Virus record (IMG/VR): IMGVR_UViG_3300047564_002075
From: an uncultured virus (IMG/VR IMGVR_UViG_3300047564_002075)
Taxonomy: Duplodnaviria > Heunggongvirae > Uroviricota > Caudoviricetes
Length of the DNA: 20,000 nt
Reading direction: 5' to 3' (one strand)
Of this stretch, positions 1 to 20,000 are shown in pieces. The position numbers and the translations under genes were made by a program. Within the stretch, counting starts at the first letter, position 1; every line of letters begins with the position of its first letter. A model generated the notes under the pieces. That model ran no database searches, was not told the DNA's origin, and was given only the letters and a program-made list of their open reading frames with translations.

Positions 1-181
1 TCATCGTGTCCTCCAAAGTTCCCATTGTCTGATATACATCACTCTTTGTAGCGAGAGATCTTACAGTATCTCTGTACCAAGAATATGATCTTGGTTCTGT
101 CCCCGCAAGTTGACGAACTTCTTGGAACAGAGTTAAATTATTATTCTTGGTTACTGAGTCTCCGCCTCTAAGTTGTGTCAT
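1..181 (-). CDS. N-terminal fragment of a probable T4 gp2-like DNA end protector (runs off the window edge)
   Basis: ATG at 181-179 overlaps the gp4 stop (ATGA). Reads MTQLRGGDSVTKNNNLTLFQEVRQLAGTEPRSYSWYRDTVRSLA... open to base 1. Call rests on position after gp4 and the S..WYR motif. Confidence 0.5.
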   Translation of the reverse strand, partial: MTQLRGGDSVTKNNNLTLFQEVRQLAGTEPRSYSWYRDTVRSLATKSDVYQTMGTLEDTM

Positions 182-618
182 ACTTTTAGTTCGTCTTCTG
201 TGATTATTTTAAACTGCATTCTATTATCTTCACAGAATTCTTTTGCGGCTTCCCACTTAGCCTGATTCTTTACATACTCAGAAACTTCATAGAGATATGA
301 TTTAGTCATTCTCTGTTGTTTCTTTGGTTCCTTAGTTTGTTTCTTTGGTTTTACTTCCACCAAATACTTTTGAATATTACCATTGACATCTCTAACTTTG
401 ATATAAAAATCAACAAAGTATCTGTGAATCTTTCCATCCAATGGAGACCTATAGGGGATGGCAATTTCTTCACTGCCCCACTCAAGAATATTTTGATTCA
501 AGTCACAGTATTTCATGAACTTTAATTCCCAAGAAGACCTATAAATAATGTTACGATAGTCTCCTCTGTACTTTGATGTATTTCTAGGAATAAATTTTCC
601 CTTCAAAGTATTTGTCAT
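178..618 (-). CDS. gp4: Head completion protein / nuclease, T4 gp4-like
   Basis: KY.GD..IIYRSSWE..FM..CD, WGSEE..IPY, HRYF.DF, EVKP and KW.AA motifs. Divergent from gp48 as in T4-like cyanophages. Confidence 0.9.
   Translation of the reverse strand: MTNTLKGKFIPRNTSKYRGDYRNIIYRSSWELKFMKYCDLNQNILEWGSEEIAIPYRSPLDGKIHRYFVDFYIKVRDVNGNIQKYLVEVKPKKQTKEPKKQQRMTKSYLYEVSEYVKNQAKWEAAKEFCEDNRMQFKIITEDELKV
540..547 (+). promoter_or_regulatory. T4-type late promoter (TATAAATA), candidate for gp48-gp53
   Basis: Exact TATAAATA about 100 nt upstream of the gp48 ATG, inside gp4 on the opposite strand. Confidence 0.6.
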
Positions 619-643
619 ATAAAGAATAATACACCTCAGGAAA

Positions 644-651
644 TATTTATG
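644..651 (-). promoter_or_regulatory. Late promoter (CATAAATA) for gp4
   Basis: NATAAATA match 25 nt upstream of the gp4 start. Confidence 0.6.
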
Positions 652-1629
652 GCAACCGCATCAAAGTCATACAGTAGAAGTAGAGCATCAATTGATAAGT
701 TGATGTGGCCTGCCAATCTTACTAGTGTATTTGATTATTTGCAGATTGATATCGTTGAATTTATTCCTATTGCACAAGCAACTTCAACCACAGCAAGTAA
801 TACAACCACTCCATCAGCACCAGTTTCTGCGAGTTCTATAACTTCTGGTATTGTATCAATTGCAGGAGGTCTAATTAATGGTGGACTCAGTAATGTTCAG
901 TTATCAAATCCACAAGCAGATGTAAAGCAAACAGTTCTCTTACCAGTACCAGAGAATTTAAATTATACTGATGCGTTAAAATGGAATGAAGTTGATATTG
1001 GAGTTATGGGCAAAATGTTACCTGGACTTGCCGCTGGAGTTCTAGGTGGAGATGCAGGTGGTGCAACGAATGCAATTCAAAATTTGGCAAAGGGTGGAAA
1101 GATAGGAGTAATTCTTGAAGCAATAAAAAGTATGGGTTTGAATGCCAATGCCATTACACAGGGGATTGGTGGGAAAATTGCAAACCCATATACTGAACAA
1201 ATTTTTGAAGGTATTAATATGAGAAACTTTGACTTGAGTTGGAAGTTAGTTCCAAGGAGTCAACCAGAACAAATAAAAATATATGAAATGATTAAAGAGA
1301 TAAGAAAATATGCATTGCCAAACTACTCTGGTACTCTAGGTGGAACTGGATTGGAATCTAATGCAGGAGATACTCTTTCAGATAGATGGTTAGAAGTTCC
1401 ATACATATTCAGACTGAGTTGGAAAAAACCAGGGGGAGGAGAACTGGTATCACTACCAAAGATCAAACCATGTGTTCTAAAAAATATTCAAGTTTCTTAT
1501 ACACCAGACAATGTATGGGCAACTCACATGGTAAATAGTTCTGATCCATATCCAGTCGCATACAACATAACGATGAATTTCACAGAAACAGAAATCATCA
1601 CCAGGAACGATGTAGAAAGCGGGTACTAA
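649..1629 (+). CDS. gp48: Baseplate tail tube cap, T4 gp48-like
   Basis: NPYTEQIFEG...R.F...WKL.PRS..E and KIKPCVL..I.V.YTPD...P......M.F.E.EI.TR motifs. Lies between gp4 and gp53. Confidence 0.85.
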   Translation: MATASKSYSRSRASIDKLMWPANLTSVFDYLQIDIVEFIPIAQATSTTASNTTTPSAPVSASSITSGIVSIAGGLINGGLSNVQLSNPQADVKQTVLLPVPENLNYTDALKWNEVDIGVMGKMLPGLAAGVLGGDAGGATNAIQNLAKGGKIGVILEAIKSMGLNANAITQGIGGKIANPYTEQIFEGINMRNFDLSWKLVPRSQPEQIKIYEMIKEIRKYALPNYSGTLGGTGLESNAGDTLSDRWLEVPYIFRLSWKKPGGGELVSLPKIKPCVLKNIQVSYTPDNVWATHMVNSSDPYPVAYNITMNFTETEIITRNDVESGY

Positions 1630-1630
1630 A

Positions 1631-2551
1631 ATGTTTTTTAATTCAATCCCAGATTTTTTATATCCAGACTTTAAAGTTGCTGGAAAATATAAACTCTCTA
1701 AAAACATTTTTAGACGAGTAAGAGCAAGAGATAGTTTCAATGCAATATATACTACCTCAACATCGTATACGATTCAAGATGGAGAGACACCAGATAGTAT
1801 AGCATATAAAGAGTATGGAGATTCCGAGTGGTTCTGGACCATCTTAATACTCAATAACATCATAGACATACATGATATGTGGCCAATGGCTGCAGACGAA
1901 CTTGACAAGTACATCCAGAAAAAATATAACGGATACGAAAACAAACCTCGTTACTGGGAAACTACAGAAATTAAAAACTTCAATGGTGAAGTTGTAATTC
2001 CAAATGGAATCATTGTTGAATTATTCCAAGACAAACCAGAACAAAGTTTAGTAGATTACAAACCACAACTACTTAAAGAGTCTCTTAGATTTGTTTCGCA
2101 GTTTTCTCCAAAGGGTTCTACTACCATTGAACTTGGCAGTGCAGAGAACCTTCTTCCTGGAGATCTATTAAATGCACAGTATGATACTAGGATCACAAAT
2201 ATAAATGGAACTACCATTACAATTGATAGACCATTAGAATATAATGTCTTCCCTGGTTATGCGATTAAGTTTACAAGATATGATGACTGGACAAGAGAGT
2301 ACATTTATAATATATCAAAAGACTCTGATGGTAATATCATCTCAATGGTAAAGAGAGTTGCAACTGCAGACACTCTCAGGGAAGTTACCAACAGAGATTA
2401 TGAATATGAATTAAATGAACTGAAGAGAGAAATTAAATTACCGAAGAGAAATTTCTTATCCACAATGGAACGAGAACTAATTCAGTTAATGGAATACGAT
2501 ACCACTTATAAGTTATCAGCAGAAGGATATAGAATCTCAGAAGAGCCATAA
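1631..2551 (+). CDS. gp53: Baseplate wedge subunit, T4 gp53-like (LysM-like N-terminal part)
   Basis: YTIQDGETPDSIAYKEYGDS..FW.IL..NNI.D....WP, YWET.E, and C-terminal VTN.DYE..LNE.KR.I motifs. Confidence 0.88.
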   Translation: MFFNSIPDFLYPDFKVAGKYKLSKNIFRRVRARDSFNAIYTTSTSYTIQDGETPDSIAYKEYGDSEWFWTILILNNIIDIHDMWPMAADELDKYIQKKYNGYENKPRYWETTEIKNFNGEVVIPNGIIVELFQDKPEQSLVDYKPQLLKESLRFVSQFSPKGSTTIELGSAENLLPGDLLNAQYDTRITNINGTTITIDRPLEYNVFPGYAIKFTRYDDWTREYIYNISKDSDGNIISMVKRVATADTLREVTNRDYEYELNELKREIKLPKRNFLSTMERELIQLMEYDTTYKLSAEGYRISEEP

Positions 2552-2576
2552 AAAAGGGGGTCACATGACCCCCTTT
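2550..2576. terminator. Intrinsic terminator between convergent gp53 and gp32
   Basis: Inverted repeat AAAGGGGGTCA (2553-2563) / TGACCCCCTTT (2566-2576). The A-run on the left gives a U-tract on the - strand. Confidence 0.85.
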
Positions 2577-2583
2577 AAAATTA

Positions 2584-3498
2584 TCAATCGTTATCAAACT
2601 CAGCGAGTTTAGCAAAGAAACTCATGGTGTCATCTTCATCATCGGAAGAAACAGACGGACGTACTGAAGCTTCAACACGTACATGTGAAGTATTTGATTG
2701 AGGAACTTCAACATCAAAGTCCTCATCCTCTTCAGTTTCCATATCAACTTTCTTCTGAGGACGACCCTTCAGAACAAGATTCATACGTTTCTCAAGTTCC
2801 TCATAAGTCTTGAAGTTAGAAGGATCAGTGAATGCACTCAGAGAGTGTTCCTTCTTATAGATGGCTTCAAGACCTTCATCATCAAGATTACCAAGAGTTG
2901 AAGGACTTGCAAACTCAGACTTGTCGTAGTTCCAATAACCTGCAACCTTCATGATCTTCAGTTTGAAGTCTGCACCCTGCCACAGATCAAAAGGATTGAT
3001 AGGAGTTTCATCCTCAAACTCAGGTTGCATTGCACCCATGATCTTATCAAAGATCTTCTTACCAAACTTGAACAGGAATACCTTACCTTCGTTTTGAGGA
3101 TTTACAGGATCCTTTACCACATAGATGTTACTGTAATAGGACAGTTTGCGTTTCTGTTTACGAGCAACCTCTTTATCAGAATCACGACCACTGTTCCACA
3201 GTTCACGGTTGAGATCACCAACGGGATCAGATTTACCGAGAGTGGTCAAACTGTTTTCAATATACCAACCACCAGGGCCTTGGAATGCATGACTAAAAAC
3301 TTTCACCCAAGGAATATCTTCACCTTCGGGTGCAGGTAGGAAACGAATCACTGCATAACCATTACCAGACTTATCCAATTCAGGTTTCCAGAAACGATCA
3401 TCAGACCCGCTAGATTCAGTGGAACTAATTTTCTCAAGTTCCCGAGTCAGTTTCTCAAACGCAGAGTTGGAATTTTTTTTGAGAGCAGAAAAAGACAT
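2584..3498 (-). CDS. gp32: Single-stranded DNA binding protein, T4 gp32
   Basis: DDRFWKP.LDKSGNGYAVIRFLP, GPGGWYIENSLTT, YWNYDKSEF and an acidic tail. Start moved to MSFSALKK (3498), which has a GGAG RBS. Confidence 0.96.
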   Translation of the reverse strand: MSFSALKKNSNSAFEKLTRELEKISSTESSGSDDRFWKPELDKSGNGYAVIRFLPAPEGEDIPWVKVFSHAFQGPGGWYIENSLTTLGKSDPVGDLNRELWNSGRDSDKEVARKQKRKLSYYSNIYVVKDPVNPQNEGKVFLFKFGKKIFDKIMGAMQPEFEDETPINPFDLWQGADFKLKIMKVAGYWNYDKSEFASPSTLGNLDDEGLEAIYKKEHSLSAFTDPSNFKTYEELEKRMNLVLKGRPQKKVDMETEEDEDFDVEVPQSNTSHVRVEASVRPSVSSDDEDDTMSFFAKLAEFDND

Positions 3499-3553
3499 GT
3501 GTATTCTCCGTATTGTGTACGTATTTGGCCTTTGTGGTTTTGACCACCTAGTT

Positions 3554-3582
3554 ATCATACCACACCCCTAGGGGGCTGTCAA
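3554..3582 (-). promoter_or_regulatory. Sigma70-type early promoter for gp32
   Basis: TTGACA-N17-TATGAT on the - strand. Confidence 0.85.
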
Positions 3583-3914
3583 GGGTTTTCCATGACAAAA
3601 TTTTTAATATCTCTCAGGTCTCTTTTCATTCTTGAATAGACATGAGAAACATCATATTCGCCCTCTCGGGCAACTAGGTGAAGATGATTCTTTAACATCT
3701 TAACGTATTCTTTTGCATCATCTAGATCAGAGTATTTTGCTCTGAAGTAAATAATTTCTTGAATATCAAGAAGTCTTTCCATCAGGAAGAAATATACTTC
3801 CCTACCTTCTGGGGTACGAAACTTTCCACTGCTGAAGAGACCATTTAGATCTTCCTGAATACGCATAAGTTCAGCAGCTTCAGAACGAACTATGTCGTGA
3901 TCAAAGAACTGCAT
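3579..3914 (-). CDS. Conserved cyanophage hypothetical protein (DUF1825-like)
   Basis: FF..DIVR.E...L...Q and L.D.Q.I.Y.R...SD..DA pattern. Located between gp59 and gp32. Confidence 0.65.
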   Translation of the reverse strand: MQFFDHDIVRSEAAELMRIQEDLNGLFSSGKFRTPEGREVYFFLMERLLDIQEIIYFRAKYSDLDDAKEYVKMLKNHLHLVAREGEYDVSHVYSRMKRDLRDIKNFVMENP

Positions 3915-4492
3915 ACTTTGTCGTAAAGAATTCGCTTATATTTATTAGTGTCCAAGGATAGAAATGGTTCGTATTTCACCACCTTCTTCCTGACTTCTGG
4001 CCAGACCACAGGCTCTTGGATTTGTTTATCAAACACAGAAACATATCCAAGGATTTTGTTTAGAATGACCAATGTTTCTAAACTCAACTGACCAGAAAAA
4101 TATTCTTTGAGAAGTAAAGGATGACCACCAGACGTTTGAAATATCTTATCAAAGTTTGGTTCTTTATCAATCAATCTATCTACTTCTTCAGTAAAAATAA
4201 AACCTAAACTCTGAGTCTTTTTCTTCCAGTCTGCATATATCTTTGAGTTCTGGATGGGAATACTGCCGATCCAGAACTTATCATCGTGAATAAAATGCGC
4301 GACAAAAAACTCCACGATAGAATTACTATCGTGTTTCAGTGCGAGTTTTTTAAAGAAATACTTGTCGTTTCTTTTTTCAAATGAAGCAAGACTAGCTCTT
4401 GACTTACCGTTGAATTGAAAGAAGTTATAGTTGTCTTTAGTGAAGTGAAGTTTCAGAGAAAGATAAATTTTGTAAACTTCAAATCCGTTCAT
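3890..4492 (-). CDS. gp59: Helicase loader, T4 gp59-like
   Basis: F.VYK.YL.LK.HFT...Y.F...GK......F.KR.DKYFF.KL, HP.LLK.Y...SLETL.IL and KY.PFL motifs. Confidence 0.88.
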   Translation of the reverse strand: MNGFEVYKIYLSLKLHFTKDNYNFFQFNGKSRASLASFEKRNDKYFFKKLALKHDSNSIVEFFVAHFIHDDKFWIGSIPIQNSKIYADWKKKTQSLGFIFTEEVDRLIDKEPNFDKIFQTSGGHPLLLKEYFSGQLSLETLVILNKILGYVSVFDKQIQEPVVWPEVRKKVVKYEPFLSLDTNKYKRILYDKVCSSLITT

Positions 4493-4493
4493 A

Positions 4494-4763
4494 TCAAAGA
4501 GGTAGTTTAGCGCGAGAAGTTCTCTTCATGAAACACAATCGTTGTGCATCATATTTAAGTTTCTCTTTCAGAGTTTTGGACAACAGTTTAGGAACACTTT
4601 CATACTCAATTTCATTCTCTTCGCAGTAGGTTAGAACTGCTTCAATGTAATTGAGTTGACCATTACTTTCTTTTACAATCCTTTCAACTTCCAACGAGAA
4701 TTTAGTTGGAGTCATAAACTTGTCATTTAGAACTTCATTTAATGCCTCCTGACTTTTACTCAT
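4494..4763 (-). CDS. gp33: Late transcription coactivator, T4 gp33-like
   Basis: KFS.EVE.IV...NYIEAV..YCEEN.IE.E.V.KL.SK.LKEKLK.DA..L.FMK.TSRAKLPL. Start moved to MSKSQE (4763), overlapping the upstream stop. Confidence 0.9.
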   Translation of the reverse strand: MSKSQEALNEVLNDKFMTPTKFSLEVERIVKESNGQLNYIEAVLTYCEENEIEYESVPKLLSKTLKEKLKYDAQRLCFMKRTSRAKLPL

Positions 4764-5433
4764 TAGCTTGTTTCCATTCTTGTATATACTGACCAAGTTT
4801 TCTAATGTATTTTGATTTGTCATATTCTTCATAGACTTTACACTCTCCATTTTCGCAAGCCATAATAATTACTAATTTTTTTGTTATAAGACCAGTTAGT
4901 TCATATAACATACAAGCGTAACCTACTGCTTGTACAAAATAATCTTCAATCCATTCTCTAGGTTTAGGTTCTTTAGAAGTCTTAAAGTCAATGATTGACA
5001 ACTCTGGAATTCCAGATTCTCCAGTGTATTCTGCAATGCAATCTACAGTACCTGCAACTCCAAGTTTGAGACTATAGAGGGGAGTTTCTAGTGCATGAAT
5101 ATTATTTATCCGATCTAGATCTCCCTTTGCAAACTTGAATAGAAATTGAGATAAAGGTTGAACGTCTGGTAGTGGTTGATTACTGAGATAGTTTTCAACC
5201 AATGTATGCATGTCTGTACCACGACTTGCGGCTTGTCTAGAAATTCTATTTGCCTTTTCGTGACCAACACGATTACGCCATTCTACTATACTTTGACGTT
5301 TTTGGAAACTGGTTACAGTTGTCATTGAAACCAGTTTTATGTCTTCCTCACCAGGAACTTTATAATAACGTTTACCATCAATATCAACTCTTTCAAGTTT
5401 TGGTGGCAACTCTATAGTCACATGATTAAACAT
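4756..5433 (-). CDS. PD-(D/E)XK family exonuclease
   Basis: RGT.MH..VE.YL, E..LYS..LGVAGTVDCIAEY, IIDFKTS and YFVQ..Y motifs. Downstream of phoH as in cyanomyoviruses. Confidence 0.88.
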   Translation of the reverse strand: MFNHVTIELPPKLERVDIDGKRYYKVPGEEDIKLVSMTTVTSFQKRQSIVEWRNRVGHEKANRISRQAASRGTDMHTLVENYLSNQPLPDVQPLSQFLFKFAKGDLDRINNIHALETPLYSLKLGVAGTVDCIAEYTGESGIPELSIIDFKTSKEPKPREWIEDYFVQAVGYACMLYELTGLITKKLVIIMACENGECKVYEEYDKSKYIRKLGQYIQEWKQANE

Positions 5434-6191
5434 TAGAAACCTAGACTGATCTTACTAATTAGATAACTACGAATGAGTCCAGAACGAACAATATCTTCTA
5501 CATTAAATTCAACCATACCAAACTCTTCCATAGTCTGAAGAATACTCATGAAGTTTAGAACTCCATTTTTTTCATTGGTTCTCTGTAGGTCGGTCTGATT
5601 TACATCACCACAGAACATGATCTTACAATCTTCACCAACACGGGTGATGATAGAATCAAGTTCATGGAAGTTCAAGTTCTGGCATTCATCAACAATAATG
5701 ATTGCTTTGTCAAGAGTTGTTCCACGGATGAATGAAGTGGACCAGAAACTGATTGTACCCTGTGCTTTAAGGTTACCATACAGTGCTTCAAAGGAAGCGT
5801 CATCTGGCATTTCAAACATATACTTTACCATGTTCTTATATGGAATCTGGTAAAGAGAAGACTTGTCTTCGTGATCTCCAGGAAGGAAACCAATCTCTCT
5901 GGTTGCAACTAGAGAACGAACAACATATACTTTCTCATAGATAGAATTCTCCTTCATGATTTCACGGAGAGCAAGATACAAAGCAACAAATGTTTTACCT
6001 GTACCAGCTGCACCGTAAAGAAATAGATTCTTATCGTTGTTCCAATGTTCAAAAACTTTTTCTTGGGACGGAGTGAGGGGTTCAATCTTTAGGAGATGAT
6101 CACCGTTGATTGGTTTTTTCCGTCTGAGTTGTTTGGACTTCAGGTTTGCAAATGCACCGTCTTTAGTCACATTCTTTGCAGCTCTTGGCAT
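5433..6191 (-). CDS. phoH: PhoH-family ATPase
   Basis: Walker A GAAGTGKT, REIGFLPG, SFIRGTT, IIVDECQN, GD..Q.DL and DIVRSGL motifs. Confidence 0.96.
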   Translation of the reverse strand: MPRAAKNVTKDGAFANLKSKQLRRKKPINGDHLLKIEPLTPSQEKVFEHWNNDKNLFLYGAAGTGKTFVALYLALREIMKENSIYEKVYVVRSLVATREIGFLPGDHEDKSSLYQIPYKNMVKYMFEMPDDASFEALYGNLKAQGTISFWSTSFIRGTTLDKAIIIVDECQNLNFHELDSIITRVGEDCKIMFCGDVNQTDLQRTNEKNGVLNFMSILQTMEEFGMVEFNVEDIVRSGLIRSYLISKISLGF

Positions 6192-6196
6192 AGTTT

Positions 6197-6433
6197 TTAA
6201 GCGTCAATAGTAGAACCGTAATGGTTTTGTTTAATGGTCTTGAGTTTCTCCTGTAATGGAGATGGAACTTTGTTCCTCCAATCTCCAACTTCACTAACAG
6301 CACTTGCAACACCTGCAGACCAGTCTTTATCCCAATCAGGATTATCTTTTCTCCACTGATCGTACTCTGCCATTGTCATGTAGAGTTCTTGTTTGTCACC
6401 AGTTTGTTTATTAATTACGGGATATGTGGGCAT
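6197..6433 (-). CDS. Conserved cyanophage hypothetical protein
   Basis: MPTYPV.N..TG...EL.M....YDQW.KDNPDW. Start at 6433 has a GGAGG RBS. Confidence 0.75.
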   Translation of the reverse strand: MPTYPVINKQTGDKQELYMTMAEYDQWRKDNPDWDKDWSAGVASAVSEVGDWRNKVPSPLQEKLKTIKQNHYGSTIDA

Positions 6434-6450
6434 TGGTTCCTCCTTTGTAT

Positions 6451-6960
6451 TTAGACCCATTCTGGTTTGCGTTGTGGCATTCTCAAGTAGTTATCTTTCA
6501 CCCATGGTTTGGATGCAATGTACTTTTTATATGCCGTGAAAGTATCTATACTCTTATCCAGTTTGAATTCATCTGGCATCGCACGAACAAAGGATGTTAC
6601 CTTTGTAATCTTACCTTTTGGAAACAGATAATATGCGGCAAGAAGAGTATTATAACATGAATGTGTTTTATTATAACGAATTGTATATTCATCACATAGG
6701 TTCATTCCATGTTTGATCAACCAGTATGCATTGTGAATTGACTCTGCAGCCCACTGTGTACATGGATGATTTCTAAATGCACCTTTGTCGGTTGCGTATG
6801 GAGTACCATCTGATTTTGGCAGAGTCCCATAATTATGATACCACTTGGATGCTACGATGCTAAGCATCTGACAGCACTCAAGTGGCATCTTTACAATATG
6901 TTTGTCTGGGAGAACTACCGCAGACTCTGCAGGAAACTCATTCGTGACAAAGATGTTCAT
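6451..6960 (-). CDS. Pyrimidine-dimer DNA glycosylase / endonuclease V-like protein
   Basis: MNIF......SA..L.DKH.VKM.LE..QMLS, NHPCT.W, L..EY..RY.K.H, AMPDE.K and R.P.W. Function inferred from family resemblance. Confidence 0.6.
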   Translation of the reverse strand: MNIFVTNEFPAESAVVLPDKHIVKMPLECCQMLSIVASKWYHNYGTLPKSDGTPYATDKGAFRNHPCTQWAAESIHNAYWLIKHGMNLCDEYTIRYNKTHSCYNTLLAAYYLFPKGKITKVTSFVRAMPDEFKLDKSIDTFTAYKKYIASKPWVKDNYLRMPQRKPEWV

Positions 6961-6982
6961 GGTCTAATGGTTCACTAGGAAC

Positions 6983-7012
6983 ATTATACCAGAGAAGCCC
7001 CTCACCAGTCAA
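6983..7012 (-). promoter_or_regulatory. Sigma70-type early promoter for the 6960 gene
   Basis: TTGACT-N18-TATAAT overlapping the end of thyX. Confidence 0.65.
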
Positions 7013-7637
7013 GGGCTTCTGCAACGGTTGGAAACTGTTCTTTAAACACCTTCTTGCAATCTTCTGCAATAATCATGTGTTCTTTCTGAGTTCCATTCTC
7101 ACTCCTCAGATTAATATAATGAATCCAAGAACGGCAACTGCCAGTCATATAGATACGAGTTGGAGTTGCAAGAGGAAGAACAAAGCGAGCACACTCTTTT
7201 GCAACACCATTCTCAATCAGATGGTTGTAGAGTGACATACCTTGTTCAAAGTATGTTGCAATCTGTTTCTGGGATAGTTCAATGAATGCAGGATCTAGAT
7301 CATCAATAGAGTTCTGACGATTCTTTGTATCTTGACGACGCAACTCTGGTACTGGAATAGTTGCATCCAAAAGGTTTGCATCAGCATACCTTTGTGAAAA
7401 CTCTTGAAATGTAAAACTTCTGTGTCGGAGTATTTGGGCTGCAATACCACGATTCGTTTCAATCTCCAGAGTCATAGAAGATTGTTCAAACACAGACCAA
7501 TGATTATGTTTAATGCAGTAACGAAGCAGACCAGCGTAGTTTTCATTTTCCTGATTAGCAGGATTGGAAACCCTGGCAATGTATGCCATAGTTTGTTCTG
7601 CATCAGGTGTAATAGAAATCAGTTTAACAGAACTCAT
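7002..7637 (-). CDS. thyX: Flavin-dependent thymidylate synthase
   Basis: ThyX signature RHRSFTFQEFSQRY, plus HWSVFE, AKECARFVLP and TQKEH. Confidence 0.97.
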   Translation of the reverse strand: MSSVKLISITPDAEQTMAYIARVSNPANQENENYAGLLRYCIKHNHWSVFEQSSMTLEIETNRGIAAQILRHRSFTFQEFSQRYADANLLDATIPVPELRRQDTKNRQNSIDDLDPAFIELSQKQIATYFEQGMSLYNHLIENGVAKECARFVLPLATPTRIYMTGSCRSWIHYINLRSENGTQKEHMIIAEDCKKVFKEQFPTVAEALDW

Positions 7638-7646
7638 AAAATAACC

Positions 7647-7901
7647 TCACTTTTTCTTTTTCTCTTTTGCTGGGTTCACCCAGAGTTTTGGATTTACTCT
7701 ACCTTCAGATTGTTTAAATGATTTTAAACCTTCACGATACCTATCCCAATAATAATCAAAAATTTCAATTTTGTTTCTTGGAATTATAAGGTCGTAACAA
7801 GTCACTCCATCATCCTCATATTCTACAATATAAGCTGTATAAGGTAAAGACCTGTCTTGTGCAAGACTAGGATCACATTTATGATGGAGTATTTGCATCA
7901 A
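7647..7901 (-). CDS. Conserved cyanophage hypothetical protein
   Basis: CDP..A.DR.LPY.AY.V.Y, IFDYYWD.Y and Q.EGR.NPKLW. Overlaps the upstream stop. Confidence 0.75.
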   Translation of the reverse strand: MMQILHHKCDPSLAQDRSLPYTAYIVEYEDDGVTCYDLIIPRNKIEIFDYYWDRYREGLKSFKQSEGRVNPKLWVNPAKEKKKK

Positions 7902-8353
7902 CTACGCCCTCCCCATTTAATTTCTGGATATGCTTCTTGAACACATGCTTTGGTAATTTTATATCTCTTACCAAGAGTCTTATCCTTTGTCATACAAACT
8001 ACTTCTGCTTCAGATTGGTGAAGTCCCTCCAGTAGTTGAATGAACATATTCTCTCTTTGAGATTGTCTCAGTCCATCATTACCACCCTTCACAAAGTTGT
8101 ACAGTTTTTTATACTCAAGAAAGAGAAGTGTGTGAGAAGTTCCTTCTGGAACATCATTAGCAGTATAAGGTACTTCCCCCTCAGGAACCATACTAACCAC
8201 ACTCTCATCAAAGTTCCAGATTAAGATAGACTGTAGTGCTGGACTCTTGTATTGATGAAGAAGAGCAATCTTTTCTTTTTTAGTTTTCGCGTTAGATACT
8301 TTCTGAAGCACCTCAGAAATTAGCATCTTTTCAACAGGTAAATTTGTAGCCAT
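7898..8353 (-). CDS. Conserved T4-like phage hypothetical protein
   Basis: LISEVLQKVSNAKTK.EK, LIWNFDESV.S..PEGEVPY and RE.MFIQ.LEGLH..EA. Immediately downstream of rnh. Confidence 0.8.
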   Translation of the reverse strand: MATNLPVEKMLISEVLQKVSNAKTKKEKIALLHQYKSPALQSILIWNFDESVVSMVPEGEVPYTANDVPEGTSHTLLFLEYKKLYNFVKGGNDGLRQSQRENMFIQLLEGLHQSEAEVVCMTKDKTLGKRYKITKACVQEAYPEIKWGGRS

Positions 8354-8354
8354 T

Positions 8355-9233
8355 TTAAAAATCCTCTATTTCATTCAGGAGTGATGTAAGTTTGTTGTTC
8401 AGAAAGTAATTCAATGTTACTTTCTTTTTTACAGAACTATTTAACAGTTCAAATTCTTCAACAATTTGATCTTCAATTTTTGAAGGAACGCAACTAAGAT
8501 CAATCAGACTTTTATTGCGTAGGTAGTTCTTGAGTTGATCTTGATTACAAAAAGTTTCTGGTTCGGAATTAATCCACTTGACTAGATTCTTTTTGCTGAT
8601 GGGTTTCTGTCTTTTACCAGAGACAAATGTATCATCGTCAGAGAGAAAGTTTGGAATACCATCACTCCGATCTCCCTTGATGATATGTTCCACCAAGTAT
8701 TGCTTTGGATCTTCAAACTTCACAAACTTTTTAAGAATAGGATTGTACTGTTTTACACAAGGATACTTACTCAGCTGAATAAAGTCTTTGTCACCAGACA
8801 AAATTAGAACTTTCTCAACTTGTTCTCCTATCTTCTGAAGTTTTGTGTTTTTGATTGCAGTGTGTTTGGACAGTACACTAATGATGTCATCAGCTTCTGC
8901 ACCATAAATTTCCATTACAATATATGGAAAGTGTTCCCTCAGTTCATCTCTAATTTTATTCAGGACTTCAAAGATCTTACTCCAATCATGAGTAGATTTT
9001 TCACGATCCTTCTTTCGGTTTTGTTTGTAGTGAGGGAACTTCTCCTTTCTCCAATAAAATTTGGAGTCATAACAAAGAACTAGTTGACCGTATTCTTCGG
9101 AGAAACTTTTCTTGTAGTGTTTGATAGAGTTAAGAACCATATGTCTAACTAGATTCTCATCAAGTCCATCACTCACTTTGATTTGCATCATCAAATTACT
9201 GATCATGCACTGATTCATATCAACGAGTATCAT
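8355..9233 (-). CDS. rnh: T4-type RNase H (FEN-like 5'-3' exonuclease)
   Basis: MILVD.NQ, YWR...FP.YK..RK, EADDII, ILSGDKDF.QL and GD.SDGIPN motifs. Confidence 0.95.
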   Translation of the reverse strand: MILVDMNQCMISNLMMQIKVSDGLDENLVRHMVLNSIKHYKKSFSEEYGQLVLCYDSKFYWRKEKFPHYKQNRKKDREKSTHDWSKIFEVLNKIRDELREHFPYIVMEIYGAEADDIISVLSKHTAIKNTKLQKIGEQVEKVLILSGDKDFIQLSKYPCVKQYNPILKKFVKFEDPKQYLVEHIIKGDRSDGIPNFLSDDDTFVSGKRQKPISKKNLVKWINSEPETFCNQDQLKNYLRNKSLIDLSCVPSKIEDQIVEEFELLNSSVKKKVTLNYFLNNKLTSLLNEIEDF

Positions 9234-9238
9234 AAAAA

Positions 9239-9472
9239 TTAATCCTCTTCGTATTCGTCCTCTTCCTCAATGAACCTTAGAGATAACAATTCTTCATTAA
9301 TCACATGACCTTCATCATCAAACATTTCTGGGTGATATGTTAGTTTTGCAGAAAAGTAGTTATTGAAATACTCATTAGCAAACCACCCAATCACCAGACC
9401 CATCACCAGACTTCCGAGACAGAATAAAAAACTAAAGAACAAAATTGAAACTACTGATGATAATTCTGTCAT
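9239..9472 (-). CDS. Small membrane protein, conserved cyanophage hypothetical
   Basis: N-terminal hydrophobic helix ending G.VIGW, HPEMFD..G motif, acidic tail, GGAG RBS. Confidence 0.75.
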   Translation of the reverse strand: MTELSSVVSILFFSFLFCLGSLVMGLVIGWFANEYFNNYFSAKLTYHPEMFDDEGHVINEELLSLRFIEEEDEYEED

Positions 9473-9491
9473 TGGTTTTTCTCCGAGTGTA

Positions 9492-9665
9492 CTAATCTTC
9501 CGTTGATACTAATACCTCCACTTTGTATCTTTTTCTAAGGAAAGAAAATACACGAAAAAGGTGGAGGACATATGGTTTTGTTTCCGGCGGAACGCCTACA
9601 GAACTTCCTCCACTTATCATTGCTTTTACATTATTATTTAGATACTTAGATGGTATTTGTGTCAT
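9492..9665 (-). CDS. 57-aa hypothetical protein absent from the ORF track
   Basis: MTQIPSKYLNNNVKAMISGGSSVGVPPETKPYVLHLFRVFSFLRKRYKVEVLVSTED. ATGA overlap with the upstream stop; fills the gap exactly. Confidence 0.65.
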   Translation of the reverse strand: MTQIPSKYLNNNVKAMISGGSSVGVPPETKPYVLHLFRVFSFLRKRYKVEVLVSTED

Positions 9666-10369
9666 CTAATAACCTTCAACAAAATAAAATTGGTGGAAAT
9701 AATTTTTGGTGGTGACTTGAGTTTGTTTGGAAGGGATGTGAAAATATTTTCAATGGTAAATTGATTTGAATCAATCAATGAATCTAGAGAGTCAGAAATC
9801 TTTTTAAGTTTCTTTGTTCCACTAGAAGAATCATAGTTGATAATCCTAGATCCTTTACAGGATAGATTCTTACCACTAAAAACTGTTACCTCTTCAGTCT
9901 TGACATTGTAGAAAATGATGTGCTTAGATCCTACAATCTCAGTCTTTGAGCAGGGGACGTATTCTTTCCCGTCTATTGTAACACAGGTATCCAGAAGATT
10001 CAAGCCCTTGACAATTTTCTCTGGGGTCTGTGGGCGTGGTTTCCTGGCAACCTTCTTAGATTCCTTGTACTTGGATGCATCCTGAATGATATCCGTCAAC
10101 ATCTGTTTGAATTCTCTAAGTTCTGGTTTTCTAAAACTAGAATAAGCTTCTTTTAGAATTAGGTCTTCACCACTCAAAGCACCATCAATCTCAACAATCT
10201 GATTCTCAATGTTTTCAATTCCGACTGTTAGGAATTCATTGATAGTTTTCCTATCAACATTCTCAGATTGAAGATATTTGAAAAAACTTGCTTTAGGTTT
10301 TCTCTTACTAAGTGCATATTCATCAACGAGAGTTTCTACAAAGTAGCAAATCTCATTTACTTTTTTCAT
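9662..10369 (-). CDS. Hypothetical protein (T4-like phage; L.EAYS motif, Lys-rich linker)
   Basis: 235-aa ORF, ATGA-coupled to glutaredoxin upstream and to the small ORF downstream. Confidence 0.75.
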   Translation of the reverse strand: MKKVNEICYFVETLVDEYALSKRKPKASFFKYLQSENVDRKTINEFLTVGIENIENQIVEIDGALSGEDLILKEAYSSFRKPELREFKQMLTDIIQDASKYKESKKVARKPRPQTPEKIVKGLNLLDTCVTIDGKEYVPCSKTEIVGSKHIIFYNVKTEEVTVFSGKNLSCKGSRIINYDSSSGTKKLKKISDSLDSLIDSNQFTIENIFTSLPNKLKSPPKIISTNFILLKVIR

Positions 10370-10602
10370 ACTAGGTTGTTCTCCTTCAAGTATTTAATAG
10401 TATCTGTACAACCTCCAATGTGTTCATCATTAACTATTACTTGAGGGAACGTGGATCCCCTACCAAACTCAGAATAAAATTCTTCTTTAGTGAAATGATC
10501 ATCTAAATCATACACAACATAATCAGCTTCTATAAGTTCAAGAACTTGTTTTACTTTACTGCAATATGGGCAATTGTTTTTAGAATAAACTGTAAATTTC
10601 AT
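10366..10602 (-). CDS. nrdC: Glutaredoxin (T4 NrdC-like)
   Basis: CPYC active site, TFPQV and IGGCTD. Start taken at MKFTVYSK. Confidence 0.92.
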   Translation of the reverse strand: MKFTVYSKNNCPYCSKVKQVLELIEADYVVYDLDDHFTKEEFYSEFGRGSTFPQVIVNDEHIGGCTDTIKYLKENNLV

Positions 10603-10939
10603 CTCTAATCTCAAACGATCGGTCTATACTTTGTGCTGTAAAATCTTGTGCATGTAATTTTCTACCAAGATAGATTGCTCCTTTTCTTGGATTTGGTTTA
10701 CCACAGGTAAAGATATCACACACTGCGGTTCCTTTTTCAGGCCAAGTGTGAATTGAAATATGAGATTCTGCAAGTAGTGTTACTGCAGTGACTCCCTGTG
10801 GATCAAATTTATGAGTAGTCGTTTTTAAAAACGTGGCCCCCATATGGTGTGTCGCTTCCCAAAGTATCTTACGAATATAATCTTCGTCATCTAGTAGGGA
10901 AGCCTGACAACCATATAGAGTAAACACAATATGTTTCAT
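10580..10939 (-). CDS. speD: S-adenosylmethionine decarboxylase proenzyme (pyruvoyl-dependent)
   Basis: F.PQGVT...LLAESHISIHTWPE.G.A..DIFTCG containing the E-S autocleavage site. Confidence 0.93.
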   Translation of the reverse strand: MKHIVFTLYGCQASLLDDEDYIRKILWEATHHMGATFLKTTTHKFDPQGVTAVTLLAESHISIHTWPEKGTAVCDIFTCGKPNPRKGAIYLGRKLHAQDFTAQSIDRSFEIRDEIYSLF

Positions 10940-10962
10940 CTAGTCAAGAGTAAAATTGTATA

Positions 10963-11208
10963 TTATTTATTGGGATCCATTTTGCGAATTTGGAATAGGT
11001 TACTCTTATAGTATTTACGTTTTTGTTTGATTAATTTTTTAATTGCTTCAAATCTTTCCTGTTCTAGTTCTCTTTCTTCTCTAGTCTTTACTGGTTGAGA
11101 TTCGGAAACAGTCACGGGAAGATCTACTTTTCTAACTTCCTCTTCAACAGTCTCTGATTGCACATCAATTACTTGTTCTTCCATCGGTTTGTTCATGCGA
11201 GTGGTCAT
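10963..11208 (-). CDS. Small charged hypothetical protein
   Basis: Acidic N-half and basic C-half. True start may be the second or third Met because the -10 box lies only 2 nt upstream of 11208. Confidence 0.6.
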   Translation of the reverse strand: MTTRMNKPMEEQVIDVQSETVEEEVRKVDLPVTVSESQPVKTREERELEQERFEAIKKLIKQKRKYYKSNLFQIRKMDPNK

Positions 11209-11308
11209 CTATTATACCAGGAGTCTTTGGTTTTTGCAAGGTGAATAGTTGAGGCCAAGTATCCCTGATAATTTCAACAAGTTTGTATGGGGTATCGTCG
11301 TTGATCAT
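11165..11308 (-). CDS. 47-aa small protein absent from the ORF track
   Basis: MINDDTPYKLVEIIRDTWPQLFTLQKPKTPGIIDDHSHEQTDGRTSN. The TPYKL.EIIRDTWPQL segment resembles a small ORF I recall from cyanomyoviruses. AATAAATA lies 19 nt upstream. Confidence 0.6.
   Translation of the reverse strand: MINDDTPYKLVEIIRDTWPQLFTLQKPKTPGIIDDHSHEQTDGRTSN
11211..11239 (-). promoter_or_regulatory. Sigma70-type promoter
   Basis: TTGCAA-N17-TATAAT on the - strand. Confidence 0.7.
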
Positions 11309-11327
11309 AATGTTTTAAATTTAACAG

Positions 11328-11345
11328 TATTTATTTTTATAAATA
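11328..11345. promoter_or_regulatory. Back-to-back late promoters
   Basis: AATAAATA on - (11328-11335) and perfect TATAAATA on + (11338-11345). The + site points into the inserted operon. Confidence 0.75.
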
Positions 11346-11350
11346 AACGT

Positions 11351-11582
11351 GGAGGAGAAATCCTTCAGTTAGAGATCAAGATGTATTACTAAAAGATTCC
11401 AGTAATGGCTCTTTCATTAATGCTTCAACTCTAATTGAATTACGATTCAATTTGAAATAGTAATAATCCCAGACGATTCACTCGTGTCGTCTGTGGCACC
11501 GATTCGTCTGGCATTATGTCAGGGACGGATTGGATCGTTTTCTCCTCTCCAAACAACATTCTTTTCCTTAAGGAGAAAACAA
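11351..11582 (+). ncRNA. Putative structured 5' leader (cis-regulatory RNA) of the + strand operon
   Basis: Pairings read directly: 11352-60/11539-47, 11364-74/11429-39, 11433-40/11445-52 (UACG loop), 11463-76/11504-17, and 11537-46/11571-80 (covers the RBS). Confidence 0.55.
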
Positions 11583-12377
11583 ATGGCAGATCAAGTTTAT
11601 GTTCCAGATCCATGGTCAATGCTCGCAGGACAGCATTCAGACATTCGTAGAGAAGGTTCTGTAGAGCGTGGCGAGATTCGTTACGACGTTGCTACTCGTG
11701 CCGCTGACAACCGTTATGCTAACGCTGTTGGTCAAGGCGAAATCAAGTATGCTATCGCTGAACATTCCGAATCAACCAACCGTGACATTCTAACCACTGG
11801 TTTTAATACTTCAGTCAAGGTAGATGAAGCTGCTGATAAGATTCAGCAAAGAGCTGCTGACTTCTATATTGCTTCTCAAGCAAGAGATTTTGATAACTCT
11901 CGTGACCTTGCTGCTCTCAGAGCATCTCAAGACCTTGCAGCTCAGAAACTCAGCACAGAGATTCTTCTTGCTACCGAGAAGACTGCTACTGCTCAGGCTC
12001 TTGAGTCAGCAAGACTTGGTGCTGCTGTAGCACTCGGACAATCACAGATCAGCAAGGAAATTGCTGAGAGCAAGTATGACCTCAGCAAGCAGGTTGCTTA
12101 TGAGAATGAGAAGACTCGTGATCTCATCAATTCACTCAAGAATGATGAACTCAATAGACTTCTCATTGAGCGCAACACTGATATCAATAGCCTCCGTGGA
12201 GATTATTGGGGTGTTAGAGATGGTCTGTTCAACAGCCAATTCGCTGCACTATCTTCACAAGTTAACTCTCAGTTAAACTCACTTAACAGTCAGATTGCTG
12301 AGACCCGTCAGGGCATGGTTAACTTCGGAACCATGGCTGGTGTAGGTCAGTCTTCAACCAGCAACGCTGTACGCTGA
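11583..12377 (+). CDS. 264-aa Ala/Ser/Gln-rich coiled-coil protein with 11-residue repeats and an N/Q/S-rich C-terminal motif; function unknown
   Basis: AAGGAG RBS before ATG 11583 (the ORF-track GTG start lies in the leader). Hendecad periodicity visible. No Cys and no evident signal peptide. Confidence 0.85.
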   Translation: MADQVYVPDPWSMLAGQHSDIRREGSVERGEIRYDVATRAADNRYANAVGQGEIKYAIAEHSESTNRDILTTGFNTSVKVDEAADKIQQRAADFYIASQARDFDNSRDLAALRASQDLAAQKLSTEILLATEKTATAQALESARLGAAVALGQSQISKEIAESKYDLSKQVAYENEKTRDLINSLKNDELNRLLIERNTDINSLRGDYWGVRDGLFNSQFAALSSQVNSQLNSLNSQIAETRQGMVNFGTMAGVGQSSTSNAVR

Positions 12378-12395
12378 TTTAGTTCAGTAGTTATT

Positions 12396-12419
12396 AAGGG
12401 GGAGATGACTCCCCCTTTT
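12396..12419 (+). terminator. Internal hairpin with short U-tract (probably a leaky terminator or stabiliser)
   Basis: AAGGGGGAG-ATGA-CTCCCCCTT with only four Ts in total. The GAGGAG RBS of the next gene follows. Confidence 0.7.
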
Positions 12420-12433
12420 AGAGGAGAATAACT

Positions 12434-13006
12434 ATGGACTCAGCAGAAAGAAGACTCATTGATTTATATAATCTTCTCGCACAGTATCAGAGAAGTAATG
12501 ACCCGAATCTAATGGAAAACATTCAGTCTGTTCGTGCCGAAATTACACAGATGCTGAATGCCCGTGCTGGTGGAAACGATAACATCAACATCGTCATAGA
12601 CGGTGGCGAGTGCCCAGATGAGTGTCCCCCAGGACCGCCTGGACCTCCAGGAGAACAAGGGCCACCAGGGCCGCAGGGCCCACCAGGAGAACCAGGAGAA
12701 TGCACCTGCAGGTGCAAAAGCATCCTGGTTTCTGAAGATTATACTGCTACTTGCGATGATTACTACATCGGTGTCAATAGTGACGGACCTGTTACTATTA
12801 CATTACCTGAAGACTGCACCGACTGTTGTGAGATTATCGTGAAAGCAGAAATGGGTCCACCATTGGGCAACAGAAAAATTACAGTCACTACATCAAACGC
12901 TGCTTTGATTGATGGTGAAGGTGATTACATTATCACCACACCATATGGAGCAGTCAACTTGATTTGTCGTGGACTTGATTGGTATATTATCTCAACAAAA
13001 CTATGA
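12434..13006 (+). CDS. Cys-flanked short collagen-like protein with a phage-fibre-type C-terminal beta domain
   Basis: Eight Gly-X-Y triplets between CPDEC and CTCRC, 10 Cys in total. C-terminal DYYIGV...TITLP...IDG...YG...W.II pattern. GAGGAG RBS. Confidence 0.85.
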   Translation: MDSAERRLIDLYNLLAQYQRSNDPNLMENIQSVRAEITQMLNARAGGNDNINIVIDGGECPDECPPGPPGPPGEQGPPGPQGPPGEPGECTCRCKSILVSEDYTATCDDYYIGVNSDGPVTITLPEDCTDCCEIIVKAEMGPPLGNRKITVTTSNAALIDGEGDYIITTPYGAVNLICRGLDWYIISTKL

Positions 13007-13785
13007 ACTTTAATATTAAACCATCTCTACCTGACATAAGAGATCACATTTATAGAAGTGACAGCACAGAAGTTCTCAGGGAATCTGTAGATCTTCGTGA
13101 GTGGGATACAATAGTTGAATCACAATATGATCTGGGCAGTTGTGCTGCAAATGCGCTCACAAATGCATACGAACTGTGCGTGAAACGCAACTACCCAGAA
13201 CATTTTACTCATCTCAGTAGACTGTTTATCTATTATAACACCCGGCTTGAACATGGTGATATTGAAAAAGATACTGGAATGTTTTTAAGAGATGGTCTTA
13301 AATCATTATCAAAGTATGGAGTGTGTTCTGAATTATTATGGCCATATGATCAAGAAAAATTTAATGATACACCATCTGATGAATGCTATGAGGATGCTAA
13401 GAAAAGAAAAATCATTAAGTATGAAAAATTAATTAGCACTTATTATATCACTCAAGTTTTGAATAACAACAAACCAGTTGTATTTGGTATGGAAATTTAC
13501 GAAAGTTTTATGGAACTAAATGATCGTATTTCTACTGTAAGTTTCCCTTCCAGAAAAGAGAAAAGTCTTGGAGGACATGGGATGTGTATGGTCGGATATA
13601 ATTTAAAGGAAAGACTGTTTTTAGCAAAGAATAGTTTTGGTCCTACTTGGGGAAACAACGGTTACTGTTGGATTCCTTTTGATTACATTAATCAGGAAGG
13701 ATACGACATTTGGACTTTTGATATACCCAACCAATTAGGAGAATCAAATGTATTATACGAGGCACTACTACCCATATTATCATAG
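13003..13785 (+). CDS. Papain-family (C1A) cysteine peptidase
   Basis: Q-x3-GSC (QYDLGSC), SRLFIYY, GGH...VGY and KNSFG..WG..GY: oxyanion Gln and Cys/His/Asn triad intact. Start at 13003 overlaps the upstream stop (ATGA). Confidence 0.93.
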   Translation: MNFNIKPSLPDIRDHIYRSDSTEVLRESVDLREWDTIVESQYDLGSCAANALTNAYELCVKRNYPEHFTHLSRLFIYYNTRLEHGDIEKDTGMFLRDGLKSLSKYGVCSELLWPYDQEKFNDTPSDECYEDAKKRKIIKYEKLISTYYITQVLNNNKPVVFGMEIYESFMELNDRISTVSFPSRKEKSLGGHGMCMVGYNLKERLFLAKNSFGPTWGNNGYCWIPFDYINQEGYDIWTFDIPNQLGESNVLYEALLPILS

Positions 13786-13885
13786 GAGATATTATGACTA
13801 CTATGACTATTACCGCTATGGGTGTCATCCTTATTATGATAGATATTGCCCTTATTACTCATATTATCCTTTCTATCCTTACTAA
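13748..13885 (+). CDS. 45-aa tyrosine-rich peptide (22 Tyr) absent from the ORF track
   Basis: MYYTRHYYPYYHRRYYDYYDYYRYGCHPYYDRYCPYYSYYPFYPY. AGGAG RBS at 13737-13741. Mixed TAT/TAC codons argue against a simple DNA repeat. Confidence 0.85.
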   Translation: MYYTRHYYPYYHRRYYDYYDYYRYGCHPYYDRYCPYYSYYPFYPY

Positions 13886-13899
13886 GTAGGAGATTCAAA

Positions 13900-14151
13900 A
13901 TGTATTACCGTTATCAGCCATATCCATACTACAGGAGATACTACAGTTTAGATCCTTATTATTATAGAAGGTACTACAATCCATACTACAATTATCAACA
14001 GAATATAGTTGATAGTCAAGTATCAGACATAGACCAAAGTATTAATAACTTTGGGGATATGACTGATGTGATTCAAGATGCTGATGTTTTTCAAGTAATG
14101 TCACCAGAACCAGAAGAACCTCAAGAACAATCTCGCCTGATTCTACCATAA
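13900..14151 (+). CDS. 83-aa protein: Tyr/Arg/Pro-rich N-terminus, Q/N/D-rich NFGxM motif, acidic tail
   Basis: AGGAG RBS at 13888-13892 supports the start at MYYRYQPYPYYRRYY rather than 13846. Confidence 0.85.
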   Translation: MYYRYQPYPYYRRYYSLDPYYYRRYYNPYYNYQQNIVDSQVSDIDQSINNFGDMTDVIQDADVFQVMSPEPEEPQEQSRLILP

Positions 14152-14186
14152 TAAAAAAGAGTGGCACTAGACCACTCTTTCTTTTT
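14152..14186. terminator. Bidirectional intrinsic terminator closing the + operon
   Basis: AAAGAGTGG (14156-64) / CCACTCTTT (14172-80) with A-run left and T-run right, between convergent genes. Confidence 0.85.
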
Positions 14187-14188
14187 AT

Positions 14189-14470
14189 TCAGTTTTCTTC
14201 TAGTTCTTCTACACAGTCTTGGAAATAAGTTTTCTCAAGTTCTTTTGATTGTTTTGTATCAACAAGAACCCATTCTTTTTTAATATCAAGATAGGATTCC
14301 CAAATAGGAACTCCTTCCGATTCCATTCTTCTATAGAGAATACCTTTATACGGTGTAAAGTATTGTCCAGAGAAGTTACGAGCAACTTGCAGTTTAGGAT
14401 TTTTTAGTTGCTCTAAAGTTTGTTGAAGATTTGCAATTTGTTCTTCAATTTGTTCAATAGTTAATGACAT
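14189..14470 (-). CDS. Hypothetical protein with short N-terminal coiled coil
   Basis: 93-aa ORF starting MSLTIEQIEEQIANLQQTLEQLK, tightly packed with its neighbours. Confidence 0.7.
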   Translation of the reverse strand: MSLTIEQIEEQIANLQQTLEQLKNPKLQVARNFSGQYFTPYKGILYRRMESEGVPIWESYLDIKKEWVLVDTKQSKELEKTYFQDCVEELEEN

Positions 14471-14475
14471 AATTT

Positions 14476-14658
14476 TTAAAAATTAATAGATGTACATGGA
14501 AATTTTTGTTTGATCATCATCTCATTGTGATGTTTCATTTCTGTTTGAAGTCTTGCGATGTTTACTACATTTACAGAAACAAAAGAAGTAATTGTTCCAA
14601 ACCATATCCACAATAATATTTGAAGTGTTCTGTGGATTTCTTTTTGTTTTTTGTCCAT
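14476..14658 (-). CDS. Small single-pass membrane protein
   Basis: Basic N-terminus followed by hydrophobic ILLWIWFGTITSFVSVNVVNI. Confidence 0.6.
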   Translation of the reverse strand: MDKKQKEIHRTLQILLWIWFGTITSFVSVNVVNIARLQTEMKHHNEMMIKQKFPCTSINF

Positions 14659-14659
14659 A

Positions 14660-15082
14660 TCAATTTACCATGGCATCAAAAAGATTCGGGGAGTCATTAG
14701 TTTCTTCATCTATAAAAAGTTCTACCAAATCAAGGAAATAATACTCCACTTCTTGCAGTCCACCAGAACATCCCATATCCCATGCTTTATTAAAAATTTT
14801 ATCTGCTTTTGGATGTCCTGTTATTTTATACTTGTCAATGAGATCTCTACGAAATTCATCTTGAAGTCTTTTGTTTTCTTCATGATAATGTTTTAAATGA
14901 GCATTATAGGAAACTTCATCTAAAACATATTCCTCTACACAGTTTTCAGGTGCTTGGAATTCATCATCAAATTGTCGTTTCATCCCTACCATTACTCCCT
15001 TTCGGTAATAGTAGATTGTCATGTAATCGTCTTTCTTTGGAATTGAAACAGAAGTCTTTTGATAATATGAAAGTGGTTTCAT
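14660..15082 (-). CDS. Hypothetical phage protein
   Basis: 140-aa ORF with F..DL......HPKADK.F..AW..G.S.G..EV...F..LVEL segment. First gene after an early-type promoter. Confidence 0.75.
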   Translation of the reverse strand: MKPLSYYQKTSVSIPKKDDYMTIYYYRKGVMVGMKRQFDDEFQAPENCVEEYVLDEVSYNAHLKHYHEENKRLQDEFRRDLIDKYKITGHPKADKIFNKAWDMGCSGGLQEVEYYFLDLVELFIDEETNDSPNLFDAMVN

Positions 15083-15148
15083 ATTTTTTTAATGTAAAGG
15101 GACACTAAGACTGAAGGGAATAATCACCACCCCCCTGTCTCGCGGCAG

Positions 15149-15177
15149 AGTATACCACTATATTTGCTATATCACAA
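15149..15177 (-). promoter_or_regulatory. Sigma70-type promoter for the 15082 gene cluster
   Basis: TTGTGA-N17-TATACT on the - strand. Confidence 0.55.
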
Positions 15178-15201
15178 GTACCCGATACTGGGTATATTCA
15201 T

Positions 15202-15256
15202 AGTGATGTATATCAGATGCAGAGTGATGTATATCAGATGCAGAATGATGCATATA
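15202..15256. repeat. Tandem 21-bp direct repeat (two perfect copies plus one partial)
   Basis: AGTGATGTATATCAGATGCAG at 15202-15222 and 15223-15243, then degenerate AATGATGCATATA. Confidence 0.9.
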
Positions 15257-15296
15257 ACCACATATAGATCTTGATTCCCTAACAGTTCATAGACAC

Positions 15297-15321
15297 AAAA
15301 AAAGAGTCCCGAAGGACTCTT
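15297..15321 (-). terminator. Intrinsic terminator after psbD
   Basis: On -: AAGAGTCC-TTCG-GGACTCTT followed by a T-run (UUCG tetraloop). Confidence 0.92.
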
Positions 15322-15328
15322 GAATGAT

Positions 15329-16390
15329 TTATAGAGCATTACCTCTCGGTAAGACCTCTTCTGGAAACACAAAGTTCTCATGAGGTTGATCTACTGGTGC
15401 CATCCAGGCACGCAGACCTTCATTAAGGAGGATATTCTTCGTATAGAAAGTTTCAAATTCAGGATCCTCCGCAGCACGAATCTCCTGAGAAACAAAGTCA
15501 TAAGCACGAAGGTTAAGGGCAAGACCAATAATACCGATACTGGAGGTCCAGAGACCCATAACAGGCACAAACAACATAAAGAAATGAAGCCAACGCTTGT
15601 TACTAAAAGCAATACCAAAAATCTGAGACCAATATCTATTAGCAGTGACCATAGAATACGTCTCTTCTTCTTGTGTTGGTTCAAAGGCTTTGAAAGTGTT
15701 TGCTTTTTCACCATCTTCGTAAAGAGTATTTTCAACTGTAGCGCCATGAATGGCACAGAGTAGTGCTCCTCCTAGAATACCAGCAACTCCCATCATATGA
15801 AAAGGATTAAGAGTCCAGTTGTGGAAACCCTGAAGGAACAGAAGGAACCTGAAGATTGCTGCGACTCCAAAGGATGGTGCAAAGAACCAACTGGATTGAC
15901 CCAGAGGGTACATCAGGAACACGCTGACGAATACAGCGATAGGACCAGAGAATGCGATTGCGTTATAAGGACGGATACCCACCAGGCGAGCAATCTCAAA
16001 CTGACGCAACATGAAACCTATAAGAGCGAAGGCTCCATGGAGCGCCACAAAAGGCCAGAGTCCCCCAAGTTGGAACCACCTGACGATATCTCCCTGAGCC
16101 TCAGGGCCCCAGAGAAGAAGAAGAGAATGACCCATAGAATCTGCTGGAGTACTAACTGCCGCAGTAAGAAAGTTTGCACCCTCAAGATAGCTGGATGCAA
16201 GGCCATGAGTGTACCAACTCGTAACGAAAGTTGTCCCAGTAAGCCAACCACCAAGAGCAAGATAAGCTGTGGGAAAAAGAAGAAGTCCAGACCAGCCAAC
16301 AAAAACGAAACGGTCTCTCTTAAGCCAGTCATCCAGTACATCAAACCATCCTCTCTGTGTAATTGGTTGTGAAAGTGTAGATGAAACCAT
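15329..16390 (-). CDS. psbD: Photosystem II D2 protein
   Basis: [22 protein letters not shown]...[10 protein letters not shown], full length, GGAGG RBS. Confidence 0.99.
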
Positions 16391-16402
16391 ATATAACCTC
16401 CG

Positions 16403-16431
16403 AAAAAGAAGGGGGATCCGAAGATCCCCCT
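16403..16431 (-). terminator. Hairpin/terminator between psbA and psbD
   Basis: On -: GGGGGATC-TTCG-GATCCCC(C) then TTCTTTTT. Confidence 0.85.
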
Positions 16432-16450
16432 GTAGTTTATTTTATCAAAC

Positions 16451-17530
16451 TCAACCGATTGCAGGTGCGGTGAGAGCAACAGGAGTGTTCTCTGCAGCAG
16501 CAAGGTCAAGAGGGAAGTTGTGAGCATTACGCTCGTGCATGACTTCCATACCAAGACCAGCACGGTTCAGAACATCAGCCCAAGTGTTGAGTACACGACC
16601 TTGTGAGTCAATGATGGACTGGTTGAAGTTGAAACCGTTGAGGTTGAAGGCCATCGTGGAAACACCAAGAGCAGTGAACCAGATACCAACTACAGGCCAT
16701 GCAGCAAGGAAGAAGTGCAGTGAACGAGAGTTGTTGAATGATGCATACTGGAAGATGAGACGACCGAAGTATCCATGAGCAGCAACGATGTTGTAGGTCT
16801 CTTCTTCTTGACCGAACTTGTAACCATAGTTCTGGGACTCATTCTCGGTGGTCTCCCTTACGAGCGAAGACGTGACCAGACTTCCGTGCATAGCACTAAA
16901 CAGACTGCCACCAAATACCCCAGCCACGCCAAGCATATGGAACGGATGCATAAGGATATTGTGTTCTGCTTGGAAGACGAGCATGTAGTTAAACGTTCCC
17001 GAGATTCCAAGAGGCATTCCATCGGAGAAGGAACCTTGACCGAAGGGATAAACAAGGAACACAGCAGTCGCAGCAGCCACGGGAGCAGAATAAGCAACGC
17101 AAATCCAAGGACGCATACCAAGACGGTATGAAAGTTCCCATTCGCGCCCCATGTAGCAGAAGACACCAATGAGGAAGTGGAAAACCACGAGTTGGTAAGG
17201 TCCGCCATTGTAGAGCCATTCATCAAGTGAAGAAGCTTCCCAGATGGGATAGAAGTGAAGTCCAATAGCATTGGACGAAGGAACAACAGCACCAGAGATG
17301 ATGTTGTTTCCATACATTAGAGAACCAGCAACAGGTTCACGAATCCCGTCAATGTCAACGGGTGGTGCAGCGACAAAGGCAACAATGAAACAAATAGCAG
17401 CTGCGAGTAGAGTTGGAATCATTAGAGTTCCGAACCAACCAACATAAAGACGATTGTTGGTTGAAGTGATCCACTCACAGAATTGTTCCCAAGTGTTGCC
17501 ACTTCGCTGTTGAGCGAGAGTTGCAGTCAT
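16451..17530 (-). CDS. psbA: Photosystem II D1 protein
   Basis: [34 protein letters not shown] plus C-terminal extension. Uninterrupted 359 aa. Confidence 0.99.
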
Positions 17531-17564
17531 AGTTAATACTCCGAGTAATTGGGGAAGTAAGTAT

Positions 17565-17592
17565 TGTTAAGGAATGTTTTGATTCCTTAACA
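17565..17592 (-). promoter_or_regulatory. Perfect 11-bp inverted repeat at the start of the psbA 5' UTR
   Basis: TGTTAAGGAAT (17565-75) / ATTCCTTAACA (17582-92) with a 6-nt loop. Confidence 0.7.
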
Positions 17593-17594
17593 TT

Positions 17595-17628
17595 TATTTA
17601 TAATACCACACCCTTGATCTGGTGTCAA
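17595..17628 (-). promoter_or_regulatory. Overlapping early (sigma70) and late promoters of psbA
   Basis: TTGACA(17628-23)-N17-TATTAT(17605-00) overlapping TATAAATA (17602-17595). Confidence 0.85.
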
Positions 17629-17639
17629 GGGGCCGGGAC

Positions 17640-17664
17640 AAAAAAACCTCCCCGAAGGGAGGTT
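17640..17664 (-). terminator. Intrinsic terminator after peroxiredoxin
   Basis: On -: AACCTCCC-TTCG-GGGAGGTT followed by a T-run. Confidence 0.9.
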
Positions 17665-17669
17665 GGTTA

Positions 17670-18191
17670 TCAGACGGTGGCGACTTCTCGCACAGTGGAT
17701 TTAACATATTCCAGAACTTTCTCTGGGGTGGTTTCACCATAAGGATCATCAGTTGCATCATCACGTTTGCCTGGTTCTTCAACCATCCATTCAATCTCTC
17801 CGTTATCTACTACAGCAGCATAACGCCAAGAACGAGAACCAAAACCAAGATTCAGTTTAGTCACTTCCATACCCATCAGACGAGTGAAAGAACCATTACC
17901 ATCTGGAATCAGTTGAACATTCTTAATACCTTGATCTTGTGCCCATGCATTCATTACAAATGCATCGTTCACAGAGATGCAGTAAATGGCATCAATACCC
18001 AGTGAATCAAACTGTTCATACATTTCTTCAAAACCAGGAAGTTGGTATGCAGAACATGTAGGAGTAAATGCACCAGGGAGGGAGAAGATAACCACACGCT
18101 TACCTTCAAACAGTTCGGTAGTATCGCGGGTTACAAACTCACCGTTTTCACGAAAAATAAATGAGACATTAGGAATTGTTTGTCGGGTCAT
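17670..18191 (-). CDS. Peroxiredoxin (type II / Prx5-like)
   Basis: LPGAFTPTCS, C.SVND.FVM.AW, PDGNG.FT and G.RSWRY motifs. Confidence 0.95.
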   Translation of the reverse strand: MTRQTIPNVSFIFRENGEFVTRDTTELFEGKRVVIFSLPGAFTPTCSAYQLPGFEEMYEQFDSLGIDAIYCISVNDAFVMNAWAQDQGIKNVQLIPDGNGSFTRLMGMEVTKLNLGFGSRSWRYAAVVDNGEIEWMVEEPGKRDDATDDPYGETTPEKVLEYVKSTVREVATV

Positions 18192-18447
18192 GTTTTTGTT
18201 TCAAATCAGGGTTAGGTTGTGAAGGAACTACAGGGTTCCTTGATTTATTTTTAATTACAATAAACGCATCAGATTGATACGTAACTGTTCCGAATGGTTT
18301 TGCCCATTTGGGATTTGCATCTGGGTGAGTGGCGGTTCCTGTTACAGCAACACCACCAATCTCAACAGATAATTCATCATTAGGATCCCAGTTTAATTCT
18401 TGTAGGGCAAGAGCAAATTGCCCCAGCATACCACCAGTGCTCACCAT
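18169..18447 (-). CDS. Conserved cyanophage hypothetical protein
   Basis: MLGQ...AL..L.W...D...V.IGG...G....N.KWAKP.G...YQ.DAFIVIKN..R.PV. Follows hli. Confidence 0.75.
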   Translation of the reverse strand: MVSTGGMLGQFALALQELNWDPNDELSVEIGGVAVTGTATHPDANPKWAKPFGTVTYQSDAFIVIKNKSRNPVVPSQPNPDLKQKHDPTNNS

Positions 18448-18560
18448 ACACCAGGAATGACTTGACCAGTGGCGAGATAAGCACCAACAGCGGCAACAAA
18501 ACCAAGCATGGCGAGACGACCATTCAGACGCTCAGCTTTTTCAGTAAAAATCTTGTCCAT
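18441..18560 (-). CDS. hli: High-light-inducible protein (39 aa, absent from the ORF track)
   Basis: MDKIFTEKAERLNGRLAMLGFVAAVGAYLATGQVIPGVW with AExxNGRxAMxG and TGQxxPG motifs. GAGGAG RBS. Confidence 0.95.
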   Translation of the reverse strand: MDKIFTEKAERLNGRLAMLGFVAAVGAYLATGQVIPGVW

Positions 18561-18571
18561 AGTTTTTCTCC

Positions 18572-18658
18572 TCAGTAAGTTTCAGAAAGTTGATTTACAG
18601 AATGTGCAAGAAGCACAAAGAAAGTTACACTAGTAAGTGTAAAAATTACTTCAGTCAT
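18572..18658 (-). CDS. 28-aa hydrophobic peptide between the two hli genes
   Basis: MTEVIFTLTSVTFFVLLAHSVNQLSETY. TGATG overlap with the upstream hli stop; its own stop overlaps the next RBS. Confidence 0.7.
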   Translation of the reverse strand: MTEVIFTLTSVTFFVLLAHSVNQLSETY

Positions 18659-18852
18659 CAGAAGACACCGAAGAAGAGCTTGCCAGTGATAGCATAAGAA
18701 ATGAACCCAGCAATAATACCGACCATAGCCCAACGTCCATTATAGGTCTCCTTGATTTCGTTTGGGGAATACATCCCATAGTTTTCATAATACATTGTAG
18801 GTTCTTTGGCCCACATATTTTGTTGACCGCGATCATTAGTTGTTACCGTCAT
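18658..18852 (-). CDS. hli: High-light-inducible protein with N-terminal extension
   Basis: E.YNGRWAMVG...SYAITGKLFFGVF and N-terminal GQQNMWAKEP segment. Confidence 0.92.
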   Translation of the reverse strand: MTVTTNDRGQQNMWAKEPTMYYENYGMYSPNEIKETYNGRWAMVGIIAGFISYAITGKLFFGVF

Positions 18853-18877
18853 TTCGTCTATTACGAATTGTTACAAT

Positions 18878-18906
18878 AGTATATATGAAAAAAGAGGGAC
18901 TGTCAA
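18878..18906 (-). promoter_or_regulatory. Sigma70-type promoter of the hli-hli-prx unit
   Basis: TTGACA-N17-TATACT. The -35 box lies in the loop of the upstream terminator. Confidence 0.85.
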
Positions 18907-18915
18907 GCCCCTCTT
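18888..18915 (-). terminator. Intrinsic terminator after the SLH outer-membrane protein gene
   Basis: AAGAGGG (18892-98) / CCCTCTT (18909-15) with a T-run on the - strand. Confidence 0.75.
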
Positions 18916-18937
18916 GTAAGGAAGTTCTGACAGATTA

Positions 18938-19819
18938 TCAGAACTTGAAACCAAGACCAGTGGTGAACACAGGCGAATAGGTTCCGTTAGAAGCACCATA
19001 GCTGTTAGCAGCATTGGTGGTAGGGAACTTCAGATCAGCGAAACCAACGAGAGAGTTGGTGATGCGACCTTCCACACCAAGAGCAAGAACAACTTGACCA
19101 CGATTTCCTACAGCAGACTGGTAGTTTGCTTGAGTATCATTGGTGAAAGGAACTTGATAACCAACACCAGTATAGATGTTAGCACGACTTACACCAGAAG
19201 CAGCACGGGAGATACTCCAATCATAAGAAACAAGAGCACCACCAGCAGTACCGATATTGCTGTTAGGACCAGCAACTGCATTCAGGTAAGGACGGAGAGA
19301 AACAGCATTCTGATTGCTGAAGTTCTTTACAGCATAACGTGCTTGAAGAGTAGCACCAGAGATGGTGCGGTCAGAGGTATAACCACCACCATTAACACCT
19401 TGCTTGTTTAGAAGAACACCAAGACCGAGATAGTTACCAACGCCTTGTGCTTTCTGAGCGGCAGCAACTTCAAGAGCAGTTACACGGGTGTTTGTAGCAG
19501 AAAGTTCCTTAGCAAATTCTGCACGAAGAGCAGCAGCGAGTTGTGCATCTGCAGCAGTTTGGAACTCAGCAATACGATCAAGACAAGCGTTAGTCAGAGC
19601 AGCCAGTTCGGCACGAGTGGCAGGTTGACCAGGCTGGAAAGTACCGTTTGGATAACCAGCAACACAACCATAACGAGAAATTAGGTTGGAGATTGCCTGA
19701 TAGGACCACTCAGTAGGTTGAACATCACGCAGTTGCGAAACACTGGTGACTTGTGCCATAGCGGGGGCAGCAATAGAAGCTGCAGCAACACCAGCGGCAA
19801 TAAACGAACGAATCATCAT
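18938..19819 (-). CDS. SLH-domain outer-membrane protein (cyanobacterial porin-type N-terminus plus short beta-barrel)
   Basis: Signal peptide ending APAMA, then QVTSVSQL.DVQPT.W.YQA..NL..RYGCVAGYP.GTF...TR.E.AA..NACLD, a coiled coil, amphipathic beta strands and terminal GLGFKF. Confidence 0.85.
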   Translation of the reverse strand: MMIRSFIAAGVAAASIAAPAMAQVTSVSQLRDVQPTEWSYQAISNLISRYGCVAGYPNGTFQPGQPATRAELAALTNACLDRIAEFQTAADAQLAAALRAEFAKELSATNTRVTALEVAAAQKAQGVGNYLGLGVLLNKQGVNGGGYTSDRTISGATLQARYAVKNFSNQNAVSLRPYLNAVAGPNSNIGTAGGALVSYDWSISRAASGVSRANIYTGVGYQVPFTNDTQANYQSAVGNRGQVVLALGVEGRITNSLVGFADLKFPTTNAANSYGASNGTYSPVFTTGLGFKF

Positions 19820-19845
19820 AGTAATGTATAGTAAATTACAGATTT

Positions 19846-19853
19846 TATTTATA
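19846..19853 (-). promoter_or_regulatory. Late promoter (TATAAATA) upstream of the SLH protein gene
   Basis: Exact match 26 nt upstream of the start codon. Confidence 0.7.
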
Positions 19854-19878
19854 TTTGTTCGGGTGTTCGGATACCCGA

Positions 19879-19961
19879 TGTCGGTAAGAGGACTTGAACC
19901 TCCACGTCATAAAGACACTGGAACCTAAACCCAGCGCGTCTACCAATTCCGCCATACCGAC
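19879..19961 (-). tRNA. trnL: tRNA-Leu (anticodon UAG), CCA not encoded
   Basis: GTCGGTA/TACCGAC acceptor stem, D-arm TGGCGGAATTGGTAGACGC, anticodon arm CTGGG-TTTAGGT-TCCAG, long variable arm, T-arm GGTTCAAGTCC. Confidence 0.97.
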
Positions 19962-20000
19962 GAGTGGGGGTTGTCAACCCCCTGTGCTAGGCTCGCCACC

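Follow-up and report, generated by a model that had tools for sequence, protein, structure and literature searches.

The five-gene cassette at 11583-14151, known from genes alone, is probably a portable module with which large T4-like phages build an accessory fibre, and a rough probability of 0.52 is assigned to this reading. The cassette is carried by an uncultured freshwater T4-like cyanophage, of which a 20,000-nucleotide stretch, here called the window, was analysed. The argument is built from the five genes, how well they and their order are conserved, the folds of their products, a motif common to two of them and the RNA elements of the cassette.

All window open reading frames of at least 60 codons that were taken as genes lie on the - strand at 2584-11208 and 14189-19819, and the five genes between those blocks lie on the + strand, which agrees with the + strand island of the original prediction. 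Four of the five have ribosome sites, AAGGAG for G1, GAGGAG for G2 and TAGGAG for G4 and G5; G3 has none and begins at an ATG that overlaps the G2 stop as ATGA, so that each gene has a ribosome site or a coupled start as had been claimed. No 19-residue stretch in the cassette proteins has a mean hydropathy above 0.72, so neither signal peptides nor membrane helices are indicated, which accords with the absence of evident signal peptides noted earlier. In this window the cassette is surrounded by auxiliary genes; the nearest record to the window, G001, is a 32-kb fragment. The features of the cassette are as follows.

11338-11345, + strand: T4-type late promoter motif TATAAATA, one of 4 window copies, kept in relatives
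11361-11544, + strand: structured 5' leader RNA of the rod gene, 184 nt (model R1)
11583-12377, + strand: G1, rod protein of 264 aa, one long helix with an 11-residue register
12396-12417, + strand: hairpin in the G1-G2 interval, G+C-rich and with a T run after it, -16.2 kcal/mol
12434-13006, + strand: G2, collagen-like fibre protein of 190 aa with a G-X-Y run and an XD1-type beta-sandwich
13003-13785, + strand: G3, xylellain-type C1A cysteine peptidase of 260 aa, start coupled to the G2 stop
13748-13885, + strand: G4, 45 aa with 22 Tyr (49%) and two conserved Cys, overlapping the end of G3
13900-14151, + strand: G5, 83 aa with 16 Tyr and a copy of the G1 tail motif
14156-14180, both strands: hairpin terminator common to the cassette and the convergent - strand gene at 14189-14470

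The rod protein G1 starts at the ATG at 11583, not at the GTG at 11484 of the listed reading frame, because the AAGGAG site lies there and relatives start there. Its AlphaFold2 model is a single helix over residues 10-248 (mean pLDDT 80.2), followed by a C-terminal tail (about residues 241-264) that is disordered in the model and near-invariant in a 29-sequence alignment. G1 length is a multiple of 11 in 65 of 104 full-length-looking relatives, and the rods fall into length classes from 242 to 319 residues spaced by 11 residues. The hydropathy spectrum peaks at 5.44 residues with a power of 81, compared with a mean of 51.5 and a maximum of 105.5 in shuffles, and by hydropathy alone the 11-residue periodicity is not significant. 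The long modelled helix and the length steps agree with the hendecad coiled coil of the original prediction, for which the spectrum by itself is weak. The 963 G1 relatives (171 representative clusters at 50% identity) are all unnamed, and the matches extend to the C-terminus in nearly all of the clusters. Searches returned no relative in Pfam, NCBIfam or PHROGs (best E 0.092), none among PDB sequences, where the best match (E 0.0034) is a coiled-coil design, and only unnamed viral clusters in the ESM Atlas. Two G1 tail patterns run against 185,579 prokaryote species found 153 stretches and no relative within the limits of those patterns.

The collagen-like protein G2 consists of an N-terminal helical hairpin (residues 3-44), eight uninterrupted G-X-Y triplets (65-88) and a C-terminal beta-sandwich (93-190). 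Five of its ten cysteines flank the triplets, two on the N-terminal side (Cys 60 and 64) and three on the C-terminal side (Cys 90, 92 and 94), just as expected for the Cys-flanked mini-collagen first proposed. G2 carries the Pro-rich, uninterrupted G-X-Y repeat of collagen-like proteins, and its relatives have 5 to 24 triplets. The Pfam Collagen model (PF01391), whose 60 positions exceed the length of the G2 run, scores 21.5 bits, below its gathering score of 27.2, and residues 64-90 have no regular structure in the monomer model.

The C-terminal domain of G2 has, as modelled, the XD1-type fold of T4 gp9/gp10 and phage CBA120 TSP4. Foldseek matches it to the Solidus gp83 tailspike (E 1.7e-6), the KP1 baseplate (2.5e-6), the N-terminal part of CBA120 TSP4 (8.1e-6), the Pa223 capsid spike (6.7e-5), the T4 baseplate 5iv5 (1.5e-3) and T4 gp9 (3e-3). 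With VIA-align the matches reach Z scores of 12.6, 12.3, 11.9, 11.8 and 10.6 over 86-95 of about 98 residues, and the next unrelated rows stand at about 7. At least 477 BFVD models match the domain at E up to 0.001, including proteins named as baseplate Gp9/Gp10, tail fiber, minor tail and collagen repeat. At the sequence level, residues 93-190 have no Pfam family at E up to 0.1, the best PHROG for G2 is the tail collar protein phrog_3449 (E 9.9e-8, residues 52-160), and a PDB profile search matched collagen stretches only, not the sandwich. No longer proteins with this end domain were found, which is weak evidence. The sandwich is 38-77% identical between relatives whose rods are at most 45% identical, as would fit a domain used for docking better than a receptor tip that varies. 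Its XD1-type fold favours an appendage of the virion over a free matrix. The secreted proteases CpaA and StcE have the same fold in their glycan-binding modules (PMC8825819), and this counts against the fibre reading.

The predicted pair of very Tyr-rich small proteins is present as G4 (22 of 45 residues) and G5 (16 of 83). Differences at third codon positions indicate coding constraint in both (586 versus 289 and 203 for G4; 1171 versus 615 and 449 for G5), and G4 is conserved in relatives. G5, for which the ESM Atlas gave no usable match, is made of a Tyr/Arg/Pro-rich N-terminal third, a copy of the G1 tail motif at residues 34-67 (hhalign probability 96.9%, E 1.9e-10) and an acidic, Pro-rich end. 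In two complete genomes no gene beyond G1 and G5 contains the motif. G3 matches Peptidase_C1 (PF00112) with 51.6 bits against a gathering score of 20.7 (E 1.7e-13) and has the catalytic residues Gln41, Cys47, His192 and Asn210 in place when aligned with 3OIS, which confirms an intact C1A protease. The catalytic set is kept in 18 of 22 G3 family members examined. Of 39 sources, 17 lack the protease, and among the other 22 it is truncated in 4, so it cannot be an essential maturation step. One G3 relative, in Alicyclobacillus phage MMB025, is 28% identical and annotated as an endolysin.

The promoter motif TATAAATA occurs 4 times in the window against 0.98 expected, a number reached in 4 of 200 shuffles, and each copy faces a gene that starts 26 to 238 nt further on; the copy at 540 overlaps the opening codons of a divergent reading frame. 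The copy at the cassette precedes G1 and shares its strand, and [TC]TAAATA stands at the same position in all nine aligned relatives that cover the site, which bears out the perfect late promoter motif reported ahead of the island. The window includes a gp33-type late transcription factor gene at 4494-4850 (phrog_254, E 1.5e-31) and has no gp55 gene. From the promoter motif, late transcription of the cassette would be expected. At 15 distinct loci, 4 of which were not used in model building, the leader model R1 matches the + strand immediately before the rod gene, with 95.8% of cells paired (35-46% in slid controls) and 17 pairs changed on both sides, compared with 8.6 in shuffles (0 of 500 reach 17). 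The leader occurs once in a complete 258-kb genome and has no Rfam match at E up to 1. A mini-ORF in this region, ATG TAT TAC TAA at 11382-11393, was considered as a leader peptide and rejected, since 2 of 11 relatives have ACG in place of the start codon and the mini-ORF falls within a conserved hairpin.

The hairpin between G1 and G2 is kept in 13 of 13 aligned relatives with a stem sequence that varies on both sides, and is a candidate attenuator or mRNA end-stabiliser. Its conservation 3' of G1 suggests that G1 is made in excess over G2, as would suit a polymer or chaperone no less than a fibre. The hairpin at 14156-14180 folds at -12.4 and -17.6 kcal/mol on the two strands (z -4.2 and -4.3) with a U run after each, in keeping with the predicted bidirectional terminator; a terminator search flagged the hairpin and T run on the + strand only.

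Of 39 non-redundant sources, 36 have the rod and collagen genes side by side, and the remaining three loci stop within about 650 bases past the rod gene with the start of a G2-like gene visible. This supports the conserved order that had been anticipated and contradicts an absence of synteny. All carriers are uncultured large phages, and T4 Gp23 capsid protein is encoded in 4 of 5 cassette records tested. In the three records where both can be placed, the cassette is distant from the capsid gene, which counts against the fibre reading. No cultured phage in a searched collection of 50,697 deposited phage genomes has the rod, collagen or second fibre protein, consistent with the earlier statement that no phage system of such composition has been described, and among the literature listed on phage fibres and on collagen-like, tyrosine-rich and papain-like proteins there is no paper on the cassette. 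Relatives with a second fibre gene have either the same sandwich or swapped tips (L043, L050), and differing tips are also seen in host-recognition genes. In fourteen distant versions the late motif is missing and a dedicated LuxR/GerE regulator is present, an arrangement unusual for structural genes that also counts against a fibre. The GerE helix-turn-helix of these regulators scores 58.5 to 62.1 bits against a Pfam cut-off of 23.5, and their best NCBIfam match is CsgD at 72.4 bits, for which the cut-off is 250. Five relatives have, after the cassette, a gene for a coiled coil and a membrane helix (DUF7201) that weakly matches a holin PHROG (E 8.5e-4). None of the 39 sources has an oxidase or peroxidase for dityrosine formation within the cassette.

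In the proposed accessory fibre, G1 would form a rod about 35 nm long whose length is adjusted in 11-residue steps, probably as a coiled coil of several strands. G2 would form a short trimeric collagen-like fibre ending in the gp9/gp10-type sandwich, with the Cys clusters on both sides of the triple helix stapling it, and the second fibre gene of relatives would supply further fibres with the same sandwich or swapped tips. The G1 tail and its copy in G5 may be docking pegs for one common conserved partner, for which the highly conserved G2 sandwich is a guess, and G4 and G5 would contribute sticky Tyr/Arg/Pro segments. The protease would be an optional extra, either for trimming or as a host-surface enzyme. 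Since the cassette proteins have no export signal, assembly is expected to take place in the cytoplasm, with departure alongside the particle at lysis and subsequent oxidation of the cysteines. Particle attachment, the binding partners, the timing and any cross-linking are inferred.

An unlikely reading, slightly ahead of the other rivals, is a free late polymer that serves as a matrix, coat or tether and is not on the particle, with G1 polymerising as the bulk subunit and the Cys-rich collagen and Tyr-rich proteins cross-linked after lysis. The excess of G1 implied by the conserved hairpin would suit such a polymer, as would the extreme composition (49% Tyr in G4, 10 Cys in G2), the position away from structural genes, the regulator of distant versions, which is nearest to the curli regulator CsgD albeit far below cut-off, and the restriction of the docking motif to the cassette in two complete genomes. 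However, the sole recognisable fold is of the baseplate, tailspike and capsid-spike type, the swapped tips of relatives suit host recognition, and the cassettes of the 39 sources lack a cross-linking oxidase or peroxidase. The likeness to spore coats is compositional, with BclA matched through its collagen stretch only. The free matrix or coat originally proposed had composition as its sole basis, and the fold and swapped tips better fit a particle appendage.

It is also improbable that G1 is an assembly helper, either a scaffold or a chaperone like T4 gp57A, with only the collagen and fibre proteins reaching the particle. G1 is always paired with the collagen gene, is all-helical with no globular domain and is probably over-expressed relative to the downstream genes, and T4 fibre folding does require a small helical chaperone. 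Why a helper should vary in length by 11-residue steps from 242 to 319 residues, or contain a continuous helix of 239 residues, is not obvious, and the near-invariant tail and its G5 copy resemble structural docking pegs. A self-contained filament system distinct from an ordinary tail fibre is similarly doubtful; here the near-invariant tail peg would link G1 rods into bundles or end-to-end chains, the Tyr-rich proteins, with the same peg, would act as caps, anchors or glue, collagen-knob trimers would form the tips, and private control would come from the leader RNA in cyanophages or from the CsgD-like regulator in other large phages. Least probable is an action on the host, such as protease-centred breakdown of the envelope or proteins, or lysis, with fibre-like parts for targeting, for although G3 is intact in the window, its MMB025 relative is annotated as an endolysin and the DUF7201 gene stands behind the cassette in five relatives, the protease is lost or truncated in many sources while G1 and G2 are always kept, the cassette proteins have no membrane segment, and C1A peptidases are not known to act as cell-wall hydrolases.

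The probable accessory fibre module is common in uncultured freshwater T4-like phages, and its absence from all 50,697 deposited phage genomes searched means that culture collections miss it. Extra fibres decide what a phage adheres to and so matter for its host range and for the way in which cyanophages in lakes find cells or particles. The cassette adds two protein families with no described relative, the rod built on 11-residue steps and the Tyr-rich proteins with the peg, along with a short putative docking motif common to neighbouring genes and a new structured leader RNA for which a ligand or partner could be sought. If the filament reading is true, the cassette would make a phage hair or extracellular polymer of a kind undescribed for any virus.

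The long late helical rod and short conserved C-terminal element of G1 recall T4 fibritin (wac), a trimeric coiled-coil whisker. G1 differs in its register of 11 rather than 7 residues and in a tail that is modelled as disordered and not as a foldon, and no sequence similarity was found between the two (no Pfam match). For the G2 sandwich the closest comparison is the XD1 domain of CBA120 TSP4 (7REJ/7RFV), on which residues 93-190 superpose at TSP4 79-179 (Z 12.3, rmsd 2.2 A, 95 residues), and T4 gp9 and gp10 chains are matched as well. The look-alikes reported for the TSP4 domain, namely gp9, CpaA and StcE, form the same ranked list as for G2 (PMC8825819). Unlike these proteins, G2 carries the sandwich at the C-terminal end of a 190-residue protein and not as an internal tailspike spacer, has no anchor domain or enzymatic body, shares 14-24% sequence identity with them and matches none of their Pfam or PHROG families.

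The closest solved relative of G3 is xylellain of Xylella fastidiosa (PDB 3OIS; PMC5542433), matched at E 1.8e-37 over residues 5-238. G3 aligns from 3OIS residue 35 and so has about 30 fewer residues at the N-terminal end, where a pro-region covering the active site would be expected. Short xylellain-type C1A peptidases are described as acquired by myoviruses, siphoviruses and giant viruses (PMC10380794).

The collagen-like fibres of phages and giant viruses have a short G-X-Y run with a C-terminal beta domain, as in G2, and several BFVD collagen-repeat proteins from uncultured tailed phages, Klosneuvirus and Pithovirus have the G2 C-terminal fold (E about 1e-8). PRD1 P5 and BclA-type fibres are likewise collagen-like fibre proteins. 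In contrast to such fibres, G2 has only 8 triplets, Cys clusters at both ends and an N-terminal helical hairpin, and always adjoins the G1 rod gene. The spore coat and exosporium (BclA, CotC/CotU, YabG) and the cnidarian minicollagens are alike in composition only; spore kits share with the cassette collagen, Cys-rich and Tyr-rich proteins and a cysteine protease, and no homology to coat proteins was found in Pfam or NCBIfam. BclA (1wck) is matched at the G-X-Y profile positions 64-109 only, and the end domain of G2 ranks with the XD1 domains of phages, not with BclA.

The cassette of five + strand genes is a conserved unit, which we read, with a probability of about 0.5, as an accessory fibre module on the phage particle. 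Its layout bears out the original prediction of a five-gene island flanked by - strand blocks, with a ribosome site or coupled start for every gene and with a perfect TATAAATA, the T4-type late promoter motif, and a bidirectional terminator as its bounds. The features are as follows:

11338-11345, +, late promoter motif TATAAATA, upstream of G1
11361-11544, +, structured 5' leader RNA of the rod gene (covariance model, compensatory changes)
11583-12377, +, G1, rod protein; AGGAG-type ribosome site
12396-12417, +, G+C-rich hairpin with a T run in the G1-G2 spacer, conserved in all 13 relatives
12434-13006, +, G2, collagen-like protein; AGGAG-type ribosome site
13003-13785, +, G3, protease; start within an ATGA overlap with the G2 stop
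13748-13885, +, G4, Tyr-rich protein (22 Tyr in 45 residues); AGGAG-type ribosome site
13900-14151, +, G5, Tyr-rich protein (16 Tyr in 83 residues); AGGAG-type ribosome site
14156-14180, both strands, hairpin terminator with a U run after each fold

The terminator hairpin folds at -12.4 and -17.6 kcal/mol, one value for each strand. The window has four copies of TATAAATA, a number attained by 4 of 200 shuffles, where 0.98 would be expected; all four are directed at gene starts 26 to 238 nt away, namely those of gp48, G1, psbA and a protein with an S-layer homology (SLH) domain. The two predicted Tyr-rich small proteins prove to be real genes by their codon-position differences: among nine relatives, third positions differ 586 times in G4 (first 289, second 203) and 1171 times in G5 (first 615, second 449).

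By its sequence, the window is assigned to a T4-like cyanomyovirus. The flank at 7000-11300 is matched at 60-80% identity by 451 phage records, whose organism names mostly begin with Synechococcus (332), Cyanophage (61) or Prochlorococcus (22), and four runs from two samples labelled as freshwater metagenomes contain 63-80% of the window's words. Genes identified by PHROG and Pfam scans are those for head closure gp4, gp48, gp53, gp32, gp59, late transcription factor gp33, RNase H, psbD, psbA, PhoH, thymidylate synthase, glutaredoxin, SpeD, a peroxiredoxin and the SLH-domain protein. The last, a gene unusual for a cyanophage, encodes 293 aa at 18938-19819 (-) with PF00395 at E 3.9e-11 and no PHROG match, and has TATAAATA 26 nt upstream at 19846-19853 (-). 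A perfect copy also lies at 17595-17602 (-), 64 nt upstream of psbA (16451-17530, - strand). The window further holds a tRNA-Leu at 19879-19961 (-), with anticodon TAG by ARAGORN and an Rfam tRNA score of 53.5 bits, and a 21-bp tandem repeat (2.6 copies, 93% matches) at 15202-15255 in the spacer before psbD.

Conservation of the cassette was evaluated in IMG/VR, where a scan returned 53 loci with G1 as query and 14 with G3; after removal of duplicates, the synteny set consists of the window and 38 loci. The proposed co-occurrence is found in these relatives, the collagen gene following the rod gene in 36 of 39 loci, five of which have one extra ORF in between. The remaining three loci stop within about 650 bases past the rod gene, and tblastn shows that a G2-like gene begins in all of them. 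Tyr-rich genes are present in at least 25 of the 39 loci, the protease gene in 22 and a helical-acidic protein in eight. A second fibre gene, with a conserved N-terminus and the same end domain as G2, occurs in 27 loci and is absent from the window. The T4 capsid protein Gp23 is encoded by four of five host records tested, the fifth being an estimated 68% complete.

Several relatives differ in content. In five of them (L008, L012, L020, L022, L023), the Tyr-rich genes are followed by a gene, absent from the window, for a coiled-coil protein of 140 aa that has a membrane helix at its C-terminus and matches DUF7201 (E 3.2e-26) and, weakly, a holin PHROG (e.g. L012:9280-9702). The cassette of a 239-kb record (L043:7215-9261) includes four extra fibre-type genes with differing end domains, one of them a decayed collagen gene. 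The rod gene at L030:4799-5503 shares only 45% identity with that of the window, as against 77% for the collagen end domain and the protease encoded at this locus, and such a mosaic points to recombination within the cassette.

Candidate control elements accompany the cassette. Conservation is higher in the 238 bases that separate the promoter motif from the G1 start than in the genes, and this stretch folds into the leader RNA, for which a covariance model was built from 11 sequences. The model finds the element in 15 distinct loci, on the + strand and just 5' of the rod gene; four of these loci are outside the building set, and the model has no hit in the distant loci. In the 15-sequence alignment, which is fitted to the model and thus favours structure, 95.8% of cells are paired and 17 pairs show changes in both partners, where shuffles give 8.6 and none of 500 attains 17; slid controls pair at 35-46%. 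No Rfam family matches the leader at E <= 1. The element occurs a single time in a complete 258-kb genome; it is found once per genome and is limited to cyanophage-type cassettes. A mini-ORF within it (ATG TAT TAC TAA, Met-Tyr-Tyr, 11382-11393), located behind a GGAGGAG site, was rejected as a leader peptide and is attributed to RNA structure, because 2 of 11 relatives have ACG in place of its start codon and its position is within a conserved stem. The hairpin at 12396-12417, both stem sides of which vary among the 13 relatives, probably acts as an attenuator or stabilises the 3' end, so the G1 message should be more abundant or more stable than the other cassette messages. In 14 of the 39 loci, distant cassettes among L035-L051, a LuxR/GerE-type regulator gene adjoins the rod gene directly upstream (e.g. 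L038:5101-5865, L037:4921-5796); its best NCBIfam match, CsgD, scores 72 bits, far below the cut-off of 250. All 14 lack NATAAATA over a distance of 260 nt from the rod gene, and L049 has only a CTAAATA variant in place of the late motif. Three other distant loci (L031, L032, L034) have TATAAATA.

The G1 family numbers 963 relatives at E <= 0.001, with no name or Pfam domain among the 120 matches listed, and, at 50% identity, accounts for 171 clusters in a set of 1.84 billion representatives; in nearly all of these clusters the match extends through the final residue. An AlphaFold2 model from a 29-sequence alignment (mean pLDDT 80.2, pTM 0.27) predicts a single helix at residues 10-248 followed by a disordered tail. 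The N-terminal third of the alignment has 11-residue insertions, a helix stretch at about 178-198 is conserved, and the tail, with the consensus TRQGMVNFGTMAGVGQSSTSNNVR, is invariant or nearly so even at 31-45% identity elsewhere. The hendecad coiled coil claimed for G1 draws better support from length classes than from the hydropathy spectrum, which is not significant alone: lengths are multiples of 11 in 65 of 104 full-length-looking relatives and fall into eight classes spanning 242 to 319 residues. A few distant members have a glycine-zipper-like segment ahead of the helix and a variant tail; P0220, P0241 and P0257, of about 390 aa, have such a hydrophobic segment and the tail IVNLGTM, and match no Pfam or PHROG family.

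The G1 tail recurs in G5. A profile of the last 45 G1 residues aligns by hhalign with the mid-part of the G5 family (probability 96.9%, E 1.9e-10; G1 232-264 with G5 34-67), and P0228, a Tyr/Arg-rich protein of 93 residues in the rod-family search, has a tail that closely resembles that of G1. In five records, of which two are complete genomes, the motif is limited to the rod gene plus, where the cassette is of cyanophage type, the G5 gene. Two neighbouring genes thus carry one short conserved peg, which we infer to be a docking element by which G1 and G5 would bind the same partner.

The G2 model comprises a helical hairpin (residues 3-44), a G-X-Y run without regular structure as a monomer and a confident beta-sandwich (residues 95-189, pLDDT mostly above 90). 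For the sandwich, Foldseek and an independent all-against-all aligner agree on the top-ranked chains: Acinetobacter phage Solidus tailspike (Z 12.6), CBA120 TSP4-N residues 79-179 (Z 12.3), a Klebsiella phage KP1 baseplate chain (Z 11.9) and the Pa223 capsid spike (Z 10.6), with CpaA (Z 9.2) and StcE (Z 7.7) ranked lower; the Foldseek list includes T4 baseplate gp10 and gp9 chains. PMC8825819 gives the TSP4 domain the name XD1 and treats it as a spacer within trimeric adaptors; its 4+5-stranded sandwich is described there as nearest to T4 gp9 and as shared by glycan-binding modules of CpaA and StcE. At least 477 viral models in BFVD match the end domain at E <= 0.001, including models named baseplate Gp9/Gp10, tail fiber and minor tail, and collagen-repeat proteins of phages and giant viruses. 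G2 as modelled therefore belongs to a widespread type of viral fibre protein. In relatives whose rod is at most 45% identical to that of the window, the end domain retains 38-77% identity, so we read it as a probable conserved surface for contacts and not as a receptor tip under fast evolution; the variable tips are those encoded by the second fibre gene in the relatives L043 and L050.

The XD1 fold, swapped tips, late motif, cysteine staples and lack of export signals all argue for a particle appendage. Four points are left unexplained by it, namely the distance from the structural genes, the private regulators of distant versions, the likely excess of G1 and the extreme Tyr content, and these keep two other readings alive. 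That the products form a free polymer rather than part of the particle is nevertheless unlikely, and that G1 is a helper instead of a building block is rated only slightly lower. A cassette directed at the host is the least probable reading.

The cassette is missing from cultured phages: in a collection of 50,697 phage records, blastn finds no match to the whole cassette and tblastn none to G1, G2 or the second fibre. A search of prokaryote species genomes by G1 tail patterns also gave no relative. G3 alone has distant relatives in the phage collection, which occur in 13 records and reach at most 35.6% identity, in an uncultured phage of 595 kb, and Burkholderia phage FLC9 has the protease gene without the rest of the cassette. 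The predicted intact C1A protease retains its catalytic Gln, Cys, His and Asn and is of the xylellain type, the closest solved relative being PDB 3OIS (E 1.8e-37), identified as xylellain in PMC5542433. Among 22 family members, 18 are intact and four are truncated ORFs without the Cys region; since the gene is so frequently lost, we take G3 to be an optional part. A statement in PMC10380794 that short bacterial peptidases of this type have been acquired by myoviruses, siphoviruses and giant viruses indicates that a C1A enzyme in phages is already known, and what is new is the place of the protease in this cassette.

Follow-up and report, generated by a model that had tools for sequence, protein, structure and literature searches.

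A conserved folded leader RNA upstream of a late fibre-gene operon in a lake cyanophage

The leader described here, from a lake cyanophage, is a real, evolutionarily conserved folded RNA that lies upstream of a late fibre-gene operon. It is conserved among related phages, occurs once per phage and folds as the + strand RNA, always attached to the gene for a rod protein; our verdict is that it belongs to a new, uncatalogued family of cis-acting leader RNAs. We tentatively take the source to be an uncultured, freshwater-type, T4-like cyanophage, and positions 11351-11582 of the window (the whole 20,000-nucleotide stretch of DNA that was analysed) to be the untranslated leader at the 5' end of a late operon mRNA. 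As to function, the leader is most likely recognised by a factor acting in trans on mRNA stability or translation. Our overall reading, which falls a little short of probable, is that of a cis-acting late leader whose invariant core is read by such a factor and which has acquired extra masking of the Shine-Dalgarno sequence (SD) in one clade.

The late operon and the distribution of its leader

The leader is about 235 nt long and untranslated, with ~190 nt structured in two domains, and is flanked by the following features.

11338..11345, + strand: T4-type late promoter box TATAAATA, a sequence match, with a predicted transcription start at ~11351
11583..12377, + strand: gene at the head of the late operon, 264 aa, with start codon ATG at 11583-85

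T4-type late promoters carry an 8-bp box at the -10 position, with variants at -13/-12 (PMC2988020). We looked for such a box, of the TATAAATA type and ~6 nt ahead of a predicted start, and the window holds four matches where 0.98 are expected. A box stands at a fixed distance in 21/21 full-length homologous leaders (TATAAATA in 16, ACTAAATA in 4 and CATAAATA in 1), and in every one of them it ends 5-7 nt before the first helix, P1, as a T4-type late transcript should have it. The initial annotation had begun the leader at the predicted 5' end of a late transcript, and this fixed spacing agrees with that placement.

No ORF of at least 50 aa with a conserved frame was found in the gap upstream of the gene; ORFs of 20-47 aa are present near 11165-11392. 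Peptide coding by the mini-ORF MYY* (11381) was rejected, its ATG being ACG in 9/21 aligned leaders.

The 264-aa product is a predicted coiled-coil rod protein: the model consists of one long alpha-helix (residues 19-252, mean pLDDT 79.4), and no Pfam or PHROG family matched it. The operon continues in a structural, fibre-like context, the helical rod protein being accompanied by a collagen-like or tail-collar-like protein and a papain-type peptidase. A search for related loci found 53, and a tblastn search of the protein against cultured phages gave no match. Orthologues of the gene in other phage lineages have different long leaders (130-231 nt) of unrelated sequence that are also predicted to be structured (z -1.8 to -5.2).

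Homologues of the leader were gathered by pattern scans of viral contigs and by nhmmer. The first pattern returned 76 stretches, many of which are likely to be chance matches because they had no nhmmer match, and the second returned 26, including one (L154) without an nhmmer match. The resulting set holds 25 distinct leaders, 21 full-length and 4 partial, from uncultured phage and metagenome contigs. Of the full-length leaders, 19 were verified to lie directly upstream of a rod-gene homologue and the remaining two are cut by contig ends; none of the 21 precedes any other gene, those two being uncheckable. The leader is single-copy in each of the five phage records searched by BLAST, three of which are complete genomes. 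A blastn search of 11209-11640 against cultured phages recovered the upstream spacer only (8 records, query 17-111) and no leader, and a scan of prokaryote genomes with the leader pattern gave 0 matches. Judged by sequence identity, the leader has changed less than the protein encoded after it: the L030 leader is 75% identical and its protein 45-52%, and the L068 leader is 76% identical and its protein 46%.

Consensus fold and competing helices

The leader in the window has a minimum free energy (MFE) of -75.7 kcal/mol as against -51.5 +/- 4.8 for shuffled sequences (z = -5.06), and 0/200 shuffles fold as well. The initial annotation had described a long structured leader with mutually exclusive pairings, and both parts of that description hold. 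Aligning the 21 full-length leaders gave a consensus fold of 62 pairs, built from these elements.

11351..11366, + strand: P1, 5'-terminal hairpin GGAGGA-GAAA-UCCUUC, beginning at the predicted +1
11368..11435, + strand: Domain A, in which P2 (11368-74/11429-35) encloses P3 (11380-11426), supported by covariation
11442..11538, + strand: Domain B, the rod of P4-P7, ~95 nt, supported by covariation
11442-53/11527-38, + strand: P4, the main long-range helix, with 6/13 pairs changed on both sides
11454-62 and 11518-26, + strand: 9x9 purine-rich internal loop of the rod
11463-67/11513-17, + strand: P5
11469-76/11504-11, + strand: P6
11478-11502, + strand: P7, the tip of the rod

Within this fold 96.2% of cells (one pair in one leader) are paired and 20 pairs have changed on both sides; 0/500 shuffles were as good, and controls in which the strands were slid gave 36-49% paired. 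Among the 1302 cells, 117 are G.U and 9 are A.C, which indicates a structure of the + strand RNA. Folding single sequences for minimum free energy recovers most consensus pairs (for example, 62/62 in L004 and 58/59 in L002). The initial annotation had proposed covariation among homologues as a check, and it succeeds for P1, P2/P3 and P4-P7 and fails for both of the anti-RBS switch helices considered below.

Helix by helix, P1 is paired in 93.7% of cells with 5/6 pairs changed on both sides, and its loop, read from the alignment rows, is a GNRA tetraloop in 14/21 leaders. The P2/P3 helices are paired in 98-99% of cells. P2 shows a GC -> AU double change in L067 (TTAAAG/CTTTAA), and its pairing forms the core of the 11-bp helix 11364-74/11429-39 of the initial annotation, which is present in the window and is conserved in this form in the 21 homologues. 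P3 comprises P3a, a 3x3 internal loop, P3b, P3c and a variable loop; AAAGA/UCUUU of P3b is replaced by AGUGA/UCACU in L022 and L028, and 7/8 pairs of P3a never vary. P5/P6 is 99.4% paired, with 8/15 pairs that never vary. P3 and P5/P6 are thus near-invariant in sequence, and so are unpaired loop nucleotides. In 7/21 leaders an insertion of 55-65 nt separates P3 from the 3' strand of P2. The linker after P4 is variable and AU-rich, and the spacing to the SD is conserved.

Several further pairings were considered and set aside. A covariation scan of all column pairs was unusable for single pairs, clade-specific co-changes dominating it and phylogeny confounding it, and no pseudoknot emerged from it, the candidate column pairs being confounded in the same way. 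Pairing between the purines of the internal loop and the pyrimidine tract near the start codon gave 94% of cells paired with one-sided changes only, and still gave 85% when slid by +1; as a pseudoknot it is unsupported, its median duplex energy of -5.1 being no better than that of shuffled tracts. A hairpin between the 3' strand of P4 and the linker had, in folds of the individual sequences, z values from -2.7 to +0.6 and pairs that differ between clades.

Three local hairpins exclude parts of the consensus fold and are themselves conserved.

11433..11452, + strand: H, a UACG-capped 8-bp local hairpin that excludes P4; 90.8% of cells paired as against 12-59% in slid controls
11470..11493, + strand: hairpin a, CAGACGA with the inner TCGTCTG, which excludes P6 and P7; 85.6% paired as against 25-59% in slid controls
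11507..11523, + strand: hairpin F, UCUGGCA-UUA-UGUCAGG, which excludes P5/P6; 98.0% paired, with one-sided changes only

The first two of these had been seen in the initial annotation. Its UACG-capped hairpin is H, the real competitor of which is P4, a helix that it had overlooked. The two partners it gave for CAGACGA (11470-76), TCGTCTG at 11487-93 and at 11504-10, are both kept, the inner as hairpin a and the outer as P6. H carries UA -> CG changes in seven sequences and GC -> AU changes in three, and only 2-4/500 shuffles match the values observed for it; H and P4 both covary, with a three-way co-change at 11438, 11447 and 11533. Hairpin a has three cells changed on both sides. Hairpin F uses the invariant GUCAGG of the rod internal loop and is among seven helices with at least 6 columns at 88% or more. 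Overall, the alignment holds 23 conserved potential helices as against 6.2 +/- 2.9 in column-shuffled alignments (13 as against 2.4 +/- 1.8 at a stricter setting).

In models with P1 enforced, the state with H lies above the state with P4 by a median of +9.0 kcal/mol (range -0.6 to +18.9), and the two are near in energy only in the window (-0.6) and L023 (+1.7). The rod is thus strongly favoured in most homologues, which makes a free equilibrium between H and P4 improbable except in the window's clade. When the H state is forced, the SD opens (unpaired probability at least 0.2) in only 9/21 leaders, and in the window's clade it closes further. The family shows no uniform coupling of this state to translation.

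The initiation region and the anti-RBS complement

Two features bear on access to the ribosome binding site (RBS).

11559..11585, + strand: initiation region, with the pyrimidine tract, a hairpin at 11562-77, SD GGAG at 11572-75, an A-rich spacer and ATG at 11583-85
11537..11546, + strand: clade-specific anti-SD GUUUUCUCCU in the variable linker after P4, in 3/21 leaders (window, L015, L023)

The SD is predicted to be paired in 21/21 leaders (unpaired probability 0.02-0.29), its partner being mostly the adjacent tract. The hairpin UUUUCC-UUAA-GGAGAA occurs in 20/21 leaders at -3.1 to -4.4 kcal/mol, with 97% of cells paired; the remaining leader, L024, has no pyrimidine tract, and its SD pairs with CUCUCC of the linker (-6.3). 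Both this hairpin and hairpin F have one-sided changes only, and they are consistent with the alignment rather than proven by it.

The central claim of the initial annotation was a switch at the RBS. As a reading of the window it was accurate: GTTTTCTCCT at 11537-46 has its exact 10-nt complement, AGGAGAAAAC, at 11571-80, and GAGGAGAAA at 11352-60 is complementary to 11539-47. The perfect inverted repeats of at least 8 nt in the leader are exactly those that it listed, the 10-nt repeat being the longest. A perfect repeat of at least 10 nt arises in 39/1000 dinucleotide shuffles (P = 0.039) and one of at least 9 nt in 14%, so that the single 10-mer is only marginally beyond chance. In the window, the fold with the 5' end on the anti-RBS has an energy of -75.7, and the fold in which P1 forms and the anti-RBS pairs with the RBS has one of -71.6.

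Across the family, neither pairing rises above the level of shuffles. The anti-RBS/RBS helix is paired in 63.9% of cells as against 62.9% in shuffles (132/500 being as high), and GTTTTCTCCT occurs in only 3/21 full-length leaders; the helix between the 5' end and the anti-RBS is paired in 52.1% of cells as against 52.5%, and the 5' end instead forms the covarying P1. We also considered pairing of the P1 loop with the linker (GAGCAA/UUGCUC) and rejected it, counts of leaders by GCAA loop and UUGCUC being 4, 3, 4 and 10, with no clear association. As far as the alignment goes, then, the anti-RBS pairing is a feature of the window phage's closest relatives and not of the whole family.

Known systems and candidate explanations

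At the gathering threshold, a search of the whole window against Rfam 15 returned only a tRNA at 19879-19961, in keeping with the initial annotation, which could assign no Rfam family. Five sub-threshold matches were found in 11100-11700 at E <= 10; in the 20 homologous loci at E <= 1 there were tRNAs and one chance snoRNA match, outside the leader, and a gathering scan of 20 distant-homologue loci matched no family. The best of them, freshwater-2 RNA (RF02980), a cis-regulatory motif known from freshwater metagenomes, aligned with 11507-11585 at 24.6 bits (E = 0.15 over 601 nt), short of its gathering threshold of 49.9, and was rejected; at E <= 1, an estimated cut-off of roughly 27 bits, it had no match in the 20 homologues. 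The likeness is a hairpin with an AU-rich loop followed by AAGGAGAAAACAAAUG some 40 nt on, and the weak match arises because of hairpin F and, mostly, the RBS and start codon context; the 84-position model covers none of P1-P6. In the accessible parts of the literature on cyanophage late promoters, untranslated regions and noncoding RNA and on T4-like late leaders, no description of the element was found.

There is precedent in T4 for parts of this arrangement. In the T4 gene 32 leader, structure near the 5' end gives way to an A+U-rich stretch that runs to the RBS, and the mRNA is unusually stable (PMC3014915). Our leader shares with the operators of gene 32, which encodes an abundant phage protein, and gene 43 a structured 5' element and then an A/U-rich, largely unpaired stretch into the RBS. 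It differs from them in being much larger (~190 structured nt in two domains, with no pseudoknot found) and in belonging to a late rather than an early or middle transcript; moreover, there is no sequence similarity, and its product is a predicted coiled-coil rod that is not known to bind RNA. The T4 genes e, soc, 49 and I-TevI carry inhibitory hairpins in which upstream sequence masks the SD, and a late promoter inside the hairpin lets late transcripts escape the masking. Here too, in a T4-type phage, upstream sequence is predicted to mask the SD, but the late promoter box precedes the whole leader in 21/21 cases, and the conserved pairing of the SD is a weak one with the tract beside it. The ompA leader has a stabilising 5'-terminal hairpin that starts within a few nt of +1; a hairpin of that kind would account for P1 only, and not for the other ~170 conserved nt.

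We favor the possibility that the leader acts in cis as follows. The hairpin at +1 and the compact rod would protect the late transcript, and the initiation region, its SD no more than lightly masked, would govern translation. A trans-acting factor, probably a protein rather than a metabolite, would recognise P3 and the P5/P6/internal-loop region, and might either shift the balance between the rod and H, a and F or block the initiation region directly, by analogy with the T4 gene 32/43 operators. The 10-nt anti-RBS of the window would be an extra SD-masking layer gained by one clade. Our reasoning for such a factor is that the invariance of P3 and of the P5/P6/internal-loop region is tighter than pairing needs and far tighter than that of the protein. 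Near-invariance might also reflect RNase recognition or tertiary structure.

A more elaborate scheme, which we regard as unlikely, is that the leader represents a new class of factor- or ligand-responsive switch, in which a relay of overlapping helices passes a signal from the 5' end to the RBS. In turn, P1 would compete with an extension of P2, H with P4, F with P5/P6, the purine block with the pyrimidine tract and, lastly, that tract with the SD. If this were true, a signal of the infected cell sensed at the invariant P3/internal-loop core would time synthesis of the accessory fibre proteins.

At the other extreme, the leader may be constitutive, its 5' hairpin and rod forming a passive stabiliser or insulator ahead of a strong initiation region with neither switch nor factor. 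The start of P1 at the predicted +1, the dominance of the rod state in most homologues, the weakness of the SD hairpin and the structured leaders of unrelated sequence before orthologues in other lineages all fit this idea. It is nonetheless improbable: passive structure should drift yet keep its pairs, as P1, P4 and P7 do, and P3, P5/P6 and the loop nucleotides are almost invariant, and the excess of conserved competing helices would go unexplained.

A metabolite riboswitch, with an aptamer at the junction or internal loop whose ligand fixes P4 and the rod against H and so alters access to the SD, is less easily reconciled with the locus. Like riboswitches and ribosomal-protein leaders, the element has covarying stems, invariant loop and junction nucleotides and competing helices, and lies directly 5' of an ORF. 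Covarying stems around invariant loop nucleotides, as sought in an aptamer, are indeed present, although that combination is not specific to riboswitches; the mutually exclusive H and P4 are both maintained and linked by the three-way co-change; and the variable linker resembles an expression platform. Unlike those classes, however, the leader has no match to a riboswitch or any other class in Rfam, its invariance extends to helices as well, and the genes downstream encode structural, fibre-like proteins, where the context expected of a riboswitch is metabolic or transport genes. Given also that the modelled SD effect varies by clade, we consider a riboswitch quite improbable.

Extended to the whole family, the initial annotation's three-way competition among the 5' end GGAGGAGAAA, the anti-RBS GUUUUCUCCU and the RBS is very unlikely. 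It draws on the closeness in energy of the window's two folds, on the mere 0.6 kcal/mol that separates its rod and local-hairpin states with P1 enforced, and on the P value of the 10-nt complement; both helices nevertheless sit at shuffle level over 21 leaders, with the anti-RBS in three, P1 covaries as a local hairpin, and the loop/linker counts show no clear association.

Equally hard to credit is a processed RNA, cut for example by RNase III in the rod or by RNase E in the AU-rich linker, that would serve as a decoy or sponge in trans or whose cleavage would activate the mRNA. P5/P6 does form two turns of near-continuous helix, the linker is AU-rich, and sequence conservation exceeds what structure in cis needs. 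However, no terminator was found between leader and gene, the spacing to the SD is conserved, and the RNA never occurs apart from the gene among the leaders that could be checked; the stand-alone ncRNA offered as an option in the initial annotation is unlikely given this linkage and the absence of a terminator.

Finally, a temperature or kinetic switch like the cspA leader or a fourU element, in which hairpins formed locally during transcription last at low temperature, whereas warmth lets the rod form and melts the U-rich tract off the SD, would suit the UUUUCC/GGAGAA hairpin of 20/21 leaders and the competition of conserved local hairpins with a more stable long-range rod, but it is pure analogy, the SD hairpin lacks proving covariation and L024 has no tract, and we hold it to be most improbable.

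The structured RNAs of phages are poorly catalogued, and this leader would add a well-defined orphan family to the T4-like cyanophages, one that is large, strongly covarying, and absent from Rfam 15 and from the cultured phage and prokaryote genomes searched. It also illustrates that an anti-RBS complement, however striking in one sequence, may be peculiar to a lineage instead of the conserved mechanism. Through the leader, the control of late genes after transcription becomes concretely accessible in ecologically important viruses; should it prove responsive to some factor or ligand, it would reveal how the timing or dose of an accessory virion structure is set by a phage.

Genome setting and homologous leaders

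The source of the window is a T4-like cyanophage, and its DNA recurs at 100% identity in IMG/VR contig L001 (31,957 bases). The leader (11351-11582, plus strand) sits in a divergent intergenic region, with minus-strand genes to its left and, to its right, a plus-strand operon that begins at the ATG at 11583.

Features of the genome setting
7002-7637, minus strand: ThyX, read from the translation by eye
10580-10939, minus strand: SpeD-type AdoMet decarboxylase
11338-11345, plus strand: T4-type late promoter box TATAAATA, a sequence match
11583-12377, plus strand: operon gene 1, encoding a 264-aa protein of no Pfam or PHROG family
further operon gene, plus strand: collagen-like or tail-collar-like protein
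further operon gene, plus strand: papain-type peptidase
further operon gene, plus strand: tyrosine-rich small protein
15329-16390, minus strand: psbD
16451-17530, minus strand: psbA

The 264-aa product (the rod protein) is predicted to fold as one uninterrupted alpha-helix spanning residues 19-252 (mean pLDDT 79.4); its C-terminal motif TRQGMVNFGTMAGVGQ is invariant.

T4 late promoters, as summarised in PMC2988020, have an 8-bp box at the -10 position, and because of this geometry transcription is predicted to start at about 11351, the first base of a 5' hairpin. A late-promoter box occurs at the same distance in all 21 full-length leaders described below (TATAAATA in 16, ACTAAATA in four and CATAAATA in one), and the window holds four TATAAATA boxes against 0.98 expected by chance. 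The entire leader is downstream of the late promoter, which rules out an element of the T4 e/soc/49/I-TevI type. The TATAAATA box at 19846-19853 is on the strand of a tRNA gene (19879-19961, minus; 83 nt, 53.5 bits; 11 nt are inserted where the variable arm lies), either within the region adjoining it or downstream of that region.

A ~95-nt stretch of the divergent spacer (11225-11319) matches unannotated DNA of Synechococcus phages S-WAM2, S-H9-1, S-RSM4 and S-SCSM1 at 78-79% identity, and in S-RSM4 its counterpart lies within the spacer between psbA and psbD. It carries a sigma-70-like minus-strand promoter (TTGCAA-17-TATAAT, extended TG) facing an 81-aa gene (10963-11208), is overlapped by a 47-aa ORF (11165..11308, minus) and has the look of a portable module, either promoter or leader.

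Scanning viral contigs with the protein as guide produced 53 loci, the closer relatives among which have a conserved leader of 230-300 nt upstream. Together with three DNA-pattern scans (two of viral contigs, one of metagenome contigs) filtered with an nhmmer leader profile, the searches yielded 25 distinct homologous leaders, 21 of them full-length. A rod-protein homologue lies directly downstream in 19 of these 21, the other two being cut by contig ends. The leader is single-copy in each of five phage records, including three complete genomes of 225-258 kb; the second matches in that search are the rod helices (P4-P7, below) against their own reverse complement. Nothing similar to leader or protein was found among 50,697 cultured-phage records, and the leader had no counterpart in the prokaryote genome collection. 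Judged by identity to the window, conservation is higher in the leader than in the protein downstream (75% against 45-52% in L030; 76% against 46% in L068).

Conserved fold and proposed role

The whole leader has an MFE of -75.7 kcal/mol, compared with -51.5 +/- 4.8 in shuffled sequences (z = -5.06; 0/200 as good). The structure that we tested was the RNAalifold consensus on A2, the alignment of 21 leaders, with P2 added by hand (62 pairs).

Consensus features of the leader
11351-11356 with 11361-11366, plus strand: P1, with a GNRA loop in 14/21
11368-11374 with 11429-11435, plus strand: P2, with compensatory TTAAAG/CTTTAA in L067
11380-11426, plus strand: P3, in which AGUGA/UCACU replaces the AAAGA/UCUUU of P3b in L022 and L028
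11442-11453 with 11527-11538, plus strand: P4, with six double-changed pairs
between P4 and P5: purine-rich 9x9 internal loop
11463-11517, plus strand: P5, P6 and P7

Across the alignment 96.2% of cells (one pair in one sequence) are paired, compared with 36-49% when helix partners are slid by 1-3 columns; both sides have changed in 20 pairs, and none of 500 shuffles matched the percentage paired, the double changes or the covariation score. Among the 1302 cells there are 117 G.U and 9 A.C, which assigns the structure to the plus-strand RNA, not to the DNA or the opposite strand. Seven of the 21 leaders (L008, L018, L020, L022, L028, L094 and L164) have 55-65 nt more, inserted after P3 and before the 3' strand of P2 (A2 columns 90-152, absent from the window), which in L018 folds as an additional hairpin; this insertion is a variable arm, as in many structured RNAs. 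Downstream of P4 follow a variable linker, a conserved pyrimidine tract, the Shine-Dalgarno sequence (SD) and an A-rich spacer.

We tentatively favor a cis-acting leader in which the +1 hairpin and the rod would stabilise the late mRNA, and in which a trans-acting factor, most likely a protein, would recognise the invariant core and tune translation at a lightly masked initiation region. Such factor-dependent control may be likened to the T4 gene 32 and gene 43 operators, as outlined in PMC3014915. Stabilisation is also what a purely constitutive stabiliser would provide, a reading that we consider unlikely; the never-varying helices and invariant loop nucleotides point to sequence-specific recognition, not structure alone. 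Were the ligand of the core a metabolite, the leader would be a riboswitch. We judge this rather improbable, and no Rfam 15 family matched the element in scans of the window, the leader and the homologous and distant-homologue loci: the best match, freshwater-2 (24.6 bits; gathering threshold 49.9), rests on the local hairpin F (11507-23) plus the RBS/start-codon string, and was absent at E <= 1 from 20 homologues. We give little credence to a processed or trans-acting RNA. In L017 and L019 the protein is 73-79% identical over most of its length and the leaders are entirely different; the RNA thus depends on the gene context but not the gene on the RNA, which argues for a leader acting in cis.

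Alternative pairings and the initiation region

The initial annotation proposed a switch in which an anti-RBS segment (11537-46) either hides the RBS (11571-80) or pairs with the 5' end (11352-60), and every complementarity that it listed was found at the coordinates given. No perfect inverted repeat in the leader is longer than the 10-nt anti-RBS/RBS complement; repeats of at least 10 nt arose in 39 of 1000 dinucleotide shuffles, so that taken alone this complement is only marginal. Thermodynamically the switch holds in the window sequence, where the MFE fold places the 5' end on the anti-RBS and enforcing P1 gives a fold of local hairpins in which the anti-RBS covers the RBS (-71.6); with P1 enforced, the rod and local-hairpin states differ by 0.6 kcal/mol. 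As a family property it fails, both key helices being unconserved: anti-RBS and RBS are paired in 63.9% of cells compared with 62.9% in shuffles (132/500 as high), and 5' end and anti-RBS in 52.1% compared with 52.5%. The anti-RBS sequence GTTTTCTCCT is restricted to the window, L015 and L023. The pairing in the window is a clade-specific elaboration, and a three-way switch common to the whole family is very unlikely.

The internal alternatives fared better. Overall the observation is confirmed and its interpretation partly supported. The helix 11364-74/11429-39 has a conserved core (the pair at columns 26/162 is unpaired in 14/21), and the UACG hairpin (H, 11433-52) is 90.8% paired, with UA replaced by CG in seven sequences and GC by AU in three. 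Both partners of CAGACGA are kept, the outer as P6 and the inner 85.6% paired. P4, absent from the earlier account, is the real competitor of H, and positions 11438, 11447 and 11533 change together (mostly G, C, G; A, U, A in L015 and L023).

Ensemble predictions for individual sequences have the SD largely base-paired in 21/21 leaders (unpaired probability 0.02-0.29), usually with the tract 5-9 nt upstream. Formation of the tract/SD hairpin (UUUUCC-UUAA-GGAGAA at 11562-77 of the window) yields only -3.1 to -4.4 kcal/mol in 20/21; in L024, where the tract is lost, the SD pairs with CUCUCC of the linker (-6.3). Across the alignment this putative hairpin is 97% paired with one-sided changes only; it is consistent with the data, if unproven.

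Could the leader switch by other means? H, F and a third local hairpin, a (11470-93), are conserved and each incompatible with the rod, and conserved potential helices number 23, where column-shuffled alignments give 6.2 +/- 2.9 (at most 17 in 200 shuffles), or 13 compared with 2.4 +/- 1.8 at a stricter setting. The sequence-invariant helices (P3a and P5/P6) appear to be exactly those with alternative partners, whereas P1 and P7, without alternatives, drift and covary. Against this, the predicted energies favour the rod, with a median margin of 9.0 kcal/mol (range -0.6 to +18.9), and forcing the H state gives an SD accessibility of at least 0.2 in only 9/21 leaders and lowers it in the window's clade. 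On this balance a conformational switch is a plausible hypothesis; a thermal or kinetic switch is the least probable reading of all. Two further candidates found no support: hairpin T (the P4 3' strand with the linker) is inconsistent across clades, and a pseudoknot of loop purines with the tract is no better than composition predicts.

Related leaders and standing of the family

In the literature searched we found no description of the leader; the 2010 and 2017 motif-discovery supplements, beyond that search, might contain an unnamed candidate. The leader represents a new, well-supported family of structured late-mRNA leaders of uncultured lake cyanophages.

Partial and distant relatives were also seen. 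L026 has a gene homologue 72% identical to residues 41-264, preceded by only the last ~60 nt or so of the linker and initiation region, which follow a hairpin resembling a terminator; its contig extends just 195 nt upstream, and the loss of the leader is thus only apparent. In distant homologues L035-L052, the gene is preceded by a recurring TTTAAGTA-like motif and, immediately ahead of the RBS, by a short hairpin (ATGAGAG...CTCTCAT), and the end of the upstream gene resembles a LuxR-type helix-turn-helix, judged by eye from the DNA.

Orthologues in other phage lineages (L017, L019, L031, L032 and L034) have leaders of 130-231 nt with unrelated sequence and z of -1.8 to -5.2 (mononucleotide shuffles). 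A conserved block common to L032 and L034 follows a TATAAATA box, and blocks common to L017 and L019 follow sigma-70-like -10 boxes. Additional uncatalogued leader families may be represented here. That orthologues elsewhere carry long, apparently structured leaders suggests that this operon generally needs post-transcriptional handling.

Follow-up and report, generated by a model that had tools for sequence, protein, structure and literature searches.

The DNA analysed here, referred to below as the window, is a stretch of 20,000 nucleotides from an uncultured freshwater T4-like cyanomyovirus. It contains a cassette of five genes (ORF1–ORF5) located on the strand opposite to that of the neighbouring genes. 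Judged by its sequence signals, this cassette is one late transcription unit, consisting of a TATAAATA box, a structured leader, five open reading frames and a terminator. We read it as a late-expressed accessory-fibre cassette that would provide a rod, a collagen-like fibre, a papain-type peptidase and Tyr-rich peptides. Its features are as follows.

11338..11345, + strand: T4-type late-promoter-like box, TATAAATA, upstream of ORF1
11346..11582, + strand: leader of ~240 nt from the promoter box to the start of ORF1, conserved and apparently structured
11583..12377, + strand: ORF1, first gene, 264 aa, rod-like all-helical protein with 11-residue repeats
12276..12374, + strand: ORF1 copy of the shared module, residues 232–264, extreme C terminus
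12398..12419, + strand: GC hairpin GGGGGAG/CTCCCCC with a T-run directly after the ORF1 stop, terminator or attenuator
12434..13006, + strand: ORF2, 190 aa, collagen-like fibre protein
13003..13785, + strand: ORF3, 260 aa, papain-family (C1) cysteine peptidase
13748..13885, + strand: ORF4, 45 aa, 49% tyrosine, without the module, overlapping the end of ORF3
13900..14151, + strand: ORF5, 83 aa, with a Tyr/Arg/Pro-rich N terminus, the module and an acidic Pro/Glu-rich tail
14002..14100, + strand: ORF5 copy of the shared module, residues 35–67
14101..14148, + strand: Pro/Glu-rich extension SPEPEEPQEQSRLILP after the ORF5 module
14156..14180, + strand: terminator-like hairpin closing the cassette, with a 9-pair stem followed by the T-run CTTTTTATTC

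Organization of the cassette and its products

The TATAAATA sequence is found four times in the window, compared to 0.98 expected occurrences, and all four matches are positioned directly upstream of a gene and in the correct orientation (540, gp48-like gene; 11338, ORF1; 17595, psbA; 19846, SLH gene). Of 14 distinct upstream regions from close relatives, 9 retain the box, at about -245 or -310. The leader that follows has a mean column identity of 68% in an alignment of ten leaders, with long invariant blocks, and its predicted fold includes 66 pairs, 14 of which show compensatory changes; a search of Rfam with the leader returned no family at the gathering score. A stable hairpin (≤ -8 kcal/mol) leading to a T-rich tail is present downstream of ORF1 in 36 of 39 distinct sequences, with stems that differ in sequence among the relatives. 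Because this putative terminator follows ORF1, the protein appears to be made in excess and is probably the major product of the cassette, in agreement with its assignment as the major subunit in an earlier, sequence-only reading of this DNA.

ORF1 belongs to no family in Pfam, PHROG or NCBIfam, has no match below E 0.08 among the PDB sequences, and gave no match in a Foldseek search. Its relatives number 963 at E ≤ 0.001, and all 120 of those listed are without a name. The lengths of the family members cluster at 242/243, 253, 264, 275, 286 and 297 residues, thus differing by steps of 11 residues. AlphaFold2 predicts a single helix spanning residues 10–248 (mean pLDDT 81), and the rod of ~240 residues is most likely a parallel coiled coil; both this state and the number of chains in the oligomer are inferred. 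The N terminus (MADQVYVPDPW), read by eye, has no hydrophobic signal-like segment.

ORF2 consists of an N-terminal helix, a Cys-flanked run of eight G-X-Y triplets, and a conserved C-terminal knob. Its score against the Pfam Collagen family (21.5 bits) is below the cut-off of 27.2, and the G-X-Y runs are longer in its relatives; the protein also matches tail collar and tail fibre families of PHROG, with the best E of 9.9e-8. A profile of the knob built from 48 sequences has its best PDB match in 9f4a, a 'Baseplate wedge tail fiber connector', at the non-significant E of 0.11. In every listed locus but one that extends far enough downstream, ORF1 is followed by ORF2 as the next gene of substantial size, directly or after one small unassigned gene; the exception is L033, where a 57-residue Tyr-rich ORF lies in between and the contig stops ~550 nt beyond ORF1.

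Residues 27–224 of ORF3 match the Pfam family Peptidase_C1 (E 1.7e-13, 51.6 bits, cut-off 20.7), and the protein also matches the PHROG 16701 peptidase (E 2.5e-13). The contexts of its Cys (GSCAAN), His (GGHGM) and Asn (KNSFG) can be read in the sequence and are presumably those of the papain triad. Homologues of ORF4 occupy the same position in close loci and are 42–69 residues long, with 36–53% tyrosine. ORF5 has no family in Pfam or PHROG, and its AlphaFold2 model is devoid of regular secondary structure (mean pLDDT 60).

That ORF1 and the ORF5-type gene stand first and last in the cassette is true of the window but not of locus L038, in which the ORF5-type gene is the third. Many uncultured phages of fresh water, both T4-like and jumbo, carry the cassette, and we found no cultured phage with ORF1, ORF2 or ORF5.

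A module shared by ORF1 and ORF5

The sequence-only reading had noted that a 22-residue peptide of ORF1, NSQIAETRQGMVNFGTMAGVGQ (12285–12350, residues 235–256), aligns with one of ORF5, DSQVSDIDQSINNFGDMTDVIQ (14011–14076, residues 38–59). Both peptides are located where it had placed them, and the gapless alignment with 9 of 22 identical residues was reproduced. This match is the core of a longer module comprising 33 residues (232–264 in ORF1 and 35–67 in ORF5). In a BLASTP comparison of the two proteins, the sole shared segment has 11 of 27 residues identical at a pairwise E of 2e-4. That value would be marginal by itself after a scan of the whole window, and the sequence around the motif is of low complexity in both proteins, so that a similarity arising by chance, from composition, or from an element acting at the DNA or RNA level had to be considered. 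The best ungapped 22-mer of the pair scores 46 (BLOSUM62), a value equalled in none of 5000 trials with shuffled ORF5 and in one of 5000 with shuffled ORF1. Of the 561 protein pairs of the window, only psbA/psbD and the two Tyr-rich proteins score higher.

The alignment of the ORF1 family (30 sequences) with the ORF5 family (26 sequences) by hhalign covers 33 columns with a probability of 94.4% and E of 9.4e-8. Profiles made from the module of one family only were then used to search 53 related phage loci and the window, a total of 8,619 stop-to-stop frames. The ORF1-module HMM found 35 of 36 ORF5-type frames at E from 9e-7 to 0.015 and the remaining one at 1.1, with the best frame outside the two types at 7.8. 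In turn, the ORF5-module HMM matched 52 of 53 ORF1-type frames at E from 1e-10 to 1e-4, and the last one, which carries a two-residue insertion, at 0.086; the best frame outside the two types had E of 0.21. Each single-family profile thus detects the other family and nothing else. Each protein carries one full-length module, additional stretches found by the HMMs being fragments of 5–13 residues.

The invariant residues are encoded freely. Among 35 distinct DNA sequences, the codon of G18 (residues are numbered within the module) is GGT in 7, GGA in 12, GGG in 1 and GGC in 15, whereas that of Q12 is CAA in 19 and CAG in 16. This pattern shows, at the sequence level, that selection on the module acts on the protein rather than on the DNA. 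Taken together with the shuffles, the hhalign alignment and the cross-family HMMs, it refutes a chance, compositional or nucleic-acid-level origin, to which we assign a negligible probability. The profile comparisons show the modules of ORF1 and ORF5 to be homologous, and the motif is confirmed as a real module that couples the two proteins and is conserved in both families across homologous loci.

In the alignment of 38 sequences from both families, Q12, N16, G18, V23 and Q25 are invariant, and conservation reaches at least 90% at S5 and M20. In 30 ORF1 sequences that are otherwise 35–86% identical to the ORF1 of the window, residues T241, R242, Q243, N247, F248, G249, M251 and Q256 are invariant, and in tblastn searches the ORF1 tail TRQGMVNFGTMAGVGQSST is nearly unchanged even in relatives at 31–45% identity. 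A profile search of 1.84 billion protein representatives yielded 149 matches at E ≤ 0.001, 148 of which were examined. The matches of at least 140 residues (n = 60) include 58 ORF1-type proteins with the module at the very C terminus, as well as two repeat proteins that match it only partially; the smaller ones (n = 88) are 83 Tyr/Arg/Pro-rich proteins and five fragments of ORF1. This search shows the module, among the proteins covered, to be limited to two architectures, namely the C terminus of long helical ORF1-type proteins and small Tyr/Arg/Pro-rich proteins. Divergent ORF5-type proteins are devoid of the extension and end with the module or just past it. Because they end there, as ORF1 does, we count this in favour of the C-terminal position of the module being ancestral.

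The two copies also co-vary. In 15 non-redundant but related genomes, the modules of ORF1 and ORF5 share on average 13.1 of 33 residues within a genome vs 12.1 between genomes, the within-genome figure being reached by 1 of 10,000 permutations in statistics that ignore shared ancestry; on this basis, within-genome co-variation is shown for this sample. In L018 and L020, for instance, the ORF1 tail is shifted towards residues typical of the ORF5 type, and Y15 and the NQV ending are common to L022 and L028. Since codon sharing is also slightly higher within genomes (0.51 vs 0.43), gene conversion is left as an alternative cause of this likeness.

Of the 49 sources in which ORF1 is followed by 3 kb of DNA or more, 13 are devoid of an ORF5-type module, and the ORF1 module is invariant there. 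The same applies to a complete genome of 400 kb (G004), in which the ORF1 module is unchanged and no ORF5-type module is present anywhere. Therefore, the primary role of the module cannot depend on ORF5, and the proposal that ORF5 serves as an obligatory nucleator is ruled out.

Possible roles of the module

In the AlphaFold2 model of ORF1, the long helix continues through the first 17 residues of the module at low pLDDT, the means of consecutive blocks of the module being 65, 52 and 43. We read the first part of the module as the last heptad-like stretch of the helix, S-Q-[ILV]-x4-Q-x-[MIL]-x-N-[FY], and the second part as a Gly-containing cap, G-x-M-x2-V-x-Q-x-S-x2-N-x-V-R. Our preferred reading, with a probability of roughly 0.45, takes the module for a shared assembly tag acting at the protein level, in which the ORF5 copy pairs with the ORF1 copy or replaces it. 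ORF1 and ORF5 are probably joined by it into one fibre-like assembly. The rod of ORF1 would be built as a coiled coil with the module at its end, and ORF1 would be produced in excess owing to the terminator that follows its gene. The module of ORF5, by pairing with or substituting for the ORF1 copy at the rod end, would bring the two proteins into physical contact and graft a sticky Tyr/Arg-rich segment onto the fibre-like structure, of which the collagen-like, knobbed ORF2 may also be a part. The genomic context suggests that the cassette products are associated with the virus particle. In the clade of the window, the papain-type peptidase may remove the acidic Pro/Glu-rich tail of ORF5, whose module would then be C-terminal, like that of ORF1 and of the short ORF5 forms.

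The two modules might, however, never touch, each of them docking instead onto the same third component as an address label. Candidates for such a receptor include the knob or the N-terminal helix of ORF2 or of its paralogue, as well as a capsid, neck or baseplate protein. The persistence of the ORF1 module where no ORF5-type protein is encoded, and the presence of ORF2 after ORF1 in nearly all listed loci that extend far enough downstream, would both be expected here, and a shared, changing receptor would also lead to co-variation within genomes. By our register, Q12, N16, G18 and Q25, which neither family varies, would be on the outer face of a canonical coiled coil or else belong to the Gly-rich part. 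This arrangement agrees no less well with recognition by a third partner, or with a non-helical fold, than with the pairing of copies. A common receptor does not by itself account for the module continuing the heptad-like pattern of the rod, and we consider this explanation unlikely.

The sequence-only reading had favoured an amyloid-like beta-arch with an in-register cross-beta spine, in which ORF1 would be the major subunit and the Tyr-rich protein the nucleator or minor subunit. The invariant residues do include N, G and Q, typical as ladder and arc residues in amyloid. In-register stacking would predict co-variation at the same positions, as is seen, and an excess of ORF1 would suit a major subunit. 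Furthermore, a Q/N/G/S-rich motif of ~20–33 residues, placed at a protein terminus and encoded by neighbouring genes, resembles the amyloid signalling pairs as outlined in one account of them (10.1101/2020.01.06.895854). On the other side, the cassette encodes no partner of the NLR, NB-ARC/NACHT, Bell or HeLo type, none of the amyloid or prion families of Pfam is matched at E ≤ 0.1, and the module occurs in only two architectures among the 1.84 billion representatives. It is present in a single copy per protein, unlike the repeats of curli and Fap, its residues 1–17 are placed by AlphaFold2, at low confidence, in the long helix of ORF1, and ORF1 retains it in the 13 sources and the complete genome that are devoid of an ORF5-type gene. 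We regard the beta-arch as improbable. Its more specific version, an accessory fibre or coat of a lytic phage formed through templated cross-beta stacking, with the ORF1 tails polymerizing and ORF5 seeding or capping them, is a shade less probable still; the two proteins would then be a pair of structural amyloids encoded by a virus and having no relation to curli, Fap, HET-s or BASS.

The same reading had offered, as an alternative, a recognition or cleavage site shared by both proteins for the C1A peptidase of the cassette. The peptidase gene directly precedes the Tyr-rich genes in the clade of the window, and in loci with a full-length peptidase all 13 distinct ORF5 extensions longer than 12 residues start Pro-rich right after the module, many of them with further Glu/Asp. 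A processing site at the boundary between the ORF5 module and the extension is thus plausible, judging from these sequences. For the module itself, such a role is weakened by the 400-kb genome mentioned above, rated 100% complete, which keeps the ORF1 module and has no C1 peptidase at E ≤ 0.001; a C1 peptidase was also not found in five further records that are 15–32% complete. In addition, nothing follows the ORF1 module that could be removed, three of the seven distinct short forms of ORF5 occur in loci without the peptidase (the other four have it), and the link between the extension and the peptidase is restricted to one clade. Papain-type enzymes also require far fewer conserved residues in a cleavage site than the 33 found here. 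A protease site is, in our judgement, highly improbable.

Comparison with known systems

A narrow full-text search found no published work on the module, and the relatives are listed without names. The module is the only sequence handle connecting these two undescribed protein families, and as a near-invariant, co-varying tag of 33 residues found in two architectures it offers a precise entry point for experiments.

In amyloid signalling pairs, as outlined in the account cited above, the motif is located at the N terminus of an NLR protein (NB-ARC/NACHT and repeats) and also at the C terminus of the adjacent effector, of the HeLo or Bell type (10.1101/2020.01.06.895854). ORF1 and ORF5 are similar to such pairs (HET-s/NWD2, BASS) in sharing a short Q/N/G-rich motif between neighbouring, co-oriented genes, here within the same operon and of the expected size (~15–25 residues or more), which is terminal in at least one partner, the remainder of the proteins being unrelated. 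They differ in having no Pfam match at E ≤ 0.1 and no NLR or effector domain, in belonging to a late operon of a lytic phage together with fibre-type genes, and in that the ORF1 motif follows a helix of 240 residues and is matched by no known motif family. The difference from curli and Fap (CsgA/CsgB, FapC/FapB) is in the lack of tandem copies and of a match to the Pfam Curlin repeat; moreover, the subunits of those systems are secreted with the help of dedicated export genes in the cluster, and searches of PHROG, Pfam and NCBIfam detected no family of the export type among the cassette genes. If the module forms a cross-beta structure, it would represent a new kind of viral structural amyloid.

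An architectural parallel is provided by the fibritin of phage T4 (gp wac), a long helical rod ending in a foldon of ~30 residues that governs its assembly. ORF1 likewise is encoded by a T4-type phage and combines a long predicted helical rod with a small C-terminal end that is its most constrained part, although searches of Pfam, PHROG and NCBIfam revealed no sequence similarity. We know of no foldon on a second, non-rod protein, unlike the module of ORF1 and ORF5.

The cassette also resembles part of the Bacillus spore coat, which includes the Tyr-rich proteins CotC and CotU and the coat protease YabG. In both, small proteins very rich in Tyr are accompanied by a cysteine protease and by proteins of fibrous or collagen-like type; this likeness, an analogy between a phage and a spore, suggests a cross-linkable matrix. 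To our knowledge, neither CotC nor CotU has a tail module in common with a rod protein.

Address tags provide the last comparison. The N-terminal exosporium-targeting motif of the BclA type, the cargo-loading peptides of encapsulins, the encapsulation peptides of microcompartments and the capsid-targeting sequence of T4 are each a single short peptide carried by unrelated, co-encoded proteins that are brought to the same assembly, as would be the case for the module. The module differs from them in sequence, in its greater length (33 residues) and in its C-terminal position, and the analogy is functional only. Should the module turn out to serve in docking or co-assembly, it would add a new address-tag system in phages, with a possible use as a tool for grafting cargo onto fibres.

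The cassette and its shared module

The window derives from a T4-like cyanomyovirus. By PHROG and Pfam it encodes gp48-like and gp53-like baseplate proteins, gp32, gp59, and gp33, along with RNase H, PhoH, ThyX, a glutaredoxin, and SpeD, as well as psbA, psbD, a peroxiredoxin, and an SLH-domain protein. The minus strand carries most of the genes, among them a tRNA gene (19879-19961; Rfam, 53.5 bits), and five genes form a block on the plus strand.

Genes of the plus-strand block
11583-12377, plus strand: ORF1, 264 aa, rod-like helical protein
12434-13006, plus strand: ORF2, 190 aa, a run of eight G-X-Y triplets flanked by Cys clusters, with a conserved domain at the C-terminus
13003-13785, plus strand: ORF3, 260 aa, peptidase
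13748-13885, plus strand: ORF4, 45 aa, 49% Tyr
13900-14151, plus strand: ORF5, 83 aa, Tyr/Arg/Pro-rich start, the motif, then an acidic Pro/Glu tail

ORF3 belongs to the papain family of peptidases (Pfam Peptidase_C1, 51.6 bits, cut-off 20.7), and ORF1, ORF4, and ORF5 have no match in Pfam, PHROGs, or NCBIfam. ORF4, which overlaps the final 38 nt of the peptidase gene and does not carry the shared module, keeps its position in close loci, where it has 42-69 residues and 36-53% Tyr.

The two peptides singled out in the sequence-only reading are residues 235-256 of ORF1 and 38-59 of ORF5, and they are indeed identical at nine of 22 positions. BLASTP of ORF1 against ORF5 returned this segment only (11/27 identical, E 2e-4). 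Among 5000 shuffles of each protein, none of ORF5 and one of ORF1 reached the best ungapped 22-mer score of 46, which ranks third among the 561 protein pairs of the window, after psbA/psbD, which are true homologues, and ORF4/ORF5. A profile-profile alignment of the two families spans 33 columns (ORF1 232-264, ORF5 35-67; 94.4% probability, E 9.4e-8), which number the module residues below; Q12, N16, G18, V23, and Q25 are invariant in both. An HMM trained on ORF1 modules alone recovers 35 of the 36 ORF5-type frames, with E-values between 9e-7 and 0.015; the remaining one scores 1.1, and no other frame of 8,619 falls below 7.8. Its counterpart from ORF5 modules alone recovers 52 of the 53 ORF1-type frames, with E-values between 1e-10 and 1e-4; the last scores 0.086, and no other of the same 8,619 falls below 0.21. 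Since orthologues of both genes keep the module in these profile-profile and HMM comparisons, the proposed motif does not fall for lack of conservation. Among 35 distinct ORF1 module DNAs, invariant residues are written with several codons (four for G18, three for S5, and two, in about even use, for Q12), so the constraint acts on the protein. Judged from these alignments, the shared motif is a genuine homologous module of 33 residues under strong selection at the protein level, and the chance that it is a fortuitous similarity is negligible.

A search of IMG/VR with ORF1 gave 53 loci, in which the cassette recurs with ORF1, the collagen-like ORF2, often a second protein bearing the conserved C-terminal domain (knob) of ORF2, the peptidase, and small Tyr-rich proteins. 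The ORF1 protein search gave 963 relatives at E <= 0.001, and the 120 listed are all unnamed or 'hypothetical'. The ORF1 tail, TRQGMVNFGTMAGVGQSST(S/N)N(N/A)VR, is almost unchanged in relatives at 31-45% identity (tblastn), and relatives of ORF5 keep the pattern S-Q-[IL]-x4-Q-x-[IM]-x-N-x-G-x-M-x2-V-x-Q-x-[SA]. A counter-example is locus L015, where the ORF5 homologue (L015:7832-8122) retains the Tyr-rich start and its module has decayed. The peptidase of this locus (L015:7145-7735) is shortened to 196 residues, with ORF1 and ORF2 intact; the downstream half of its cassette may be decaying.

The 33-residue profile gave 149 matches at E <= 0.001 against 1.84 billion representatives, and the architecture of 148 was tallied. 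Among the 60 proteins of at least 140 residues, 58 also match the profile of the ORF1 body and carry the module at the very end; the other two were rejected as false positives, long repeat proteins with many 11-position partial matches. Of the 88 shorter proteins, five are ORF1 fragments, and the other 83, of 43-129 residues, usually have a Tyr/Arg/Pro/Gly-rich start before the module. Their ends are either Pro/Glu-rich extensions or short tails of basic or aromatic character, and a few of these proteins start at or just before the module and are low in tyrosine. Neither a third architecture nor an attached cellular domain occurs among the 148 matches. By this tally the module is limited to a phage rod protein and to Tyr-rich mini-proteins of the same late cassette. 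Exactly two copies are present in each of two complete 250-kb genomes, and the ORF1 copy only in the complete 400-kb genome G004.

In cultured phages the cassette DNA, ORF1, ORF5, and ORF2 have no match, and ORF3 matches 13 records, all below 60% identity and none in a cassette of this type. The ESM Atlas returned unnamed viral clusters only. A narrow full-text literature search found nothing in print on the module, and no listed relative is named. Four freshwater-metagenome runs from two studies contain more than half of the sampled words, and no RNA run is among the listed sequencing runs matching them.

Probable expression signals

Signals of the cassette
11338, plus strand: T4-type late box TATAAATA, upstream of ORF1
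11346-11582, plus strand: leader of ~240 nt from the box to the ORF1 start, highly conserved
12398-12419, plus strand: GC hairpin and T-run, directly after the ORF1 stop codon

The window holds four TATAAATA boxes, against 0.98 expected, each just upstream of a correctly oriented gene; the one before ORF1 recurs near position -245 or -310 in close relatives, in 9 of their 14 distinct upstream regions. Another lies just upstream of psbA (17595-17602, minus strand), and one precedes the gene of a 293-residue protein with an S-layer homology domain (18941-19819, minus strand). Conservation is higher in the leader than in the coding sequence of ORF1, and some long blocks, GATGTATTACTAAAAGATTC among them, are invariant. 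The consensus fold of the leader comprises 66 pairs, of which 14 show compensatory changes. The leader has no match in Rfam and may be a cis-regulatory RNA of the cassette.

Across the 53 loci, 36 of the 39 distinct sequences downstream of ORF1 have a comparable hairpin and T-run after the stop codon, with many different stem sequences, and a terminator-like site also lies 3' of ORF5. The hairpin after ORF1 is a predicted conserved internal terminator or attenuator, which would be expected to raise ORF1 well above the products of the downstream genes in abundance. The proposal that ORF1 is the major product draws support from this operon layout.

In jumbo-phage cassettes, a LuxR/GerE-type HTH gene stands directly upstream of ORF1; the window has no such gene. 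Pfam GerE was found in all four jumbo-phage loci tested (E 1e-15 to 4e-17).

LuxR/GerE-type HTH genes of jumbo-phage loci (Pfam GerE)
L043:4080-4811
L039:4057-4734
L048:3513-4253
L038:4101-4862

PADLOC found no defence-family match among the cassette proteins, and the LuxR-type neighbour gave generic HTH matches only.

The predicted rod, its end module, and the small Tyr-rich protein

The AlphaFold2 model of ORF1 (30 sequences) is one helix spanning residues 10-248, with a mean pLDDT of 81. Its confidence drops over the module (block means 65, 52, and 43), and the last 16 residues are coil. An 11-residue repeat is visible in the N-terminal third when the sequence is set out in rows of that length, and the lengths of the 120 listed relatives cluster at 242/243, 253, 264, 275, 286, and 297 residues. 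The helix model, the length steps, and the repeat together suggest that ORF1 is a rod with hendecad repeats. Since the lengths change in 11-residue steps, whole repeats appear to have been gained and lost, so that the length of the rod would differ between phages. By our own reading, hydrophobic residues would continue at a spacing of 3-4 through module positions 3, 7, 10, 14, and 17. A helix is unlikely after position 17, with four glycines in twelve residues, and the residues conserved in both families would for the most part face outward or fall within the Gly-rich part. Foldseek with the ORF1 model found nothing in the PDB, as expected for a single helix. Sequence searches of the PDB with ORF2 and with profiles of ORF1 and of the module returned non-significant or spurious matches only, including designed armadillo proteins with no passing stretch.

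The ORF5 model (84 sequences) has no regular structure (mean pLDDT 60). Many ORF5-type proteins carry in their C-terminal extension a further short motif, (V/I/A)-G-(I)-C-T and then a Pro-rich stretch (for example, L004:7371-7616, L008:8019-8279, and L022:8053-8331), which the ORF5 of the window lacks. The conserved Cys of these extensions and the Cys clusters flanking the collagen run of ORF2 hint at possible disulfide linking.

The two copies of the module appear to change together. In 15 non-redundant genomes with both, they agree at 13.1 of 33 positions within a genome, compared with 12.1 between genomes, and the within-genome value was reached by 1 of 10,000 permutations, a statistic that ignores relatedness. 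Two lineages are clear cases. In loci L018 and L020, the ORF1 tail moved to the ORF5-type residues S8, D9, S13, D22, and A27, and in L022 and L028 both copies have Y15 and an NQV ending. Because codon sharing is slightly higher within genomes (0.51, against 0.43 between), gene conversion is an alternative to co-evolution as the cause.

Readings of the module

We tentatively read the module as an assembly tag that joins both proteins at the end of the rod, in an accessory fibre-like structure, with a probability of about 45%. ORF2 matches tail-collar and tail-fibre families of PHROG, and the best PDB match of its knob profile, to a 'baseplate wedge tail fiber connector', is not significant (E 0.11). 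A complex prediction with two copies of ORF1 190-264 and one of ORF5 28-72, made without controls, scored 0.00 against a mark of 0.32 and counts neither way. ORF1 and ORF5 might instead dock independently on a common receptor, which we consider unlikely, and a remainder of the probability, after all the readings discussed here, falls to others.

The module had alternatively been taken as a recognition site for the C1A protease. The complete genome G004 keeps the ORF1 module and has no C1 peptidase at E <= 0.001, nor was one found in five further fragmentary records, and a protease site is now very improbable. A narrower version finds some support in the clade of the window, where each of the 13 distinct ORF5 forms extended by more than 12 residues comes from a locus with a full-length peptidase, and these extensions all begin with a Pro-rich stretch right after the module. 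From this pattern, we can speculate that in this one clade the peptidase might trim ORF5, which would leave the module C-terminal. Among short ORF5 forms that end with the module, four have the peptidase and three do not. In the complete 258-kb genome G006, the record behind L004, the peptidase match has one in-frame TAG. A cleavage site of the T4 gp21 type (I/L-x-E, as IAE/LQE in ORF1) was rejected, since the aligned residues of ORF5 are often D or N.

Cross-beta (amyloid) co-polymerisation of the modules, with ORF5 as nucleator or minor subunit, was the leading proposal from the sequence. Among 49 sources that extend 3 kb or more beyond ORF1, 13 have no ORF5-type module, nor does G004, and in all of these the module of ORF1 is unchanged; ORF5 is therefore no required nucleator. 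The ORF1 and ORF5 models neither support nor exclude a beta-arch. An amyloid decoy mimicking the host was judged unlikely, because no cellular protein carries the module in the representative and ESM Atlas searches.

Co-polymerisation is rather improbable. Curli is characterized by tandem repeats, whereas ORF1 and ORF5 have no curli-like repeats. BASS amyloid signalling systems are defined by two neighbouring genes, with an NLR N-terminus in one and a Bell-domain C-terminus in the other (10.1101/2020.01.06.895854), whereas the phage cassette has neither, by Pfam and by the search of 1.84 billion representatives. The suggested likeness to amyloid signalling pairs is confined to the genomic pattern.

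Follow-up and report, generated by a model that had tools for sequence, protein, structure and literature searches.

A half-tyrosine microprotein gene in a putative late fibre operon of an uncultured T4-like cyanophage

Comparison of related loci identifies Y1, a 45-codon reading frame in which 22 codons specify tyrosine, as a real protein-coding gene under purifying selection. The gene, probably late and translated on its own, belongs to an uncultured T4-like cyanophage, for which psbA and psbD point to a cyanobacterial host. It lies within a 20,000-nucleotide stretch of viral DNA, analysed over its full length and referred to here as the window, and is the fourth of five closely packed or overlapping genes in the order TATAAATA, structured leader RNA, rod protein, collagen-like protein, C1 peptidase, Y1, Y2 and terminator (Table 1). 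Y1 may act as a glue or cross-linker for a collagen-like fibre of the virion, in the form of a disordered 'sticker' peptide rich in Tyr, Arg, Pro and Cys; we prefer this reading but give it a little less than an even chance.

Table 1. Features of the Y1 operon and their positions in the window
Feature	Position	Strand	Remarks
T4-type late-promoter-like TATAAATA	11338..11345	+	5′ of operon; consensus match
Structured 5′ leader RNA	11352..11560	+	Conserved; 3′ domain 11427-11550
Rod protein MADQVY..., 264 aa	11583..12377	+	Invariant C-terminal tail TRQGMVNFGTMAGVGQSSTSNxVR; predicted coiled coil
Cys-rich collagen-like protein, 190 aa	12434..13006	+	GPP-type run between Cys clusters
Papain-family C1 cysteine peptidase, 260 aa	13003..13785	+	PF00112, E 1.9e-13
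Y1 RBS AGGAG	13737..13741	+	AGGAGA kept 6 nt 5′ of ATG in 7/7 distinct loci
Y1, 45 aa	13748..13885	+	22 Tyr, 2 Cys; frame conserved, in-frame indels, strong purifying selection
Y2 RBS AGGAGA	13888..13893	+	Kept in relatives
Y2, 83 aa	13900..14151	+	Tyr/Arg-rich head, SQIxxVxQSIxNFGxMxDVxQ core, acidic Pro/Glu tail
Terminator-like hairpin and T run	14156..14180	+	5 nt past Y2 stop

Composition and coding selection of Y1

Re-translation of the window confirmed the ORF described in the original prediction, with 22 Tyr (49%) and two Cys in 45 residues, extending from an ATG at 13748 to a TAA at 13883-13885 and encoding MYYTRHYYPYYHRRYYDYYDYYRYGCHPYYDRYCPYYSYYPFYPY. The AGGAG claimed as its RBS is present 6 nt upstream of the ATG, and the 38-nt overlap reported with the protease gene is also there, the peptidase ORF ending at 13785. 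The 6.4 kDa peptide has a pI of 8.45 and a net charge of +1.7, and in addition to Tyr and Cys contains 5 Pro, 5 Arg, 3 Asp, 3 His and 1 Gly, with no Lys and no aliphatic residues (Leu, Ile, Val or Ala). It is probably intrinsically disordered, and its own fold was uncertain in a complex-prediction run with the peptidase. When the 83 ORFs of the window (ATG to stop, at least 40 aa) are ranked by tyrosine content, Y1 is first, followed by its neighbour Y2 with 19% and by a third ORF with 10%. When the window was simulated 200 times with a first-order Markov model, the highest tyrosine content of any ORF was 10% on average and not above 17% in any run. As neither the other real ORFs nor the simulations come near 49%, a chance origin of this tyrosine content is excluded.

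Preservation of the frame in relatives had been named beforehand as a check on the ORF. The frame, the ATG and the AGGAGA are retained in seven of seven distinct close loci and, with four further loci added, the ORF is present in 11 of 11. Synonymous variation between TAT and TAC, the second check proposed, is also evident, as both codons occur in 9 of the 12 alignment columns that are entirely Tyr. Length differences among relatives are whole codons throughout the codon alignment, substitutions at codon positions 1, 2 and 3 number 25, 20 and 52, pN is 0.05-0.21 vs a pS of 0.45-1.2 in 21 pairwise comparisons, and dN/dS is 0.02-0.16 in the 10 pairs for which it could be computed. Conservation spans the whole peptide rather than merely a core, with no division into leader and core. 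The retained frame, start codon and RBS, the whole-codon indels, the excess of pS over pN and the TAT/TAC alternation are together the basis for regarding Y1 as a real gene.

A profile search with Y1 returned a single 45-aa orthologue among 1.84 billion protein representatives, and searches of a 5.8-billion-cluster protein collection, for proteins of near length and for longer proteins, were both empty. Pfam has no family for Y1, and the ESM Atlas gave no usable match for Y1 or Y2. With blastn, positions 12400-15200 matched no GenBank phage record, and with tblastn the Y2, rod and beta-fibre proteins (the last encoded in the cassettes of many relatives) had no match in 50,697 such records, where the peptidase had only three distant matches (28-36% identity). 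Of 32 pattern matches in GTDB genomes, none encodes a Y2 relative. Thirteen loci matched a degenerate DNA pattern based on the N-terminus of Y1, 12 of them cassettes already known; the match in L047 is a chance match, with no such ORF at that site. PDB sequence matches to designed armadillo repeats were spurious, and one to a lactococcal phage baseplate protein was insignificant (E 0.13). Judged by their listings, literature searches gave no paper on tyrosine-rich cyanophage proteins and nothing relevant on tyrosine-rich small bacteriophage proteins; for cyanophage collagen-like or cysteine protease proteins, nothing relevant was found among the matches listed.

Architecture of the operon and the motif common to Y2 and the rod tail

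Matches to TATAAATA occur four times in the window, vs 0.98 expected, and all four are correctly oriented 5′ of genes. In the copy upstream of the operon, all 10 aligned relatives keep the TAAATA unchanged, and the operon is classified as a putative T4-type late transcription unit by this promoter-consensus match only. The leader RNA that follows is conserved better than the synonymous sites of the genes, and 15 of its 61 predicted pairs have compensatory changes. A covariance model of its 3′ domain locates it 5′ of the rod gene, both in the window and at five further loci, with scores of 90-127 bits. At the gathering score, Rfam has no family for the leader in the window, nor anywhere in 14 related loci, the weak match to RF02980 scoring 24.6 bits against a gathering score of 49.9. 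A mini-ORF within the leader (MYY-stop, 11381-11392) was considered as a leader peptide and rejected, as two of 10 relatives have ACG in place of its ATG and its bases sit in a conserved stem.

The rod protein, with relatives at 53 loci and a nearly invariant C-terminal tail, is predicted to be a long, all-helical coiled-coil rod: the AlphaFold2 model (mean pLDDT 76) has helices at residues 19-186 and 189-251, ~240 residues in all, and a disordered tail. In the collagen-like protein, 10 Cys were counted by eye in the translation; it matches Pfam Collagen with an E of 1.9e-4, below the curated cut-off, and tail collar (E 1e-7) and tail-fibre families in PHROG. Neither Pfam nor PHROG has a family for the rod protein, the beta-fibre protein or the Tyr-rich proteins. 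The peptidase gene, with a start assigned from relatives (MNFNIKPS), shares 4 nt with the end of the collagen-like gene. Residues Q41, C47, H192 and N210 of the peptidase are invariant across 16 sequences, and neither a propeptide nor a signal peptide is seen in its 260 residues.

Y2 is likewise rich in tyrosine, a feature not stressed in the original prediction, with 16 Tyr within its first 34 residues; the pI of this head is 9.4. There are 213 Y2 homologues, and the invariant residues are located in the core. AlphaFold2 gave Y2 a pLDDT of 54 and no secondary structure, from a 121-row alignment. The Y2 core and the C-terminal tail of the rod protein carry a common sequence motif. An alignment of the two by hhalign gave an E of 4e-38, but this statistic was discarded, as a reversed-sequence control scored E 2e-29, and for that reason a HMMER search with internal negatives was used instead. 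A model built from 14 Y2-type core segments only detected 38 of 40 rod-protein tails, at E values from 1e-8 to 7.5e-5, with a background, among 8553 segments searched, of five unrelated ones at E 1.6 or worse. Y1 does not contain this core; the regular expression and the HMM match only Y2-type ORFs and rod tails. Y1 and Y2 resemble one another in the opening MYY..PYPYY.RRYY, in composition and in being adjacent in one operon, and differ in that Y1 has neither the NFGxM core nor the acidic tail and does have two Cys. BLASTP aligned nothing between them, and hhalign gave a weak similarity of Y1 to the Y2 head (probability 85%, vs 8% for the reversed control).

Distribution of tyrosine-rich ORFs and possible roles of Y1

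The wider distribution was surveyed in 36 distinct cassettes from uncultured large phages, each with at least 3.2 kb past the rod gene. Tyr-rich small ORFs are present in 28, of which 14 have both classes, 6 only tail-less ORFs and 8 only motif-bearing ORFs; the distant tail-less ORFs were assigned to the Y1 group on composition and position only, not on homology. At least two Cys are present in 20 of 21 tail-less ORFs and exactly two in 15, at positions that shift. Linkage to the peptidase is strict in the close clade (14 of 14) but strict co-occurrence fails across the cassettes: there is no peptidase within 5 kb in 9 of the 28, 6 of 20 tail-less ORFs adjoin collagen-like or beta-fibre genes rather than a peptidase gene, and 3 of 22 peptidase-bearing cassettes have no Tyr-rich small ORF under a strict rule. 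The nine cassettes with Tyr-rich ORFs and no peptidase argue that these ORFs track fibre genes rather than the protease. Rod and collagen-like genes are present with no aromatic-rich small ORF in four cassettes (L068, L070, L085 and L099), and the peptide is thus not essential to the rod/collagen-like core. L099 has a tRNA with a CTA anticodon, and recoding of TAG was considered as a way in which a Tyr-rich gene might be hidden there; with TAG read as Gln, none appeared.

In all 11 close loci, and in L066, L073, L077 and L079, Y1 starts inside the 3′ end of the peptidase gene. The overlap is 31-55 nt in the seven close loci measured and 4 nt in L073 and L079. Its constancy in the close clade also fits a protease-linked role.

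Of the functions originally proposed for Y1, glue or cross-linker fits the fibre-operon context, because a late-type promoter precedes genes for a predicted coiled-coil rod and a Cys-rich collagen-like protein, joined in relatives by a beta-fibre, and because Tyr-rich ORFs recur with fibre genes even where there is no peptidase. The other proposals were a UV screen, which nothing in the analysis supports, and a modified precursor, for which the cassette has no modifying enzyme. As part of an accessory operon for rod, collagen-like and often beta-fibre proteins, a papain-type peptidase, Y1 and Y2, Y1 would be a small matrix or cement component, built almost wholly of the 'sticker' residues Tyr, Arg, Pro, His and Asp plus its two Cys. 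We infer a place for it in the virion. There its tyrosines would stack against two partners, the proline-rich helices of the collagen-like protein and the Tyr-rich Y2 head, and its two Cys could bond through disulfides to the Cys clusters of the collagen-like protein after the particle has left the reducing cytoplasm. The outcome would be an extra virion fibre that is bundled or hardened. As Y2 shares a docking-type motif with the rod tail, it may be the anchored partner, with Y1 as the free, tail-less version.

Fairly unlikely, in our estimate, is that Y1 is instead a partner of the C1 peptidase, either a substrate that is processed or a stoichiometric inhibitor or trans-propeptide that silences a propeptide-less enzyme in the cytoplasm. 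The start of Y1 within the peptidase gene suggests that translation of the two is coupled, the peptidase starts directly with the mature domain and keeps its catalytic residues, and the aromatic residues of Y1 would suit the S2 pocket of papain-family enzymes, which prefer such residues. There are precedents for both forms of the idea: in Bacillus subtilis the cysteine protease YabG processes CotT to its mature Tyr-rich form, and staphostatins are inhibitors encoded downstream of staphopains. The cassettes in which Tyr-rich ORFs lack a peptidase, tail-less ORFs lie elsewhere or peptidases lack Tyr-rich ORFs argue against such a partnership, as does the absence of any Pfam match of Y1 to an inhibitor or propeptide family (cystatin, chagasin, I29 or staphostatin-like). 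The predicted complex of the peptidase with Y1 scored 0.00, by the rule of the tool evidence neither way.

That Y1 and Y2 together help the collagen-like or coiled-coil fibres to assemble in the infected cell, as chaperone or nucleator, and are absent from the finished particle, is unlikely, although this would account for the same co-occurrence with fibre genes as does the cement reading. Small accessory genes beside the fibre genes of T4-type phages often encode assembly factors, for example gp57A and gp38, and a protein that is conserved yet disordered, as Y2 is, could fold on a partner. Two conserved Cys and such an extreme Tyr content are, however, foreign to known fibre chaperones. It is quite unlikely that Y1 has no link to the fibre and is a basic Tyr/Arg nucleic-acid binder or condensate former, either packaged as an internal protein or acting late on the host. 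Such a role would be consistent with the positive charge of Y1 and the basic Y2 head and with Tyr and Arg being the chief cohesive residues of phase-separating low-complexity domains, and the motif common to Y2 and the rod tail might just as well be a tag that directs proteins to the capsid; against this, the remainder of the operon encodes fibrous, Cys-rich, extracellular-type proteins, no nucleic-acid-binding domain is encoded nearby, and the conservation of Cys is left without explanation.

It is very doubtful that Y1 is a precursor peptide, made on the ribosome and then cross-linked by oxidation or otherwise modified, with a leader cut off by the peptidase. Y1 is short, Tyr/Cys-rich and adjoins a peptidase gene, and known modified peptides include some with Tyr-Tyr or Tyr-Cys cross-links, but its conservation lacks a leader/core division and there is no gene for a radical-SAM, P450 or YcaO protein, an oxidase or a transporter in the operon or the rest of the window, and hence no modifying enzyme in the cassette. 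Least credible of all is that Y1 is a by-product of a conserved DNA or RNA element, or a programmed-frameshift extension of the peptidase, as might be imagined from the +1 frame relative to the peptidase, the conserved overlap and the open +2 and -3 frames across the region, given that substitutions concentrate at third codon positions, TAT and TAC alternate, all close loci have the AGGAGA and ATG, the overlap shrinks to 4 nt in two cassettes, and ORFs of similar composition occur with no upstream peptidase.

Relation to known systems and significance

CotC/CotU and CotT are small Tyr-rich proteins of the outer spore coat of B. subtilis that have been suggested to cross-link by way of Tyr or Cys residues. 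Y1 resembles them in being small, very Tyr-rich and with no globular core and, by analogy, perhaps also in being a late part of a multi-protein outer structure near, or dependent on, a cysteine protease. The comparison with these proteins drawn in the original prediction is an analogy and not a homology: there is no Pfam match, CotC is rich in Tyr, Lys and Asp whereas Y1 has 22 Tyr, 3 Asp and no Lys among 45 residues, with 5 Pro and 5 Arg instead, the setting is a phage rather than a spore, and the protease belongs to papain family C1 and is not YabG. A second analogy may be drawn with the high glycine-tyrosine and high-sulfur keratin-associated proteins of hair, small Tyr- or Cys-rich proteins that form a matrix cross-linking a fibrous protein, as is proposed for Y1. 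These are eukaryotic and unrelated in sequence, Y1 has a single Gly in 45 residues, and the fibre encoded beside Y1 is collagen-like and coiled-coil rather than keratin. Y1 is also like the 'sticker' low-complexity domains of phase-separating proteins of the FUS family in its Tyr/Arg-dominated composition and predicted disorder, but is far shorter and far denser in Tyr, has Cys and no Gly/Ser spacers, and is viral and encoded with fibre genes.

Among phage structures, the operon most resembles, in its late-type promoter and in the matches of its collagen-like protein, the accessory or collagen-like tail or collar fibres of T4-type phages (PHROG 3449, 5073, 18350 and others), and the predicted long helix of the rod protein recalls fibritin-type whiskers. 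The T4-type and collagen-like fibre systems described have neither half-tyrosine microproteins nor a papain-type peptidase. A bolder version of the glue or cross-linker reading, itself unlikely, is that the virions of a clade of large uncultured cyanophages have a composite comparable to a spore coat or hair, in which collagen-like and coiled-coil fibres lie in a matrix of half-tyrosine, Cys-bearing microproteins that harden them covalently, with the rod protein and Y2 docked at one site by the shared NFGxM motif and parts trimmed by the papain-type peptidase. Hardening would be by disulfides and possibly by light- or ROS-driven dityrosine links. If true, it would be the first Tyr-rich matrix system encoded by a virus, and microproteins would have a new use in the architecture of virions.

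Genes as short and compositionally biased as Y1 are dropped by gene callers, yet selection on Y1 is as strong as on ordinary phage genes. Microproteins of extreme composition are located in a fibre operon that is conserved and uncharacterised in abundant cyanophages of freshwater type. Its structured leader RNA, and the motif common to Y2 and the rod tail, provide concrete handles for experiments. If the microproteins do form a Tyr/Cys matrix on a virion fibre, this would constitute a new structural principle for phage particles and provide a compact, natural adhesive or cross-linking peptide.

Composition, conservation and selection of the Y1 gene

Translation of the window reproduced the sequence of the 45-aa Tyr-rich peptide of the original prediction, here designated Y1, and the AGGAG ribosome-binding site (RBS) and the 38-nt overlap with the 3′-end of the upstream peptidase ORF described with it were both located. 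The peptide has 22 Tyr, 5 Pro, 5 Arg, 3 Asp, 3 His and 2 Cys residues, no Lys, no aliphatic residues and a computed pI of 8.45. Among the 83 window ORFs of at least 40 aa, the neighbouring gene ranks next with 19% Tyr, followed by an ORF with 10%, and in 200 first-order Markov simulations of the window the top ORF had at most 17% Tyr; the Tyr content of Y1 is beyond what chance yields.

A search of IMG/VR for peptidase homologues returned 16 loci. In each of the 14 loci whose peptidase is 75-100% identical, a Tyr-rich ORF of 44 to 53 aa occupies the Y1 position; neither of the two distant loci (50% and 28% identity) has one there. Searching with Y2, the second Tyr-rich protein, encoded immediately downstream, added five loci, all with Y1, and the four new sequences among them brought the total to 11 distinct Y1 sequences. 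The sequence AGGAGA lies 6 nt 5′ of the Y1 ATG in all seven distinct loci checked and gaps in the codon alignment are whole codons throughout: the frame is preserved at the same place in the close relatives, and the synonymous variation on which the original prediction also turned is present, with both TAT and TAC in 9 of 12 all-Tyr columns. In 21 pairwise comparisons, pN is 0.05-0.21 versus a pS of 0.45-1.2, with synonymous sites saturated or close to it, and dN/dS is 0.02-0.16 for the 10 pairs where it was computable. Frames +2 and -3 are likewise open across the region because the Tyr frame is TAY-rich; it is the minimum number of changes at codon positions 1, 2 and 3 (25, 20 and 52, respectively) that singles out the Tyr frame. 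The conserved frame, RBS and substitution pattern together show that Y1 is a genuine gene on which purifying selection acts strongly.

Protein databases contain almost no trace of Y1: a collection of 5.8 billion protein clusters yielded no match, and a profile of the 11 sequences identified a single 45-aa orthologue among 1.84 billion representatives. The Y1 region is 100% identical to an IMG/VR record, with no DNA-level match in GenBank phage records.

Genome context, operon and leader RNA

Pfam and PHROG scans identify the window as a fragment of a T4-like cyanomyovirus, with T4-type genes (gp4-type head closure, gp48 and gp53 baseplate, gp32, gp59 loader, gp33, RNase H) and genes typical of cyanophages (PhoH, ThyX, SpeD, psbD, psbA, peroxiredoxin). 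Y1 is one of five plus-strand genes that form an operon amid minus-strand genes. The late-promoter consensus upstream occurs four times in the window (0.98 expected), and all four occurrences precede correctly oriented genes, including the gp48 baseplate gene.

Features of the Y1 operon, in window coordinates
Feature	Position	Strand	Remarks
Late-promoter consensus TATAAATA	11338	+	T4-type pattern match, upstream of the operon
Operon leader, ~210 nt	11352-11560	+	3′ domain 11427-11550; between TATAAATA and rod gene
Rod protein gene	11583-12377	+	264 aa, starts MADQVY
Shared ~28-residue motif, rod C-terminus	12290-12374		SQ..x..Q.[IM].NFG.M..V.Q
Collagen-like protein gene	12434-13006	+	PHROG tail-collar and tail-fibre matches
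C1 peptidase gene	13003-13785	+	Papain family
AGGAG (Y1)	13737-13741	+	6 nt 5′ of Y1 ATG
Y1 ORF	13748-13885	+	ATG...TAA, 45 aa
Y2 gene	13900-14151	+	Downstream neighbour of Y1
Shared ~28-residue motif, Y2 core	14008-14091		SQ..x..Q.[IM].NFG.M..V.Q
Terminator-like hairpin	14156-14180	+	3′ of Y2

The first gene product is a coiled-coil-type rod by its predicted structure (mean pLDDT 76), essentially one ~240-residue helix with a disordered end. Ten Cys in the collagen-like protein form clusters at both ends of its GPP run, and the papain catalytic Gln, Cys, His and Asn are retained in 16 of 16 peptidase sequences. In many relatives, a gene for a 203-aa beta-fibre protein (MAYLAQPTSK..YGVV) is inserted between the collagen-like and peptidase genes. 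Elsewhere in the window, TATAAATA at 19846-19853 (-) precedes a gene (18938-19819, -) whose 293-aa product contains an S-layer homology (SLH) domain (Pfam E 3.9e-11) and matches no PHROG family; SLH is a cell-wall-binding domain, unusual in a cyanomyovirus. A tRNA-Leu (anticodon TAG; 53.5 bits) is located at 19879-19961 (-).

Conservation of the operon leader exceeds that of synonymous sites in the coding sequence. Its fold comprises three helical elements with 61 predicted pairs, 15 of which have compensatory changes. A covariance model of its 3′ domain matches sequences 5′ of the rod gene in five further loci (90-127 bits) and none in distant cassettes, as the rod-gene loci of relatives are designated here. 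The sole, weak Rfam match is RF02980 freshwater-2 (24.6 bits versus a gathering score of 49.9), and the leader may be an undescribed cis-regulatory RNA. It contains a mini-ORF, ATG TAT TAC TAA (MYY-stop; 11381-11392, +), with a start context resembling those of Y1 and Y2, that is probably not a leader peptide because 2 of 10 relatives have ACG in place of the ATG and a conserved stem includes these bases.

Y2, the rod protein and the distribution of Tyr-rich genes

Y2 is made up of a basic head in which 16 of 34 residues are Tyr, then a conserved core and finally a Pro/Glu tail, which is acidic. Metagenome and virus sequences yielded 213 homologues, GTDB genomes and GenBank phages none. AlphaFold2, with a 121-row alignment, gave a pLDDT of 54 and no secondary structure; Y2 is a disordered protein that is nonetheless conserved. 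Its core, SQIxxVxQSIxNFGxMxDVxQ, resembles the last ~28 residues of the rod protein, SQLxETRQGMVNFGTMAGVGQSSTSNNVR, which are nearly invariant even where the remaining rod protein is only 31-45% identical. The hhalign statistics for this pair were discarded, as a reversed control scored almost equally. When an HMM built from 14 Y2-type core segments alone was searched against the window and 53 loci (54 sources, 8553 six-frame segments), it retrieved 40 rod tails, of which 38 had E values of 1e-8 to 7.5e-5; five unrelated segments had E of at least 1.6. Y2 and the rod protein therefore have a short module in common, plausibly a docking or oligomerisation element. The motif is absent from Y1, whose likeness is limited to the Y2 head; both open MYY..PYPYY.RRYY, with an hhalign probability of 85% versus 8% for the reversed control and no BLASTP alignment between them.

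Further small genes 3′ of Y2 in two relatives (L003 5118-5363 and L005 4639-4875, both +) encode proteins in which long Pro-Glu-Pro-Val repeats (PEPVPVPEPVPV...) follow a basic, aromatic head. Also encoded 3′ of Y2, in L005 (4113-4535, +), L011, L013, L029 and L073, is a 140-aa protein with a hydrophobic segment at its C-terminus (PHROG 451, E 8e-31; weak holin family match, E 8.5e-4); the window lacks it.

A rod protein search returned 53 IMG/VR loci with identities down to 31%; removing duplicates and retaining loci with 3.2 kb or more of sequence beyond the rod gene left 36 cassettes. Small plus-strand ORFs were scored as class A (tail-less: up to 130 aa, with a Tyr content of 22% or more and no core motif) or class B (Tyr-rich, with the Y2 core motif). 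Both classes are present in 14 cassettes, A alone in 6, B alone in 8 and neither in 8; distant class A ORFs were assigned by composition and position, so that these counts make no homology claim. Cassettes with neither include L082, which has a motif-bearing ORF with less than 10% Tyr, and L086 (6652-6984), L088 (6882-7268) and L100 (6916-7290; all +), with 110-128-aa Trp/Tyr/Asp-rich ORFs containing repeats such as YWYWDYPDYDYYDYDD and DDWYYDDWYYHDWYWDYDDWYY; in these last three, which are distant cassettes, such ORFs occupy the place of the Tyr-rich gene. Four of the 36 have no Tyr-rich, motif-bearing or Trp/Tyr/Asp-rich small ORF. A peptidase gene accompanies the rod gene in 22 of the 36. 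At least two Cys are present in 20 of 21 class A ORFs, and exactly two in 15, at shifting positions.

Several cassette contigs carry RNA genes. Two distant contigs (L099 3153-3227 and L092 8655-8729, both -) each encode a TAG-reading tRNA with the anticodon CTA; L099 also has a permuted tmRNA (9155-9481, -; 77.5 bits), and its cassette genes are unchanged when TAG is read as Gln. Large tRNA arrays adjoin the cassette in the distant relatives L073 (1012-4517, +), L082 (957-4752, +) and L102 (8427-10372, -), that of L073 having 21 tRNA genes, including tRNA-Tyr and tRNA-Pro, with one further tRNA downstream. There is an abiF RNA match in L073 (46.8 bits) and a glutamine riboswitch match in L055 (716-764, -; 38.7 bits).

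Possible roles of Y1

In the best-supported reading, which we advance tentatively, Y1 would serve an accessory virion fibre as a small matrix or cement peptide. With no core-forming residues, and half Tyr with Arg, Pro and His interspersed, it would act solely via its two Cys and a multitude of weak contacts of the aromatic, cation-pi and aromatic-proline kinds. It is constantly accompanied by the Pro-rich, Cys-rich collagen-like protein, the rod protein and Y2. Of the two Tyr-rich partners, Y2 would be anchored and Y1 free.

That Y1 is instead a partner of the C1 peptidase seems unlikely. In favour of this reading, the peptidase has no propeptide, and both its overlap with Y1 and the order peptidase-Y1-Y2 are strict in the close clade. 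Against it, 9 of the 28 cassettes with Tyr-rich ORFs have no peptidase within 5 kb, and 6 of 20 class A ORFs adjoin a collagen-like or 203-aa-type gene rather than a peptidase; beyond the close clade, Tyr-rich genes, there grouped by composition and place, track fibre genes. A complex prediction for the peptidase and Y1 returned no verdict and was given no weight. Y1 was also considered as a chaperone, a nucleic-acid-binding or condensate-forming peptide, a product of frameshift and a modified peptide, the last being disfavoured as Pfam and PHROG scans found no modifying enzyme.

The nearest functional analogies to Y1 are the Tyr-rich spore-coat proteins of Bacillus and their protease, the keratin-associated matrix proteins, which are rich in Tyr and Cys, and the accessory fibres of T4-type phages. 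Y1 belongs to none of these groups, as it matches no Pfam or PHROG family and differs in composition and biological setting. The literature searched contained no description of Tyr-rich proteins in cyanophages; the Y1 family is undescribed there, and the role as a glue or cross-linker first suggested for Y1 is plausible and fits its context.
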